Assembly (NCBI GenBank): GCA_963797095.1
Contig: CAWCNY010000001.1
Span: forward strand, 512,001-576,000
Reading direction: 5' to 3'
DNA length: 64,000 nt
Source: an uncultured Chloroflexia bacterium
GTDB lineage: Bacteria; Chloroflexota; Chloroflexia; QHBQ01; JADMIH01
A program made the translations under genes and the position numbers. Below are positions 1 through 64,000 of this stretch, one piece after another. The notes under the pieces were generated by a model. It worked only from the letters and a program-made list of their open reading frames with translations. It ran no database searches and was not told the origin of the DNA. Each line of letters starts with the position of its first letter. Position 1 is the first letter of the stretch.

Positions 1-2555
1 GGTGTGCCGGTGGATACGGGGCTGTTGGTTGCGGTTGCCAAAGGCGTACCTGTAGGGGTGCCTGTGGCTGTGCCGGTAGGAGTAATAGTGGGAGTATTGG
101 TCGCCAACGCTGTTGGAGTAGAGCAAGGGCTACTGTAATGTTCGGTCAGCGTGCGGTACACATCATTGTGGAGACCCACCGCCCACACATCGTTGTAGGA
201 GATGGCTGCTACCCCTAGCAGCCAGTTGAGGCCCCCTGTACTCGGGCTGGAAACCACGCTCCATACGCTGCCGTCCCAATGCTCGGTCAGCGTTTGATCC
301 TCCGCAAACTCATCATGGTACTCCCCCCCGGCCCAAATATCGCTGGACGAGAGGGCTGCTACCCCATTCAGGGTGTTGGACTCGCTACCCACATCAGGAC
401 TGGGAACTACATTCCACGTAACGCCGTCCCAGTGCTCGGTCAGCGTATGCTCCAAACGAGTGCCGCCACTGTACTCGACATACTTGCCCACAGCCCATAC
501 ATCATTGGAGGCTATGGCTGTAACGGCATACAGATCGTTGTCGGCTGTGCCCATGTTGGGGACGGCAACCACATCCCACCCGTCTCCGTCCCAGTGCATA
601 GCTAGCGCGTTATCTTTGCTGGTGTGGTAGAGACCTACCGCCCATACATCGTCGGAGGAGGCGGCTGTGACGCCATACAGGTACGTAAAATCACTCGGGT
701 TGGGGCTTGGAATCACACTCCATGCAGTGCCGTCCCAATGCTCGGTTATCGTATGATCGATCTCGTTTACCCCGTCGTAATCCTGGAGGAACCCCACAGC
801 CCACACATCGTTGTGTGAGATTGCGGTCACACCCAGCAGCCGGTTGTTCTGCGGATCAGGGTCGACACTGGGAACCACGCTCCAAGAGATACCGTCCCAA
901 TGTATGGTCATCGTCTCTGAAGGATCGTCCAAATCGGGACCTTTGTAGTAGCCCACGGCCCACACATCGTCGGAGGAGATGGCTGCTGCGCCCTGCAGGA
1001 AGTTGAGGTAGGTAGTCAGGTTAGGGCTGGGAACCACGTTCCATGCAGTGCCATCCCACTGTTCGGTCAACGTCTGAAACCCCACCGTGTTATCGCCGTA
1101 GTAGCCCACGGCCCAGATATCGTCGGAGGAGATCGCAGCCAGGGCACGCAGTTCGTTGTCGTACGAACCCACGCTGGGGCTATCCACCACAGCCCACCGC
1201 GGGACGCACTCGGTGGGCACTGGCGTGGGAGTGATTACCGTCGTGGGGGTCGCGGTAGCGGTTCTCGTGGGCAAGGGTGTGCCGGGCGTGGGAGTATCTG
1301 TAGCCGAACACGGCTCATATCGTACCACGAGGGTTTGTTGGTCCCCACCACTACTGTAACCACCCACAGCCCACGCCTCGCTTGCGGATAGCACGGCTAC
1401 CCCGTACAGATCGTTGTCGGTTGACCCCACCGCGGAACTGGAGCTTGCGCTCCAGGCGCTGCCGTTCCAGTGCAGCACGAGGGCCTGGTTATTGGAAGAG
1501 TTATCCTCATAATTCCCTACGGCCCACACGTCGTTCGCTGATGCTACTGCCACCGCCCTGAGTATGTGAGATATGCCTGGATTGGGGCTGGGGATAACAC
1601 TCCAGGCGCTACCGTTCCAGTGCAGAATCAGCGTCTGGCCGAGGGCACCGGCGTAGTAGAATCCCACCGCCCATATGTCGTCTGTGGAAACCGCGTCTAC
1701 GCTGAAGAGGAGGTTGGTCTCGGTGCCGACGCTGGGGCTGGGCACGATGCTCCACGCCGTGCCGTCCCAGTGCATGGTCAGTGTTCGGTCGTCGGTCGAG
1801 GAATTGCTTTCGAGCCCGACTACCCACACGTCATCGGAGGAGATGGCTGTTACCCCTCTGAGAAGGCTGTTAGTTGTGCCTGGATTGGGGCTTGGAATGA
1901 TGCTCCAGGCGCTGCCGTCCCAGTGCATGGTCAGTGTTTGGCCGTGACCATTCTGCACATAGTAACCCACCGCCCACACATCATCAGTGGACACTGCCGC
2001 TACTGTGCTCAGGAAGTTGAAGCTTGATCCCACACCGGGGTTGGGGACGATGCTCCAGGCGCTGCCGTCCCAGTGCAGTATGAGGGTCTCGGATGAGCTG
2101 GTGCCGACCCCATAGTAACCCACCGCCCACACGTCGTCTGCAGATACCGCTACTACCCCGTTGAGATAGTTGTTGCCGCTCCCCACATTGGGGCTGGGAA
2201 CCACGCTCCACGAGCTACCGTGCCAGTGCAGAACAAGCGTTTGATCGAGGGAAGAATTCTCGTAGTAACCCACAGCCCAAGCATCATCAGCCGATACCGC
2301 AGCTACTCCACTCAAAGTGGCGACGCCGGTACCTGGATCGGGGCTTGGTACCGGGATCCAATCGGGATTACAGGTGGGTATATCGGCGTGTGGTTTAGGA
2401 GCACCAATCGCTGATGCTTCTGCGAGAAGCGATGGTGGCACAGCAGCCTGGACCGCGCCGGCGGTCAAGATGGCTGCAACCATCAAAAAGAAAAGGAGAG
2501 ATGCCGATAGAATGCCTGGAACCTGCCCTCCGAGGTGTTGTCTGGTATTATCCAT
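1..2555 (-). CDS. Large secreted/cell-surface repeat protein (beta-propeller-like WAVG/HWDG repeats with Pro/Thr-rich linkers); 3' end runs off the window
   Basis: Missing from the ORF track because there is no stop in the window. ATG at 2555 follows a GAGAGGAG RBS and gives MDNTRQHLGGQVPGILSASLLFFLMVAAILTAGAVQA (signal peptide-like). It continues into many repeats like 'GVAAVSADDAWAVG..TLILHWDGSAWSIVPSPN', with PT-rich linkers near 1210-1310 and 1-120. Both ends of the stretch are in the same frame. Confidence 0.85.
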   Translation of the reverse strand, partial: MDNTRQHLGGQVPGILSASLLFFLMVAAILTAGAVQAAVPPSLLAEASAIGAPKPHADIPTCNPDWIPVPSPDPGTGVATLSGVAAVSADDAWAVGYYENSSLDQTLVLHWHGSSWSVVPSPNVGSGNNYLNGVVAVSADDVWAVGYYGVGTSSSETLILHWDGSAWSIVPNPGVGSSFNFLSTVAAVSTDDVWAVGYYVQNGHGQTLTMHWDGSAWSIIPSPNPGTTNSLLRGVTAISSDDVWVVGLESNSSTDDRTLTMHWDGTAWSIVPSPSVGTETNLLFSVDAVSTDDIWAVGFYYAGALGQTLILHWNGSAWSVIPSPNPGISHILRAVAVASANDVWAVGNYEDNSSNNQALVLHWNGSAWSASSSSAVGSTDNDLYGVAVLSASEAWAVGGYSSGGDQQTLVVRYEPCSATDTPTPGTPLPTRTATATPTTVITPTPVPTECVPRWAVVDSPSVGSYDNELRALAAISSDDIWAVGYYGDNTVGFQTLTEQWDGTAWNVVPSPNLTTYLNFLQGAAAISSDDVWAVGYYKGPDLDDPSETMTIHWDGISWSVVPSVDPDPQNNRLLGVTAISHNDVWAVGFLQDYDGVNEIDHTITEHWDGTAWSVIPSPNPSDFTYLYGVTAASSDDVWAVGLYHTSKDNALAMHWDGDGWDVVAVPNMGTADNDLYAVTAIASNDVWAVGKYVEYSGGTRLEHTLTEHWDGVTWNVVPSPDVGSESNTLNGVAALSSSDIWAGGEYHDEFAEDQTLTEHWDGSVWSVVSSPSTGGLNWLLGVAAISYNDVWAVGLHNDVYRTLTEHYSSPCSTPTALATNTPTITPTGTATGTPTGTPLATATNSPVSTGT

Positions 2556-2987
2556 ACTGGTACGACGCTCCTCTCTTGCTGGGTGCAAAACGATGGATGA
2601 TGCGCAGCCCTCTTTTCGGGCATGGAATTAGTTCGAAGTCTCGTTCGGCGCATCATTTCGGGTATGAAAGCAGGTAGGATAAATATCGATCGATGTTGCC
2701 AACTTAGCACACTTTAGTGACAAAAGCAGGCCGAATAATTACAGGAAGCTTACATCTTGGCACTTCCAGACTTGTAAAGTTGGGAATTAAATGGGTAACC
2801 CATCACACGCTCCTGCACAAGGTCTGGGGGCCGGAATACGTCAGCGAAAGCCAATCGCCGCGGGTGTAACACAGGCCACCTCCGAGCCAGGGTTGAGGAG
2901 CGCCCCGAGCGGCCAACGTACATTGTGACCGGGCCAGGCGTCGGCTACCGGTTTCGGGACAGTGTTTGATAAGGAAACGCCAATACA

Positions 2988-3845
2988 ATGCTGCACATGA
3001 ATAGCATCACCCAGGTGGAGAAGGGAACGATCGAATACCGCGTCATCGGCAAAGGATCGGCGGGATCGGCTGCGCTCGTGCTCAATGGAGGACATACCAA
3101 TTGCAACTCCCCCTTTGGACATGAGCAGTTCTTCCTGGAAGAGGGGTATCGGCTTATCATTCCCTCAAGACCTGGCTACGGAAAGACGCCGTCTGGCACA
3201 GGCAGAACAGCTGAAGCATGTGCTGATGCGCTCGTCGGTCTTCTGGACCACCTGCACCTTGAGCAGGTCATCGTAGTTGGGATTTCGGGAGCCGGGCCGA
3301 CCGCCTTGCAGTTAGCGGGTCGTCACCCCGAACGGGTAAATAAGCTCATCCTGCAAAACGCCGTTACTGCCGGACGATTTCCCGCTCCCATGGTTCGGCT
3401 AGGCGCCTATCTCATATTCAACCGGTGGGTAGAACGATGGACCTGGGCGGCATTTCGTGCGTTCGCACGAGTTGCACCGGCGAACGCGTTGCAACTGATG
3501 ATGGGAAGTCTTACCTCGCTAGATCCTGCTCAAGTGGTCGCTGCAATGAGCCAACAACAGAGACAGGCGGCACTTGCTCTGGTGGTGGCTTCGCGGTCAG
3601 GACCAGGAAATGGATTTCTGCATGACTTACACCACCATTGTGGCGACCTTCGGCGCATCACAGCTCCGACCCTGGTGATCAGGAGCAAATACGACGGGTC
3701 GATGAGCGCATCTCATGCGATGTATGCGGCAGACCATATTCCCAGTGCAAAACTCTTTGTCTCTCCGGCAGAGAGCCATCTGCTGTGGTTCAGCGAGCAT
3801 AACGCCGCCGTCGAAGAGAGAATGCGCGCGTTCTTACAAGGTTAG
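2988..3845 (+). CDS. Alpha/beta fold hydrolase
   Basis: GISGAG nucleophile elbow (GxSxG-like), RPGYG motif, and C-terminal Asp and His candidates (SKYD, ESH). Confidence 0.88.
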   Translation: MLHMNSITQVEKGTIEYRVIGKGSAGSAALVLNGGHTNCNSPFGHEQFFLEEGYRLIIPSRPGYGKTPSGTGRTAEACADALVGLLDHLHLEQVIVVGISGAGPTALQLAGRHPERVNKLILQNAVTAGRFPAPMVRLGAYLIFNRWVERWTWAAFRAFARVAPANALQLMMGSLTSLDPAQVVAAMSQQQRQAALALVVASRSGPGNGFLHDLHHHCGDLRRITAPTLVIRSKYDGSMSASHAMYAADHIPSAKLFVSPAESHLLWFSEHNAAVEERMRAFLQG

Positions 3846-3851
3846 TACGGT

Positions 3852-3885
3852 AGGCCACCGCCCGCAGCCTGCTGCGGTGGGCCTC
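3852..3885 (+). terminator. GC-rich hairpin after the hydrolase gene (possible terminator)
   Basis: AGGCCACCGC...GCGGTGGGCCT imperfect inverted repeat just after the stop; no U-tract. Confidence 0.35.
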
Positions 3886-3980
3886 AAATTGGGCCGCCAG
3901 CCATTCCTGCCGGCCGCCGCTCCGGTCAGTCCGGCCCACAATCTCTCCCATCAGTTACATCCTTGCCTTTCCTTCTTACC

Positions 3981-4019
3981 TTACCCTGTCACATTACCCT
4001 GTCACATTACCCTGTCACA
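3981..4019. repeat. 3 x 13-bp tandem repeat TTACCCTGTCACA
   Basis: Three exact consecutive copies read directly from the sequence. Confidence 0.9.
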
Positions 4020-4259
4020 TTTGCTCTGCGCGTTCTGTCATTATATTGACGTGCCAAACCCGGCCGGTGTGACATTGTAACGTAACATCGGGACATGTGA
4101 CCGGGAGCCTCTAGAGATTGTTATGAGCTTGCTCGCTGACAGCTGTGGGGCGTTGAGAACCAGGGAGCAGGCAGTAGAGGCACATGCACCCCTGATGACC
4201 GAAAAGGAGGTTGAAACCATGAGAACCGAACACACCCAGAACAGGGTGCGCGCCATCGT

Positions 4260-5805
4260 TTAGGCGACTTTTCTGAGAGGGCGAGTTTTGGGCCAGCATT
4301 GCTCCCACCTCTCACTGAGCAGTTCGGCTCTCAGTGTCAGCACCCCTTGTGCTCCTGGTTTGCTCCAACACATGCCTGCTCCCTTGAGACGGGCACCAAT
4401 CAGCCGCTTGCATGCACTCTCCACCGTGCCTGAACCAACTGGGAAGCCCAATGCCCGGTACTCGGAGTAGCGCATCCTCTCTTTGTTCGTCTGGAAGTAA
4501 TGAATCTGCTCTCGTGCCGCTTCTCCCGCCTCCCCTTCACGTTTGCTCTCTCTGTGTAGAGCCACAATGACTGCTTCTACCCTTCCCTCCCATAATTCCT
4601 TCTCCCAACGCTTCACCCATCTTGCGGCGTCTGGTGTGCCCTGCCCGAAGATACCATTACCTGCTTGCCACAGGTGCTCCATGGCGTGATACCAGTCGAG
4701 TACCTCTACCCTGTTGGCAAAGTGCTCATCGAACTGTATCCAGTTGGTGGGTGCCCCATCTCCCAGACATACAACCTGCTCCTCAGGACCTATCCCTCTC
4801 CTCCATGCTTCAGCACTCAACCGCTTTCCTGCCCGCTCCATCGAGCCGACCTCCGCCACATAGCTCTGATGGGTGGCTCTTGCCCCCTCTATCTCTCCTG
4901 CTTCGTTGTATGCAGGCTCGGCCCAAAACACCACTCCCGCTTTAGCGTCATGCCACCCATCTTCGTAGCGCACCTTGCCAGCGTCCAGCGTCGCCGCCCA
5001 TGTGCCCAAGCCCAATGCTCCATCTGCAACCTTTGAACCTTTCTGAGAGGTGGGACTTGCCCCTAGCGTTTGATCTTCTGCTTGCAAGCTCTCCTCTCCT
5101 CTTGCAAGCTCTCCTCTTGCAAGCTCTCCTCTTGCAAGCTCTCCTCTTGCAAGCTCTCCTCTCCTCTTGCAAGCTCTCCTCTTGCAAGCTCTCCTCTTGC
5201 AAGCTCTCCTCTCCTCTTGCAAGCTCTCCTCTAATGTAAGCCCCCTCCTCTAATGTAAGCCCCCTCTGTTCAGTCATGCGCTCGGCTTCTCTTGGAGAGA
5301 CCGACATGCCAGTGAGTACCTCCACTGCATGTGCAGCCTGCTCGAAAGGCATCTGCACACCCAGCAGGCACACTCCTTGTTGCACTCCGTCCGAGAAGTG
5401 TTCCCGTGCGGGTATGCCTAGAGCCTCATCCAGCGGGTAGCGTCCGGTGCCACACCCTTTACAGTAGAAGTAACCTCTCTCCAATGTGACCGTGCCTACC
5501 CATGTTTGCACAGTGCGCCGCTGCTTACCCTTGTACTGGGGTGTCTGCCCGCAGTCACACTGCTTGTGCCCAAGCAGCCATTCTTCCTCTATCATGGCAC
5601 GATGCAGTTGGGCTGCGGCTTCTAAGGCTGAGGCGAAACAGTCCGAGCGCAGTTGACGTGCTCTTTCTTCGAGACTGCTCAAAGTAGCATCCGGGTTGCG
5701 TTGAGCATATATCCAAAGTTGTTTGACGAGCCCCTCAAATTCCTTCACAATACTAGTGAGGGCAGGTGACAGGTCGCAAACGGCCTGAAACTCGCTACTC
5801 TGCAT
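4260..5805 (-). pseudogene. ISKra4-like transposase, frameshifted by internal tandem duplications
   Basis: N-terminal part (from 5805) has CxC/CxxC and RYPLDEALG. C-terminal part has GDGA, LDWYHA and GSGTVESACK...RLKGAGMCW. The two parts are in different frames across the repeat block at 5081-5266. Confidence 0.85.
5081..5266. repeat. 9 x 15-bp tandem repeat CTTGCAAGCTCTCCT (with three extra CTCCT 5-mers) plus a 19-bp duplication CTAATGTAAGCCCCCTCCT
   Basis: Units start at 5081, 5101, 5116, 5131, 5146, 5166, 5181, 5196 and 5216; the 19-bp duplication starts at 5231. Confidence 0.9.
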
Positions 5806-5893
5806 GATACCCTCCAGGATTTCGGCCTTAGCCGGGATGTCTTCACCTAGAGGGTATCATTTTTCTTTCCTTCCTAAAAGATGGCGCGCACCC

Positions 5894-6882
5894 CCCCTCG
5901 TATCTCCCGTTGGGAGAAGCTTGGTCTGGCAGTCCTTGCTGCTAGGCTCACCGCCATTGGACATGAGGGCCGCGCCCGCTTGAGCAAGGTGTCCCTCCTT
6001 TTCAAGCCTGATACCTTGCTCCGTTGGCACCGCCAGTTGGTCCGGCGCAAGTGGACTTTCAAACGGCAATCCTTGCTCCCTCGTCGCGCATCGGATCCAG
6101 AGTTGGTCAACTTGCTCCTACGCTTGGCTAGGGAAAACCCGAGTTGGGGTTATAGCAAGTTGCATGGCGAACTGATCAAGTTGGGCTACCAGATTGGGCG
6201 CTCCACTGTCAGGGACATTCTGAAACGCCAGCATATGCCTCCTGCTCCTGAGCGAGCGAGGAAAGGGAGCAGTTGGCGGCAGTTCCTGAGCCATTATCGG
6301 GGGCAATTCGTCGCGTGCGACTTCTTCACGGTTGAGACAGCCTGGCTCAAGACACTCTACGTACTATTCTTCATCGAACTCGGTAGTCGGCGCGTTCATT
6401 TTGCCGGTTGCACTCCTCATCCGACAGGGAAGTGGGTGGCCCAACAAGCACGGCAATTGACTTGGAAGCTTGAGGACGAAAGGGAAGAGGGGGGTGAGCT
6501 ATTACAGGCGTTACACATCCGGTTCCTGATCCATGACCGCGATGCGAAATTCACGGAGGGCTTCGACGCTGTGTTTGAGGCTGAAGGGATAGAAATAATC
6601 CAGACACCCTATCGAGCACCACGAGCCAACGCATTTGCTGAACGCTGGATCCGCTCAGCAAGAGAGGAGTGCCTCGACCGCCTATTGATCGTGAGTGAAG
6701 CACATCTGAGACATGTAATGAAGGAATACGTGGACTATTACAACCAAGCGCGTCCACACCAGGGTATCGAGCAGCGCTGCCCTATTCCAATACCAATGGA
6801 GCAAGCCCATAAAGAAGGCCCGGTGAAATGCCGTGACGTGCTGAGTGGTATCATCCACAACTATTATCGGGAGGCCGCCTGA
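5894..6882 (+). pseudogene. Integrase core (rve, IS481-like DDE) transposase, C-terminal part; its N-terminus lies inverted at 7562-7711
   Basis: KPDTLLRWHR, ENPSWGY, ACDFF, LIHDRDAKF, NAFAERW, YYNQARPHQG. The ATG at 5881 in the track lies inside the ISKra4 inverted repeat. Confidence 0.85.
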
Positions 6883-6919
6883 CCCAAGTTGAGCACAGAT
6901 GACCTGCCCGCACACTACA

Positions 6920-7560
6920 GGCAAGAGCCACCCATCAGAGCTATGTGGCGGAGGTCGGCTCGATGGAGCGGGCAGGAAAGCGGTTGAGTGCTGAAGCATG
7001 GAGGAGAGGGATAGGCCCTGAGGAGCAGGTTGTATGTCTGGGAGATGGGGCACCCACCAACTGGATACAGTTCGATGAGCACTTTGCCAACAGGGTAGAG
7101 GTACTCGACTGGTATCACGCCATGGAGCACCTGTGGCAAGCAGGTAATGGTATCTTCGGGCAGGGCACACCAGACGCCGCAAGATGGGTGAAGCGTTGGG
7201 AGAAGGAATTATGGGAGGGAAGGGTAGAAGCAGTCATTGTGGCTCTACACAGAGAGAGCAAACGTGAAGGGGAGGCGGGAGAAGCGGCACGAGAGCAGAT
7301 TCATTACTTCCAGACGAACAAAGAGAGGATGCGCTACTCCGAGTACCGGGCATTGGGCTTCCCAGTTGGTTCAGGCACGGTGGAGAGTGCATGCAAGCGG
7401 CTGATTGGTGCCCGTCTCAAGGGAGCAGGCATGTGTTGGAGCAAACCAGGAGCACAAGGGGTGCTGACACTGAGAGCCGAACTGCTCAGTGAGAGGTGGG
7501 AGCAATGCTGGCCCAAAACTCGCCCTCTCAGAAAAGTCGCCTAAACGATGGCGCGCACCC
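6920..7560 (+). mobile_element. ISKra4-like element copy 2, 5'-truncated and inverted relative to copy 1
   Basis: Near-identical to the reverse complement of about 4244-4884 (one visible SNP). Ends in the IR GATGGCGCGCACCC at 7560. The 199-aa ORF is identical to the C-terminus of copy 1. Confidence 0.9.
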
Positions 7561-7561
7561 C

Positions 7562-7711
7562 ACGAGGGGTGGCAGGTTGACGGCGTTGAAGGATCCGCAA
7601 TTGTTGACGCAGAAGCAGGATCTGGAGATCTTTGTGGCGCTCAGAGCAGCGGCTGACAGTGAACAGGTCAAGGAACATCGAAACGAGTTGAGCGATTAGC
7701 ATGAAAATCAT
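7562..7711 (-). pseudogene. N-terminal 50 codons of the integrase-core transposase
   Basis: MIFMLIAQLVSMFLDLFTVSRCSERHKDLQILLLRQQLRILQRRQPATPR joins in frame to PRISRWEK after 5894 through the shared CCCCTCGT. Confidence 0.85.
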
Positions 7712-7823
7712 ACTAAAGCATACTGTAGGAAGTACAGAAGTCCTGTCGACCTCTGAGCCACGCAGCCTTCAGCTATGGATCTGAGCGGGTTGCAGAGCCC
7801 GGACGCCAAAACCGCACACTACA

Positions 7824-8923
7824 GGGTGAGCACAGCGACGTTGTCTGCGCAGGTAGCACGGGTAGCTGATAGGGCAGAGAGCGAGCTAGGCGAGGAGCAG
7901 CCGATGTTCGTCGAAGGGTGCCCAGCCATGTGGGCTGCCTTGCCGGAACCAGATGCACCGATCACGGTCGGACTGGATGGCGGATACGTGCATGCACGCG
8001 AAGGCAAGAACCGCAAAGCCGGTTGCTTCGAGGTGATCGTGGGCAAGAGCATGCCTGGGGACGCAGAGGGGCCAAATCGTCGTTTTGGGTACGTGAATGG
8101 TGAAGACAGGAAACCGAAGCGGCGTTTGTATGAGTTGTTGAAGGCGCAAGGCATGCAAGAGAACCAGCAAATGATCTTTATCTCGGACGGAGGGGACACG
8201 GTTCGTGACTTACCGATGTATCTGAACCCACACTCTGAGCACCTACTTGACTGGTTTCATGTCGCGATGCGCATAACGGTGCTCGGGCAGTTGGCGAAGG
8301 GCATTCCTAAACACGTTCCTGAACAGCCTCCCAAGCACATTTCCAAGGGCGTACCCTATAAGCAGAAGGAGCCATGCAACAGGGCAGCCTGGGATGCTCA
8401 GGATGAAGACGAAGAGGAAGGTGCAGGTCGGACGCCACAGGAATTGACCGAGCAGTTGGAAAGGGTGAAATGGTACTTGTGGCATGGGAACGTGTTCATG
8501 GCATTGCAGTTGATAGAAGAGTTGGAAGAAGATGCCGAGGTGTTGGCGGACAGGAGTGTAACAAGGGTAGCAGGGAAGAAGCTGGCGAAAGCAGTGAGTG
8601 AATTCTGGGGCTACATCAGTGCCAACCGGGCATTCATTGTGAATTACGGTGATCGCTACCGAAATGGAGAGAGGATCTCATCAGCCTTCGTAGAGTCGAC
8701 GGTCAACGAGGTGATAAGCACACGATTTGAGAAGAAGCAATCGATGAGGTGGACGAAGCGGGGAGCTCACGACCTGTTGCAAGTACGGGTGCGAGTGCTG
8801 GACGGTGAATGGAGGCGAAGCTATGAGCGATGGTATCCAAGCATGAGGGAGGCGAGCCAGGTGGTAGAGGAGCAGCGCGCCGCATGATCGCCTGCACGAC
8901 CTGCCCCCGATTTTGAATGGGTT
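7824..8923 (+). mobile_element. ISKra4-family (ISAzba1-like) transposase, 5'-truncated, with its right end
   Basis: VGLDGGYV, ISDGGD, LDWFHVAMR, ISSAFVESTVN, MRWTKRGA. A probable terminal IR CCCCCGATTTTGAATGGGTTCC follows the stop. The 5' end is cut by the end of the integrase element at 7823. Confidence 0.8.
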
Positions 8924-9025
8924 CCAGATAGTTGGACAGATGCCATCCAGGCTCACTTTCAGGTGGTGAATGGTAGTCCTTTCAGGCGTTGGCTCGTGCG
9001 TTGGCTCGGGTGTCTTCTTAGGCAT
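8924..9025 (-). pseudogene. Plasmid pRiA4b ORF-3-like protein, N-terminal fragment cut by an IS
   Basis: IHHLKVSLDGICPTIW resembles the family start motif (xYQLKxxLxxxxPPIWRR). The frame then runs into the IS end. Confidence 0.6.
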
Positions 9026-9067
9026 TAATCCCCTATCCCCCCTACCTTGTGGAGTTCAGCTTTCGCT

Positions 9068-10300
9068 CTAGTCCTCGGAAGGTGTCTCTGGTCTTTCCCC
9101 CTCTCCGTCTGCCTCTCCCCGTTCCATTTCCCCTCCAAGCTCAGACTCAAGCTCCTCCAGTTCCGCCACTGTGGGGAGGCTACTGCTCAGTGGGGCGGGC
9201 AGTTCGGGTAGGAGATTGAGCAAGTACTCGGACACGCTAATGGGTTTAGTCATGTCCCTCAGTGCGTATTCGACGATGAGACGATCGCGACTCTTGCACA
9301 GAATGATACCGATGCTGGGTCCATCGGTTGGGTTGCGGAGTTGGTCGTCCACCGCCGACAGGTAGAAGTTCATCTTTCCGGCGTACTCAGGCTCGAACTC
9401 CCCCGGCTTCAGTTCTATTACGACAAAGCAGCGCAGGTGCAGGTGATAGAAAAGGATGTCCAGCCTATACTCACGGCCCTGGACCTCGAGCGGATACTCG
9501 CTGCCCACATAAGCGAACCCCTTGCCCAGTTCCAGCAAGAATTCGCGGATGTGAGCGATCAGTCCACGGTGCAATTCACGCTCCTGCGCCCGTTGGGTCA
9601 GGGTCAGGAAGTCAAAGTTGTAGGGGTCTTTGAGAAGCTGGCGTGTCAGATCGGAGTCAGGCGGCGGCAACACAGAGGCGAAGTTGTCGAGGGCTTTGCC
9701 CTGGCGGTGGTAGAGTCCGCTCTCTATTTGATGCATCAGTATATTGCGGCTCCAACCATTCTCGATAGTCTTGCGGATGTACCAGGCTCGCTCGGCCGGG
9801 TCTTTGACGGCGTCGAGTAAGGAGACATTGTGGCCCCAGGGAATTTGTGCAACGGCCTCTTGCACAAATGCCTCATCCGGGTAGGCATCGGCCAGAGCGC
9901 GCATGTAGTGAAGGTTGCGGCGCGAAAAGCCACTCATTCCGGGGAAAGATCGGCGTAGATCTGCGGCCAGCTGATCGATCACCTTGCCGCCCCAACCTCG
10001 TTCCTGCTGCCGGTGAAGAACATCGCGCCCTATATGCCAGTAAAGGAGCACCAGTTCACGATTTACGGAAAGCGCCGCCCGAATCTGCGCCTCCTGAATC
10101 CGTTGCTTGATCTCGACCAGGAACTCCTGATAGCCGCTGGCCGCTAGCTCTTTCTCTAGCTTTCTCTCCATCTCTGGCACATTCGCCGCCATCAGGGACA
10201 GATTGTTTTCTCTGTCTTTCCTGTCTTCTCTGCGCTTGCTCCTTGCCTCATGCCTGAGATTGGGATTGGGTTCGGGCTTGGAGTTGCCGTCGGGCATCAT
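9068..10300 (-). CDS. yhcG: YhcG/DUF1016 family PD-(D/E)XK nuclease-domain protein
   Basis: VNRELVLLYWHIG, GFSRRNLHYMR, KDPYNFDFL, FLLELGKGFAYVG, DILFYH..LRCFVVIELK, GKMNFYL. Confidence 0.93.
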   Translation of the reverse strand: MMPDGNSKPEPNPNLRHEARSKRREDRKDRENNLSLMAANVPEMERKLEKELAASGYQEFLVEIKQRIQEAQIRAALSVNRELVLLYWHIGRDVLHRQQERGWGGKVIDQLAADLRRSFPGMSGFSRRNLHYMRALADAYPDEAFVQEAVAQIPWGHNVSLLDAVKDPAERAWYIRKTIENGWSRNILMHQIESGLYHRQGKALDNFASVLPPPDSDLTRQLLKDPYNFDFLTLTQRAQERELHRGLIAHIREFLLELGKGFAYVGSEYPLEVQGREYRLDILFYHLHLRCFVVIELKPGEFEPEYAGKMNFYLSAVDDQLRNPTDGPSIGIILCKSRDRLIVEYALRDMTKPISVSEYLLNLLPELPAPLSSSLPTVAELEELESELGGEMERGEADGEGERPETPSED

Positions 10301-10555
10301 TATCTTCCCTCTTTCTCTGCTGTCTATCTATCTCGGCAGGATTACAGTATATCGCAGGTTTGGACAGAGCCAGGGCATAATACCCAACGCACAGGATACC
10401 AGGATAGACCTGCGAGCGAAAGGAGACCCACCTCACATGAACTCGTGGGGTGGGAGGCGCGCTTCAGGAGAGCTTTGCCGTTTCGAGCTAGAGATCTCGC
10501 CGGATACCTCAGACCCTTATGTCTTCTCCATCGTCGTACATTACCTAACTTCGCC

Positions 10556-11680
10556 TTATCTTGTTATTTCACCCGCTGCTTTTCTGACTGCCTTCTCGAG
10601 GTCTCGAAGGCTTGGTCTGGTGTATATCCTGGTGGTGTCCAGGCTCTCGTGCCCAAGGAGTGTAGCCACTTGGTCGAGAGGGATGCCTGCATCAACCAGG
10701 TTCTTGGCGAACGTATGGCGAAGGGTGTGAGCGGTGCAGTTCTCCAGACGAGCTTGATATGCGTACTTCCTCACCAGGTAGTCTATGCCTCGCTCGTTGA
10801 GCGGCCCTCTTTGTCCTACGAAGAGTGGACCTTTGGGCTGCTGGCTTCTGGCTTTACTGGAATTACCTGAAGGTCGCTTACGTCCGGACAACTGTTGCTC
10901 AGGCATTTGCTCAGGGAGTCGGAGTTGCTTTTTGCGTTTCTCGATGTAGCGAAGGAGTGCGGATCGCGTTCGGTTATCCAGGGGCACAACCCTGCTCTTG
11001 CCGCCTTTGCCCTCCCTGACCCGCACTAGCCCCTTGCGCTCGGTGACCTCCACATCTTCAATCCTGAGATTGGCAAGCTCAGAGATGCGAAGCCCTGTGC
11101 CAAGCAGGGTTTGAATGACGGCCAGATCTCGTATCGCGCTACTGATATTACTACCAGTATTGTCATCGCCCCTCTCGCTCCCGCCGCCGTTATCACTACC
11201 CTGATTGGCGCCGGTATGCTTGCCAGCCTGGCCAGATTGGCCAATCTGCTCAGTTTGACTCCCCTTACGCACGGCGCGCAGCAACGCAAGCTGTTCATTA
11301 GCGTCCAGCCATCTTGGGGCGACCTCTTGCTGGCCTTGTTCTCTGACGTAAACCCGCTCCAGCATTTCGAAAGGGCTCTCGTCAACCAGCTTCTGGTGGT
11401 GAGCCCATTTGAAGAAGCGGCGCAGCGAGATCAGCCTGCGGTTTACGGTCGCCGGGCTGACACCTGTTCGCAGCAGGTATCCTCGATACTCGGTAATGTC
11501 TCGCGGATCTACGGCCCGAGGAGAGATGTCCTCGCCGTTCGACGTGCGAAACCAGGCAGCGAAACTCTGTAGGTCTAGAAGATAGGCTCTGGTAGTGTGG
11601 TTGCTCTTGCCCGCAGTTTGCAGATACTCTCGATACTCATCGTACCCTTCAAACCTATGGTTCATATTCGCAGTCATCAC
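10556..11680 (-). CDS. Tyrosine recombinase/integrase (XerC/D-like)
   Basis: SAM-like N-domain (SPATVNRRLISLRRFF), TGLRISEL, GKGGKSR, HTLRHTFA, LLGHESLDTTRIY. Confidence 0.93.
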   Translation of the reverse strand: MMTANMNHRFEGYDEYREYLQTAGKSNHTTRAYLLDLQSFAAWFRTSNGEDISPRAVDPRDITEYRGYLLRTGVSPATVNRRLISLRRFFKWAHHQKLVDESPFEMLERVYVREQGQQEVAPRWLDANEQLALLRAVRKGSQTEQIGQSGQAGKHTGANQGSDNGGGSERGDDNTGSNISSAIRDLAVIQTLLGTGLRISELANLRIEDVEVTERKGLVRVREGKGGKSRVVPLDNRTRSALLRYIEKRKKQLRLPEQMPEQQLSGRKRPSGNSSKARSQQPKGPLFVGQRGPLNERGIDYLVRKYAYQARLENCTAHTLRHTFAKNLVDAGIPLDQVATLLGHESLDTTRIYTRPSLRDLEKAVRKAAGEITR

Positions 11681-11736
11681 CCTCGTCCTACGCTCAGGTT
11701 AAAGGGTTGGCATCGTCTCGTTTCGAGCCCTGAAGA

Positions 11737-11862
11737 ATTATCTACACAGTTTTTCGGGCGATAGGTGTCGGTTGACGCCAGCCTTCACGCAGAGGATTTT
11801 ACCACACTTGGGAGGAACTGTGCAGATAACGTATCTTATCTGCTGGCATTATCTACATAGTT
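11737..11862. promoter_or_regulatory. Probable tyrosine-recombinase binding/crossover site
   Basis: Palindrome GCAGATAA-cgtatc-TTATCTGC (11822-11843, 6-bp spacer) plus related copies ATTATCTACACAGTT (11737-11751) and ATTATCTACATAGTT (11848-11862), directly upstream of the recombinase gene. Confidence 0.65.
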
Positions 11863-12022
11863 CACGGGCTATCCCGAAATGAATTCCAAGCCCTATCAAA
11901 GTGACAGCGATGAACTTGGCACGTTGATGTACTCGCAATCATAGGTAGCCGGGTTTTCCCGAAGGAGGGTACGCACTTCAAAAGGCTGAGTCAGTACCTC
12001 AGAGGTAGTCATCAAGGGATCG

Positions 12023-13114
12023 TCATCGCGCATCCCAAACCCATAAGGTATCGCCAGTACTCGTCGATGCTAAGTACTTTCCATCGGGCGACCAAGCCAT
12101 GCTTGTCAGGGGCGCGTCGTGAGCAAGGGATAGGAGCAGTGCTCCGCTGCCAACCTCCCAGACACTTATTGTGCCGACCTCTCCGACAGCACCAGCCTGC
12201 CCAGCGCCAGCCAAGCGCTTACTATTGGGCGACCACCCAACTGCGATTATATTCCCCACCTGAGTAATATTCCTGGAAATCTGACCGCTGTTCGGATCTA
12301 TGACTACCACGCTATCTTCGCCTGTTGACACTGCAATTGCTTTACCGTCAGGTGACCAACTTACGTCTGGAGCACTTCCGGCAAGTGTGTTGCCCAGTGA
12401 GTTCACTTTGTCGTTCGCCACGTCCCAGGTCACTACTCGTGACTCCTTTAGATCTCCAGTAGTTGAGGCAAAAGCCAGCCGGCTACTATCTGGTGCCCAA
12501 GAAATAGAACCGACAAAGTTGGTATAGGTTATGGTAGCGGTCGGTATCCAAGAGGTAGGATCGTATAGGTATATTGCTCCGCCATCAACTGCAAAGTTCT
12601 GATCTTTGATACGTCCACTCATGGCTACTGCGAGCTGTTTTCCATCCGGTGACCATGCCACTTCTGTTGCGCCGCTACCAGGGTTATCACTAAATACCTT
12701 GCTCTTATTCCTAACGTCCCAGATTTGCAGCTTGTCCGTTGGCTGTAAGGCGGCAACGGCCAGGTATTTTCCATCAGGAGACCACGAGACGCCATGTTTG
12801 TCCGCCTTGAGTGGAAGACTAGCCACAAGGCGTTGTCCCCGAACGTCCCAGATCTGCAATGGGGCGAAGCTGGATGCTACAGCAATTTCGCTGCTGTCAG
12901 GTGACCATGCTAGGGTATTTGGAGATGGACTCTGGCCATCAATCCGAGCAATGAGTTTTTGGCTGGTGGGAGTAGCCATGGGCAGGGTTGTTGCTGTTGT
13001 TACTATGGGCACCGTTGCCGGAGAAATGCTCGCACAGCCTACCAAGAGAATTGCTGCCATTAGGCAAAGGGCTACTTGAAGGAGCACAATTTGGACCGGC
13101 TTCAATCTTATCAT
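12023..13114 (-). CDS. WD40-repeat (beta-propeller) lipoprotein, possible immunity protein
   Basis: Signal peptide with an LVGC lipobox, T/P-rich tether, and seven 'WSPDG...WD'-type repeats. Confidence 0.85.
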   Translation of the reverse strand: MIRLKPVQIVLLQVALCLMAAILLVGCASISPATVPIVTTATTLPMATPTSQKLIARIDGQSPSPNTLAWSPDSSEIAVASSFAPLQIWDVRGQRLVASLPLKADKHGVSWSPDGKYLAVAALQPTDKLQIWDVRNKSKVFSDNPGSGATEVAWSPDGKQLAVAMSGRIKDQNFAVDGGAIYLYDPTSWIPTATITYTNFVGSISWAPDSSRLAFASTTGDLKESRVVTWDVANDKVNSLGNTLAGSAPDVSWSPDGKAIAVSTGEDSVVVIDPNSGQISRNITQVGNIIAVGWSPNSKRLAGAGQAGAVGEVGTISVWEVGSGALLLSLAHDAPLTSMAWSPDGKYLASTSTGDTLWVWDAR

Positions 13115-13340
13115 AGGATGCGTTCCCTTCTCTTACTATCCGCCACAAAGGAATCAGAACCGAGCCGAGCGAGTTACTCAAGACTATGTACTGCAAGCTT
13201 CACGTGGTAAAAATCATGGGCCAGAAACGCCAATCATTCTCGTCCAAATCATGTTTGTGGGTGGGCAGATGCTCAGTGATTAGGATTCACGTAGGGATCG
13301 ACCAGGCATCCGAGTGGGTTCACTGTACAATAACCTTCCA

Positions 13341-14024
13341 TTATCTGTGCTTCTGCTGACAAAGCCAAGGCATGGAAACCTCCCTAATCGTTGGATCTGT
13401 TAAAGGGGTTCTGATCCCCTTCATTTGCAGCAGCCTCACTTGATCAGAAACTCCTCGGAAGAACGTCATTACCAATGCTTCTCGATCATTCATGTAGCTT
13501 CTTCGGGCATCCGCATAATTCGTACCGAAGGTTTCACCCAATTGTTCGGCTACACCGTGAGCTTTCAACAATAGTCCACCATGAGCGTCAAAATTGCCTC
13601 CAAGTTGGTCGTATAACTTGAAAGTTAACGACCATGCGTTTGCCGCTGAATTTAGCATTTGCTGTTCGCTCTTGGAGCCTCCAACCAATGCGACATGCTG
13701 TCCATGGCTTGTAAGGTCGCCCGCTTGAATTGCAAACAGAACGCCAGCGTCCGCCAGTGACGCCCAACTAATACCGTGCGTTCCATTTAGGTCAACAACC
13801 CTTGAATCCCGGAAATACTCTATAACTCCTAGAATAGAGTTGAACATATCTCCAAGCTTCATATATTTCGCAAACGCCTCAAGCCAAGCTATTCGTTCAT
13901 CAGCGGTCATATTGTCAAAATCACTTGTAGTACAGTCAAGGTCCTTATCACTCTCAACCTTACTACTGCAGTGGCCAGTTGGGTCCTTGCGCGTGAGCGG
14001 TGCGTTTACTACATAACTATAACG
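13341..14024 (-). pseudogene. Orphan RHS-repeat C-terminal tip (polymorphic toxin domain of unknown type)
   Basis: In frame upstream of the track ORF lies RYSYVVNAPLTRKDPTGH (14024-13971), the RHS core terminal motif PxxxxDPxG. The upstream core is missing at the IS630 end. Confidence 0.8.
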
Positions 14025-14037
14025 ATATTATGGCTCC

Positions 14038-14437
14038 TAGTACCTTACCAACTAAACATCAACAGTTTTTGACTGAAGGGGATACAAGCGCCTAAGCTTG
14101 ATGCGAGCATCAGCAGTAGTGAAGTGCCACCTGACGGTGGTGTGGGCGTCGTTACGCGACTGCTCCCATGCTCGGGCTTCGCTGACCAGTGTCTCCTTAT
14201 CGGGTATGCGCCGCGAGAGACACTGCAACTGCAATACCGATAGCTCTATCTCAGCCATATTCAGCCAGGAGCCATGCTCAGGTGTGTAGTGCCACTCAAT
14301 TCGTGTGGCGATACGCTCTGCTTCTTCAGGTGCAAACGCTTCGTACAGCACCCAAGGGCCATGCGTGTTGAGGTTGTCTACCACTAGCACAATTACCTCA
14401 GCGTCTGGATAGCGTTCATCCACCATGATGCGTAGCT
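14038..14437 (-). pseudogene. IS630-family transposase C-terminal fragment and element end
   Basis: [42 protein letters not shown]; GTACTAG-type end near 14038; truncated by the Tn3 IR at 14438. Confidence 0.85.
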
Positions 14438-14481
14438 GGGGGTTTTTGCATATCCCCCCAAAACGGTGCATTTGGCTCCGG

Positions 14482-17400
14482 CTATTCCTCTTCCCCTTCC
14501 ACTTCCTCTACTGCAATGATTGGGCGATCGGCAAGTTCTTGCACAACCGCGTCGAGGTCAATGGATTGCGGGCTGGTGGTGAACTCATAGCGTCCATGGA
14601 AATTGATGTGCTGCCACGCCACTGGGGAGATCTGAGCGACCAACTCGGCGCCCGCCATATTCCCAGCAGCTTCTTTGTGTGTCCACAACCCCGATAGAAT
14701 GCTTGTGTTGTAGAAGATGATGCAGTTGGTTATCAATCGACTGCACTCGTGCCACAGCCCTTGATCTTCTGTGGTCCTAAAGCGTAGCTTCCCAAAGTTG
14801 GCGTAGGAGACCGCTCGGCGCAACTGATGATAATTCTCGCCCCGGTTCAGTGCCTTCTGCACGTTCTTGCGTATGAGCGGCGAGTCCACAAAGTCGAGCA
14901 GATACAGACTGCTGATGATATTGTCGTATTCCCACAGAGCCTGGCGAGTTTTGTTTCTCCGAGCGTACGCGTTGAGTTTGCCCACGATGATACTCTGCGT
15001 AGTCGTTTTCAGTGCCAATGAAACGAAGATCCTCCGCAGGTTGTCCCATTCCGCCAGGATCAACTCTGTATTCAGCTTGCGGACCGGTTTGAGGATCACG
15101 TCGCTGTATTGGCTGGGATGCGCAAAGCCATACAATGAGGTGCGCACCTTTTCCTCGATTCCAGCATAGCGCGGAGCAAACTGGTAGCCGAAAATGGAGA
15201 GCAGAGCGAAATTCACCTGGTTGGTCCCGTGGGTATCTGTGGAATGTACTTCGGGCTGAATGTCCGTTGTGTTGTTGAAGAGCAGATCGAAGACATAACG
15301 GCTCTCATGGTCGTGAGCGCCTATCATGTCTGCATTCACCGGCACATGGTTGGCAATCAGCGTGTAGGCAACCACCCCCTTTTTGAGGCCGAAGTACTTT
15401 GGCGAATGACGGGCATTGAATGTAGGCACAGCTGTCTCAAACTTCTGCCCGTCGCTACTCGAATGGACTACACCGCCCAGATCATACTGCCGAAAGATAG
15501 GGAGGGCCGCGATGGCGTTTGCCACACAATCGTTGGCAGCTTTCAAAGTTTCGAGGCGTAGAAAGTTCTCCGAGGTGCGTGCGAGCGTGTAGAAGCCAAT
15601 GTCGGAGATTTCGCCCATCCGCCCCAGGCCCATGTTGGTCCCCCATGCTACAAGGCAGGCACTGATCACGTGGGTGATACGATCATCAACCTCTTGTTTG
15701 CTATAACGCCCGAGAACATGCTCAAAGCAGTCCATGAAGTGGCAATGGCAGTCAACGAAATGGAGCAGACTGGCAATATTGACCTGGCCTAGCGTGTCGA
15801 ACACAGGGTGGTTGATAGGCTCGGTGCTTTTGGGATACTGCAGGGTCCAGCGCGTCCGGGGCGTGCGGCTGCCTCCTCCCTTATCCCTGCTCTTGCCCTT
15901 GATCTGAAAGTGGCTGTTCTCCCCGGCACTGATGCGCGCGTTGACAGCGGCAATACGCTCCTCCAACTGACATTCGAGGTCAGCAAGATGCTCCTGGATG
16001 GGTTGTAACAGAGAGGACAAGCCCGTTTCGGTGAGTAAGGTGGCCTTGTTTTGTTGCCATTCCTGTTCATCAATGAGATCATCCTCAAAACTGCGGAACC
16101 GCACGCTGGTGGGGCAATAGAGATCGCCGGCCTCCAACCCATTGCGTAGTAGCCGATAGACAAGAAACTCGTAGCGGTCAGGGTTGAGTTGTTTGTGGCC
16201 AGTAGCGCCGGTGCCGTTACGGTCGCGATCACGCTGATCGCGGGTATGACGGTGATAGAGGCAGCGTTTGTCTCGAACCGGCATGAAGTGGGTAGGGAAG
16301 TCCACTGCATCTATCTGCCGGAGGGAGCGGTCTTTTTGAAAGGCCATCTTGAGAAACTCTCCTGCCTCCAGAATGGGGGCATTAGCACGGGTGGCCTCAA
16401 GATCGACCGCTCGTAGGATGGGACGTAAATGCTGCTTGAAGCGCCGAGCCATCAGGTCAAGATGCGCCCATTGAAGGTCGGTTTCGTCAAAGCTCGCCTC
16501 CCCTGCAATGTAGTCCGCAACCGCAGCCAAGCGCATACGGTCAAGCATGGTAAAGGCTGTGGCTTGGACATCCCTGAATGAGGTTTCCGGCGCGTAATCG
16601 GTCGTGAAGAGCTTGAGAACCTGGCCGGCCCTGGGCAAGTCCCGGTTGTTTAGCACCCTTTGCTGATAGACCGCTTCCTTGGCGGCAGTTTTGGCTTCAT
16701 CATTGTACTGCTTCACCAGATGAATGAAGCAGGTGAGCAGATTGTCCGAGAAGCACTGATATCGATGGACGATAAAACAGAGCAGATACAAGTACACCAT
16801 CCATGGGTCCAGTTGCTTGAGCCGGAAGACGGAATAGTACGAGACCAAGGAAGAGTAGTAGGTAATGGCTTCGTTGGAGATGCCCAACTGCGGCACGATC
16901 TGCATGGCCAGATGGTATAGCGGAGCGAGTTGCTCGCCGCAGGTTATTTCACGGCGCATTTCTCCCAGGCTGAAGTCTCTGGGCTGATGTTTCAGCAGCG
17001 TGATGGCATAGAGCCCCTCGGTTTCGGCGAGAGCGACGAGTTGGTCGAGCGCTACACACACAGTGGGAGACAACTTTGTCTGAAGCATGGTCATCAAGCG
17101 CTTGGCTTCCGCAGTTAGCGCCTTGCCGACGATCTCCTCCTGGAGTACGGTATAGCCGGGGCTGACAATGCGCTGTTCGGTCAGATAGTGAAGTATCTCG
17201 CGAAAGACATAGACAGGTTTGCTGCTGATGCGAGCGGCCTGTTGGGCACGAAGGAACAAGCGCTTGCGGTCCGTAGGCGTGCAGAGCCGATACTGGAACA
17301 GTTCCAGGATACGCTGCCGCTGTTTGAGGATGGTGCGTTTATTGAGAGGGCGCAGTTTTGGCTGTGGTTCATGTTGGCCATCAGTGCCACTCGACCCACC

Positions 17401-17757
17401 TGGCCTATCTGGCCCAAGTGGGTCGAGTGGCACCCCAGGGAAATAGCGTTGGAGGAGGTGCGTCACATCGTTAGCAACGTCATGAAAGGTAAAGGTGAAG
17501 AAAAGCTGTTTGGCTTTGAAGTAGCCCAGTTGGAGGATGAAGTATAGCTGGACGTGAATGGGTGAAAAGGAAGCGAGTAGGTCCTTCTCGGACTGGGTGA
17601 GCATGAAAGCTTGGATTCTATCGTCTTCAGTGAAGAGCGGTCTAGCGTAGAGGGCCTCGATTTCCTGGTCATCGAGGATGTATAGCCGCTTTGGTGTCTT
17701 GCTGGGCTCGCTGGCCTTGGCCTCACCCACTTCCAGGTTTGTCACAAGATTGGTCAC
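14482..17757 (-). CDS. tnpA: Tn3-family transposase
   Basis: 1091 aa; [37 protein letters not shown] motifs. Confidence 0.95.
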
Positions 17758-17838
17758 ACTGCTCCTTCGTTATGAGAGGACAATCGTGTCAGCGCCCAAA
17801 GTCTCAAAAAGTATACAATTAAATCCCGTCCAGATCCC

Positions 17839-19305
17839 GTAAGTGTTCAGACTAATGGTGTAGAGGGTTGAACCAAGAGGAGCATACATTCTGAGAAGGG
17901 ATTGAGACCCTTAGCACGCCAGGTGCCAAACAAGGAGGCCAACGTCATGCGAGTGCGTGAGCCGCGCTCGGATTGAGAGCCGCCTGATACCTTACGCATC
18001 ACCACCACAGGACGTACCGAGCGCTCGGCCAGGTTGTTGTCAGCCGACAAGCCCTCTTGTAGCACGAACTGAAACAGGCTGTCCTGGTGCAGCATCAATC
18101 GTTTGGACAATGTGTGGCATGGGTGAGCACCATGTTCTTTGGCATTTGAGTACCGCCCTGCCAGTTGTGCCACACCTTCAACCAGTTCTATGTAGAGCAC
18201 TTCTCGTTGTTGCTGGGTGGGAGGCCATCGTCCCCAACGACCCTTACCTTTCAAGGCGTTTTGAGCCTGGTCGTACAGCTTGCGTAACTGAGCAGCCCAA
18301 CCCAGCACTGCCTCGTTATCCGGACCCTCTTTGTGCTCTTCTTTCAGCTTATGTAAGTCTCTCAGCAGATGCACCCAGCAGCGTTGGTGCTCACATGGCA
18401 AGTCGTTGTACGCTACATAGAAGTCGGTCACAAGGGTGCCTTTGAACTCTGAGCCGAGTATCCGTTTGACTACAGCCCCTGCTCGTGAGTGGTCATACTC
18501 GTAGTATCGCTCACCATCGGGTGTACAAAAGCACCAGATGTAGCCGTTGTGTCCCCCTTCTCGCCACCCTGTTTCATCGCCATGCACGATAGCACTCTTT
18601 CTCACCCGTTCCTTGATTGACTGGGTAGCCGCTTGCACCTTTTCAGCCCCTGCCACTCGATGCAGCAACTCCACTATCTCTCCAGTGGAGATGGTCAGAT
18701 TGTGCAGGCTCAACAGGTACTCCCTGATGAGGCGGACCGGCATTCTCAATGTGGTACGTAGGTAAGCTATGAGGGAGGCAATGCGTACTCCCATTCTGCT
18801 TTGTCCGATTACCTGTGTGCTCAGGTCAACGTGCGCCTGATGCCACTTCTCACAACGAGGGCACCAACTCTTGTACAACTGGTGCTCGGTAACTTCTACA
18901 GGAAGGGGAGGAGGCAGTTCTATCACCTGACGGCGCTGGGCGATTTGGGGGTGTTGCAGAGGGTAGGCGCAGGTGGGACACTGCTGCACTGTATGCTGTA
19001 TCGTTTGGGTGGGGTTTTGCTCCCGACGACGAGCACCGTTTTGGTCTTTGGCTCGTTTGCGGCGGGGCTGCTTTTGGGCTTTGTCTTTGGGTTTGGCACT
19101 GTTGGGCTTGACGAAGGAAGGTGGTTTGCTCTTGTTCTCTCTGTACTTGTCCAGTTCTGCACGTAGTTGAGCAATCACAGCCAATGCTTGCTCAAGCTGT
19201 TCACGTAGCTGCCTATTCTCTTCCCTCAGCTGGGCAACTTCTTCTTCAACAGTCATGCCCATAGCATATAGTGGAAATTGCTCCACCTCAAGTCTGAACA
19301 CTTAC
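17839..19305 (-). mobile_element. IS66-family (single-ORF, ISBst12-like) insertion sequence
   Basis: Perfect 15-bp IRs GTAAGTGTTCAGACT; 8-bp target duplication CAGATCCC at 17831-17838 and 19306-19313. Confidence 0.95.
17847..19264 (-). CDS. IS66-family transposase
   Basis: N-terminal coiled coil, CPTC/CPRC zinc finger, HGDETGW, LVTDFY, QRCWVHLLR, NNLAERSVR. The track's start lies in the IR, so the true start is probably an ATG near 19264-19256. Confidence 0.92.
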
Positions 19306-19459
19306 CAGATCCCAGCGTCTTGACGCGTCTCATAACATGTCTCATAATCCGATTATCATAGCTTCTTAAGGTTTCTGAGACGACCCCCCTCAGACAATAG
19401 GATAGACAACAGGAGAATCGAAACAACAAAATAGACAGTAGCCCAGAGAACGGGAGCAT

Positions 19460-20023
19460 GTGATGGCGCTGATTGGCTATGCGCGGGTTAGCTCGGCGGG
19501 GCAGAGTCTCGAGGTCCAACAAGATACGCTGAAGCACTGCGACAAGCTCTTTGAAGAGAAGCGCAGTGGTAGTGGCACATCTGATAAACGTCCGCGCCTG
19601 GTAGCCTGCCTGGAATACGTCCGCGAAGGTGATACACTCGTCGTTACCCGACTGGACCGCCTGGCGCGTTCAACGCTGCACCTGTGCCAGATCGCTGAGC
19701 AACTTGCGCGTAAGGGGGTTCAGTTGCAGGTGCTGGATCAGCAAATCAACACCAACGACGCCACCGGACGGCTACTATTTAATATGTTGGGGGCAATTGG
19801 CCAATTCGAGACGGAGATCCGTGCTGAACGTCAAATGGATGGCATTGCGAAGGCCAAAGCGAAGGGCGTGCCGTTTGGTAGGCACAAGAGCCTGACGGAC
19901 CAGCAGATTGCTGATATACGGACCAAACGACAGCAGGGAACGACCATACGAACCTTGATGAAAGAATATGGCGTCTCAAAAGCGACGGTCTACCGCTACC
20001 TTCAGGATCCCGCGATCCCGTGA
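19460..20023 (+). CDS. tnpR: Serine resolvase of the Tn3 element
   Basis: IGYARVSS, VTRLDRLARS, C-terminal HTH (GVSKATVYRY). Confidence 0.95.
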   Translation: MMALIGYARVSSAGQSLEVQQDTLKHCDKLFEEKRSGSGTSDKRPRLVACLEYVREGDTLVVTRLDRLARSTLHLCQIAEQLARKGVQLQVLDQQINTNDATGRLLFNMLGAIGQFETEIRAERQMDGIAKAKAKGVPFGRHKSLTDQQIADIRTKRQQGTTIRTLMKEYGVSKATVYRYLQDPAIP

Positions 20024-20131
20024 ACCCTAAAATGCACCGTTTTGGGGGGATATGCAAAAACCTCCATATAGCACACGAGCGGATGGGAGTTTCTCGGCTC
20101 ACGATAAATAAGAGATAGAAGGGGGGATTGG

Positions 20132-21421
20132 ATGTCTACTTTGCGGGTAGTACACACGGCCGACCTGCATTTCGGGGTGGAGAACTACGGCCATATGGAT
20201 CCTGATACAGGCCTGTCGACGCGTCTAAGCGACTTCATTCGCACGTTCAACGAGACGATCGACTGGGCTATCGACAAAAAGGTCCATCTCTTCGTGATCG
20301 CGGGAGACCTTTTCAAGAATCGCGAGCCGAACCCTACCGTGCAGCGGGAACTGTCGCGCTGCATTCGTAGACTCTCCAGAGTTGGGATACCTACCTTCAT
20401 TATCACCGGAAACCATGACGTGCCGCATGCCTGGCAGCGAGCCAATCCCATGGAGATTTACTCAATGCTCGAGGTACCGTATGTGACGATTGCGTGGAAG
20501 CCGGGATTACACACCATCGAGACTAAAGCTGGGCCTGTGCAGGTTGTTGCTCTGCCCTGGGTGGCGAGGTCACAACTCACGCTCGACGGAGCAGCGAGAA
20601 ACCTGACGCCGGACGAACTGTCGCACCTAGCCGTGCTACTGATCGAGGATTTCGTCACCAAGATGTCGGCGCAGATCAACAGGTCGCTGCCGGCGATCAT
20701 GGTGGCGCACTGCGCCGTGTCTGAAGCTACCACGTCCACCGAGAGATCAATGATGCTCGGCAATGAGCCGTCAATACCCCGCTCCGTGCTGCTCAACGAG
20801 GCATTCGATTATGTTGCACTGGGGCACGTGCACAAGTACCAGGTTTTAGGGCATGGCAGGCCGATGATGGCCTATCCGGGATCTCTGGAGCGTATCGACT
20901 TTGGTGAAGAGAAAGACAAGAAGGGATTCATCTCGGTCGAGATCGATAAGGTGGGTCAGGGGAGCGGCGACGAGCGGAAGGTGGAACTGGAGTTCCACGA
21001 GGTACAGGCAAGGCGCTTCGTGACACTGGCGATAACAGTCGATAAAGAGGAGCCGACCGAGCAGATCCTGCGCTACCTGGAATCTCATGGAGCCGACCTG
21101 AAGGACGCGGTAGTGCGGCTGATCATAACCGTTCCCAGTGAGGCTGCTTACTCGCTCCGCCGCAACGATGTATACCGGGCGATGCGAGAGCTCGGAGCCT
21201 CGTACCAGGTTGTGAATTTCGATGTGGAGCGGACGTCTCGAACTCGGCTTGGCAATGTTGCCATGTCAAACATGAGCCGGGAGGATCTGCTGAGGTGGTA
21301 TCTGGACACCAAGGGCGCGTCGAAGCAATATGCCGAAGAGGTAGTTACCGAGTACAACGTGCTGTCAGGAGTGCTCGATGAAGAAAGAAGCTGGGCGGCG
21401 CTGACGCCGGCACATCAATAG
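20132..21421 (+). CDS. sbcD: SbcD/Mre11-family metallophosphoesterase nuclease
   Basis: HTADLHFG, AGDLF, GNHD, ALGHVH, YPGSLERIDFGE. Confidence 0.93.
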   Translation: MSTLRVVHTADLHFGVENYGHMDPDTGLSTRLSDFIRTFNETIDWAIDKKVHLFVIAGDLFKNREPNPTVQRELSRCIRRLSRVGIPTFIITGNHDVPHAWQRANPMEIYSMLEVPYVTIAWKPGLHTIETKAGPVQVVALPWVARSQLTLDGAARNLTPDELSHLAVLLIEDFVTKMSAQINRSLPAIMVAHCAVSEATTSTERSMMLGNEPSIPRSVLLNEAFDYVALGHVHKYQVLGHGRPMMAYPGSLERIDFGEEKDKKGFISVEIDKVGQGSGDERKVELEFHEVQARRFVTLAITVDKEEPTEQILRYLESHGADLKDAVVRLIITVPSEAAYSLRRNDVYRAMRELGASYQVVNFDVERTSRTRLGNVAMSNMSREDLLRWYLDTKGASKQYAEEVVTEYNVLSGVLDEERSWAALTPAHQ

Positions 21422-21576
21422 TAGACATTAGTAGACATTGGGGAATCGGGGCACGAGGTACTAAGCACGAGCAGTCGGAAGCGAGTTGTGTAGACAGCCG
21501 GGATGTGTGCGTTCCAGACGTGACGCAGCCCCATATAGTTGCGTAGGCAAGGGAAAAAGGAGAAAGGGAGAGAGCC

Positions 21577-24189
21577 ATGATACCAATTAGCCTCCAGATG
21601 AGAAACTTCATGTGCTACCGCGAGGTGGCACCGATCGATTTCAGAAACGTGCACCTGGCGTGCCTGAGCGGGGAGAACGGAGCCGGCAAGTCGGCCGTCA
21701 TTGACGCGATGACCTGGGCACTCTGGGGAGAGGCCAGGGGCAATGCATCGGACGAAGATCTGATGTGTAAGGGCACTCTCGAGATGGAAGTTGAGTTCCA
21801 GTTCGTTCTGAACGAGCAGTACTTCCTGGTTATGCGCAAACGCCAGAAGAAAGGCAAGTCAGCAGTACCAATGCTTGATCTGCACACAAGCCCTACTGGC
21901 GAGGAAGGAACCTGGCACAGCCTTACCGAGGCCAACATAACGCTTACCCAGAAGCGGATCGACGAGTTCCTGAAGATCAACTACGCCACGTTCGTCAACT
22001 CAGCGTTCATCATGCAGGGGAAGGCTAACTCGTTCTCGGTGGCAGACCCGAGGATGCGTAAGAAGCTCCTTTCCGAGATCCTGGGGCTCGACAGTTACGA
22101 GGAGTACGAGAAGCGAGCCAAGCAGACCCTGAACGATCTGAAGAGCGAGGGGAGACAACTGGAGGAGGAAGTCGTCCGTATCAACGAATTCCTCAGGGGA
22201 AGACCTGAGTATGAAACCGATTTGAGGGTTGTACTGGCTGCCTTGCAAATAGAGGCGCAACAGCTTGGGGTGCTCAGGCCGGAACTGTCAGGGATGGAGA
22301 AGGATCAGGCCAAGCTTCAGGAGAGCGGGCAGAGGGTAACCGAGCTCACGCAGCTGATTCAGAAGTCCATCGCGGAACGCGAATTGTGGCGACTGCAGAT
22401 CAGCGATGGCGAGAAGCGAGTAGCCGAGTTGGGAACTCTGCTTGGGAGCCGCGAGGATATCGAGCAGCAATACATGGAGTTGCAGAAGGCAAAGGAGACG
22501 GAGCAGACGCTAACCGAGGCGCTGGGCCGCGTGCGCACGTTGGAGAATCGCCAGGCACTTATAGCTGGGATGATCGATAAGGAGAAGACGCGGCTTGAGG
22601 GCGAGGCGAATACCCAGAGGCAGTTAGCCGAGAGCGAGAAAGCAGAACTCGAGAAGCGGTCGGGCTGGGAAACCGAGCTCGCTGTCATACTTCAGGAGAT
22701 TACAGCCCTGGGCACAGTCGAGGACGAGCTAAAGCAAGAGCAGCAGCGGCAAAGCGAGTTGGAAACCGAGTCAAAGAGGGCCCGCTCCGACCAGAACTCG
22801 AAATTGCAGGAACGCAGCAAGATAGAAGACAAGTTGCGACAGTTGAAGGCACTGCACGTGGAGCACACAGGTGAAGCAGAGTGCCCATTATGCGGGTCGG
22901 AACTAACCGAGGAGGCGCTGCTCATCGTCGAGCAGAACTGGCAAAGCGAAATCGAGGGTCTGGTCTCGCAGTATGACAAGCTAGTTCAGGAAGCGGCGGC
23001 GAGGGATGTGAAGCTTGCGGAGTGCAGGAAAGCGTCCGAAATACTGGTGGGCAAGGTACAGGAGCTAAGGAGGCTGACCCGCAGCGAAGCAGAGCTGCGC
23101 CAGAAACTGGAGGGGCTAGTCGACAGGCAGCGGCGGTATGACGAGGCGGTGGCCAATAGAGAAAAGATTGAGACAACGCTCGCCTCAGGGGAGTACGCGG
23201 TAGAGAGCCGAGCGGAGTTGGCGAAGATCGTCGAAGGCATCTCCACACTCGGGTACAGCGATGAGCAACACAAGGAAGTTGCAGAGCGACGGCGCAAATT
23301 AGAAGCGGGCGGGTATGAGGAACTGTACCATAAGTTGCAGAGTGCGACCGAAGATCTACCACGTCAAGAGCAGACGTTGAACAATGCGCGGGTGCGAGTT
23401 GAGAAGATACAGCGCGAACAAGAGGACGCGGAGAAAGAAACGGAGAGCCTTCGACCAAGAGCCGAAGAGCTAAAGGCGCTGAATGAGAGCATAAGCACGC
23501 ACAAGGCGAAGATAGAGCTCCTGGAAAGCGAGGAGCGGTTAGGACTGCAGAGGCAAGGCACGCTGCAGCAACTGCTGAAGGATTGCGACTCCAGAGAGGA
23601 GGCGCGTAAGGAGAAAGTAAGCGAGCACGAAAGGGTATCGCACCGGCAAAAGCTCTACAGCGATCTGGCCACCGCGTTCGGCCGCAACGGGATCCCGGCG
23701 ATCATAATCGAGAACGTGATACCCGAATTGGAGGACGAAGCGAACGAATTGCTCGGGAGGATGACCGACGGCCGGATGAGCGTACAGTTAATAACGCAGA
23801 AGGAACTGAAGACAAGAGAGGGCCTGGTCGAAACCCTGGAAGTTATCATCTCTGATGAGTTAGGTACGCGACCATACGGCCTCTACTCGGGCGGCGAGTC
23901 GTTCAGGGTGAACTTCGCGTTGAGAGTAGCGCTCAGCAAGCTTCTAGCCAGGCGAGCGGGGACCCACTTGCAGATGCTGGTTGTGGACGAGGGCTTCGGG
24001 TCGCAGGACGCGAGTGGTCGAGAGCGGATGGTGTCGGCGATTCAGTCTATACAGGACGATTTCGCGACCATCCTGGTTATCACGCACATTGAGGAGTTGA
24101 AAGAGGAGTTCTCGACGCGGATCATGATCAGCAAGACACCAAACGGCTCGCGTATTAGCATGAGCGGAGCTGGTGTTGCATTTGCATGA
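21577..24189 (+). CDS. sbcC: SbcC/Rad50 SMC-like ATPase
   Basis: Walker A GENGAGKS, long coiled coil with a CPLC zinc hook, YSGGE signature, VVDEGFG, ITH. Confidence 0.93.
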   Translation: MIPISLQMRNFMCYREVAPIDFRNVHLACLSGENGAGKSAVIDAMTWALWGEARGNASDEDLMCKGTLEMEVEFQFVLNEQYFLVMRKRQKKGKSAVPMLDLHTSPTGEEGTWHSLTEANITLTQKRIDEFLKINYATFVNSAFIMQGKANSFSVADPRMRKKLLSEILGLDSYEEYEKRAKQTLNDLKSEGRQLEEEVVRINEFLRGRPEYETDLRVVLAALQIEAQQLGVLRPELSGMEKDQAKLQESGQRVTELTQLIQKSIAERELWRLQISDGEKRVAELGTLLGSREDIEQQYMELQKAKETEQTLTEALGRVRTLENRQALIAGMIDKEKTRLEGEANTQRQLAESEKAELEKRSGWETELAVILQEITALGTVEDELKQEQQRQSELETESKRARSDQNSKLQERSKIEDKLRQLKALHVEHTGEAECPLCGSELTEEALLIVEQNWQSEIEGLVSQYDKLVQEAAARDVKLAECRKASEILVGKVQELRRLTRSEAELRQKLEGLVDRQRRYDEAVANREKIETTLASGEYAVESRAELAKIVEGISTLGYSDEQHKEVAERRRKLEAGGYEELYHKLQSATEDLPRQEQTLNNARVRVEKIQREQEDAEKETESLRPRAEELKALNESISTHKAKIELLESEERLGLQRQGTLQQLLKDCDSREEARKEKVSEHERVSHRQKLYSDLATAFGRNGIPAIIIENVIPELEDEANELLGRMTDGRMSVQLITQKELKTREGLVETLEVIISDELGTRPYGLYSGGESFRVNFALRVALSKLLARRAGTHLQMLVVDEGFGSQDASGRERMVSAIQSIQDDFATILVITHIEELKEEFSTRIMISKTPNGSRISMSGAGVAFA

Positions 24190-24411
24190 ATATGTCTGTA
24201 GGGGCCACAGGTGCAAATGGACCTCTGATCTGTCCTCCCATATTCTATCCAGGCTCGCGAGTGCCCTGCCGGCCAATGAGTGACCTGAATAGATGGCACT
24301 TTCGTTTCCCTCGGTTCCCTTTACGTTGACCTTGTGCGCATCGCATATAGAGTATGGCATATAGTGTAGGACCGCAATGACCGCCGGTATCATGGCTGAA
24401 GGAGTTAAAAG

Positions 24412-26301
24412 ATGATAGCCCAATCAGGTTCTAGTATTCCCGTCTCTTCGAAAGACTACACGAGGCATAGCGATTCGGTCAGAGGAAATTGCTTTCTCAT
24501 AAAAGTAAATCACCACATACAGCAGTTCAACGGCACGATCTGCAGGAACGCTGCGAACGTTCAGTGCGGCGCGTCGGATACTTTCCGGTCGCAGTACTGC
24601 GCCCGGGGCCGAGATGAATGCTATGACATGTATGAGTTCGCTCCTCAGAACCCCTATTTTAGGAGGCGCATTAACTTCGATGGCGCCGAGTTGCTGGAGA
24701 GCATAAACACCGGCGACTTGCTCATCTTTTGGACCTATCAAACTCACAACAGAGGTTTCAGCAAGCAGATAATTACGGGTGTCTACCTGGTTGATGTTAT
24801 TGATGTGGACGACAACCTTCTACCTCCGGTTTACACCTTTTACCCGAAATCAGATCAGTATGCCTATATCGATTTTCCCCTGCCTGGGGAACAGATAATC
24901 CGGCGAGCGCTTGGACCTTATGCGTGGGTGAAGCAGCTTGGCTCGAACGACATCGGCTGGGCATTGAACCTAATCCACGAGGACCTCGATAGCCAGGCTC
25001 GTCAGATGCAGGGACGGAAGAGTTATGATGAGCAGATCGACGTACTCGACGCATTGCTCAAGCAATTCGATACCGACGAGAGTTCGCCGATGTATGCCAA
25101 GCTAGCCGAGGCAGGCGTGCTGGATATGCCGGTTGCCCCATCACTGGTTGCTGCGCCTACTACCGTTACTACCGTTACTACCGTTACTCCACCGGGAGAG
25201 CCAAAGCCTGCGGCCATAGCTACCGGCTCAGCAGCCACTTCACCAGCTACTATAAATGCACCAGCACCAGCAACTGTAGACCACAAATCACCAGTCGAGC
25301 GGCTTTCAGAGACCGCAGCCAGCAATCAGCTCCATTACCCCCTCCCGCTACTCACACGCTTCCACATATCAATGGCAACCCACCCCATTGTCGTCCTGAG
25401 TGGGCATTCTGGCACCGGCAAAACGCAACTCGCCCGCATTTACGCCGAAGCCGAAGGCGCAAGCTTCGGATTGGGTAAGGTACAGCCTGACTGGGTAAGC
25501 CCATCCTACTTGTGGGGAGCTTACGACTATCTTGCAGGAGCCTTTGCCGCGACGGAGTTTGCTGCTATGGTCCGTAAAGCTGGCGACGAGTGGGAAGATG
25601 CCAGGCAGCAGGGGCGGGAGCCGACAAAGTTCGTGCTTTGCCTGGACGAGATGAACCTGGCCCGGGTCGAGTACTACCTGGCGGATGTGCTCTCTGCTTT
25701 GGAGCAGCCGCTTGGCAGTCGCTGGATCGACCTATACAGTCCGGCACTCAACGATGCACGAGGGTTTCCATCTCGACTGCAACTCACTCCGAACATAAGA
25801 TTCGTTGGAACAATCAACGTGGATGAGACTACTTACAGTCTCAGCCCGAAAGTCCTAGACCGCGCTCACATGCTCCGCCTCGACCAGGTGGACCTCTCCG
25901 CTCTAAGGGCGCTGTTGGGAAGCGAGGGAAGCATCAGCTCTGAAGTTTTGGACTTCGTCTTCTTGCATCTTGGCGAGATACACCGGCGTATGACTGATGA
26001 TCCCACGCAGCAGTTTGGTTACAGAGTCGCCCGTCAGATAGCGGAGTGGGTGGCCGTGGCCACACAGGAGCCGTACAAGATGCCTATAGAAACCGCCCTG
26101 GACGCTGAAATCGCTCAGAAGATATTGCCCAGGCTGCAAATCGATCCAGATAGCGACATGCATATGGCGATGTTTGAAAAGCTCTTCGCCTATTTCGAGC
26201 AGTTCGAGCGGATTACGCCTGGCTTCGATGAAACGTTGCGGTGGATGCATGGCAGACGTGAGCGGCTAAATCTTGCGGAGGCAGTCAGTGGACAGCAGTA
26301 A
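24412..26301 (+). CDS. mcrB: McrB-like AAA+ GTPase (NxD type) with a Cys-rich N-terminal domain
   Basis: GHSGTGKT, LDEMNLARVEYY, GTINVDE, LSPKVLDRA. The N-terminal ~220 aa are separated by a P/T/A-rich linker. Confidence 0.85.
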   Translation: MIAQSGSSIPVSSKDYTRHSDSVRGNCFLIKVNHHIQQFNGTICRNAANVQCGASDTFRSQYCARGRDECYDMYEFAPQNPYFRRRINFDGAELLESINTGDLLIFWTYQTHNRGFSKQIITGVYLVDVIDVDDNLLPPVYTFYPKSDQYAYIDFPLPGEQIIRRALGPYAWVKQLGSNDIGWALNLIHEDLDSQARQMQGRKSYDEQIDVLDALLKQFDTDESSPMYAKLAEAGVLDMPVAPSLVAAPTTVTTVTTVTPPGEPKPAAIATGSAATSPATINAPAPATVDHKSPVERLSETAASNQLHYPLPLLTRFHISMATHPIVVLSGHSGTGKTQLARIYAEAEGASFGLGKVQPDWVSPSYLWGAYDYLAGAFAATEFAAMVRKAGDEWEDARQQGREPTKFVLCLDEMNLARVEYYLADVLSALEQPLGSRWIDLYSPALNDARGFPSRLQLTPNIRFVGTINVDETTYSLSPKVLDRAHMLRLDQVDLSALRALLGSEGSISSEVLDFVFLHLGEIHRRMTDDPTQQFGYRVARQIAEWVAVATQEPYKMPIETALDAEIAQKILPRLQIDPDSDMHMAMFEKLFAYFEQFERITPGFDETLRWMHGRRERLNLAEAVSGQQ

Positions 26302-28144
26302 TCTAGAACAAACAGCTTTTGCTGCCTCTGAAGTGCCGCTTGATTGGTGGGCTGCCGTACATCTGGCGCTCGGTACGCGCGCACTTGAATGGGGCGGTGA
26401 GTACGAGGTCGACAGTACAACACCTCTGAGCCTAACACTGCGTTGGCCCGCCGTTACATCTCATTTAGGATCGCTGCTCGGGCTGCAACTTCATCTGCCT
26501 CCTGATCCTGAGGCCGAGGCGGGCTGGCGCGCCCAGGGAGCTGCCGGGATCGCCATACAAATGGATCCTGCTCGAGAGGATCACCGCACGGTCACTTCTC
26601 AGTGGCAGGCGCAATTTGCCAACCGGCGCTACACAGGTGAAACAGTGGTGTCGCTCACACTTTCCGGACAAGCCGTAGCGGGGGCAGATTGCGTGATCAT
26701 TTACCGCCTCGACACTTCTGACCAGGCTCGGTATGAGTATATGCGTCAGTGGCTTGAGAAACAGCAGGAGGGCAGGGCAGTAACAGATCAGGTGATCGCT
26801 ATCCTGGCCCAAGCATCTTTGCCGACAACGTACAGCCGTCTTGAGGCCAAGTGGGACGCGCTGCGGAAGGCCCATGAGCATCTGTCTGCTGCATTGCCAC
26901 CGATCCTTGCCAGCCCTAACGTGGTGCTCAAGCGTGCCGACCGAGTCGTCGAATGGACTGAGTGGATTGGGCGTCATGACCTTTCACGGGCGTTACCCGA
27001 ACCTGGCACCACCTGGATGCGAATGCCCTCTACGTCGGGGTTAGGTGGCGGCGAGGCCGAGGTAAAGGTGCTGCCACGCCGCCTCGTGCTGCGAAACACG
27101 GTACGCAGTTTTGATGTCTCGGCTAATCGATACGTAAGGGACACCGTCGACATGCTTGTGGACGAAGCGCGCGCAGTTGAGCGCGAGGCCGCAAAGCGTA
27201 TGACCCAACTGCAGCAGGAATCCGCGATCGCGATGCACCCACGTTGGAAGGCACGCTTCCTCAATGCCCTTGTACATTACGAAAGTCTGGCTGCGAAGGC
27301 CCGTAGCCTGCGCAAGCGCGCAAATCACCAATGGATCGTATCCAGTTTTCTGGGTGACATAGCACCCGCCCAACCGAAGGCGAGTGACCTCGTGTGGCGG
27401 GACAACACCTATTACAGGCACGTACGGACAATTCGGGCAACTCTGGAGCGCGAATTGCAGGCCGCAGAAAATGCGCTATTTATGGATCGAGTAGTGACTG
27501 GTACTGCTAGTATCAACGAAATCTTCGAGGTGTGGCTAGCTGCTATCGTGTTGCGAACGCTTACAGAGGAACTAGGGTGCCAGTTGCTAAGGAAAGGTGG
27601 CAGACCAATAGACAGAAAGAGCGACCGCCCGCCAAGTTACTTGCTCAACCGTGGTTCATCGGCGGAGCTGTTCAGTCCGATCGGGCGGCGACTGGTCGTG
27701 CGCTTCGATACCGAATATCCGGCAATTCGGTCAGAAACCGATCTATTGTGGCGTGAAAGACTGTTGAGTTATGGGGTCGATCGGCGTAGCTGGCCCGGAG
27801 CAAAAGGGAGACCCGACATTGCAATCGAGGTATGGGATGATGAGCAGCGTGTGCAAGTACCTCGAATAATCGTACTGGACGCGACCTGGAGCAGCCGCCT
27901 TGAAACGCATATTGAGAAGTTTCTGTACCGCGAAACCATTAGAGACTTCACCACAGTCGAGGCCAGTGGTAAGCCTGCCCGCCCTGTAATCGCATCATGG
28001 GTTGTCTACCCTGGGGATCCGAATGAAGTCGACCATGAAGACGATTACCGGACCGGGCGTTTGCCAATCGAGCCTGGACCGGGTTGTGAAGCCATTCTGC
28101 TTACATATTTGCAGCAATTCCTGAAGATTGCGGGTGGGTATTGA
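26273..28144 (+). CDS. mcrC: McrC-like DUF2357 / PD-(D/E)XK nuclease partner
   Basis: Overlaps mcrB. SFDVSANRYV and NTYYRHV are DUF2357-like segments; IFEVW and RPDIAIE...IIVLDAT form the nuclease core. Confidence 0.75.
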   Translation: MRRQSVDSSNLEQTAFAASEVPLDWWAAVHLALGTRALEWGGEYEVDSTTPLSLTLRWPAVTSHLGSLLGLQLHLPPDPEAEAGWRAQGAAGIAIQMDPAREDHRTVTSQWQAQFANRRYTGETVVSLTLSGQAVAGADCVIIYRLDTSDQARYEYMRQWLEKQQEGRAVTDQVIAILAQASLPTTYSRLEAKWDALRKAHEHLSAALPPILASPNVVLKRADRVVEWTEWIGRHDLSRALPEPGTTWMRMPSTSGLGGGEAEVKVLPRRLVLRNTVRSFDVSANRYVRDTVDMLVDEARAVEREAAKRMTQLQQESAIAMHPRWKARFLNALVHYESLAAKARSLRKRANHQWIVSSFLGDIAPAQPKASDLVWRDNTYYRHVRTIRATLERELQAAENALFMDRVVTGTASINEIFEVWLAAIVLRTLTEELGCQLLRKGGRPIDRKSDRPPSYLLNRGSSAELFSPIGRRLVVRFDTEYPAIRSETDLLWRERLLSYGVDRRSWPGAKGRPDIAIEVWDDEQRVQVPRIIVLDATWSSRLETHIEKFLYRETIRDFTTVEASGKPARPVIASWVVYPGDPNEVDHEDDYRTGRLPIEPGPGCEAILLTYLQQFLKIAGGY

Positions 28145-28299
28145 AATTTAGCAGACGACCTAGCCGTCTTCGCCTATCGTTCGCCCGACGATCCGCGGTT
28201 CGCAGGCATAGATCCTTTATTGAAGGGTACAACGCAACCGGAGTGCAAGCATAGAACCGCCGAAGTTTGCCTCAGAGCGCCGTCAACATAGGATAAGTA

Positions 28300-29241
28300 T
28301 CAACTTCGGCTTACCACCTCCGAATGCCGAGATGGGATACGCTTATAGCGGGTAGGAAGAAAATGGAACATCCAACGCATGAGTGTTTGCCAGGCGTAAG
28401 TTGCGTTGAACTCCGGCTGATTCCTACATGGAAGCGTCCGCAGAAAGTTGCAGACAGCCCCAAACCGCTGCAACTCAATGAGGAACTCGTCTACCGCTCT
28501 GACAATCGGCTTCTGTAGTAGTAACACGCCTATGCAGGCCTCGAATGCAGCCCGTGGCAGCCCTGACTGTACGGGAAGCTCGACAAGTTCCACTTCCGCC
28601 ACCGCCTGCGATGCCGCAGTCAACTCGTGGAGGCGCCCTGAATACGCGACATACAAGTCGGCAGGATCACGAAGCTTTGGTAGCCAACTCTCCTGAGACA
28701 CTGGTTGAAACTGCTCATTAGGGGATTCGCCTGTGACAGCAGTTTCGCCTGAAGGAGCAGGCGGAGTAGGGATGTATTGCCGTACTAACTCGACAGCAGC
28801 AACCGTGTGGTTGTAGAGGTCATCATCAACCTTTATGCAGCCTATGAACAACTCGGTTTCAAATGACTGGAGCTCTCCTGCAGACAAGGGCACTAGCAGT
28901 TCGAGGTTTGGCTGACTTGACCAACCTAATGCAGTTGCCGTGAGGTTTGCTGATCCTACTAGGCAACTATCATCGGCCCTGTAGTATTTCGCATGTAAAT
29001 CGGACCGAAGCCACAATGATGCACCGGACCGAGCCCTAAGTAATGGCCAAACCTCCAAGTCGCTAACCCCAATGGCGATCTCATCCGTTCGCCACCGCGT
29101 CACGCACTTTATCGGGAGATCATTCTCCACCAGTGCCAGTAAACGCGCTAATGTTCCTGCCTTAACGAATGGGGCGACCAGCAGTATGTTTCGTCGCCCC
29201 GCTCGGCACAGTTGCTCTAGTTGTATACCTAGCGCTGTCAA
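28300..29241 (-). CDS. Phospholipase D-family nuclease (single HKD motif)
   Basis: VAPFVK, LHAKYYRADD, LVGSANLT. Probable TTG start at 29241 overlaps the upstream stop (TTGA). Confidence 0.88.
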   Translation of the reverse strand: MTALGIQLEQLCRAGRRNILLVAPFVKAGTLARLLALVENDLPIKCVTRWRTDEIAIGVSDLEVWPLLRARSGASLWLRSDLHAKYYRADDSCLVGSANLTATALGWSSQPNLELLVPLSAGELQSFETELFIGCIKVDDDLYNHTVAAVELVRQYIPTPPAPSGETAVTGESPNEQFQPVSQESWLPKLRDPADLYVAYSGRLHELTAASQAVAEVELVELPVQSGLPRAAFEACIGVLLLQKPIVRAVDEFLIELQRFGAVCNFLRTLPCRNQPEFNATYAWQTLMRWMFHFLPTRYKRIPSRHSEVVSRS

Positions 29242-31028
29242 TCCTCTCGTTCCAGAAACATCCTTGCCATCTTCCCCCAATCGGAACGAGCATCCTGTGC
29301 ACGTCTCCTAGGCTGACCATCAGGTTGCTCATCTTCATACCGCGCCCATGCCGACAGCAACAGTTTAAGTCCATCAGAGGCTAGGTTCAGGCGCTCCTGC
29401 AGTTTGTCGGCGTCTATGGTGTCTTCCTCCCTCTCAAGTACCTCTACCAAGTGTTGGTAAGCAGGATGATTTGTGTTTAATATGATAACGATAGCACCGC
29501 CTCTCGGCTTAACAGTGAAAAAGGCCGGCATCTCTAGATCTGCCTGTGCGAATAGGTACTTCAGCCCATCACCCACCGTTGTTGCCGCCATCTGCTTGGC
29601 AGCCTCCTCCGGCACACCTTCATCAAGTAGTGTGCGCTCAATATCGGCTTCACGCTGCTGAGGTGACAGATTCTCGTCCTTATCACTTTCGCCTTTATAG
29701 CCCTCATGTTGGCGCTCACGAGTAGCATTTGTCGCTATAGCCTCAGGAGATGTGGGTGCATGGCGCTGCTCTTTAGTTCGCACTCCCTTCGTCTGCTGCC
29801 TCAACCATGTACGCATCTGTGAGAGGTTCGTGCGTATACGTTGTGCAATCTCCAAAAGGGGAGCGCGGGGGTCCTCATCTTCACGCATCTCTGCTATGGC
29901 TGCTGCACTTGTCTCTAACTGACTCAACTCGCTCAATTCGGCGAAGTTCCGCGCCGCTTGCTTGTTGTTCGTAACACCAAATAGCTCGTCCAATGCAGGG
30001 GGAAACTCCACCTCGATGCCCCACCAACGCTCTACTGGATCGTAGTGGATTATCCATGATTGATCGAGGTCTAGCTCTCGTGCTGCTCGCACAATCGAGA
30101 CACCAGTGTTCTTGGCTGCGTGCTTCCCGTGTGGTTGCGACCCGGGATTCTGACCTTCCCGTGCTTCCTTCTTGGCAAGAGAGAAGCGCGTCTTGACAAT
30201 GTGTTCCTGCCCACGGAAGCTTACTGTATGCGAGATCTCATAATATTCATCACTCGGCCATGGATTGAACATGGCTATATCGTGGAAAGGTGGAGGACAG
30301 GATGTGTGCTTCATTAAGTACCCTGGGTCATTTGGCAGCGCGTCCGCCTCACTTTGTTGGAAACTGGGATTGTCCGCGTCAAACGCAAGCATACGAATTC
30401 TGACCTGCTTATTATCTAGGAAGCGTCTATACATTCGGCCTATCAGGAATTCGGAGTTCTCGATAATTGCGCGAGCCGTACGCCACATGATACGGTCTAG
30501 ATCCGACCAGACTACCAATGTACCACTCTTCTCAAAGGTAGCACCAACCTGGCGCCACAGATTAGGAATCTCTACGTGCCTGGGATCGGGAATAGCTGTC
30601 TGCTTCTTGGTGCGGATTTCATTGACATCCAGGTATGTATATAGGGACGAGTCCGGACCGTCCTGCCAAGACCATACTTCTACTCGTGTGCATTGTGAGA
30701 TTGATGCGCTAGGCAGGCCCATTCCGAACTTGCCCATGCCCTGCTGTTCGGCCGGGACGAGGTGCATACCATTGCCAAACTGTAGAGCAACCTTCAGTAC
30801 ATGAGCATCCATTCCACAACCATTGTCAAGTACGGCAATCTGATGAATGCGGGAGCGCTGGCGAAGCTCAATAATTGAAGTACGCTCGGCACAGAGCAAT
30901 TCGACAACCGTTGCTCTGGCCTGAATTGAATTATCCATCAACTCAGCAATAGCATAGGCCGCGTTCTTATAGCCGTTGTCACGCATTGCCTGCACTGCAA
31001 GATGAGCAGGCACAATCTCTTCGCTCAT
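29238..31028 (-). CDS. GHKL/MORC-family (HATPase_c) ATPase
   Basis: AIAELMDNS, DNGCGM, GKFGMG, SGTLV Bergerat-fold motifs, and LDELFGVTNNKQ in an S5-like region. ATG at 31028 overlaps the helicase stop (ATGA). Confidence 0.9.
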   Translation of the reverse strand: MSEEIVPAHLAVQAMRDNGYKNAAYAIAELMDNSIQARATVVELLCAERTSIIELRQRSRIHQIAVLDNGCGMDAHVLKVALQFGNGMHLVPAEQQGMGKFGMGLPSASISQCTRVEVWSWQDGPDSSLYTYLDVNEIRTKKQTAIPDPRHVEIPNLWRQVGATFEKSGTLVVWSDLDRIMWRTARAIIENSEFLIGRMYRRFLDNKQVRIRMLAFDADNPSFQQSEADALPNDPGYLMKHTSCPPPFHDIAMFNPWPSDEYYEISHTVSFRGQEHIVKTRFSLAKKEAREGQNPGSQPHGKHAAKNTGVSIVRAARELDLDQSWIIHYDPVERWWGIEVEFPPALDELFGVTNNKQAARNFAELSELSQLETSAAAIAEMREDEDPRAPLLEIAQRIRTNLSQMRTWLRQQTKGVRTKEQRHAPTSPEAIATNATRERQHEGYKGESDKDENLSPQQREADIERTLLDEGVPEEAAKQMAATTVGDGLKYLFAQADLEMPAFFTVKPRGGAIVIILNTNHPAYQHLVEVLEREEDTIDADKLQERLNLASDGLKLLLSAWARYEDEQPDGQPRRRAQDARSDWGKMARMFLERED

Positions 31029-32638
31029 TCTTCCCTCCAAACATCTTCCCAGTTGCCAAAGGCTTCAGCCATGCTGCCGAATCCTGGCAACTCAGTATCG
31101 ACAACGGTTACGACTTCCGCGTCGACGTTTCCACCTACCTTCGGCCCCCTGGTCGCTCGACCCACCATTTGACTATAAAGCACTAACGACTTCGTGGGTC
31201 GTGCTATGAGGGCCGCGCTTGTTTTAGGTGCATTAAAACCTGTGGTCAGCACGCCATAGTTGCAGATAATTCTAGGGTCATCGCCTTCCCCTTTGTAGCG
31301 CGCGAGCAGGCGACTTCTCTCAAGGGATGACGTGGTTCCTGTCACAGCGGCTGCATCGTGCCCACGCGCGCTAAGTACAGCTGCCAGTAAATGTGAGTGC
31401 TCCACTGACGCCGCAAAGATCAGCACCCGTTTATGCCTCCTGATAAGTTTCTCCACCTCCACTATGATCGCGAGATTGCGCTGATCGTCCTCAGCAAGCC
31501 GCTTTAGTATTCTTTCTGGGATATCTAGCTCCTGCCCTATCTCCTTCATGTCTGCGGAGCTCAAGCCTAAGCCGCTACCACTTGGCAGTGTTCGGTAATT
31601 GACACGGGCTAAGTAGCCCTCGGCCACGAGGTACGCAATAGGATTGGTGTAACCCTCAATCCTGAGTCCGACTTTGTGCCGACCAAAGTAGTCGGACAAC
31701 TCTGCGTCAGCACTAGGATCATTCCAGGTCCGGCCCGGTGTGGCGGTAAGCCCTAATAGGCCTGCCGCCCGACCTTGTGTCACCAGCATATCAAGCACTA
31801 ATCGGTAAGCTGGAGCAATTGCCTGATGAGCCTCGTCGATAATGACTAGCGTACATCGGCCTGCTAGCGTTCCCAATAGGGACGATCCTTGGCGACCTGC
31901 AATGAACAGCTTCGCAAGCCCAGCAATGACGATGCCATCCGATGCTCGTTCAAGCTCCAATGAATGGGGACCCCAGAATCGGTTTACATTGACTTCACGA
32001 TCCCCCAAGACGGCCCAGGTTGATTCGAATTCCGATGCAGCCTGCTCGCACAACTCTTCGCTGTAGGCTAACCAAACCGCCAACGCCGGCTCTTGGGTGC
32101 GGAGATGATCTGCAATTACCTGCATGGCCATTCTGGTCTTGCCAGCACCTGTGGGCATGTGCAAGAGCACCCGATGCGGTTCCTGGCTCAGTGCGGTTCG
32201 TACCTCACGCACTGCGGTACGCTGGTGTTCAAATAGTGAAAGCTCGCCTATGACGGAACCACTTGAGGGTACATAAGCGACTTCATTTGGTGCAGGAACG
32301 ACCAACTCGAAGAACTCAAATAACAGACGTTCGCGCTCTGAGCCTCTTCGAATCTCGATGGAGCGTAGAGCAGCGAAAACATCCCCACTGTTCTTCAAAC
32401 CCAGGGCATTTGCTAGCCTGTTTGCCTCAGGGGTGCGCAAGAGGTCTAGCAGAAGCTCGCGGCTTGTACGACTAATGAGGAGATCCTCACGTGAGCGCAA
32501 TTGGAGCATGATCTCACTAAGATTGCCAGGATTCACAGAACGTGAGTCGAGTAACCCGAGCAGTCGAATAGTAGGCCCGCCAAGTAAATCCTGGAGGGTC
32601 GCGTCATCGGCTCGGGATAGTAGATCATCGAACTTCAT
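31025..32638 (-). CDS. SF2 DEAD/DEAH-box helicase (ResIII-like)
   Basis: MPTGAGKT, IIDEAH, LTATP, NYGVLTTGFNAP, QMVGRATR. Confidence 0.92.
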   Translation of the reverse strand: MKFDDLLSRADDATLQDLLGGPTIRLLGLLDSRSVNPGNLSEIMLQLRSREDLLISRTSRELLLDLLRTPEANRLANALGLKNSGDVFAALRSIEIRRGSERERLLFEFFELVVPAPNEVAYVPSSGSVIGELSLFEHQRTAVREVRTALSQEPHRVLLHMPTGAGKTRMAMQVIADHLRTQEPALAVWLAYSEELCEQAASEFESTWAVLGDREVNVNRFWGPHSLELERASDGIVIAGLAKLFIAGRQGSSLLGTLAGRCTLVIIDEAHQAIAPAYRLVLDMLVTQGRAAGLLGLTATPGRTWNDPSADAELSDYFGRHKVGLRIEGYTNPIAYLVAEGYLARVNYRTLPSGSGLGLSSADMKEIGQELDIPERILKRLAEDDQRNLAIIVEVEKLIRRHKRVLIFAASVEHSHLLAAVLSARGHDAAAVTGTTSSLERSRLLARYKGEGDDPRIICNYGVLTTGFNAPKTSAALIARPTKSLVLYSQMVGRATRGPKVGGNVDAEVVTVVDTELPGFGSMAEAFGNWEDVWREE

Positions 32639-32709
32639 CAGCTATTTAAGAACACCCACAGCTTTTACTTGGAGTACACAGCGTGCCCACTTTGGATTCA
32701 CATGAGGAG

Positions 32710-33891
32710 CTACCGTACCGAGGACTGAACAGTATGAAGGCGCTCTGCTGCCCGAATGATAGCGTCAGTAGCGTGGGCGACTTCGTCATCGGTAGTGAAT
32801 CTTCCCACGCCAATGCGCACGGTGCTGTATGCGTCTTCTCTGCTCAGCCCTATCGCCAACAGCACGTATGAGGGTTCTGGGGCTCCGCTAGTACAGGCAG
32901 AGCCCGTGCTTAGCGCTACCTGAGGCGTATTAGCTATCAGCGCTTCGGCGTCCAGTCCTGGGAATGTAAGGCTGCTGTTGCCAGGTAGGCGTGCGTGAAC
33001 AGCTCCGTTGCGCCGGGCAGCAGTGAGAGCGTTCATCAAAACACCTTCGAGCCTATCTCGCAGCTCGCTGACACGAGCTGCTTCGGTTGGGAGCGAATCC
33101 ATATATAGCGCGCACGCGGCGCCCAGCCCGACAATGCCTGGCACATTCAGAGTTCCAGGGCGTAGATCCCGCTCCTGGCCTCCTCCAAAAACCAGGGGCT
33201 GCATAGGGAGTGAGTATGCACCGCCCCTGATGTAGAGCGCACCAACTCCTTTCGGTCCATATATCTTGTGGGCGCTCAAGGACAAGAGGTCTACATCGCA
33301 CGCATCGACATTGACCGGGATCTTACCTACCGCCTGCGCGGCGTCACTATGCACAAGAGCCCCTTTGTCGTGGGCTAGAGCAGCGATCTCGGCCAGGGGT
33401 TGAATTGTCCCTATTTCGTTGTTTGCTGCCTGTACTGAAACCAATAGCGTATCATCTGTAATCGCACTCTTCACAGCGATCATTTCAACGCGCCCGTCCG
33501 CGCCAACCGGTAGCAGGACTAGCTCGAACCCTTCTTTCTCGAGTTGGTGGCAGGGTTCGAGCACGGCCTTATGTTCGATAGAAGTCGTAACGATCCGCCG
33601 CCGGACATGACCGCCTCTCAACTCTGCAATACCCGCCATACCCCGGGCCAGCCCTAATATTGCCAGGTTGTTGCTCTCAGTGGCCCCTGACGTGAAGACA
33701 ATCTCACCAGGTTGAGCCCCTAGCAAATCAGCCACATGCGCTCGCGCCGCTTCAACCGCAGACAATGCCTCGCGCCCAGCTGCATGGAGTGTACTTGAGG
33801 CGTTTCCAAAGGTATGTCCAAAGAAGGGTAACATTTGTTCCACAACCCTCGGATCACATGGAGTCGTGGCATGGTAGTCTAAATAAATCAT
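32710..33891 (-). CDS. sspA: Cysteine desulfurase (IscS/DndA/SspA type)
   Basis: MIYLDYHATTP (ATG 33891), TSGATE, SAHKIYGPKG (PLP lysine), STGSACTS (catalytic Cys). Lies within the ssp operon. Confidence 0.9.
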   Translation of the reverse strand: MIYLDYHATTPCDPRVVEQMLPFFGHTFGNASSTLHAAGREALSAVEAARAHVADLLGAQPGEIVFTSGATESNNLAILGLARGMAGIAELRGGHVRRRIVTTSIEHKAVLEPCHQLEKEGFELVLLPVGADGRVEMIAVKSAITDDTLLVSVQAANNEIGTIQPLAEIAALAHDKGALVHSDAAQAVGKIPVNVDACDVDLLSLSAHKIYGPKGVGALYIRGGAYSLPMQPLVFGGGQERDLRPGTLNVPGIVGLGAACALYMDSLPTEAARVSELRDRLEGVLMNALTAARRNGAVHARLPGNSSLTFPGLDAEALIANTPQVALSTGSACTSGAPEPSYVLLAIGLSREDAYSTVRIGVGRFTTDDEVAHATDAIIRAAERLHTVQSSVR

Positions 33892-33907
33892 TAAGTGCCT
33901 CGCACTA

Positions 33908-34720
33908 TTATAGCTGACAGACCAGACAGCCGCCATCGTCGTCTAAGCTGTCTGGCTCGCCTGTGAACATCTCGGCCAGCGTCTTCGGCCTTCTGCGGGC
34001 GGCCGCCTGCGTCTTTCGCTTCTGTTCCTCGCGCTGGATCTGCTCGACACGTTCTGGTCGAGCGAGTTCTTGCAGGCTCTCGTGCTGAGCCCAAGTATAT
34101 CCTTGCTCAGGCTTCTCATAGCCCTTCGCGCTCTCGTACAGTTCAGGGTGCTTCTCAAGTAAACCCACCCACTCCTTCTTCCGCTGAAAGAAGCAGAAAT
34201 AGCACCCCGAACGGGTGCGCCACTCGTAATACTCAGGCATGCCTATCCCACTATCATCTAGAATTCGGAACACGTCGTCTTTTGTTATGCCATCTTCCTT
34301 GAAGGGGAATACCGGGGTTATTGTGGGTTTGGTGCTGATATATCCTTCGCGGTTCTCATCACTTCGAATGGCGACATAAAGATTCACCGGGTCGTCGCCA
34401 ACATACTGCTCAAACGGTTCTATCTTGAGCTTACGCGTACACCAGCGGACGCTCGGAGAGGGCAGAAATCCTCCATACATATCGAGCCAGTGGTCAAAAC
34501 CACGATCTCCTAGGCCGCTAGCTAGCCGTGTGATAGGCTTTTCCAGATAAGCTTCAACTCGAGTCAGATATTCGTAGGTCTCGGGCAGTTCCTTCTGGGT
34601 ATCACAGAAGAGATACTCCATATCTATTTCTGGGTGATGGTCCCGCATATAGATAGCGAGCCCTGTGCTGTCTTTGCCACCGGACAACAGCAATATGTTA
34701 CGTCGCAGCTTCTCACTCAT
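33908..34720 (-). CDS. sspD: PAPS-reductase-family protein (SspD/DndC-like)
   Basis: SGGKDS PP-loop, RWCTRKLK, RSGCYFC, C-terminal CLVC. ATG at 34720 overlaps the upstream gene end. Confidence 0.9.
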   Translation of the reverse strand: MSEKLRRNILLLSGGKDSTGLAIYMRDHHPEIDMEYLFCDTQKELPETYEYLTRVEAYLEKPITRLASGLGDRGFDHWLDMYGGFLPSPSVRWCTRKLKIEPFEQYVGDDPVNLYVAIRSDENREGYISTKPTITPVFPFKEDGITKDDVFRILDDSGIGMPEYYEWRTRSGCYFCFFQRKKEWVGLLEKHPELYESAKGYEKPEQGYTWAQHESLQELARPERVEQIQREEQKRKTQAAARRRPKTLAEMFTGEPDSLDDDGGCLVCQL

Positions 34721-37700
34721 TATCGTGCCCTCCCTGGCCACCGATGTCTCGGCCACCGATGTCTCCCATGTCTCCCAGATAGCGCATTGCAGCCTGGGCG
34801 AGGGCGGCTATACGCACCCTGCGTGCCTCCTCACTACCGTCCGTGCCTTGGCTCAACAGCGTGCTTATACGTTCCGTAAGGGCGTCTACAGAAGCAACTC
34901 GCTCAGGCGTCAAAGCAACGATAGCACGCGCTTCCTTAATGTGGCCGTTTAGTAACCCAATGCGCAGGACCTGGGTCGCGCCCGTGAGCTGTTGCTCTGT
35001 CACCAACTCTTCCAACCGGACAAAGTCGCTGGCTATCTGGCGCAGCCGTAAACCGAAGCCCACAGCGTCCGGGTCTCGCCATTGATTGGGAGGCGTGCCC
35101 TGGTTAACCACACGTCCTAGCACTTCTCGCCACTCGCGACCTTCCAGGCGGCTGGACTCGCGTATGAACAACGTCAGGGTCTGCTCGGCGGACGTTCCTT
35201 CGATGGCTGCAGCCCTTCGTTGGAGCTGGCTACGCACGCTGTCAGACGATCCTTGCAGGTCGAACACAATCCGCACTTGCTCCTCTATCTGGTCCAGAAG
35301 CTTGTGATAGGCGTGCTGTAGAGCCAACAAGCAGTCTTTGAGCAGGCTGGCGAAAGAACCGCCCGGGTCCCACCGCAGCGAGGGGAGCCCCAGTGCTCGT
35401 GGCAGGTCCACAAACAGTAAGGCGTACGGATCGGCGGACCGCAACAGAATATCGCGGACCGCCACAGCCTGTGGCGGCTCTAGCTTCTTCGTGTTCTTAG
35501 CATATTGAGGCAGGTGCGCCGCGAACAGCACGAGGGGTTTTACCACCCCTAGCAGTTGCGAAGCACTATCGTCTTCTTTGAGCGGCCCTTGCACCGTTTC
35601 GAGTATGTCAGTAATATCGGCGAACGCCTGCCGGTCTTCATCCGACACCACAAACTGCTGAATTTCAAAGGCTTCCGGTACACGGAGTAACCGCTCGATA
35701 ACTTCGACCCTTAGTTCCGGCACGAACACCCCGCCGTCGTAGAGCGCCACATCGTCCTTATGCGCCAGCAGTAGGGCGCACGTCAGGAGAGGAACGACCC
35801 CCTCGCGGAGGCCGAACGGAGCGCGTCTCAATCGGGAAGCTATCTCAAGGATTGGTCGGCGGTTGCTGTGTGTCTCTTGCAAGAATTCGTTTAGCGTGTG
35901 CCACACGGGTAGCCAGGTGCTGTTCGGTTCCCCTAGCTGCAGGCGCCCGCCCCGGAAGCCGTGGAAGCCGCCATCTTGTAGGAGCGACCGATACATGCTC
36001 ACTTCGGGAGGGTTGCCTGTGAAGCCGAGGGTTGGCTCCCCTTCTCGACTCAGCATAGCTTCGAGCAGGTTGCGTCGAGCTTTGGCAGCTGAAGATGACA
36101 GATGATCGCGGTTGAGCAGCTCGTTACGCAGTACTGGGGCCTGGTTGTATACCTGATCGCAAAGCTTCGAGATCCACTGCGAGAAGCTCCTCGCGGAATG
36201 TAATTCGTGCAGTGTGCCCCCTTGCACCCATTCGCAGGCCGATACATCTAGCGAGTAGCCGCGGAGACCAAGTACGGAGCCAGCTAGGCTCTCCAGCCGC
36301 TCTATCGCCTGTCTCAGGCGCGCCTTCACTTCTTGCCTTGCCACAGGATCGCCCTGCAGCCCCGGGACATTTGAGGTCACCCACTCCCAGCTTTCGACTT
36401 CCCGCAGAGCCTCTTCCAAACCAGTCATCGGCCTAGGGAACGCCAAGATACGGAGGCGATGCTCAGGCTGTTGGCTGAACGTCAGCTCTTGCGCGTATTT
36501 AATGAGAGCCTCGCGCTCGGCGTCGGCCGGGGTAAGGACATAAAGTATCTGGCCGTCGGCTGGGGTAAGAGGCTGGTTGAACGTTTGGCGAAGGGTCAAT
36601 GGATCGCCATCAATTAGATCGACCGAGAAATAGCGGAGTGTGCCACGCTTGATGTAGTGAGAGCGCGCCACCAACGGGCGCACAGCAATTGACGCCTTAA
36701 GGCGCTCGGCCAGCCTACCATGCCCAACCATCTGTAGGGCTTCCTGGATAGCGGTGTCGAGGTCGACGTCCGAACCTTCCCACAGCGCGTAGGCGTCTTC
36801 GTGGCGCCTGTAGACCAATATCGAGGCGCGTTGTAGGTGAGCTATGGCTTCGTTCACGCCCTCGCGATTGCCCAATGCTAGCGCGATAAGCTCTTGCGAA
36901 GCCTTCAGGCCAACGGCCGCCCCGTAAAGGTTGAGTAAGCCAACAGTCTTAATAACGGCAGTCGCAAGGCGTGGGGCACCGACGGTAACTCGCTCCAGGG
37001 CGTTCTCTATCTCCGACCAGCGCCTGGCTCGATCTCCGCGATAGATAGCAGCGCCTAACGCAGTAGTAACGTAGTCATACAGATCGTCGCTGCGGTAGAA
37101 GGGTGGTAAACCCTCGCTCCAGGTGATACCTGCTAGAAACTGCTGGAAGCCGAACGGCTCTCGCCCCGTGAGAAAAGCGAATAAAGACCGCTCATTCTGG
37201 GCTAGCTTACTCCGGAACAGGGGCCACAGGAGCAGGGCAGTCACCGGGTGCAAAGGCGCACAATTCGCCAGCAATTCGCCTAAGGCCGGGAAGCGCTGTC
37301 CCACCTCACCAAAAGGTGGTGCTTGTACAACCTGCTCCGTCGCGTAGATATAGCTTGTCTCCAAGTCAGTAGGCATCTCACGGCCTATCGCAGCCCCTAC
37401 CAGGCGTAGGAGCTGCTCTGGTGGCTCTTGGAAAGCGACATCAGTGAAGCGACCTTGAACTTTCTGCCACTCCCTGCGGCGTAAGTCGTCGAGCGTATCA
37501 AGATAGTCAGCAAATGACGCATGAAGTATTGTGACCAGCAGGATGGGGATGGTACTTCTGGCCGCTGCCTCTGCCAAGTGCTGCATGACTAGCAGGTCTT
37601 CGCTTTCCGGATGCTGGGACGCATGCTCGAGGAGCTTGCCAAACTCGTCAATAACCAGTAGCAGCCCACCATAACCCCGTGCTCTAGATGCCCGCGCCGC

Positions 37701-38195
37701 TGATTCGACCAGAGTTAAAACGTGGTCTCCTTGCCCTCCAGCACTGTCGGCGGTGGCTGGGTAGAGGGTATCAAAATCCTCGGTAAGTCCAAGGGTCACT
37801 GGCTCGACCGCCTCACGCAGTGCGGACATAATCGTGGGTACGAGCGGGGCGCGCTGCCCTACACACAGCATGGGCAAAAAGGGAGGTAGGTCAAACCCTA
37901 CGCTTTGGCGTAGAGGGTAGCTTTGAGGGTGTTCCGGGGTAGCTTGGGCCAGCAGATCCGTCAAAAAGAGAGCGAAGGCGGATTTCCCAGTCCCATACGG
38001 CCCAGTAATGGACCAAGCCCGACTGCCTCCAGGTATCTGCAGACCAGCTAGCATCTGAGTCGCCAGATCACGGGCGGTCGGTGTCAGAAGATACTCGTGG
38101 ACACTTCGCGGGTTTTTCCAGTCCTTGGCTATTTGCACAGAACGATAGAATCTCCCTCTGACAGTTACTGCTTCGTGGAATGCTACTGCAGTCAT
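34713..38195 (-). CDS. sspC: Large P-loop ATPase (SspC/BrxC-like)
   Basis: ITGPYGTGKS, LLLVIDEFGK, EWQKVQGRF, AQNERSLFAFL. Sits between the DUF4007 and PAPS reductase genes. Confidence 0.85.
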   Translation of the reverse strand: MTAVAFHEAVTVRGRFYRSVQIAKDWKNPRSVHEYLLTPTARDLATQMLAGLQIPGGSRAWSITGPYGTGKSAFALFLTDLLAQATPEHPQSYPLRQSVGFDLPPFLPMLCVGQRAPLVPTIMSALREAVEPVTLGLTEDFDTLYPATADSAGGQGDHVLTLVESAARASRARGYGGLLLVIDEFGKLLEHASQHPESEDLLVMQHLAEAAARSTIPILLVTILHASFADYLDTLDDLRRREWQKVQGRFTDVAFQEPPEQLLRLVGAAIGREMPTDLETSYIYATEQVVQAPPFGEVGQRFPALGELLANCAPLHPVTALLLWPLFRSKLAQNERSLFAFLTGREPFGFQQFLAGITWSEGLPPFYRSDDLYDYVTTALGAAIYRGDRARRWSEIENALERVTVGAPRLATAVIKTVGLLNLYGAAVGLKASQELIALALGNREGVNEAIAHLQRASILVYRRHEDAYALWEGSDVDLDTAIQEALQMVGHGRLAERLKASIAVRPLVARSHYIKRGTLRYFSVDLIDGDPLTLRQTFNQPLTPADGQILYVLTPADAEREALIKYAQELTFSQQPEHRLRILAFPRPMTGLEEALREVESWEWVTSNVPGLQGDPVARQEVKARLRQAIERLESLAGSVLGLRGYSLDVSACEWVQGGTLHELHSARSFSQWISKLCDQVYNQAPVLRNELLNRDHLSSSAAKARRNLLEAMLSREGEPTLGFTGNPPEVSMYRSLLQDGGFHGFRGGRLQLGEPNSTWLPVWHTLNEFLQETHSNRRPILEIASRLRRAPFGLREGVVPLLTCALLLAHKDDVALYDGGVFVPELRVEVIERLLRVPEAFEIQQFVVSDEDRQAFADITDILETVQGPLKEDDSASQLLGVVKPLVLFAAHLPQYAKNTKKLEPPQAVAVRDILLRSADPYALLFVDLPRALGLPSLRWDPGGSFASLLKDCLLALQHAYHKLLDQIEEQVRIVFDLQGSSDSVRSQLQRRAAAIEGTSAEQTLTLFIRESSRLEGREWREVLGRVVNQGTPPNQWRDPDAVGFGLRLRQIASDFVRLEELVTEQQLTGATQVLRIGLLNGHIKEARAIVALTPERVASVDALTERISTLLSQGTDGSEEARRVRIAALAQAAMRYLGDMGDIGGRDIGGQGGHDNE

Positions 38196-39226
38196 ACCGT
38201 TCGCACCTGTGCATGTTCGCTATCTAAAGCCTGCTTGAAGTACCTTGCTAATGTCGAGAAAGCAGATAGGTCTTGGCGTGAGTAGTCGTTGCCATCGTAG
38301 CTTGGGCGCATGACCAATCGGCGTCCGGCCGTTTCGTCATAGCTCAATGGGCACCACCTGGGCAGCTCTTCTAAATATGCCGCCAGAGCATTCTCGGATA
38401 ACTTGAAAGCCGCACCCGGGCTTCCGCCGCCGTATTGGATCGACTCGAAAGAGAGTGTGCGCTGTGAGGGTGCAATTCGCTCCCAAAACTCTAACAAAGC
38501 ATACACAAAAATAGCCTGAGGCAATGCGGGTTTTGGGCCGCGCACGAACTCGTAAACGCCACGCTCGACTTCCCGGATCAGCCCCAGTTCGACCAGTGGA
38601 CAGTCGAATGTATCTTCCAAGGGCAGATCACGGGTCGCATGTGCGGGGGTGTAGGTGCGGATGAACACTTCGACATCCCTACGGACGGAAGCCGTAGTCG
38701 CTCGCACTAGCGGCGTCTGCTGGACCCGCTTCATTAGCCATTCAGTCAGGCTGTCACGGGTGAATGTAGGCTCATGGAACTGGGTATAGGTCAGATACCA
38801 GGTTGAGGCCCTATCCCGGCGACTTACTAGAAGCCAATGAAGTAACCATAGCGTGCCTGGATCCTCTAAATATGGGTCCCAGCCCCCATCGCTGAAGAGC
38901 GCCTGGCCCAAGGGAGTAGTTTGGACTACCTTCCCCCGGTCGGCGGACTGTATCAGCCTTAGCGTCTCGCACCAGAAGCGTATAGAAGTGACCATGTTCT
39001 TACCGACGCCCAGGATGACCATAGCGTCGTCACGGGTAAAGAGGTTAGGGTAGCTCTGCAATCCTTGTACGCCTTTTGGCAGCCAGGCATAGCGTAGTGG
39101 AAACGTCTCGTGCCCACTGAAGCTGTAGCGGCCCGTGTCGACCGATGACATGGCCACGCCGGACAGAGGGTTGTCGCTTTGTGTACCGAGAAAGTTAGTC
39201 ATTAGCGTCGGGGTATCGGGTAGCAA
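38192..39226 (-). CDS. sspB: DUF4007 family protein (SspB-like)
   Basis: FSGHETFPLRYAWLPKG, LGVGKNMVTSIRFW, DPYLEDPGTLWLLHW, CPLVELGLI. ATGA overlap with sspC. Confidence 0.9.
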   Translation of the reverse strand: MLPDTPTLMTNFLGTQSDNPLSGVAMSSVDTGRYSFSGHETFPLRYAWLPKGVQGLQSYPNLFTRDDAMVILGVGKNMVTSIRFWCETLRLIQSADRGKVVQTTPLGQALFSDGGWDPYLEDPGTLWLLHWLLVSRRDRASTWYLTYTQFHEPTFTRDSLTEWLMKRVQQTPLVRATTASVRRDVEVFIRTYTPAHATRDLPLEDTFDCPLVELGLIREVERGVYEFVRGPKPALPQAIFVYALLEFWERIAPSQRTLSFESIQYGGGSPGAAFKLSENALAAYLEELPRWCPLSYDETAGRRLVMRPSYDGNDYSRQDLSAFSTLARYFKQALDSEHAQVRTV

Positions 39227-39434
39227 AGGGTTCCCTCCTTGTAGAGCATCTAAACTCCTGCCTATAGTGTATCACAGTCGACGGGATGTGGATAAAATCG
39301 CTACCAGGCACAATATGTAGTAGTTATTCTGTGCCGTTGCGCTTTTTCTAGATGTTCTAGGAATCGGATAGCTCATTGGAAGTGTCAGAAGTAAGGGTAG
39401 CACCTGGTTGACGGCTGTTCATTGGTGTAGAATG

Positions 39435-40352
39435 TCACCGACCGAGATGAATGAGCGCCATAACAGTAGGCGTATTTCGCATCCTCACCAGCGTGGTCTC
39501 TACATGAAATCGGCCCTTGATTTGTTGGAAGTCAAGCACTTCATTGCACGCATCGATCTCACCGAAGATGCTCCCTCGTAGACCCTTCTGCAACGCCCGG
39601 TATATCGAGGTACTCGGAGGAATTGTCTCACTCGGGGCGAAGCACTTCCCAGCACTAGGTGAGTTCCACTGCCGCCACACGCGCAAATCAGCAGATGATC
39701 TCCATGGGGGCACATGATAGACCGAGGAGCCTTGATTAGACAGCATGGGCTGCGACCAGCGTAGCGTGCCCTCCTGAGCCAGGACGAAGATGCAAGGCGA
39801 CACATCAGCTTCCACCATTCGCCGCACGATTGGGGTCACCGACAACCTACAATCCCTTGCCCACTGGAACCCATAGGAAAGCCTAACTCTTCTGCTGCGC
39901 ACGACAGGGAAGAAGAGAGCCCCGGGTAACATGATCTCTGCAGCGCCCCAGTCGCACCAGAATTCTTTGTGCCTCCAAAGCTGCTCCATCTCCCCCCGAG
40001 TGTAGCGACCCGGCACCTCAGCACGAAGTGCGGCAAATAACCCTTCTACGAACTCGTGTGCTTTGCTGTAATTCTGTACTCCCGCGGGATCATCGCCGTT
40101 GATGACCATACGATTGCCCATCAAGAAACCACGCTGTTTACTGTCGCCGTCGGACAGCAACTCAACGCGGAGCCTGAAGCCGTGGTGCTCGATGAGACGG
40201 TCAATGTCCACGGGCAAGCGCCAAGTACCTGCGGAGCGGAGCATATACTCGGCATACTCCTGGACGAGGATGCGTGTGTCACGAGTCTCAGTCTGTCTGA
40301 GGAAAGCCTGCGGCGCATTAGGTAGGTTGAGGGCATTCGCTAAGTTCATCAT
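39435..40352 (-). CDS. ImmA/IrrE/CapP-like metallopeptidase-fold protein (variant HExxE motif)
   Basis: LPVDID, VQNYSKAHEFVE, EFWCDWGAAEIMLP, then HTH-like and C-terminal regions. Immediately follows an XRE gene. Confidence 0.75.
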   Translation of the reverse strand: MMNLANALNLPNAPQAFLRQTETRDTRILVQEYAEYMLRSAGTWRLPVDIDRLIEHHGFRLRVELLSDGDSKQRGFLMGNRMVINGDDPAGVQNYSKAHEFVEGLFAALRAEVPGRYTRGEMEQLWRHKEFWCDWGAAEIMLPGALFFPVVRSRRVRLSYGFQWARDCRLSVTPIVRRMVEADVSPCIFVLAQEGTLRWSQPMLSNQGSSVYHVPPWRSSADLRVWRQWNSPSAGKCFAPSETIPPSTSIYRALQKGLRGSIFGEIDACNEVLDFQQIKGRFHVETTLVRMRNTPTVMALIHLGR

Positions 40353-40384
40353 TACCTACGCTTCCTCGTTCCTCCTTCTGAGGG

Positions 40385-40786
40385 CTATCGAGCCTCTTCT
40401 TCCTCTTCTAGCATTGCTTTAATCACCGAGTATATCGCCCGCCACTCACGCGGAGTAGTAGGCTTCCGCCCACGGTACTCTATCTGGGCCAGCATAGTGA
40501 GCTCACGAGTGCTCAACCCTGACTGCTCCGCAAATTCCTGAAGGCTAGCTGGTATTTCTACTGCGTCGAACCGCTCGCCCAGTAACTCACTGGGCCTGGC
40601 ATCGAGCGCATCTGCAAGCTTCTTGATCTTATCCTCGGTTGGAGCGCTTTCACTACGCTCGATTTGGTACAGGTAACTGCGTGAGATCTTTGACTTCTCA
40701 GCAAGGTCGCTGAGGCTCCAGCCTCTCTTCTCACGTAATTGGCGGACCCGATCTCCAATCTTCTCATTAGGCACTTGTTCAGGCAT
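40385..40786 (-). CDS. XRE-family HTH transcriptional regulator
   Basis: IGDRVRQLREKRGWSLSDLAEKSKISRSYLYQIER. Confidence 0.92.
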   Translation of the reverse strand: MPEQVPNEKIGDRVRQLREKRGWSLSDLAEKSKISRSYLYQIERSESAPTEDKIKKLADALDARPSELLGERFDAVEIPASLQEFAEQSGLSTRELTMLAQIEYRGRKPTTPREWRAIYSVIKAMLEEEEEAR

Positions 40787-40821
40787 ATGCAGGTCTTCCC
40801 TCTGTCCTTTACTCTGTTGCC

Positions 40822-40940
40822 ATTATAAAGGCCGACGGAAGCGGCGTCAATATAGCGGTACGATATTCTCCGGTATTGTGGAAAAACCTCTTGACGCCGC
40901 TGTCGTTATAGCAGTATGCTTATGTACGTAATATCGTACA
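40822..40940. promoter_or_regulatory. Back-to-back sigma70-type promoters with a palindromic operator
   Basis: Minus strand TTGACG(40850-45)-17-TATAAT(40827-22). Plus strand TTGACG(40891-96)-18-TATGCT(40915-20). Palindrome TGTACG-taatat-CGTACA at 40923-40940 and related GTACGATATT at 40858-40867. Confidence 0.7.
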
Positions 40941-40976
40941 GAGCGGTGCGGTAAATCTAATGAAAGGAGGGCCAAG

Positions 40977-41210
40977 ATGATGAGCAAGAACAGACATGTG
41001 GTGCCCCATGGCAATGACTGGGCGGTTCGCAAAGAAGGCGCATCTCGCGTTTCTTCCACGCACCCGACCCAGCAGGCAGCTATCGATAGCACCAAGCAGG
41101 GTGCAATACGTGACCACGCTGAAGTGGTAATCCACCGTCCGGATGGGCGCATTCGGGACAAGGACTCCTATGGCAATGACCCCTGCCCGCCGAGGGATAA
41201 CCAGCACTAG
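40977..41210 (+). CDS. DUF2188 domain small protein
   Basis: HVVPHGNDWAVRKEG..TQQAAI..EVVIHRPDGRIRDKDSYGNDP; AAGGAGG RBS. Confidence 0.88.
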   Translation: MMSKNRHVVPHGNDWAVRKEGASRVSSTHPTQQAAIDSTKQGAIRDHAEVVIHRPDGRIRDKDSYGNDPCPPRDNQH

Positions 41211-41301
41211 GGCTGCGGCAGACATCGGCATTCCATACTGGACAATTAGCGTTACGCCTCAACTGACCCTAGGGTCGGTTGAGGGAAAGGAGAATTAGGA
41301 G

Positions 41302-41478
41302 ATGTACAAGACTGGACAGGAAGCTCCAGAATCGGGGCAATACTATTGGGCGGGCTATACTGATGGCACGAGCACGCCTGCCCCCACGGTAGAGGAGCGC
41401 GTAATCTGGCTACAGAGAGGTGAAGTCTTTCCTCCGATCCGCTCGTGCAACAAGGGTGCCTATTGGCGCCTGAAATAA
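41302..41478 (+). CDS. YjzC-like small protein (58 aa)
   Basis: Below the track cutoff. MYKTGQEAPESGQYYWAGYTDG...LQRGEVFPPIRSCNKGAYWRLK, preceded by AGGAG motifs. Confidence 0.78.
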   Translation: MYKTGQEAPESGQYYWAGYTDGTSTPAPTVEERVIWLQRGEVFPPIRSCNKGAYWRLK

Positions 41479-41794
41479 GAGGTTTTGGAGGTGGGATGAG
41501 AGCCACCGAAGAGTGTCCGTATGTAAAAGGCCCATCCGACCGGCCTCTCAAGCCGCCGAGGCCGACCATGTTTAATATCGGTCCCGGCGCCCTGCGAGAC
41601 GTCGCTTGATAAGGTGACCTTCCTGAGAGTGGTCTATATGTCCCTACTCTTGACCACTCTCAGGTCACGGTCAGAATGCGTGATTGGGCTTACCCTCTTT
41701 TCTGGAGAAGCCCAAGGCACAACATAATCGAAAACTGAGACTACAGCAAGATCAGGTACAGCTGTTAAGGCGGGTAGTATCTGGTGTAAGCCTG

Positions 41795-41852
41795 TGATAT
41801 AATTGCTGTAAAGGCATAGACGAGTCAGCAACCGTGAACTCGCTGACTCGTC
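41795..41852 (+). promoter_or_regulatory. Extended -10 promoter followed by an 11-bp inverted repeat
   Basis: TGATATAAT at 41795-41803; GACGAGTCAGC (41819-29) / GCTGACTCGTC (41842-52). Confidence 0.5.
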
Positions 41853-42005
41853 AGTAATATTCCTAACCCGTCAGTTCGTACCGCTACCGGTTGGCTCGCC
41901 GATACTTCCTCGGGAAACGACCCTATTAGAAGGGCCGCGGTTATACTTGGCACGAACTCTCGCACCGTGATCGTTGCATGCTAATCTACGCGAAAGGTTC
42001 ACGTC

Positions 42006-43376
42006 TTGGCTACTGTAAGGCGAATAGGACTTCCAGAGAACGGTAGTGAACGAAAGGCGATTGAGTACTTTGCCCGGAATCTGCCTGATGCAAGGTACAC
42101 TCTATTCCATAATCTTGAGTTGCCTGCTCCCTCCGGCTTACCCTACGAATACGACCAGATAATCGTTGGGCCCACTGCTGTGTATGTAATCGAGGTCAAG
42201 GGCTATCAGGGCAATATTCATGGCAACGCAGATGAGTGGAGATTGCACTCTGGGGCGATACATAAGAGCCCCATACCACTGGCAAACAAAAAGGCAAAGA
42301 TCGTAAAAGATTTGCTGTCCAGATCTAGTCCGCTTCTCTCAGATGTCTGGGTTGAGGCCTTGATAGTGCTTACGGACGATCGCGTTAGGATCAACTTGAG
42401 CCATGATCAAGCGGGCCGCGTGTTGACTTTGCCAGACGCCGCCGATTACCTCCTGGAAGCACGCACGATTATTTTCGAGCCGCCTATTATTGCCCACTTG
42501 CACGAACAGATTTCAGAGGCTATTTACGAACGCTTCCGACCACTTCAGCGCCAACATGAGATAGGTGACTACGCCATAATCGAGCCGATAGACAGGAATA
42601 ATCTATACAGTTCCTACCTGGCAGAGAACAAGCTGCTCAGGGGGCACGGCCGAGTTGCTCTCAAAGTCTACACTTTCAACGTGTATGCTCGACTGGAAAT
42701 GCAGCAAGAAGAAAAGGAGCGGCTGCTGCGTGACGCGCAAGCCCTTGTCCGTCTGAGAGAGCATCCGAACGTGGTTCGCTCTTACCCCCCATTCGCATGG
42801 CAGGATAACCACATTGTGGTGCCAACCGAATGGGTGGATGGTTTTTCTCTTCACAGCCGACTGGATAGCCAGCAACCTATCGCCTTCGAGCGCAAACTAC
42901 AGATAGTACTGGACGTTTGCCAGGCTCTTGGCTACGCCCATAGCCATGGAATTGTGCATCGGAACGTACGGCCAGATAACATAATAGTCCCGGATACGGG
43001 ACCAGCTAAACTGGCGAACTTCGACTGCGCGCGAATCTCAGATCCCGACGTAAAGACAATCGCAACGCAGCTCAGGGGTCAGCTAGACGAGCGTTATGTT
43101 GCACCCGAAGTATGGAAGAACCCCGCTGCCGCATCGCCAGCCTCCGATATCTACTCTGCTGGCGTTGTTCTCTTCGAACTCGTCACCGGAAGGCGGCCAT
43201 ACGAGAAGATACGAGAAGTGTTAGCCAAGGGTGCGTTACCCATAATCCCGACAGAGGTGGACCACGAACTTCCAAGCGACATTGATCACATAGTATCCAA
43301 GATGTGTGCATTCCGGCCCGAGGATCGATATACGGATTCAATGGAGCTTCTTGAGGACTTGCAGATTATCTCTTGA
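42006..43376 (+). CDS. NERD nuclease domain + degenerate Ser/Thr kinase (resembles the PglW N-terminus)
   Basis: EYDQII...VIEVKGY (NERD); kinase with HRNVRPDN and ANFD replacing HRD and DFG; YVAPE, SDIYSAG. Confidence 0.85.
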   Translation: MATVRRIGLPENGSERKAIEYFARNLPDARYTLFHNLELPAPSGLPYEYDQIIVGPTAVYVIEVKGYQGNIHGNADEWRLHSGAIHKSPIPLANKKAKIVKDLLSRSSPLLSDVWVEALIVLTDDRVRINLSHDQAGRVLTLPDAADYLLEARTIIFEPPIIAHLHEQISEAIYERFRPLQRQHEIGDYAIIEPIDRNNLYSSYLAENKLLRGHGRVALKVYTFNVYARLEMQQEEKERLLRDAQALVRLREHPNVVRSYPPFAWQDNHIVVPTEWVDGFSLHSRLDSQQPIAFERKLQIVLDVCQALGYAHSHGIVHRNVRPDNIIVPDTGPAKLANFDCARISDPDVKTIATQLRGQLDERYVAPEVWKNPAAASPASDIYSAGVVLFELVTGRRPYEKIREVLAKGALPIIPTEVDHELPSDIDHIVSKMCAFRPEDRYTDSMELLEDLQIIS

Positions 43377-43423
43377 GTAGCTGTCCGGCAACGTGCCGGA
43401 CCTGCAGTGAAAGCGCTACCCAC

Positions 43424-44317
43424 ATGACCGACCACCTTCACAAAGGCGACGTACTTCGTAGCCGCTACCTAGTCGAGGGACACCTCGGAGACGGCACTTA
43501 TGCTCAGGTCTATAAGGCTCTCGACAATATCACTGGGGAAATAGTCGTCCTCAAGTTGCTCAACGAGGGTGAGGGAACTTTGGATCAACTTGTCCACGAG
43601 TTTCGTCTACTGGCTTCCCTTCAACACCCGCATATTGCTCGAGTACTTAATGTCGAGGAGCGGTCCCCCGGAACGTTCTTCCTGTTGCTGCAGCACATAA
43701 ATGGTCACGTACTCAGCGAGGACATCCGGGAAGGGGCCGTACCATCCCTCCAAGCAAAGCAATATACGCTCGATCTGATGGATGCGCTCGGTTATCTGCA
43801 CTTGAATAGGATCATGCATCGAGATATCAAGCCGAGTAATCTGCTCGTCGACGGGCGACACTGCTTCATCATAGACTTCAACGTCAGCAAGAGGGTCGAA
43901 AGCCACGCCTCGACAATCGTTGGCACTAGGCTATATATCCCGCCAGAAGTGTATGTTTCTGGATGGAATTGGACGTGCGATCTCTACTCGGCGGGAATAG
44001 TCATTTACCAGATGTTGACAGGGACGTTGCCGTTTCCAGAGGGCGAGCCCCTTGACGACGACCAGGCGATAGACCCCAGAGAGATCAATCCCTCCATTGG
44101 ACATGCTCTGGCTACTGCTATCATGAAAGCAATAGCCACTGAGCCGGGGGAGAGATTTCAATCTGCCCCGGAGATGAGCCACGCCCTTGCCAGTTCAAGT
44201 TGGGACTTTATGCCGACTACAAAACAGCGAAGCCAATCGGTGGGCGTATCTCACGCCATGCCCAAATCAGCCTCGATGCAACCACAACAAAAGGAGTCTC
44301 AGTCCGTGAAATCTTAA
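43424..44317 (+). CDS. Hanks-type Ser/Thr protein kinase
   Basis: LGDGTYAQV, VVLK, HRDIKPSN, IDFN, GTRLYIPPE, DLYSAG. Likely start is ATG MTDH near 43424. Confidence 0.9.
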   Translation: MTDHLHKGDVLRSRYLVEGHLGDGTYAQVYKALDNITGEIVVLKLLNEGEGTLDQLVHEFRLLASLQHPHIARVLNVEERSPGTFFLLLQHINGHVLSEDIREGAVPSLQAKQYTLDLMDALGYLHLNRIMHRDIKPSNLLVDGRHCFIIDFNVSKRVESHASTIVGTRLYIPPEVYVSGWNWTCDLYSAGIVIYQMLTGTLPFPEGEPLDDDQAIDPREINPSIGHALATAIMKAIATEPGERFQSAPEMSHALASSSWDFMPTTKQRSQSVGVSHAMPKSASMQPQQKESQSVKS

Positions 44318-45023
44318 CGAGTTTGTCGTAGCCAAGCCCAGACCCTTACCCGTGTTTATCCTTGCCGACACCAGCGGCAGTATGAAGGGTGAGAAGATAC
44401 AGAGCCTTAATTCTGCTCTTCGAGAAATGGTGTCTTCCCTGCGCTCCGTTGAGGACGTCCGTGGGCAGATCGAAGTTTGCTTGATAACGTTTGGTAACGA
44501 GGCTACCGTTGTACATCCACTTAGCTCAGTAGCTGATGTCAATTTGCCCGAGCTTCTTGCAGCAGGGAAAACTCCCATGGGTGCAGCATTCGAATTGCTG
44601 ACAGGGCTGATCGAAGATACCACAGTTGTCCCGCCGCGTGCCTTTAGCCCTACGATTGTGCTCGTGAGTGATGGCATACCCACTGACATCCCGGGTGATC
44701 TGTATCGGAAGTACGCAGATGGCGCGGTAACCAGCGGGGACTTCCTGAATTGGGATCCTTTGCGCGCACTCCTGGCGTCAGAGAGAGGTAGCAAATGTAT
44801 TAGGCTGGCTATAGGAATAGGTGCCGATACTAATGACGCAATGCTCGAGGCCTTCGTGAATTCGGACACCATACCCGTGATACGTGCTCAAGATGCCCGC
44901 AGCATTCAGCGCTTCTTCCGCTGGGTAACCATGTCGGTGTCGTCCAGATCAGTTAGCCGAGACCCTAACCAGCCTGTCATACCGGCGTTCGATGAGTTCG
45001 ACGAGGAAGAACTGGCCTTCTAG
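44313..45023 (+). CDS. terY: TerY-like vWA (MIDAS) domain protein
   Basis: LNEFVVAKPRPLPVFILADTSGSM, TPMGAAF, VSDGIPTD, FFRWVTMSV. The natural start appears shifted by one base at 44309-44311. Confidence 0.9.
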   Translation, partial: LNEFVVAKPRPLPVFILADTSGSMKGEKIQSLNSALREMVSSLRSVEDVRGQIEVCLITFGNEATVVHPLSSVADVNLPELLAAGKTPMGAAFELLTGLIEDTTVVPPRAFSPTIVLVSDGIPTDIPGDLYRKYADGAVTSGDFLNWDPLRALLASERGSKCIRLAIGIGADTNDAMLEAFVNSDTIPVIRAQDARSIQRFFRWVTMSVSSRSVSRDPNQPVIPAFDEFDEEELAF

Positions 45024-45816
45024 ATGCCACGCGACACACTTTACGCTCGGGTCCTTACCACTCGGAAGCACCCTTTGCGCGTTGACCTGGTCGGACTTTC
45101 TGTGCCGAAGCCGATTAAGGATAGGATGTTCGGTAGGAGCCAGGATAGCGTGTTGATCGCAGCGAAGGATGGCTTCTCTGGCATTGCTGTTGCGGATGGT
45201 CTGGGTTCTCGATCAAGGTCAGCGGACGGATCGCGGCTCGCGAACTCGAGTGGCTCTTGAAGTACTGGGCGAATATCTCAACGATTGGCCCATCGAGCGC
45301 GGCAAATCAGCCACGCTCGTCAAGGCAATACTTGACAGGTGGTGCAGCCAATTGCCATCGAACGAGGTAGACGAGTTCAGCACCACTCTCCTATTTTCCG
45401 CACATTCAGAGGATCGATTGATTGTCGGCGGGATCGGGGACGGTTTAGCCCATGTATGGGCAGGTAGTTCGATGACAACGAGCGTCATCTCGGGAAGACC
45501 AACGTTCAGCAATATCACGTATTCACTAACTAGCCGCAATGCGTCAGCTGAATTTCGGACAAAGGAATTCAGAATTACCCCCGAAAACCTACCTATTTGT
45601 GTGTTACTCGCCAGTGATGGCATTTCTGACGATCTTGAGCCCAGCCGGTTCGCGGAATTGGCCCCGACTCTGGCTCGGAAGGTACAGATGAACGGTCTCG
45701 CTGCCACATTGGACGAACTCCGTACCTGGCTACTAAGCTGGCCAACTGCAGGTCACCAGGACGATAAGTCCTTGGCGGCAATGCTGATCTGGGCTGAGGA
45801 TGGTACAGATGGCTGA
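45024..45816 (+). pseudogene. PP2C-family phosphatase (TerY-P triad) with a +1 frameshift near 45243
   Basis: SQD and AVADGLGS lie in one frame; STTLL, IGDG, LASDGISDD and QDDKS lie in the next. Removing one A from GCGAACTCGA gives a continuous GSRLATRVALE. Confidence 0.85.
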
Positions 45817-47197
45817 GAGTTTCGTAAGCAAAGTAGTGCGCGACCGCAGTGGGAATCCCTACGAACTTGCACGGGTTGCTGGCCGGGGCAGCCAGGGTGT
45901 CGTTTATGAGGTGGCCCATAGTTCGTTCATGGTGAAGCTGGCAACTACCAAAGACCCCGCGCACCGTGAAGAACTGCAGCGGCGCTATGAGTGGTTGCGA
46001 AATAGAACGCTGCATTCTGGCACGCGGCTTGTCACACCCAGATACCTGCTAGCTCCGCCACACACCGGCTACGTTATGGATCGCGTAAAGGGGCATGAGC
46101 CTCTTTCACATCTCTTCCGGCCTCCCAACGACCGGCCCCTTGGTGAATGGTACAACAAGCTCACGGGAGGTCTGCGCCGTCGTCTCCTCTTGGGGGCTCA
46201 GATTTCACGCGCTTTCCACTACATACAGATAGACGGGCTATCGTACTGTGATCTATCTGGCTCGAACATACTTGTCGCCAAGGATCCGGCTGTTCTGTCG
46301 ATCGCTATCGTTGACTCTGATAACCTATCGGTCTCTGGCAAAGCCCAATCTCTAGTTATGGGCACCCCGAGGTTCATGGCCCCGGAAGTACTGGACGGCA
46401 GTCACCAGCCTGATGCGCTTACAGACAATTACTCCTTGGCGGTTCTCTTGTTTCACCTTCTACGGCTGAACCACCCCTTAATTGGCGATGCGGTCGAGCA
46501 TGCCCCTCCAGAACAGGAGGAGGTCGCCTTGAGTGGCAGGCTGCCATATATAGATCATTCATCCGATACCTCCAACCGCTCTAGCAGAGTTCTGCCTGCT
46601 GAGGCCGTCTGCACGAAACAGCTTTCTGAGTTGTTCGCGCAGGTCTTCGTTGACGGGTTGCTGACGAGATCAAAGCGCCCGACCCCGGGCGATTGGGAGT
46701 CCGCCTGCCTGCAGGCCGTAGATGCAACGGTAACATGCGCCAACTGTAAAGCGACATTCTTTCCTCGATCGCTCGACGCTCAATCCGGGCTATGTCAGTG
46801 CCCTTGGTGTGGCATTACTCGCTCGATACCTCCTTCGCTGATCTTCCAAGACCTAGCACTTGTTGAAGGCCAATTCATTAGAGGAAAGCCTTATAGCCCG
46901 ATCTTCCTCGATGCTGAGATAACCAACATTACCGCTCGCAACGCGTACTGTGGTTGCTATGGTGAAGAAGGTGATCGAGTTGTAATGCGCGTTCGCCACG
47001 ACTTAGAAAGAGGATCGGTAATAGGTCAGAACAAGACCGACAACCCCTTGCACGTGCGCAAGCCGAAGGAAGAGCGGTGGCTACCGGTAAAGACCGAAGG
47101 GTTCTTCCCGATCGCACCAGGCACACAAATAAGGTTTGGAGAGGCTCAGGATGGATGCGCAGTGCGGCTAGCTATATTGCGATTGGGTCAGAGGTAG
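45800..47197 (+). CDS. TerY-P-type Ser/Thr kinase with a Zn ribbon and C-terminal beta domain
   Basis: GRGSQGVVY, YCDLSGSNILV, VDSDN, GTPRFMAPE, CANC...CPWC. Confidence 0.88.
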   Translation: MVQMAESFVSKVVRDRSGNPYELARVAGRGSQGVVYEVAHSSFMVKLATTKDPAHREELQRRYEWLRNRTLHSGTRLVTPRYLLAPPHTGYVMDRVKGHEPLSHLFRPPNDRPLGEWYNKLTGGLRRRLLLGAQISRAFHYIQIDGLSYCDLSGSNILVAKDPAVLSIAIVDSDNLSVSGKAQSLVMGTPRFMAPEVLDGSHQPDALTDNYSLAVLLFHLLRLNHPLIGDAVEHAPPEQEEVALSGRLPYIDHSSDTSNRSSRVLPAEAVCTKQLSELFAQVFVDGLLTRSKRPTPGDWESACLQAVDATVTCANCKATFFPRSLDAQSGLCQCPWCGITRSIPPSLIFQDLALVEGQFIRGKPYSPIFLDAEITNITARNAYCGCYGEEGDRVVMRVRHDLERGSVIGQNKTDNPLHVRKPKEERWLPVKTEGFFPIAPGTQIRFGEAQDGCAVRLAILRLGQR

Positions 47198-50100
47198 GTA
47201 ATGTGATCATCTCTGAAATAGAAGGGAACATCCAACTCGTGGGCACGTTTGAACATCGGGCCGAAAACGTGTCAAGGAAGGATGAAGGCTCACTAGTCAC
47301 CATAGGGTCGGATAGCAGCGATGACGAAGCCCTGCTTCTGCTGCCAGACCGACGGAGTCTCACCATCTATCCCTCGGACATCAATAGCCGACGAGCACTG
47401 AGAGAATTGCGGTCTGCTGCCATGACGGCGTTGTGCTATATAGCAAAGATCCGACCATCGCAGATCGTCTTGCACGCGAACATATTTGATAGCTACATCG
47501 CGTTCCCGCAGGATGCACCTCTGCGTATTCTTGTTACCGCCGCCACTCTTGAGGATATTCCTAAGCTGCTAAGGGAAAAACCCAAAGCGTTTCTTGATGG
47601 CCAATTCTTGGTTGGCGATGCGGCCTTGGCTCAGGTCTATGTGACCGGCCAGAGGAGCGATTTCCACCTCATATCACCCAAATGGATCTGCGAGGTGAAA
47701 ATAATCGCGGGTAGAACGGCAGAATGTGTTCGGCTCCGGCAGCGGCGAAGACAACTTCGTAATCAGCCCATCGTGTTATTGCGGGGTGATATAGGCTTCA
47801 CACTCGACCCGACCCATGATGGCTCAGTAGCGGTGATGGAGAGTCAATTACGCGACACGTTGGCCAATCCTCGAAGTTATCTTAAGGGCTGGGAGATTTA
47901 CAACCAGCTGGAAGAGCGTCAGCGCCAGCTGGAGGCACTTGAGATTGGCTCGTTGCCTTATCGTTCCGTTAGGGTGGGCAGTTTTGGCGACCAGATTGAA
48001 TACATCTTTCAACTCACCGAAGGCGTTACCCCAGCTTTTCGGTATGGCGGCATGGACCTGGAGGCCGCAAGCAAGCCACTTGTGGAGAATCCAGAGACCA
48101 AGCAAATAGAACCTCCTAGCCCCAGAGTGCCAGTAGGAGAAGCGGATGCAAGTACACCCGGCTCCAAGCAACTTATCACGCGGGTACGAGCTGAACCGGA
48201 TAGCCCTGCCCCGCCCAACCAGGGATATCTGATCCCGTCGCTTCAAGGCGACAAAGTACGCCTCAGACGTCGAGAGCGAGCACTCAACAAGGTAATGAAT
48301 GGCGAGGTCCCGCTGCGTAGCACCCTCGGACTGCTACTTGAAAGCGGCGATGCTCCTGTTCAGCTGCATACGCATATTGCGCCTATGTCCGCTGCCACCA
48401 GAAAGGCGTTCGGTCATCCCCCTACGGAGAGTCAAATTGCCGCAATGGAGGTGGCGCTGAATACTCCAGACATTGCGCTGATCCAGGGTCCTCCCGGTAC
48501 GGGAAAGACCACAGTCATTCGGGCTCTCATGACTCGACTTCTTGAGCTTGGCGAGCATAGAGGCGAGCAGGCCTCCATACTGGTTAGCAGCTACCAGCAC
48601 GATGCTGTTGACAACGTCATCACAGGTGCAGATGTAGGAGGATTGCCCCCGAATAGAGTTGGAGGTAGACGTGGTTCCAGCCAGGAGGCGCGTGAGCAGG
48701 GTCTCTGGGATTGGGTTCGTGACCGGCAACTCGAGTGCAACAGAGTTCTTGAGTCGTTGCCAAGCAGTTCCATGCGTGAAGTGGCACGGAGTGTCGACCG
48801 CTTGATAGATCAATGGCGGCGGGTACGTGGCGGCTCTTCAGGCGCAGCCCTTCTCACAAAGGAGATATGCGATCTGGTGGGACCGTTCTTACGGGCTGAA
48901 CAGCTTGTCGAATTGCGCGCGCTTACGTCCGAGATCGAGAGTGAAGTAATGCACAGACCTGGCAGCGGAAACCACGACGAGCGATCTGAACTAGCAGAGA
49001 TGGGAAGCATCCTTTCAGCGCAGCGGCTAGAAGCAAGTTCCTTTCTCGACGACGGTACACTACAGGCTCGGCGCCTCTTGCGATATCTTGAGCGCATCTC
49101 AGACGTCATAGACGTTGCCATACCTGAACAAGTGCGAAGAGCTACCCACAGCAGCTTGGAAGATGCAGAAGAGGAGGAGTTAGTGGCTTTCCTAACTGAC
49201 TATGCACAAGCGCTTAGTCAGATGCTCAGTGATTTGCCGGGTCAGGGTTCCGCTCCAGAGGGATCCTCAGATACCGTAGTTCGCCTGGACCGCTGCTTGT
49301 CGGAGGTTTCCCATGCCCTACATGCGCGCTGGCGGAATTCCGCGGACTCGGTTGCGGACATAGTAACCGAGTTCCGCGATGAACTCGATGATCCTCGTGA
49401 GGTAAAGAAGCTAGTCGATAGGTATTCGGCTGTGGTAGCAGGCACGTGCCAACAGGTGGCGCCTCAGTCGTACCGGCTGTCGGAGCCGGAGCGGAGATAC
49501 GATTACGTTATCATTGATGAAGCGGCGCGTGCCAACCCGCTCGACCTGCTGATACCGATGTCCCTGGGGCAGAAGATCGTATTGGTTGGAGATCACAGGC
49601 AATTGCCTCATGTACTGGAACAAACCGTTGTTGACGCTTTCCAGGGTGATCTCGACGAACAGGTTGGAAATTTCCTGAGCGAAAGTCTGTTCGAACGGCT
49701 CTTCCGAACGTTGGATGCATCGTACTCAAAGGGCGGCCCGAGAAGAACAGTAACGCTGCTTGATGACTTTCGTATGCACCCAGTGATCGGTGAATTCGTC
49801 AGTAGCACGTTCTATGGCGGGCAAGTAAAACCTCGGTCTTCCGTTGTTGAACGATCTCATGGCCTTGACATATATGGCGGTCGCCCGGTCTGTTGGCTGG
49901 ATGTGCCTCGCTCATCTGGCCTGGAAGCACCAGGGCAAAGCAAAATGCGCCCAGCGGAAGTCAAGGTCATTGCTGAAGAGGCTGAGCGGGTCTTGCGGCT
50001 ACATCCCACCTATAGAATTGGCCTGATTACCTTCTATAGCAAGCAGGCTGAGTTGCTCCAATTGGAAATCGACAAACTGCCGGTGGACTGGAAGAACCGA

Positions 50101-50385
50101 GTACTGGTTGGGACTGTCGATGCTTTTCAAGGACGTGAGTTCGACATCACTTTCTTGTCGACCGTTCGGAGTAACAACCAGAATGGTCCATTGAGGTCAA
50201 GAGTCGGCTTCCTTGCTCTTCCCAACCGGATGTGCGTGGCGCTTAGTAGAGCCAAGCGCGCTCTAATAGTTGTTGGAGATGCAGAGACCGTAGCAGGTAC
50301 CAGGCAAAGCCCCGTTGTGAAGGAACTGCAGGCTTTCTATGAGTTGTGCCTCAGCACGGAGGGTTGGCATGAGCAGCGGCACTAA
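47077..50385 (+). CDS. Upf1/DNA2-like SF1 helicase (CnuH-like)
   Basis: IQGPPGTGKTT, IIDEAAR, LVGDHRQL, FRMHP, TVDAFQGRE, NRMCVALSRAK. The true start may be the GTG near 47202. Confidence 0.9.
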   Translation: MATGKDRRVLPDRTRHTNKVWRGSGWMRSAASYIAIGSEVGNVIISEIEGNIQLVGTFEHRAENVSRKDEGSLVTIGSDSSDDEALLLLPDRRSLTIYPSDINSRRALRELRSAAMTALCYIAKIRPSQIVLHANIFDSYIAFPQDAPLRILVTAATLEDIPKLLREKPKAFLDGQFLVGDAALAQVYVTGQRSDFHLISPKWICEVKIIAGRTAECVRLRQRRRQLRNQPIVLLRGDIGFTLDPTHDGSVAVMESQLRDTLANPRSYLKGWEIYNQLEERQRQLEALEIGSLPYRSVRVGSFGDQIEYIFQLTEGVTPAFRYGGMDLEAASKPLVENPETKQIEPPSPRVPVGEADASTPGSKQLITRVRAEPDSPAPPNQGYLIPSLQGDKVRLRRRERALNKVMNGEVPLRSTLGLLLESGDAPVQLHTHIAPMSAATRKAFGHPPTESQIAAMEVALNTPDIALIQGPPGTGKTTVIRALMTRLLELGEHRGEQASILVSSYQHDAVDNVITGADVGGLPPNRVGGRRGSSQEAREQGLWDWVRDRQLECNRVLESLPSSSMREVARSVDRLIDQWRRVRGGSSGAALLTKEICDLVGPFLRAEQLVELRALTSEIESEVMHRPGSGNHDERSELAEMGSILSAQRLEASSFLDDGTLQARRLLRYLERISDVIDVAIPEQVRRATHSSLEDAEEEELVAFLTDYAQALSQMLSDLPGQGSAPEGSSDTVVRLDRCLSEVSHALHARWRNSADSVADIVTEFRDELDDPREVKKLVDRYSAVVAGTCQQVAPQSYRLSEPERRYDYVIIDEAARANPLDLLIPMSLGQKIVLVGDHRQLPHVLEQTVVDAFQGDLDEQVGNFLSESLFERLFRTLDASYSKGGPRRTVTLLDDFRMHPVIGEFVSSTFYGGQVKPRSSVVERSHGLDIYGGRPVCWLDVPRSSGLEAPGQSKMRPAEVKVIAEEAERVLRLHPTYRIGLITFYSKQAELLQLEIDKLPVDWKNRVLVGTVDAFQGREFDITFLSTVRSNNQNGPLRSRVGFLALPNRMCVALSRAKRALIVVGDAETVAGTRQSPVVKELQAFYELCLSTEGWHEQRH

Positions 50386-51928
50386 CCAGATGCGAGCAGA
50401 TCTGCTCTTGGAGCGCCAAAAGAGTTGGGATCTTCTACGCTTCCCCACGCGCGCCCCAGCCGCTTCGGTACTCTCTGTGCGGCTGGCTTGGCCAGTCTAC
50501 GGGTGGCGGGTAATAGCTCCACGGCCCGCGGATGAGAATACTAACGCTATTGAACGGGCAGTTCTTCGTCTGTGCTCAATAGGCAGCAGTAATCCAGGTG
50601 AAGCGGGCATATTGCTCGGTATACCGGCAGCGCTTGTCAGGACGGTTCAGCGCTCATTAATAGACCGTAAATACCTGAATGAGAGACTGGAGGTCCAGGA
50701 AATAGGCAAAGCTATTCTGGTTGGCAACGAGCCAGATGAGGTTGACACCAACTCCGAAGAACTAGGCTGGATCTTCCGAGACGCACTCAGCGGTGACGTG
50801 CTGCCGATGTTTGTTCGTGGTTCTCTACCCCTCGCCCCTGCTGCTGCGGCTAAAGAAGTGTACTTGCTTCCATATGGGGACGAGTTCAGCACAAGACCTT
50901 CGAGCCTTTCAATTTTGACTGGGCTCCGTTTGTATGGGCGAGTCTCCAGGTTTGAATCTGAAACTACAGATAGTTCGGGGCTCAGCGCCAATTCCTTTGA
51001 TCCTGAGCAATTGAGGTTCATGGAGTGGGGAAATGTAGCAGATGTTGGGGGGACGGTTAGCGCCGAGTCGGCGCTGAGCCCGGATTTTGTCCGGGTCCTG
51101 AACTCCAAAGCGGAGGCTCTCGATCTGGAAACTCCACTTTACATTACCGGCGACGATTTCAACGATTGGCACATACGATCCCCCTTCGGTACTGCCGGAG
51201 GCTGGTGGTTTAAGAAGAAACTCGAATGGGGCATTGCACATAGCCCTGTCTTGGAGTACCAGATAGAGAGCTGGCTTAAATCGGCAAGGGATACTATTCT
51301 GGCCCGATATCCTGAGTTCCCTATCGCCGGGGACGAAAGTCGGATCCTAATGGCGCTCTTCCCCACCTTGGTCGGCAACCCGCGTTTTGATCATGTGAAT
51401 CGAGAGCTCGCTGGGGCCCTCCGATCTGAGAGCCTCTTCCGGGTGGATAACAACAACCTGGACGTCGTCCTCAATCGATATCAGAAGGCCCTGGAGGCCC
51501 TGTTGACATTGTGCATCGAAGCAGTCCCAGCGAGGGAAGATCTGGCACGAAAGATAGGCTCTCAGGACTTTGCTAACAAGGCCCAAGTTATGGCACAAGC
51601 CCTCTCTGTTCATATGCCTGCATCGTTCTCTCGCGCTTCGAACGGCCACAAAATGGTAGCAGTAGCCCGCTATGGTGGGGCTGCTCTGCGGGATCGTGCA
51701 CTATTCCTTCTGGGACATGCCTACTACGAGAGCGGCTCACCTTTCCGGTCTGTATTGATTGATCAGCCTGATTTGCTCGTGTTACTTGATGAAGTCGCCG
51801 AGCGGCGTAACCGCCAGGGGGCGCACTTCTCCGACTCAATCTCTTCGGAGGAACCCGAAGATATCTTCAACGCCGTGCGCGATGCGTCCCACCGCATCAT
51901 ACATGCAATCACCAAGCACTATAGTTAG
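50339..51928 (+). CDS. Putative effector: N-terminal wHTH-like domain, C-terminal HEPN-like RNase (CnuE-like)
   Basis: IERAVLRL..LLGIPAALVRTVQRSL (wHTH-like); C-terminal ERRNRQGAH fits the HEPN Rx4-6H motif. Lies between the helicase and McrB. Confidence 0.6.
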   Translation: MSCASARRVGMSSGTNQMRADLLLERQKSWDLLRFPTRAPAASVLSVRLAWPVYGWRVIAPRPADENTNAIERAVLRLCSIGSSNPGEAGILLGIPAALVRTVQRSLIDRKYLNERLEVQEIGKAILVGNEPDEVDTNSEELGWIFRDALSGDVLPMFVRGSLPLAPAAAAKEVYLLPYGDEFSTRPSSLSILTGLRLYGRVSRFESETTDSSGLSANSFDPEQLRFMEWGNVADVGGTVSAESALSPDFVRVLNSKAEALDLETPLYITGDDFNDWHIRSPFGTAGGWWFKKKLEWGIAHSPVLEYQIESWLKSARDTILARYPEFPIAGDESRILMALFPTLVGNPRFDHVNRELAGALRSESLFRVDNNNLDVVLNRYQKALEALLTLCIEAVPAREDLARKIGSQDFANKAQVMAQALSVHMPASFSRASNGHKMVAVARYGGAALRDRALFLLGHAYYESGSPFRSVLIDQPDLLVLLDEVAERRNRQGAHFSDSISSEEPEDIFNAVRDASHRIIHAITKHYS

Positions 51929-51936
51929 GAGGATCT

Positions 51937-54117
51937 GTGGCTTCCAAGAATCGTAGAGCACAGAACAGGGGACCGCTTCAGCGGAATGCCTCACCAGCGG
52001 TCCGACAAAGTCCGTCCCAGGTGCAGACGCGCCCTTCTCAAGCGCCGCCCATGCCAGCAACTCCAGCTGCCGAAAAAGCTGTGCATGCGGTCTCAAGTGC
52101 CGACGAAATCAGGCGAGCGGTCGAGGAGAAAATTCGCGGGGAACTTACAGAGGCGATTCAGAAAGATGAAACCGCTATCCGTGCTGACTACCGCCAGCGC
52201 GAGGAAGCCCAGCTACTGGCCCAAATCGAAAAGGCGGAGGCAGATGCTGAAGCAATTAGGGCTGAGGCCCAGAGTGCTGCAGACGACATTGTAGCTTCCG
52301 CACATGCTGACGCTGAAAGTGTGCGGAATGCAGCCAGAACGGAAGCGTCCGAGGAACTATCGAAGCAGCGGCAGGGTCTTGAAGAGATAGAGCACCAGTT
52401 GCGCTCACTGGAGATCGAACTTCAGAAGCGATCGAAATCGCTACGCCGTCAGGAGGAAGACATTGCACTGGAGCTGGAAGAGATTACAGGGGAAAAGGCA
52501 CGGCTAAAGGGGCGTTGGGAGCAGTGCTCACCCGGGCGAGTTCGCGAGTTGGAGAACGAACTGAACTTGCTGGCGCAGTATCGAGAAGCCGATGCGCTGA
52601 TCGCGGACAAGCTCCGCGAGGAGAATGCGCAATTGCGGGCACAAATCGGGGCAAGTGGTGGTCGAAGCGCCGACAATCTCCTCGGGGAACTGGAGTCTGA
52701 GCGAGAACAGACGAGATACCTGCGGGACCAGTTAGCCAATTACCCACGCCTTGAGGTTATTGAGGTTCTGAGATCTGATGCAGAGTCGCTCGTAAAGCTT
52801 CGTGAGGAGTACGCAACGCTCAGGTCCAAACTCACGGAGGTGGAGGGACGAGCGGCCCGGTTGGAGATAGGAAATCGGGAGGTTGAGCAGACCAGAGTTC
52901 AGGCCGAGGCTCTACGCGCCCTGAACAACGAACTTAGAAAAGAGTTGCAGCAGTTCAAAGAAACGCTTGAGGGGCGCTCCGGTGAGCGGTTCCCGGAGCT
53001 TGTACGGATTGATAGTCGACAGAGACAAAGCGAGGCACCCCTGCTTCAGAATAAGCTGATAAGATTTCAAGCACTTGCCGACCACGTGTGTGACTATGCC
53101 GCCAGCCGGACTCCGGCTTTGTACTACTCGCGGACTGCAATACGCGCTTTCATCGCAGGATTGGCGTCGTCACGCTTGAGCATACTGCAGGGACTCAGTG
53201 GGACGGGCAAGACCAGCCTCCCGCGAGTGTTTGCTGACGCCATAGCTGGCCGCTATGTATCGATCCCTGTCCAGTCTGGTTGGAGGGATCGACACGAACT
53301 GCTCGGCTACAACAACGATTTCAGTAAGCGCTTCAGCGAGAGTGAGTTCACCAAAGCGGTTTACCAGGCGGGGCTTCCCGAGAACCGTGAGACCTTATGG
53401 TTCTTGGTGCTCGATGAGATGAATTTGGCTCGTATTGAATATTACTTCGCCGATTTCCTTTCTGTACTGGAGGAGCCTAAGCACGAGAACTGGTACGTCC
53501 CTCTTATGAGCTATGACCCAAGGAATGGATCGGACAGTGGGCCTCAGTATTTGCAGGATGGCTACAAGCTAAGGGTGCCCGAAAATCTCTGGTTTGTCGG
53601 AACAGCAAACCAGGATGAATCGACATTCGAGATCACTGACAAGGTATATGATCGGGCTCAGGTGATCACGTTCAGGAGAAGGCAGGAGGAGTTCCAGGTT
53701 GATCAACCGCTGGAGGTCGCTCCGGTCTCGCTCCATGCGCTTGAGCGCAGCTTCAAGAAAGCTGTTGAACAGGGTAAAGGACGGCTCATCGACGACGACT
53801 GGGCGTTTGTCGAGAGAGTAGACAATTTCCTACAGGAGCATTGCGGTATAACTTTCGGGAACAGGATAAAAGCGCAATTGGAGAGGTTTGTGCCCGTATT
53901 CGTTGAGTGTGGGGGGCTGAAGTCGGAGGCCGTCGATTTCCAACTTGTACAGAAGGTTCTAAGAAAAGTCGAAAACCTGCATGATCCCGCGATCAGCACT
54001 GCGCTAAAGGACTTGAGAGACTTGCTTACCAACGATAAGCCTTCCGGATGGGGGCCACTGAACCTTAGCCAAGAGCTTATAGAGCGCCAAGTAGCACATG
54101 CGAGTGTCCTGCGGTAA
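51937..54117 (+). CDS. Coiled-coil McrB-like GTPase (CnuB-like, NxD motif)
   Basis: About 300-aa E/R/L/A-rich coiled coil, GLSGTGKTSLP, LDEMNLARIEYYF, GTANQDES, ITDKVYDRA. Confidence 0.88.
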   Translation: MASKNRRAQNRGPLQRNASPAVRQSPSQVQTRPSQAPPMPATPAAEKAVHAVSSADEIRRAVEEKIRGELTEAIQKDETAIRADYRQREEAQLLAQIEKAEADAEAIRAEAQSAADDIVASAHADAESVRNAARTEASEELSKQRQGLEEIEHQLRSLEIELQKRSKSLRRQEEDIALELEEITGEKARLKGRWEQCSPGRVRELENELNLLAQYREADALIADKLREENAQLRAQIGASGGRSADNLLGELESEREQTRYLRDQLANYPRLEVIEVLRSDAESLVKLREEYATLRSKLTEVEGRAARLEIGNREVEQTRVQAEALRALNNELRKELQQFKETLEGRSGERFPELVRIDSRQRQSEAPLLQNKLIRFQALADHVCDYAASRTPALYYSRTAIRAFIAGLASSRLSILQGLSGTGKTSLPRVFADAIAGRYVSIPVQSGWRDRHELLGYNNDFSKRFSESEFTKAVYQAGLPENRETLWFLVLDEMNLARIEYYFADFLSVLEEPKHENWYVPLMSYDPRNGSDSGPQYLQDGYKLRVPENLWFVGTANQDESTFEITDKVYDRAQVITFRRRQEEFQVDQPLEVAPVSLHALERSFKKAVEQGKGRLIDDDWAFVERVDNFLQEHCGITFGNRIKAQLERFVPVFVECGGLKSEAVDFQLVQKVLRKVENLHDPAISTALKDLRDLLTNDKPSGWGPLNLSQELIERQVAHASVLR

Positions 54118-56528
54118 TGTCTGTCTTCTTCCGAGATGGACTTGGTAAGAGTGAGTGGGCCGAAGTCGACCCAGGAACTCATCATGTGATCTCGCCGGTT
54201 GGTGCTTTTCTGATGATTCGTGCTGCGGCGGGACCTTCCAATCGGGGTGTCGTTCTACTGAACGGGCACGCGGTGGAGTGTGATCCCGGCGCGGAAAGCT
54301 GCGTGGTTCCCTTTGTTCCGAATGATCAGGGCATTTGCGTACTTACACTTGTTGATGAGGACGGTGTCCGACCGAGATATGAATTCGTAGCGAACGCGGC
54401 TCTGGAACCCGACACTCGCCTCAAAGCAAAGCTTCAAGATTTCAGGCGCCGCCTGAGAGATATTTCTGACGGGAACGTCATAAGGGCTGGCCAACTCTAT
54501 GGCGCGATAGCCAATATGTCGCTGCCTCTGCTCGCTGTTCAGGAAACCTTTACAGCAGCAGATGAGGACTGGCTGCTTGACGAGATCGAAGCAGCCATAC
54601 CTTTCTTACTCCGCGCGTGCGACAAACCCCGTACACACCTACGAACTGAGGAGGCCGTGCGTCCAATCGAGGTTGTGACTAGATCCGGTCCGGCTGCTCT
54701 CAGGCATTTGGCCTCTCATAGCGAGCATTGGGAAGCCCGTACCGTCGGTGGACTGAGACCCGTTCGTCTCCTGGCTCAGATTACAGAGGATGATCTCAGC
54801 CTCTATGAGAACCGGTTTGTCAAAACCCTCATTGATCGGCTGGTCAGGCACGTTCTGGGATCGCGCCGTGAGGTAGAACGGGCACTGGGCCAGGCGGAAA
54901 ACGCCCTCGATTGGGACCATCTGGCAAGCCAGTTCTCTGATTACCGTAGACTCGAGATGCTCACGACACTCTTCCCAACTTTCGGTTCCGCGAGCATACA
55001 ATCACAGAAATCTGTCTTCCAAGAGACCAAGCATAGAATTGTAAGGATACAACGCATTCTTACTTCCTGTGTGGCATCGCGCTTCTACCAGGCGCTTAGG
55101 CATTGTGAGCCAGTCTCCTCACCTATACGGCCCACAAATATCCTTACGATGGACCCAGCCTATAAATGGCTCTTCCACCTTTGGCTAGAGCTGGATAGGG
55201 ATGATCACCATATTGAAGAGGCTGTGGACGGATCACTACCAGCAGATACAGAAGGAGCGTACCGCTCCTTCTGCCAGGTCATGCTGCTTCAGGCGCTGAA
55301 GTCCTCTCGCTTTGCACCGCTGGCGGGAGATCTTGAGCAAGTAGGTGTTCTGAATGATGACGGCAGCTTTCAAATTACCGGCCGGTTCGTTAGGGACAAC
55401 TGGTCGGCGAACCTGTCAATGCTCGAAGCGCGGCACACCAGGGAAGTTATCCGGCTGACACTGGACCAGCAACTAGATGAAGAGTTCGACCTGCCCGCAG
55501 ATATCGACGTGCCCCCGACTATACCCGCAGATCTTGAGCATATAGTTGGTCTAATTGGGCGAAAGCTCGTTTTCCGGGACAAGCCTACGAATGCGGAAAA
55601 GTTGCACCTATCGAGGCTGTTTCATTCAGATGCGGCGACGGCCAAGCGGAAAGGGTATGTAAATGCGGGGGCCCTCCAGAGGACCCACAATGTCTGGGCC
55701 TCCTTCGTCGACAGCGTTGTGGCACGTCTGCCGAAGAAGACGTCTCTGCGGATCTTGCTGGTACCTGTGTTCAGCGAACTAGGTGTGGATGTAGCGGATA
55801 TACGAGCCAACACCAAGATGCTGCTGAACGCTGCCTCACACAGTAACCAGACCTACGGGGCGACGAGTACTCTGATTCTGATCCCCAGTGCCCCACGTGA
55901 GTTACCGGACTCCACACCGGCGGATGTGGCTCGAAGACTCTGCAATCTGGGCGATTGTTTCACGGAAGAGGACTCCAGGTTATGGGGAAACCGGGTTGCT
56001 GGTCTTCTCTCGATCTCGCCCTGGCAGTTGAATTCCCTCCTACGTCTTACCAGAACCGTAAAGTCCCACATGCTCAGGGTGCATATCGAGAATGCAGTAC
56101 GACTTAAGCGCCGCTCCCTTTTGGAGGCGTGTCCCGTATGCGAGGGCTACCGACTACGCATGGAAGAGCCCAAGTGGCAGAAGTGCCTTGAGTGTGGCTC
56201 GGAGTGGGGGGTCACTAGATGTCCATCCCCCGATTGTGCTCATGAATTCGCCTGGTTGCGCACAGGACAGTATCGAGCGCCACAAATGCAACTGGAGGAG
56301 TCGGCTTACGGACGTGTTATTGAGGCGCTTGAAACCGCCGCCGGGGAGAGTGCTGTCACTGCATATTGTGAATCTCGTCTCGATGGCCGGGCGGTGGCAC
56401 CCATTTGCCCAAAGTGCGGGCGGTGTCCGCGAAGCAAAGACTCGGGCAATTCGTGCTTGCGTTGTGTCCACCGAGAAATGCCTTCGAAAGCACAGGTGGC
56501 TCATAGTCCAGCCTCACAAGCGGGCTAA
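54117..56528 (+). CDS. McrC-like DUF2357 protein with C-terminal Zn ribbons (CnuC-like)
   Basis: LRHLASHSEHW, LYENRFVKTLIDRL, PTNIL.MDPAYK; C-terminal CPVC/CLEC/CPSPDC/CPKC/CLRC. TAATG overlap with the upstream gene. Confidence 0.8.
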   Translation: MSVFFRDGLGKSEWAEVDPGTHHVISPVGAFLMIRAAAGPSNRGVVLLNGHAVECDPGAESCVVPFVPNDQGICVLTLVDEDGVRPRYEFVANAALEPDTRLKAKLQDFRRRLRDISDGNVIRAGQLYGAIANMSLPLLAVQETFTAADEDWLLDEIEAAIPFLLRACDKPRTHLRTEEAVRPIEVVTRSGPAALRHLASHSEHWEARTVGGLRPVRLLAQITEDDLSLYENRFVKTLIDRLVRHVLGSRREVERALGQAENALDWDHLASQFSDYRRLEMLTTLFPTFGSASIQSQKSVFQETKHRIVRIQRILTSCVASRFYQALRHCEPVSSPIRPTNILTMDPAYKWLFHLWLELDRDDHHIEEAVDGSLPADTEGAYRSFCQVMLLQALKSSRFAPLAGDLEQVGVLNDDGSFQITGRFVRDNWSANLSMLEARHTREVIRLTLDQQLDEEFDLPADIDVPPTIPADLEHIVGLIGRKLVFRDKPTNAEKLHLSRLFHSDAATAKRKGYVNAGALQRTHNVWASFVDSVVARLPKKTSLRILLVPVFSELGVDVADIRANTKMLLNAASHSNQTYGATSTLILIPSAPRELPDSTPADVARRLCNLGDCFTEEDSRLWGNRVAGLLSISPWQLNSLLRLTRTVKSHMLRVHIENAVRLKRRSLLEACPVCEGYRLRMEEPKWQKCLECGSEWGVTRCPSPDCAHEFAWLRTGQYRAPQMQLEESAYGRVIEALETAAGESAVTAYCESRLDGRAVAPICPKCGRCPRSKDSGNSCLRCVHREMPSKAQVAHSPASQAG

Positions 56529-57065
56529 GAGCGTCTTTCAAAACCGAGTCATTGCTGTAGAATCAGAATATGGCCAGACCGGTACTCAGTCGCATCACCT
56601 ACCGGTCGCCTTTCAGAGGATAGTATAAAGCGGTCCGGCCCGGTTGAAGTAATACGACGCACCAGTGCTGCATCAATTATTGCAGATCGGTACGAAATAC
56701 CATATGTCGGAGAGCAGTAAAAAGCCGGGGGATCACGTCAGGATAGACGTTCTCAGGGCTTCGGTAGCGTGCTGCTATCTGAACGAGTGTACTTGTAATA
56801 CGTATTGCGCGAGATGCCTACGATCTCACAAATCTCGCGGATGCTGTAACTCCCATCCTTCTTTAGTGCAAGCGCGGCTTTCTGCTTCTTCTGGTCTCCT
56901 CCCTTGTTTCTGCTAATGTAAAAGGGAGCCATTCGATGAAATCTTGACAGTCAAAAAGGGAGCCACTTAGCTCTCTCTTTGCTATCGTTGGGACAAGGCA
57001 AAGATGTTGCCTTTCGGTTACTCGGCTAGACCGTTAGACCGCAAACGATACGATAGCAAAGAGAG

Positions 57066-58760
57066 GTGGAGATGATTACCGTGGAACAACACGAAGCCAT
57101 CCGCCGCGCCTTCTACCTCGAACACAAGAGTGTCAGGCAGATCGCACGAGAACAAAGGCACTCCCGCAAGACTGTTGACAAAGCCATTGCCCAAGCCCAA
57201 GCCCAGGCTCAGGACCCATCCCAGTCCCAATTCTACCAACCGTACCCTTACCCAACTTACCGGCGCACCAAACCTAGACCCGCTCCGGTGTTCGGCTCTT
57301 TCCAGACCCGTGTCGACGAACTCCTACAGCAAAACGACCGTCTCCCACGCAAACAACGCTACACCGCTCGCAAGATCTTTGAACTTTTGGTCAAGGAAGG
57401 CTACCAGGGTAGCGAGTCTCGCGTGCGATTGCACGTGAGCAGATATCGCAAAGCCCATCACGCACCACCCCTGTTCATACCACTAGAGTTCGAGCCTGGG
57501 AAGGACGCCCAGGTTGACTGGGGTGAAGCTGTTGCCGTCATCGGTGGCGAGCGCCAAACCGTGCAGTTGTTCATCATGCGTCTGAACTACTCAAGGCGAT
57601 CCTTCGTGATGGCCTACCCCTCGCAGAAACAAGAAGCCTTCTTTGCCGGTCATGTGGCAGCTTTCCAGCACTTTGGTGGAGTTCCCCAACGTATCAGCTA
57701 CGACAACCTGGCCTCGGCGGTGGATCCGGTTGCCTCTTTCAGCTCGGTGCGCCTCCTGATCGAAGGACGAGTACGACGAGAGCAGAGAGCATTCGTAGCC
57801 TTTCGTAGTCATTACCTGTTCGAGAGCCACTTCTGCACGCCTGGACAAGGGCATGAGAAGGGAGGTGTTGAACACAGCGTAGGGTTTAGCCGCCGCAACT
57901 TCCTGGTACCTATCCCAGATGTGGCCTCATTTGAAGCATTGAACATCTTTCTTCTGAGCGAGTGCCTGCGAGATGATCAGCGCCGGGTTGCGCGCCAACC
58001 CACCACCATCAAAGAAGCCTGGGAGCAGGAGCTACCTCATCTGCGTCCTCTACCTTCCTACCAATATGAATGTTGCGTGACGAGCACGGCACATCTCACT
58101 CCATACAGCCAGGTGATCTTTGAGACCAATCGCTACTCGGTGCCCGTCGAGAGAGCAAGGCGAGAAGTGATCGTCAAGGCTTACCCTTTCCATGTGGACA
58201 TATTCGACCCCAATCCCAACCCCAATCCCAACGATGGCCAGCCACGTAATCAATCGCATGACCAGCCCGGCCGCTCCGGCCTACCAGGATTGCTTGCCCG
58301 TCATCCCCGCTGCTACGAGCGAGAGCAGGATATCTTCGAGCCACTGCATTACCTGCCTTTGCTCGCTCAGCGGCCAGGGGCATTCGATTATGCCAAACCA
58401 TTGCGCCGGTGGCGAGCCAAATGGCCACCTACATATGAGAAGGCGTTGGAACTGTTACGGGAGAAGTGGCCGGAAGGCAGAGGAGTGAAGGAGTTTGTCC
58501 GCATCTTGCAACTTCATCAGGATTATCCCGCTGTGCTTGTGGAGCGAGCAGTTGGGCAGGCTCTTTCGTATGGGTGTGTTCATTTTGATGGAGTTACCCA
58601 TTGTTTGAGGCAACTCACCACGCCTGAAACAGAGCTGACCATGCTTGCAGGTCTTGATCTGGTAGGGCTGGCCGATCACCCACACCTGCAAGCCATTGGC
58701 AAAATCGGCAGCCAGCCCATCGACTTACGTCGTTATGAGCAACTGCTTCAAGGAGGATGA
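57066..58760 (+). CDS. istA: IS21 transposase
   Basis: N-terminal HTH, AQVDWG, YDNL, EKGGVE, NRYSVP. Confidence 0.95.
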   Translation: MEMITVEQHEAIRRAFYLEHKSVRQIAREQRHSRKTVDKAIAQAQAQAQDPSQSQFYQPYPYPTYRRTKPRPAPVFGSFQTRVDELLQQNDRLPRKQRYTARKIFELLVKEGYQGSESRVRLHVSRYRKAHHAPPLFIPLEFEPGKDAQVDWGEAVAVIGGERQTVQLFIMRLNYSRRSFVMAYPSQKQEAFFAGHVAAFQHFGGVPQRISYDNLASAVDPVASFSSVRLLIEGRVRREQRAFVAFRSHYLFESHFCTPGQGHEKGGVEHSVGFSRRNFLVPIPDVASFEALNIFLLSECLRDDQRRVARQPTTIKEAWEQELPHLRPLPSYQYECCVTSTAHLTPYSQVIFETNRYSVPVERARREVIVKAYPFHVDIFDPNPNPNPNDGQPRNQSHDQPGRSGLPGLLARHPRCYEREQDIFEPLHYLPLLAQRPGAFDYAKPLRRWRAKWPPTYEKALELLREKWPEGRGVKEFVRILQLHQDYPAVLVERAVGQALSYGCVHFDGVTHCLRQLTTPETELTMLAGLDLVGLADHPHLQAIGKIGSQPIDLRRYEQLLQGG

Positions 58761-59838
58761 ATTGGAGAAAGAGAGGGAGAGAACGGAGAGGACGCAGACC
58801 GTGAACACGGCGAATACGAACACGGTAAAGCCAGCAAGGGCAGCAAGGGCGACAGAACATCACATGTTGCTGGAAAGCTATCTACGCCAGTTACGATTGC
58901 CCAGCTTCGTGCAACACTACCAGAAGTTGGCTCAAGATGCCGCACAGACCAACCTCAGCTATGAACGTTTTCTGTTAGCTCTGGCTGAAGGAGAGGTAGG
59001 CCAACGAGAAGTGCATCGAGTGGAACGCTCTATCGCCTCCGCCAAATTCCCGGTGCTCAAAGAGCTTGCTGACTTCGATTTCAGTGTCGTGCAGGGTTTA
59101 GCCAAGACGAGGGTACTTGAACTGGCTCAGGGTGGGTACATTCAGAGGGCAGAGCCGATCCTTTTGGTTGGCAATCCAGGGCTTGGCAAGACCCATATTG
59201 CCACAAGTCTTGCCCTTGCGGCTTGCCGTCAGGGCCATCATGTGCGCTTCTACAACGTAGCAGGCTTAATCAATGATATGATCCAGGCACAACAGGAGCT
59301 GCGATTGTCCCGTTTCATGACACAGATGTGCAAGCAGCAGGTGATTGTGCTGGACGAGCTAGGCTTCATACCATTTACAGCGGCGGGTGCGCAGTTGCTC
59401 TTCCAGTTCTGTTCGACCCTTTACGAGAGAGTGGCAATCATCATAACTACGAACCTGCGATTTGGAGATTGGAACAGTGTGTTAGGAGATGAGCGAATGA
59501 CGGCTGCACTTTTGGACCGGCTCACGCACAAAGCACACATTCTGGAGTTTGTTGGAGAGTCGTTTCGTTTTCGCCAGCGTCTTCAACAGCAACAGGTGCA
59601 GGGGCAGGGGCAGGGGCGAAGTGAAAGAACAGGTGATGGTGCGAACGGGAATTTCGGGTACGGTTCTATTCAGAGTCTGGAGAGCCGAGAGATGGAAGGA
59701 GGGGAGGAAGACGAGGGGGCAGAAGCGGGGGAGATCGGGGAGAGCGGGGAGAGCGGGGAGATTGGGGAGATCGGGGAGAGCGGGGAGACAGAGGAAGCAG
59801 AACCGGCGCAAATGGCAAGCATCGCTGATCGGCCTTAG
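58757..59838 (+). CDS. istB: IS21 helper AAA+ ATPase with a low-complexity acidic tail
   Basis: GNPGLGKTH, LDELGF, TTNLRF, ALLDRLTH, GESFR. The start codon is uncertain. Confidence 0.93.
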
Positions 59839-59879
59839 TTTTTTCGCAAAATTGACCTCAAAATGGCCGAAATTAAGTC

Positions 59880-60203
59880 ATGACCTCTAACTCCAGCTCT
59901 AACCCAAGCGCACTCCCAGCTAGCGAACCTGCCGTCGAACCGCCCTCGAAGGTGGTAACGACCTGCCGGGGCTACACACGAACCCTCCACGCTCAACTCG
60001 TTTCGTTCCGTTGCGAGTGGTGCAGCGAGGAGCGAGAGGTGTGGCAGTATCCAGGGGCAGCTCCGCGTTACTGCGATGGTTGCCGAAGGGAAGCCCAAAG
60101 GGCGATGAACACGGCGCGCCAGCGGGAGAAGCGCAAGCGAGACACTAGCCCCTACGGATGGCGACCACGGGTAGGACGGCCTCGCAAGCCTTGGAATCGG
60201 TGA
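59880..60203 (+). CDS. Small basic Zn-finger-like protein (IS21 passenger)
   Basis: CEWC...CDGC followed by an Arg/Lys-rich helix and a GRPRK AT-hook-like tail. Confidence 0.6.
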   Translation: MTSNSSSNPSALPASEPAVEPPSKVVTTCRGYTRTLHAQLVSFRCEWCSEEREVWQYPGAAPRYCDGCRREAQRAMNTARQREKRKRDTSPYGWRPRVGRPRKPWNR

Positions 60204-60305
60204 ACTGAGCGTATCCTAATTGGCACACCGAGCCTTATTGCGTCTGGGTAAATGAGCAGGATGGTCCCTGTGCCTACTCTTCCGATGCCAAATGGCTATA
60301 ACCAT

Positions 60306-60815
60306 TCACTGTGATATCTCTAGCTTCAATATCACCGGATCCGAGGGATCGCCGTCTATGTGGGCATACCAAATCTTGACTTGTAGCCCCTCTTTCATTG
60401 GCCCCCCAAGTGTACTTACATGGTGAAAGCCAAGGCTCTCGCTGTATTCGGAGTAACTAAACTGGACCCCTTGCACCCTAAAGCTCTCGGCCTTGCCACT
60501 GGCCGTACTGGTTAGGTCTATTACTTGCCCCTCAGCAACCTGTGCCTGATTAGTGGCGAGCAAATCGCTGCCAGTATGATATGCGGAAAGCGTCGACGCA
60601 AAGAGGAAGATCGCAACGCACAAACCAGCACAGATCAGGGTTACAGATCCAGATATCCTTATGGCACTAGGTACCTTGGGTATGCGGCTGCGATTGACCA
60701 ATATTCCAACACCGACGAACGCAACCGCCAGAGGGATTATTACAACCCACCATGCAAACGATTGTTGCGAAGCGTCAAAGACCGTTCGATAAGCCACGAC
60801 CGTGCTGCGGTCCAT
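60306..60815 (-). CDS. Membrane protein with two TM helices and a soluble domain (IS21 passenger)
   Basis: Two hydrophobic segments followed by a beta-rich region. Confidence 0.65.
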   Translation of the reverse strand: MDRSTVVAYRTVFDASQQSFAWWVVIIPLAVAFVGVGILVNRSRIPKVPSAIRISGSVTLICAGLCVAIFLFASTLSAYHTGSDLLATNQAQVAEGQVIDLTSTASGKAESFRVQGVQFSYSEYSESLGFHHVSTLGGPMKEGLQVKIWYAHIDGDPSDPVILKLEISQ

Positions 60816-61330
60816 GTTGTTCCAAATGTCGACTAGAAGTCATGTCCGTGATGTCCCCACTAGACTTGCGATTTCCGTGTGGCCCCCTTTTCGATTATCA
60901 AATGGCTCCCTTTTTAATTATCAATATTTTCGTCGGGGAGGAGAAGTGGCTCCCTTTTTGGTTATCAAATGGCTCCCTTTTCTATTGACAAAAACACTCC
61001 CTTCGGACGCCCGCCTTTCCTGCCTCTAGCTCGTGCCGCGTGGAGGCCTGCATTCGTTCTTTCGCGGATGAGATCGCGTTCGAACTCTGCCAGAGAAGCA
61101 AAGATGTGGAAGATAAGGTTGCCGGCTGAGGTCGTGGTGTCAATCTGCTCCTGCAAACTCTTGAAGCCGACCCTTCGGGTGCTCAGGTCGCGCACGGTCT
61201 CTACTAGGTGTGGAAGTGAGCGTCCCGTGATTACCGCAGGAAGTTGTGGGCAGGGCAACTGACATGAGTGGAATATGCTTGCTAGTTCTGAGAATTAGGG
61301 ATTCTCGTTACTTAGCTTTCTATGGCTGGG

Positions 61331-61597
61331 TTGGCAAACGAAGAGTACCACAAGTCGCTCAAGCAGAACGCCTCTCTTGAGAAGTCTCCAACCCGCACCG
61401 TGCTGACGCAGACCAATCACTTCTTCTGTGCGCTGTGTGCCTTCGTGAAGCTGGAGTGGCTCAAGATGGACACTAATCTCAACCATTTTGCATTGCGCAC
61501 CCGCCTCTACTTGTCGGCTCTGAAGAGTGTCTTTCATCAGTTACAAACCCTGTCACCTGTGGCTCTAGGTGGCTCCGCCCTGGCTGCGTAACATGAG
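61331..61597 (+). pseudogene. IS701-like transposase C-terminal fragment and element end
   Basis: EEYHKSLKQNASLEKSPTRT..TQTNHFF; ends in TGCGTAACATGAG. Confidence 0.7.
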
Positions 61598-61974
61598 TCC
61601 TGAAGTTACACGCCACCTGCGTGGCGTGTTTCGCATACCCAATTACAGCAACGGCAGCACAAAAATACGTGTATCCATGGGCCTATGTGGGTGTATACAC
61701 GCATGGCAGCCGGGCTGTTTTGCTCTATATACATTGCACGGGTGGTTCGCCGGACGTTGGGGGCTTCCGCACCTGACACCCGGCGGACCACCCAGATAGC
61801 AGGGCGGCAGTCCAACACAGAGTCCGCACGCACCTGACCAATCCCGCCACCCGCCCTGCAGGAGAGCAAGAGCAGATAAGCAGTGTGTGAAGGAGGTCGA
61901 ACAATGATAAGCAACACTGGTAACGAAGCCGCCGTAACGAGATCGCTGTCCATATTCTTTACAGGAGGAGAGAC

Positions 61975-62445
61975 ATGAAAACCAACCGGCACCTCAAGAA
62001 TGCCCCACTCATAGCTAGCCTGGTCGTGATGCTCCCGATATTCGCCCCCTCGAGCGCGACACCGGACGTGGGCCTGGTGCCGGTTGCGCAGGCCGCCTCC
62101 CTGTCCGCGGCGCCGGTCGTCTACTGGAGCCGCGAGGCCGGGCGCGCCATCGTGCCGCCTGGTCCCGGAGGCGTATTCGGCCCGAACAACTACGGGAACA
62201 AAACCCCCGCCGAGGCAGCCGTCTACATGGGGATCGTCCACGTAGCAATCTACGATGCCGCATTGGCATTCGAGGGCGGCTACCAGCCATATGCGATCGC
62301 GCTTAGCGCGCCGCCGGGTGCGTCCGCGGAGGCTGCCATCGCCACTGCGACGCACAACGTACTCATCGGTCTGCAGCCCGAGCTTGGCCTGTCGCCTTCC
62401 CAGCAGGCGATCCTCGATGGGCACTACGCCGACTACCTGGGGTAA
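61975..62445 (+). pseudogene. Secreted vanadium-haloperoxidase/PAP2-like protein, N-terminal fragment truncated by a Tn3 end
   Basis: AGGAGG RBS, signal peptide, VVYW, MGIVHVAIYDA, ASAEAAIATATHNVL. The stop codon falls inside the GGGG end at 62439. Confidence 0.7.
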
Positions 62446-64000
62446 ACCCAACAATGCTGCATTTTGACGCAATGTAACGGGTCGAAAGCGGGTATGTCCA
62501 AAGAGGTATTCGGTTCCCTTCTCCGTTTTGGAGTTGGAACTTATGCACATTTTCACTTTGTCGAGTCTGTGCCCGTGCCTGAGGAACGGCTGGCTCACGC
62601 CTGATTTGTGCTCACTCGCTCAAGAAGATATACTCGGCGGTACCGGCGAAGCGAACAGGAAGTGCCGTCACCATGTCTTCTGGGAACTTCTCTGCAAACT
62701 GCTTGCCGCACCTCAAGTCTGAGAGTGAAACCTGATGAAGCGCAACTGGACTACCGAAGAACTGGTCGAGCACTGGACCCTGTTGCCCAAGGAACTGGAG
62801 TTGATGGGTAACAAAACCGGCCCCACACGCCTCGGCTTCGCCGTTCTGCTCAAGTTCTTCCAATTAGAAGCTCGCTTTCCCCAAGCCAAGAACGAAATCC
62901 CTCGCCTGGTCGTTAGCTATGTTGCCAAACAGGTGAGCGTGGAAGCCGACGAATACCTGCGCTACGACTGGCGTGGCCGCATGATTAGCAATCACCGCGT
63001 GCAAATCCGCGACTTCTTTGGCTTTCGTGAGGCCTTGCGAGCGGATACAGAGGAGGTGAGTGATTGGCTTTGCAATTATGTACTCGCTCAGGACCAGGAT
63101 ATTGAACACCTCAAGGAACTGGTCTATGCTCGCTTCCGGCAGTTGCACATCGAGCCTCCTGCGCCTGATCCCATTATGCGCCTAATCCGCTCGGCTTTCC
63201 ACACCTATGAGGAGCGCCTGTTCGTAGACATCTCCGGGCGCTTGTCCGTAACTACCAAGCAGAGTCTCCAGAAGTTGTTGCATGTGACCACCTCTAGGTC
63301 TATGTCAGCAAGTATGAGTAGTGTGAGTGTTGAAGCAGCAAACAGCGTAAACAGTTCCAATTACAACGAGCTTGACGACCGCCCCTTCTGGCTGGAGTTG
63401 CGGCATGACCCTGGCCGACCAAGCCTCGAAAGCGCACTGACCGAGATAGGTAAGCTAGCTCGACTACGTGAATTGGATTTACCGGCCAGCCTGTTTGCCG
63501 GGCTTTCTCCGAAAGTGCTGACCGGCTATCGCCAGCGTGCTGTCGCCGAAGAACTGTACGAACTACGCCGCCACCCCGACAACATTCGCTACACGCTGGT
63601 TGCCGCCTACTGCTATCTGCGCCGACAGGAGATCACAGACAACCTGGTGGAACTGCTCATAGATATTGTACATGCTATTGGAGCGCGGGCTGAGAAGAAG
63701 GTTACCCAGCAGTTTGTGGCCGAGTTGCGTAAGGTCGAGGGTAAGAACGCCATGTTCGGCCAATTGGCCGGTGCATTGGTTGCCAATCCAGACGGCTTGG
63801 TCAAAGAAGTCGCCTTCCCTGTAGTAAGTGAGGAAACCCTGCGCCATGTATCTGAGGAGTACAAAGCGAGCCGCACCTATCAACAGGAGGTCCATCTGCG
63901 TATGCGCTCCTCATACAGCCACCACTACCGCCGTATGGTGCCTCGTATCCTGGAGGTGCTAGAGTTCCACTCCAATAACAATGTGCATCGACCGCTGGTC
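62439..64000 (+). mobile_element. Second Tn3-family element (left end), continuing beyond the window
   Basis: GGGGTAAACCCAACAATGCTGCATTTTGACGCAATGTAA, a Tn3-like end, lies about 300 bp upstream of a transposase gene. Confidence 0.7.
62735..64000 (+). CDS. tnpA: Tn3-family transposase, N-terminal part (DUF4158), incomplete
   Basis: Not in the track because there is no stop. MKRNWTTEELVEHWTLLPKELELMGNKTGPTRLGFAVLLKFFQLEARFP, later RYTLVAAY..EITDNLVELL and MRSSYSHHYRRM. Confidence 0.9.
   Translation, partial: MKRNWTTEELVEHWTLLPKELELMGNKTGPTRLGFAVLLKFFQLEARFPQAKNEIPRLVVSYVAKQVSVEADEYLRYDWRGRMISNHRVQIRDFFGFREALRADTEEVSDWLCNYVLAQDQDIEHLKELVYARFRQLHIEPPAPDPIMRLIRSAFHTYEERLFVDISGRLSVTTKQSLQKLLHVTTSRSMSASMSSVSVEAANSVNSSNYNELDDRPFWLELRHDPGRPSLESALTEIGKLARLRELDLPASLFAGLSPKVLTGYRQRAVAEELYELRRHPDNIRYTLVAAYCYLRRQEITDNLVELLIDIVHAIGARAEKKVTQQFVAELRKVEGKNAMFGQLAGALVANPDGLVKEVAFPVVSEETLRHVSEEYKASRTYQQEVHLRMRSSYSHHYRRMVPRILEVLEFHSNNNVHRPLV

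Follow-up and report, generated by a model that had tools for sequence, protein, structure and literature searches.

A helicase–MORC–PLD gene trio beside an Ssp phosphorothioation module in a Chloroflexia bacterium: a candidate restriction arm

Gene content and layout of the locus

The window analyzed here, a 64,000-nucleotide stretch of DNA from an uncultured Chloroflexia bacterium, carries on its minus strand seven co-oriented and close-packed genes encoding SspB, SspC, SspD, SspA, a DEAH SF2 helicase, a MORC-type GHKL ATPase, and a PLD nuclease (Table 1). A first-pass annotation had proposed this order with its coordinates, and the proposal is borne out: all seven ORFs are present, and the family matches agree with it. 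The junctions it described, ATGA and TTGA overlaps with gaps of 16 and 71 nt, can likewise be read directly from the sequence. sspB and sspC overlap in an ATGA at 38195; sspC and sspD also overlap, the likely sspD start being preceded by GGGAGG; sspD and sspA lie 16 nt apart if the alternative sspA start is used; and 71 nt separate sspA from the helicase gene. The helicase and MORC genes meet in an ATGA, and the MORC and PLD genes in a TTGA, where GAGAGGA precedes the PLD start codon.

The window as a whole is a defense island in which transposases and numerous unrelated systems occur. Two further minus-strand genes encode an XRE-type HTH protein, possibly a local regulator, and a CapP-like protein, possibly its partner. 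Among the best 80 of 584 MORC loci (described below), tblastn matched the HTH protein at one, on the opposite strand, with no conservation elsewhere, and the CapP-like protein, which has no Pfam family at 1e-3, at none. The sigma-70-like promoter match just upstream of the HTH gene is a lead only, because such matches are not enriched across the region (9 found vs. 8.1 expected).

Table 1. Features of the locus, with positions in the window
Feature	Coordinates	Strand	Remarks
Single-HKD PLD-family nuclease with C-terminal winged helix	28300..29241	−	313 aa from TTG 29241; ORF 28300-29280
MORC-type GHKL+S5 ATPase	29238..31028	−	596 aa from ATG 31028; ORF extends 29238-31040
DEAH SF2 helicase	31025..32638	−	ResIII + Helicase_C
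sspA, IscS/NifS-type cysteine desulfurase	32710..33936	−	Alternative start ATG 33891
sspD, PAPS-reductase-type enzyme	33908..34756	−	Likely start ATG 34720
sspC, BrxC-like large ATPase	34713..38195	−	1160 aa
sspB (DUF4007)	38192..39226	−	344 aa, longest ORF
CapP-like protein	39435..40352	−	PADLOC capP 4.2e-13
XRE-type HTH protein (CapH-like)	40385..40786	−	HTH_3 1.6e-17; PADLOC capH 1.5e-14
Sigma-70-like promoter match	40822..40850	−	TTGACG-17-TATAAT, 11/12

Family assignment of the seven proteins

SspB matches Pfam DUF4007 (5.7e-85, residues 36-307) and the PADLOC SspB model (2.8e-91). Residues 16-1098 of SspC cover positions 1-1063 of the 1065-position PADLOC SspC model (E=0, 1221 bits), and the PADLOC BrxC model is also matched, at 1.7e-132. 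The PADLOC SspD model is matched over its full length (1.7e-114), with DndC reaching only 9.8e-5 and Pfam PAPS_reduct 1.3e-6, while SspA matches Aminotran_5 (2.8e-78) and, in PADLOC, both SspA (2e-147) and DndA (3.7e-147). Judged by these family matches, the SspABCD module is complete, with SspB, SspC, SspD, and the cysteine desulfurase all present.

The helicase consists of a RadD/Rad25-like core (residues 133-500; Pfam ResIII 3e-22, Helicase_C 3.3e-10) and an N-terminal domain of ~130 aa without family assignment. Its Walker A motif (162-168), DEAH box (268-271), and motif VI do not vary among 33 sequences, and its best solved relatives are RadD (1.7e-38) followed by SauUSI (3.2e-18). The MORC protein matches Pfam HATPase_c_3 at 2.3e-20, and its GHKL motif residues (E29, N33, D68, G72, and G99-G104) are invariant. 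In its structural model (pLDDT 83), residues 1-414 align with SMCHD1 (Z 20.7), MORC3 (20.2), MORC2 (18.4), and MutL (17.9); by sequence, MORC2 is the best solved relative (1.6e-6). Sequence and model together indicate a MORC-type module, GHKL plus S5 (transducer), whose motifs are intact, accompanied at the C-terminus by a conserved region of ~170 aa whose fold is without assignment.

The PLD protein scores below the Pfam cut-off of 27 bits for PLDc_2 (7.5e-5, 23 bits). Its identity is nonetheless accepted because fold and invariant residues confirm it: 34 aligned sequences all retain H83, K85, S97, and N99, and the N-terminal domain (residues 1-150) of a confident model (pLDDT 92.3) aligns with the nuclease domain of SauUSI (Z 16.4) and with NucT (15.1), Nuc (14.8), and BfiI (14.2). 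SauUSI is also the best solved match by sequence (E 1.5e-5). The C-terminal domain (about 182-313) aligns with the ArsR-type winged helix-turn-helix protein CzrA (Z 8.0) and with BrxA (Z 7.1), and the modeled winged helix appears DNA-binding-like. In single-HKD nucleases, one active site requires two monomers.

Comparison with described partners and systems

The SspABCD–SspE system, reportedly described by Xiong in 2020, and the SspABCD–SspFGH system have the same modification module as this locus (SspB, SspC, SspD, and a cysteine desulfurase, all full-length matches), and they share with it a restriction cassette beside sspBCD that is co-transferred horizontally. The partners themselves are unrelated: here they are a DEAH SF2 helicase, a MORC GHKL ATPase, and an HKD nuclease, whereas SspE is a DUF262/DUF1524 protein and SspFGH a three-gene cassette in which SspF has a Walker A motif, SspG is a protein without known type, and the C-terminal end of SspH is FtsK/SpoIIIE-like (excerpts of PMC8092258). 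The earlier statement that no SspE-like or PglZ gene lies here extends to the whole source genome (93% complete), in which SspE (PADLOC PDLC02783), DUF262 (PF03235), and PglZ (PF08665) have 0 matches. The profile comparison proposed with it, covering SspE, SspFGH, DndFGH, PbeABCD, BREX, and DISARM, was run with PADLOC, which should include models for SspF, SspG, and SspH, and the trio matches no described partner in full. None of its proteins matches SspE, SspFGH, or DndFGH at E<0.01. With ResIII/Helicase_C, HATPase_c_3, and PLDc_2 as its domains and no SspF, SspG, or SspH among the PADLOC matches at that threshold, the trio was rejected as SspFGH, and its proposed distinctness from that cassette and from other described partners stands; it was also rejected as an SspE-type partner, given no DUF262/DUF1524 match on the trio and no SspE or DUF262 in the genome.

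PbeA (TIGR04095, "DNA phosphorothioation system restriction enzyme") and SauUSI likewise contain both an SF2 helicase and a nuclease of the HKD (PLD) type, and PbeA is linked to a phosphorothioation (PT) system (Dnd); in both, nuclease and helicase form one polypeptide, whereas here they are split, with the MORC gene between them. PbeA is described as acting with a CxC ABC ATPase (PbeC) and the DndE-like PbeD (excerpts of PMC10853773), and neither has a homolog in this operon. In PADLOC the helicase scores best against the helicase part of PbeA (1.8e-21, model positions 250-439 of 672), but scores lie far under family cut-offs (TIGR04095: 3.3e-11, 42.8 bits against 600). A full PbeABCD system was rejected, as the helicase core alone matches PbeA and the PLD protein does not. 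DISARM, in which the helicase DrmA, DrmB (DUF1998), and a methylase occur with the PLD protein DrmC, was rejected as well: the operon encodes no DUF1998 protein and no methylase, and the likeness of the PLD protein to DrmC is weak (PADLOC 1.4e-9; 26 bits against an NCBIfam cut-off of 133). BREX type 4 (BrxP, BrxC, PglZ, BrxL) resembles the locus in its BrxC-like ATPase, PAPS reductase, and DUF4007 module (excerpts of PMC12839542). Here, however, DUF4007 and PAPS reductase are separate genes that match Ssp models far better than BrxP (SspD vs. BrxP 2.1e-7, against 1.7e-114 for Ssp), and with PglZ absent from the genome this assignment was also rejected. In the Tdp system, PT is made by TdpC alone and restriction is carried out by TdpAB (An et al., 2025, Nat Chem Biol; via excerpts of PMC12914056); PDB sequence searches with the three trio proteins matched no chain named Tdp.

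Of 2,678 sspBCD clusters, 84% were without a known partner, and further partners have been proposed (Wang et al., 2021; excerpts of PMC8092258). Our literature search found no paper naming an Ssp-linked helicase–MORC–nuclease system. A close precedent is the prediction of restriction arms composed of MORC, an SFII helicase, and an HKD or restriction-endonuclease-fold nuclease (Iyer, Abhiman, & Aravind, 2008; excerpts of PMC2292703). As at this locus, a MORC-type GHKL+S5 ATPase adjoins a Rad25/RadD-like SFII helicase and an HKD nuclease in those operons, and the nuclease varies. Theirs pair with DNA methylases and have HKD fused to the helicase, whereas the operon described here has SspBCDA and no methylase, and its HKD protein is separate with a winged helix of its own. 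The terms PAPS reductase and DndB have 0 occurrences in the available text of PMC2292703.

Conservation of the helicase–MORC core and its linkage to Ssp

MORC relatives were found at 584 genome loci, of which the best 80 were kept for a neighborhood survey; 51 of these 80 have full flanks (9 kb or more on each side), and Ssp linkage was scored as sspB, sspC, or sspD within 10 kb of the MORC gene. Among the best 80 of 584 loci, the helicase is present in 71, at least two of sspB, sspC, and sspD in 53, and PLD in 45. Ssp linkage was observed in 42 of the 51 full-flank loci (39 with at least two ssp genes and three with one), leaving nine with none. By the record titles of the best 80 of 584, linked loci span about ten phyla, with hosts including Cyanobacteria, Chloroflexota, Proteobacteria, Myxococcota, Acidobacteriota, Bacteroidota, Armatimonadota, Bacillota, and Actinomycetota. 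In an independent set from IMG/VR, sspA, sspB, sspC, and sspD accompany the helicase and MORC genes in 5/5 loci (MORC identity 38-47%), and PLD is directly downstream in 4/5. The first-pass annotation had called for a neighborhood survey of DUF4007 operons; in this MORC-based version, the core recurs next to sspBCD in many phyla. Its expectation that the trio is conserved beside sspBCD is upheld for the helicase–MORC core, but only in part for PLD, which was detected in only 27 of the 42 linked loci.

What stays constant is the helicase–MORC core, and the nuclease beside it may be a PLD, HNH, or PD-(D/E)xK enzyme. Most loci have a gene for one of these nucleases next to the pair; a third of the Ssp-linked loci lack PLD or have something else in its place, the substitute being HNH or PD-(D/E)xK in some loci. 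Pairwise distances correlate with those of MORC at r 0.89 for the helicase, 0.81 for SspC, 0.76 for SspD, and 0.64 for PLD, a pattern that is not specific, since shared descent alone also predicts it. The position of the ssp block varies: 39 loci have it upstream in the same orientation, 11 have it downstream on the opposite strand, and three have it downstream in the same orientation; in one locus (L087) the trio precedes it. Blocks that remain neighbors while order and orientation change are typical of separate units for modification and restriction, as in restriction-modification pairs.

Within a 401-genome sample of the window's phylum, SspD occurs in 26 genomes, the MORC family in six, and both in four, each of these four pairs lying within 11 kb on one contig. 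The absence of MORC from 22/26 SspD genomes suggests that the trio is one partner among several. It also weighs against the idea that the trio is an accessory of modification or repair, with helicase–MORC helping SspBCD to scan or open DNA or processing the sulfur-insertion nick, or a suicide back-up whose nuclease hits host DNA if a phage inhibits Ssp. Back-up effectors beside PT systems have been proposed (excerpts of PMC10853773 and PMC3506569), and some Ssp-linked loci (L010, L018, L030) have sspA directly after MORC with no nuclease there. Yet the frequent adjacency of a nuclease gene to the core argues against such a role, and E. coli, as a heterologous host, was reported to need only SspBCD and a desulfurase for PT, with no trio-like genes (excerpts of PMC8092258); we consider the accessory or back-up role very unlikely.

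Ssp-less helicase–MORC pairs comprise the nine full-flank loci without an ssp gene within 10 kb; in 4/5 tested genomes of such loci, DndC but no true SspD was found. Two distant trios (L085 and L086, MORC 36-37% identical) are located among housekeeping genes without any Ssp gene, suggesting that related modules can occur, and may even function, in the absence of Ssp. The earlier interpretation of the trio as the cognate effector therefore holds insofar as the core is linked to sspBCD and no other partner was found, but it is weakened by these relatives. They are compatible with an independent restriction module, modification-dependent (type IV) or stand-alone, whose clustering with Ssp would be incidental and which would not read PT; the defense-island setting would suit such a module, as would the presence of SauUSI, a type IV enzyme, among the closest solved relatives of both helicase and PLD. 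Chance clustering fits poorly, however, with sspBCD adjacency in 42/51 full-flank and 5/5 viral-collection loci, in about ten phyla and several gene orders, when Ssp is rare by comparison (sspBCD in about 3% of genomes according to excerpts of PMC12914056; SspD in 26 of the 401 phylum genomes). The single strand, 71-nt gap, and overlapping codons of the window's operon point the same way, and an independent module appears highly improbable.

A proposed restriction arm for Ssp marks

As the trio travels with Ssp genes in many phyla, it probably represents a restriction arm, as yet without a name, of seemingly partnerless Ssp systems. Intact motifs in the seven proteins, operon packing, the lack of a known partner, and conserved linkage all support this role. 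We consider it likely that the locus encodes a two-part, restriction-modification-like PT defense system, with the trio as the restriction arm for Ssp marks; this arm would consist of the MORC/SFII-helicase/HKD module of the 2008 prediction, Ssp taking the place of the methylase.

The dependence of restriction on PT, its mechanism, complex formation among the trio proteins, the identity of the PT reader, and the sign of the PT effect (inhibition or stimulation) are all inferred; none of the trio's domains was recognizable as a sulfur reader. The roles proposed in the first-pass annotation, with a MORC clamp and translocase sensing PT status and licensing PLD against unmodified DNA, stand on the same footing. 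In the modification arm, SspB, SspC, and SspD with SspA would place sulfur on the host DNA backbone, as single-strand PT at a consensus such as C(PS)CA. The helicase–MORC core would load on DNA and move or loop it using ATP, and PT marks on host DNA would halt or disarm this core, as reported for DndFGH. On unmarked foreign DNA, ATP-driven dimerization of MORC would unite two PLD monomers; cutting is expected only after this step, because the single-HKD active site needs both.

The effect of PT might instead run in the opposite direction, with the trio a PT-sensing effector of the SspE kind: host PT would stimulate its ATPase and nuclease, and the activated complex would nick or block replicating phage DNA. 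SspE itself is described as acting in this way (excerpts of PMC8092258 and PMC9646914), all of the linkage evidence fits this reading equally well, and one locus (L088) has an SspE-like DUF262/DUF1524 protein between sspD and a MORC homolog, an arrangement suggesting that MORC can accompany a PT-sensing effector. The combination of an SF2 translocase with PLD, however, resembles ATP-dependent restriction enzymes (SauUSI, PbeA) and not SspE. PLD was detected in 27/42 Ssp-linked but only 1/9 Ssp-less full-flank loci; retention with Ssp and near-loss without it are expected if an unpartnered nuclease is harmful, and fit danger in the absence of marks better than inertness. Stimulation by PT therefore seems unlikely, and inhibition of the restriction arm by host marks is the preferred reading.

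A broader version of the preferred reading is put forward only tentatively, as something we would rather doubt than expect. A bacterial MORC protein may read, or be gated by, an epigenetic mark of the DNA backbone; the core with its exchangeable nuclease may form a third major, phylum-spanning Ssp restriction arm that accounts for a sizeable share of orphan sspBCD clusters; and the HKD site may be assembled from two PLD monomers by MORC dimerization only on sulfur-free DNA. MORC ATPases of eukaryotes are linked with epigenetic marks, and the system, if this version were true, would provide a prokaryotic precedent for that link.

An Ssp operon continuing into a helicase, a MORC-type ATPase and a nuclease

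Seven ORFs run head to tail on the minus strand (see table), of which the first four constitute, by Pfam and PADLOC matches, a complete Ssp phosphorothioation (PT) module. The last three, referred to below as the trio, encode a DEAH SF2 helicase, a MORC-type GHKL ATPase (MORC) and a single-HKD PLD nuclease (PLD). sspB and sspC share an ATGA overlap, and sspC and sspD also overlap; 16 nt separate sspD from sspA (given an ATG start at 33891) and 71 nt separate sspA from the helicase gene, while the helicase/MORC and MORC/PLD junctions consist of ATGA (ATG 31028) and TTGA (TTG 29241), respectively. The ORF map, domain matches and start and stop positions thus bear out the seven co-oriented genes and their junctions as described in the first-pass annotation.

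Features of the window and of compared loci encoding MORC relatives; coordinates are in window numbering for the window and otherwise belong to the locus named
Sequence	Feature	Coordinates	Strand	Matches
Window	Seven-ORF Ssp operon with trio	39226-28300	minus	
Window	SspB/DUF4007		minus	Pfam 5.7e-85; PADLOC SspB 2.8e-91
Window	SspC		minus	PADLOC E=0, 1221 bits, whole model; BrxC also matched, 1.7e-132
Window	SspD		minus	PADLOC SspD 1.7e-114 vs DndC 9.8e-5
Window	SspA, IscS/NifS-type cysteine desulfurase		minus	PADLOC SspA 2e-147
Window	SF2 helicase		minus	ResIII 3e-22; Helicase_C 3.3e-10
Window	GHKL ATPase		minus	HATPase_c_3 2.3e-20
Window	PLD-family protein		minus	PLDc_2 7.5e-5, under Pfam's cut-off
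Window	XRE-type HTH gene, capH-like, upstream of sspB	39435-40850 (pair and promoter-like site)	minus	PADLOC 1.5e-14
Window	capP-like gene, upstream of sspB	39435-40850 (pair and promoter-like site)	minus	PADLOC 4.2e-13
Window	Six co-oriented genes, possible multi-kinase defence cluster	42006-50385	+	
Window	NERD-Ser/Thr kinase	in 42006-50385	+	PglW 6.6e-51; mad6 3.6e-47
Window	Second kinase	in 42006-50385	+	PD-T4-6 3e-49
Window	vWA protein, PP2C phosphatase, third kinase-like protein	in 42006-50385	+	
Window	SF1 helicase, 1102 aa	in 42006-50385	+	MkoA 2.6e-107
Window	McrB-like AAA_5 ATPase and unknown-family protein	24412-28144	+	
Window	McrB-like AAA_5 ATPase and unknown-family protein	50339-54117	+	
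Window	Tn3-family transposase, IS66 transposase and serine resolvase, adjoining SbcCD-like pair	14482-24189		DDE_Tnp_Tn3 1.9e-123 (Tn3-family transposase)
L006, Nostoc-type	HNH protein after MORC, 148 aa	12120-12566		Pfam HNH 6.9e-14
L020, Microcoleus	PD-(D/E)xK protein after MORC	12030-12638		PADLOC PD_DExK 4.5e-51
L068, Pleurocapsa metagenome-assembled genome	In-frame MORC-PLD ORF, 885 aa	9983-12640		
L085 (G050:C6)	Distant helicase-MORC-PLD trio	7466-11705		
L086 (G283:C1)	Distant helicase-MORC-PLD trio	7779-11739		
L088 (G276:C6)	sspB-sspC-sspD, SspE-like DUF262/DUF1524 (769 aa), MORC homologue (42% identical), 164-aa ORF	2318-12068		

Motifs and predicted structures of the trio

A 33-sequence alignment of the helicase shows no variation in Walker A (162-168), the DEAH box (268-271), motif III or motif VI. 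Among solved proteins, the helicase is nearest in sequence to RadD from E. coli (1.7e-38) and to SauUSI, a restriction enzyme (3.2e-18). RadD, Rad25 and SF2 enzymes of the type I/III restriction class translocate on DNA. The N-terminus of the helicase (~130 residues ahead of the core) gave no match in a domain search, and an ESM Atlas search with residues 1-132 reached a best score of 0.79, under the lead level.

The Bergerat-fold motifs of the MORC protein (E29/N33, D68-x-G-x-G72, G99-G104) are likewise invariant, in 38 sequences. In the predicted structure (pLDDT 83.1), the segment 1-414 matches ATPase modules, namely those of SMCHD1 (Z 20.7), MORC3 (20.2), MORC2 (18.4) and MutL (17.9); sequence comparison with solved structures finds only the eukaryotic proteins MORC2, MORC4 and MORC3 (best 1.6e-6). 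These matches identify the protein as a MORC-type GHKL+S5 ATPase. Its C-terminal region of ~170 residues is conserved, with no fold assigned. The family is large and well conserved, with 4,051 proteins at E<=1e-3 among 8,000 candidates scored; the 120 matches listed are 59-100% identical at full length. A search for fused forms of at least 1,044 aa, which counts as weak evidence, returned none at E<=1e-20.

The HxK...GSxN motif of the PLD (H83, K85, S97, N99) is invariant in 34 sequences. In a confident model (pLDDT 92.3), its N-terminal domain aligns to the SauUSI nuclease domain (Z 16.4, rmsd 2.1, 139 residues), with NucT, Nuc and BfiI as further structural matches; all four are PLD-family nucleases, the latter three of the single-HKD kind that works as dimers. 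Residues 182-313 are modeled as a winged-helix module, for which the best matches, to ArsR-type repressors (CzrA, Z 8.0) and BrxA (Z 7.1), have values in the tool's "common" range. Profile-profile comparison of the PLD family with SspB gave a probability of 0.1% (E 0.49), and assignment to an SspB/BrxA-type domain was rejected; since the comparison is negative and the Z values are common, the module can be claimed only as a generic wHTH fold. Complex prediction from the MORC and PLD alignments scored 0.00 in both runs, a result of "no answer".

Comparison with known partners

No trio protein matched SspE, SspFGH, DndFGH or PglZ in PADLOC at E<0.01, and DUF262, SspE and PglZ were all not found in the whole genome (93% complete), in agreement with the absence of an SspE-like or PglZ gene originally claimed from the window. 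The best PADLOC matches were PbeA in its helicase part (1.8e-21), MzaB in its N-terminal GHKL part (2.1e-19), and DrmC (1.4e-9). NCBIfam (June 2026) matches all fall far under the curated cut-offs (RadD, 104 vs 720 bits; MzaB, 77 vs 850; DrmC, 26 vs 133), and no trio protein therefore receives a specific NCBI name. SspFGH is described as three proteins, one with a Walker A motif, one of unknown type and one whose C-terminus is FtsK-like (PMC8092258); the trio differs from it in composition. The trio is not an already known Ssp partner.

The modification arm falls within the Ssp family. The restriction arm resembles a split version of PbeA or SauUSI with a MORC inserted, and it belongs to the MORC/SFII/HKD class predicted in 2008; that survey describes operons of MORC, SFII helicase and an HKD or restriction-endonuclease-fold nuclease as restriction arms, and proposes that the GHKL module loops out the DNA lying between the sites of recognition and cleavage (PMC2292703). 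The novelty lies in Ssp sulfur marks being paired with a MORC-centered restriction arm, and in the wide spread of this pairing. A literature search, with most subscription journals outside its range, found no work pairing Ssp, sspBCD or DUF4007 with MORC, GHKL or HATPase. "MORC" and "HATPase" have 0 occurrences in PMC10853773, PMC12839542 and PMC12914056, and "helicase" has 0 in PMC12914056 and PMC8569181.

Conservation of the Ssp linkage

Among contigs representing one genome per species, 584 stretches encode a MORC relative; the 80 best were retrieved together with flanks of up to 10 kb per side, and gene presence was scored by tblastn with the window proteins. The protein alignments leave out L003, L035 and L078, whose rows contain an internal stop codon. 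Within these best 80 of 584 loci, the helicase was detected in 71 and the PLD in 45, the latter an undercount because tblastn missed a PLD present in two loci (L025, L044). At least two of sspB, sspC and sspD occur in 53/80 and a single one in 6; the remaining 21, many of them short contigs, have none. For the 51 of the 80 whose flanks both reach at least 9 kb (full-flank loci), the corresponding counts are 39, 3 and 9, the last with no ssp gene within 10 kb. Hosts of the best 80 include Cyanobacteria, Chloroflexota, Alpha-, Beta- and Gammaproteobacteria, Myxococcota, Acidobacteriota, Bacteroidota, Rhodothermales, Armatimonadota, Bacillota and Actinomycetota.

In an independent collection, IMG/VR, all five loci carry sspA, sspB, sspC and sspD with the helicase and MORC (38-47% MORC identity), and the PLD lies directly downstream in four. 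The background frequency is low, with sspBCD present in ~3% of genomes (PMC12914056). Within a 401-genome sample of the window's phylum, SspD was found in 26 genomes, the MORC family in 6 and both in 4; in all four the genes lie at most 11 kb apart on one contig, with one MORC copy broken. Only two of the 401 matched the SspE model, and SspD is present in one of these two.

In 39 loci the ssp genes lie upstream on the same strand; in the others scored they are downstream, either convergent (11 loci) or on the same strand (3 loci). In a further locus (L087), the trio precedes sspA-B-C-D. Blocks that stay together while order and orientation shift are the pattern of separate but co-selected modification and restriction units. 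Pairwise MORC distances correlate with those of the helicase (r 0.89, n 52), SspC (0.81, n 36), SspD (0.76, n 36) and PLD (0.64, n 35), the observed value being reached by 0 of 2,000 permutations; these correlations are consistent with co-inheritance without proving it, as shared organismal descent yields the same.

An exchangeable nuclease

The constant core is the helicase-MORC pair, and the nuclease is exchangeable. An HNH protein follows MORC in Nostoc-type loci and a PD-(D/E)xK protein in Microcoleus loci. The PLD was detected in 27 of the 42 Ssp-linked full-flank loci vs one of the nine Ssp-less ones. The fused MORC-PLD ORF from Pleurocapsa is a single case and a possible assembly error. 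Conservation beside sspBCD stands for the helicase-MORC core, with one or more ssp genes in 42 of the 51 full-flank loci; the PLD is a variable member.

Loci lacking Ssp and other exceptions

Of five genomes with Ssp-less loci tested for SspD, one gave no match. The other four, all cyanobacterial (L081-L084, from the genomes of L024, L004, L020 and L007), contain the helicase-MORC pair with no nearby ssp gene. Each shows only a weak partial SspD-model match (~35 bits) in an ORF of ~560 aa; the one checked, in L083, is a full DndC (4.8e-198) adjoining an HNH protein, and the other three are probably DndC as well. The pair in these genomes might rely on Dnd-made PT in trans, or may be a remnant. 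Two distant trios (L085 and L086; MORC 36-37% identical) are surrounded by genes for transporters and housekeeping functions, again with no nearby Ssp gene. The ORFs flanking the L086 trio, 324 and 450 aa long, match no Pfam family.

Module relatives can therefore exist without Ssp. Such relatives speak for the reading that the trio and Ssp cluster independently, and the recurrent linkage across phyla speaks against it; we consider independent clustering quite unlikely.

In L088, the SspE-like protein lies between sspD and the MORC homologue, with no helicase. Judged by its sequence, this locus is a putative combination of MORC with the known SspE effector. It speaks for a variant in which the trio, like SspE, is stimulated by PT, and the differing makeup of the trio speaks against it; this variant seems unlikely, though not negligible. 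The MORC family is missing from 22 of the 26 SspD-positive genomes of the phylum sample; from these genomes and L088, it follows that the trio is one Ssp partner among several.

A proposed restriction arm

The complete Ssp writer set, the intact ATPase, helicase and HKD motifs, the operon coupling and the conserved linkage are observed, and suggest that the trio is probably a PT-coupled restriction arm in the classical sense. MORC and MutL ATPases dimerize N-terminally on ATP binding, clamping or looping DNA, and one active site of a single-HKD nuclease requires two monomers. Host DNA would be marked by SspABCD, and the helicase-MORC core would survey DNA until halted or disarmed by PT marks; on unmarked DNA, ATP-bound MORC dimers would join two PLD monomers, and the DNA would be cut. 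This working would resemble that of ATP-dependent restriction-modification systems, with PT as the mark. We give little probability to an accessory or suicide role. For the PT-linked restriction arm proposed in the first-pass annotation, linkage and non-identity with known partners are upheld, and its mechanism is one that we infer.

Three regions are candidate sulfur readers: the N-terminal domain of the helicase, the C-terminal region of MORC and the winged helix of the PLD. No link from any of them to a known sulfur-binding domain was found. The first is unmatched in both distant Ssp-less trios, L085 and L086, where the window helicase aligns only from query residue 118-122.

PMC8092258 reports 84% of 2,678 sspBCD clusters as lacking a known restriction partner, a majority whose role in defence is putative. 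If the proposed restriction arm is correct, a conserved arm of helicase, MORC and nuclease would make testable restriction-modification systems out of part of these clusters, provide the first functional setting for a bacterial MORC ATPase against a defined DNA mark, explain the swappable nuclease slot, and supply models for defence-annotation tools, which now name none of the trio proteins.

Genomic surroundings

Transposases of the Tn3 and IS66 families and a resolvase border the defence island that contains the Ssp operon. The capH-like/capP-like pair is preceded by a sigma-70-like site that matches strongly (11 of 12). As a conserved part of the system these two genes were rejected, being present in 1/80 and 0/80 loci; given this lack of conservation, the pair would be a local regulatory addition, if functional at all, and could make expression of this copy of the system respond to damage or phage.

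The kinase-containing cluster appears to be a multi-kinase defence system akin to Mokosh or MADS. Both AAA_5 ATPases match the PADLOC candidate PDC-M26A (9.3e-45, 1.4e-46); partner order is reversed between the two pairs, which flank the Ssp and kinase loci. The SbcCD-like pair consists of a calcineurin-like phosphoesterase and an 870-aa SMC/Rad50-like ATPase with a weak LmuB match (3.5e-23). The defence island is probably mobile.
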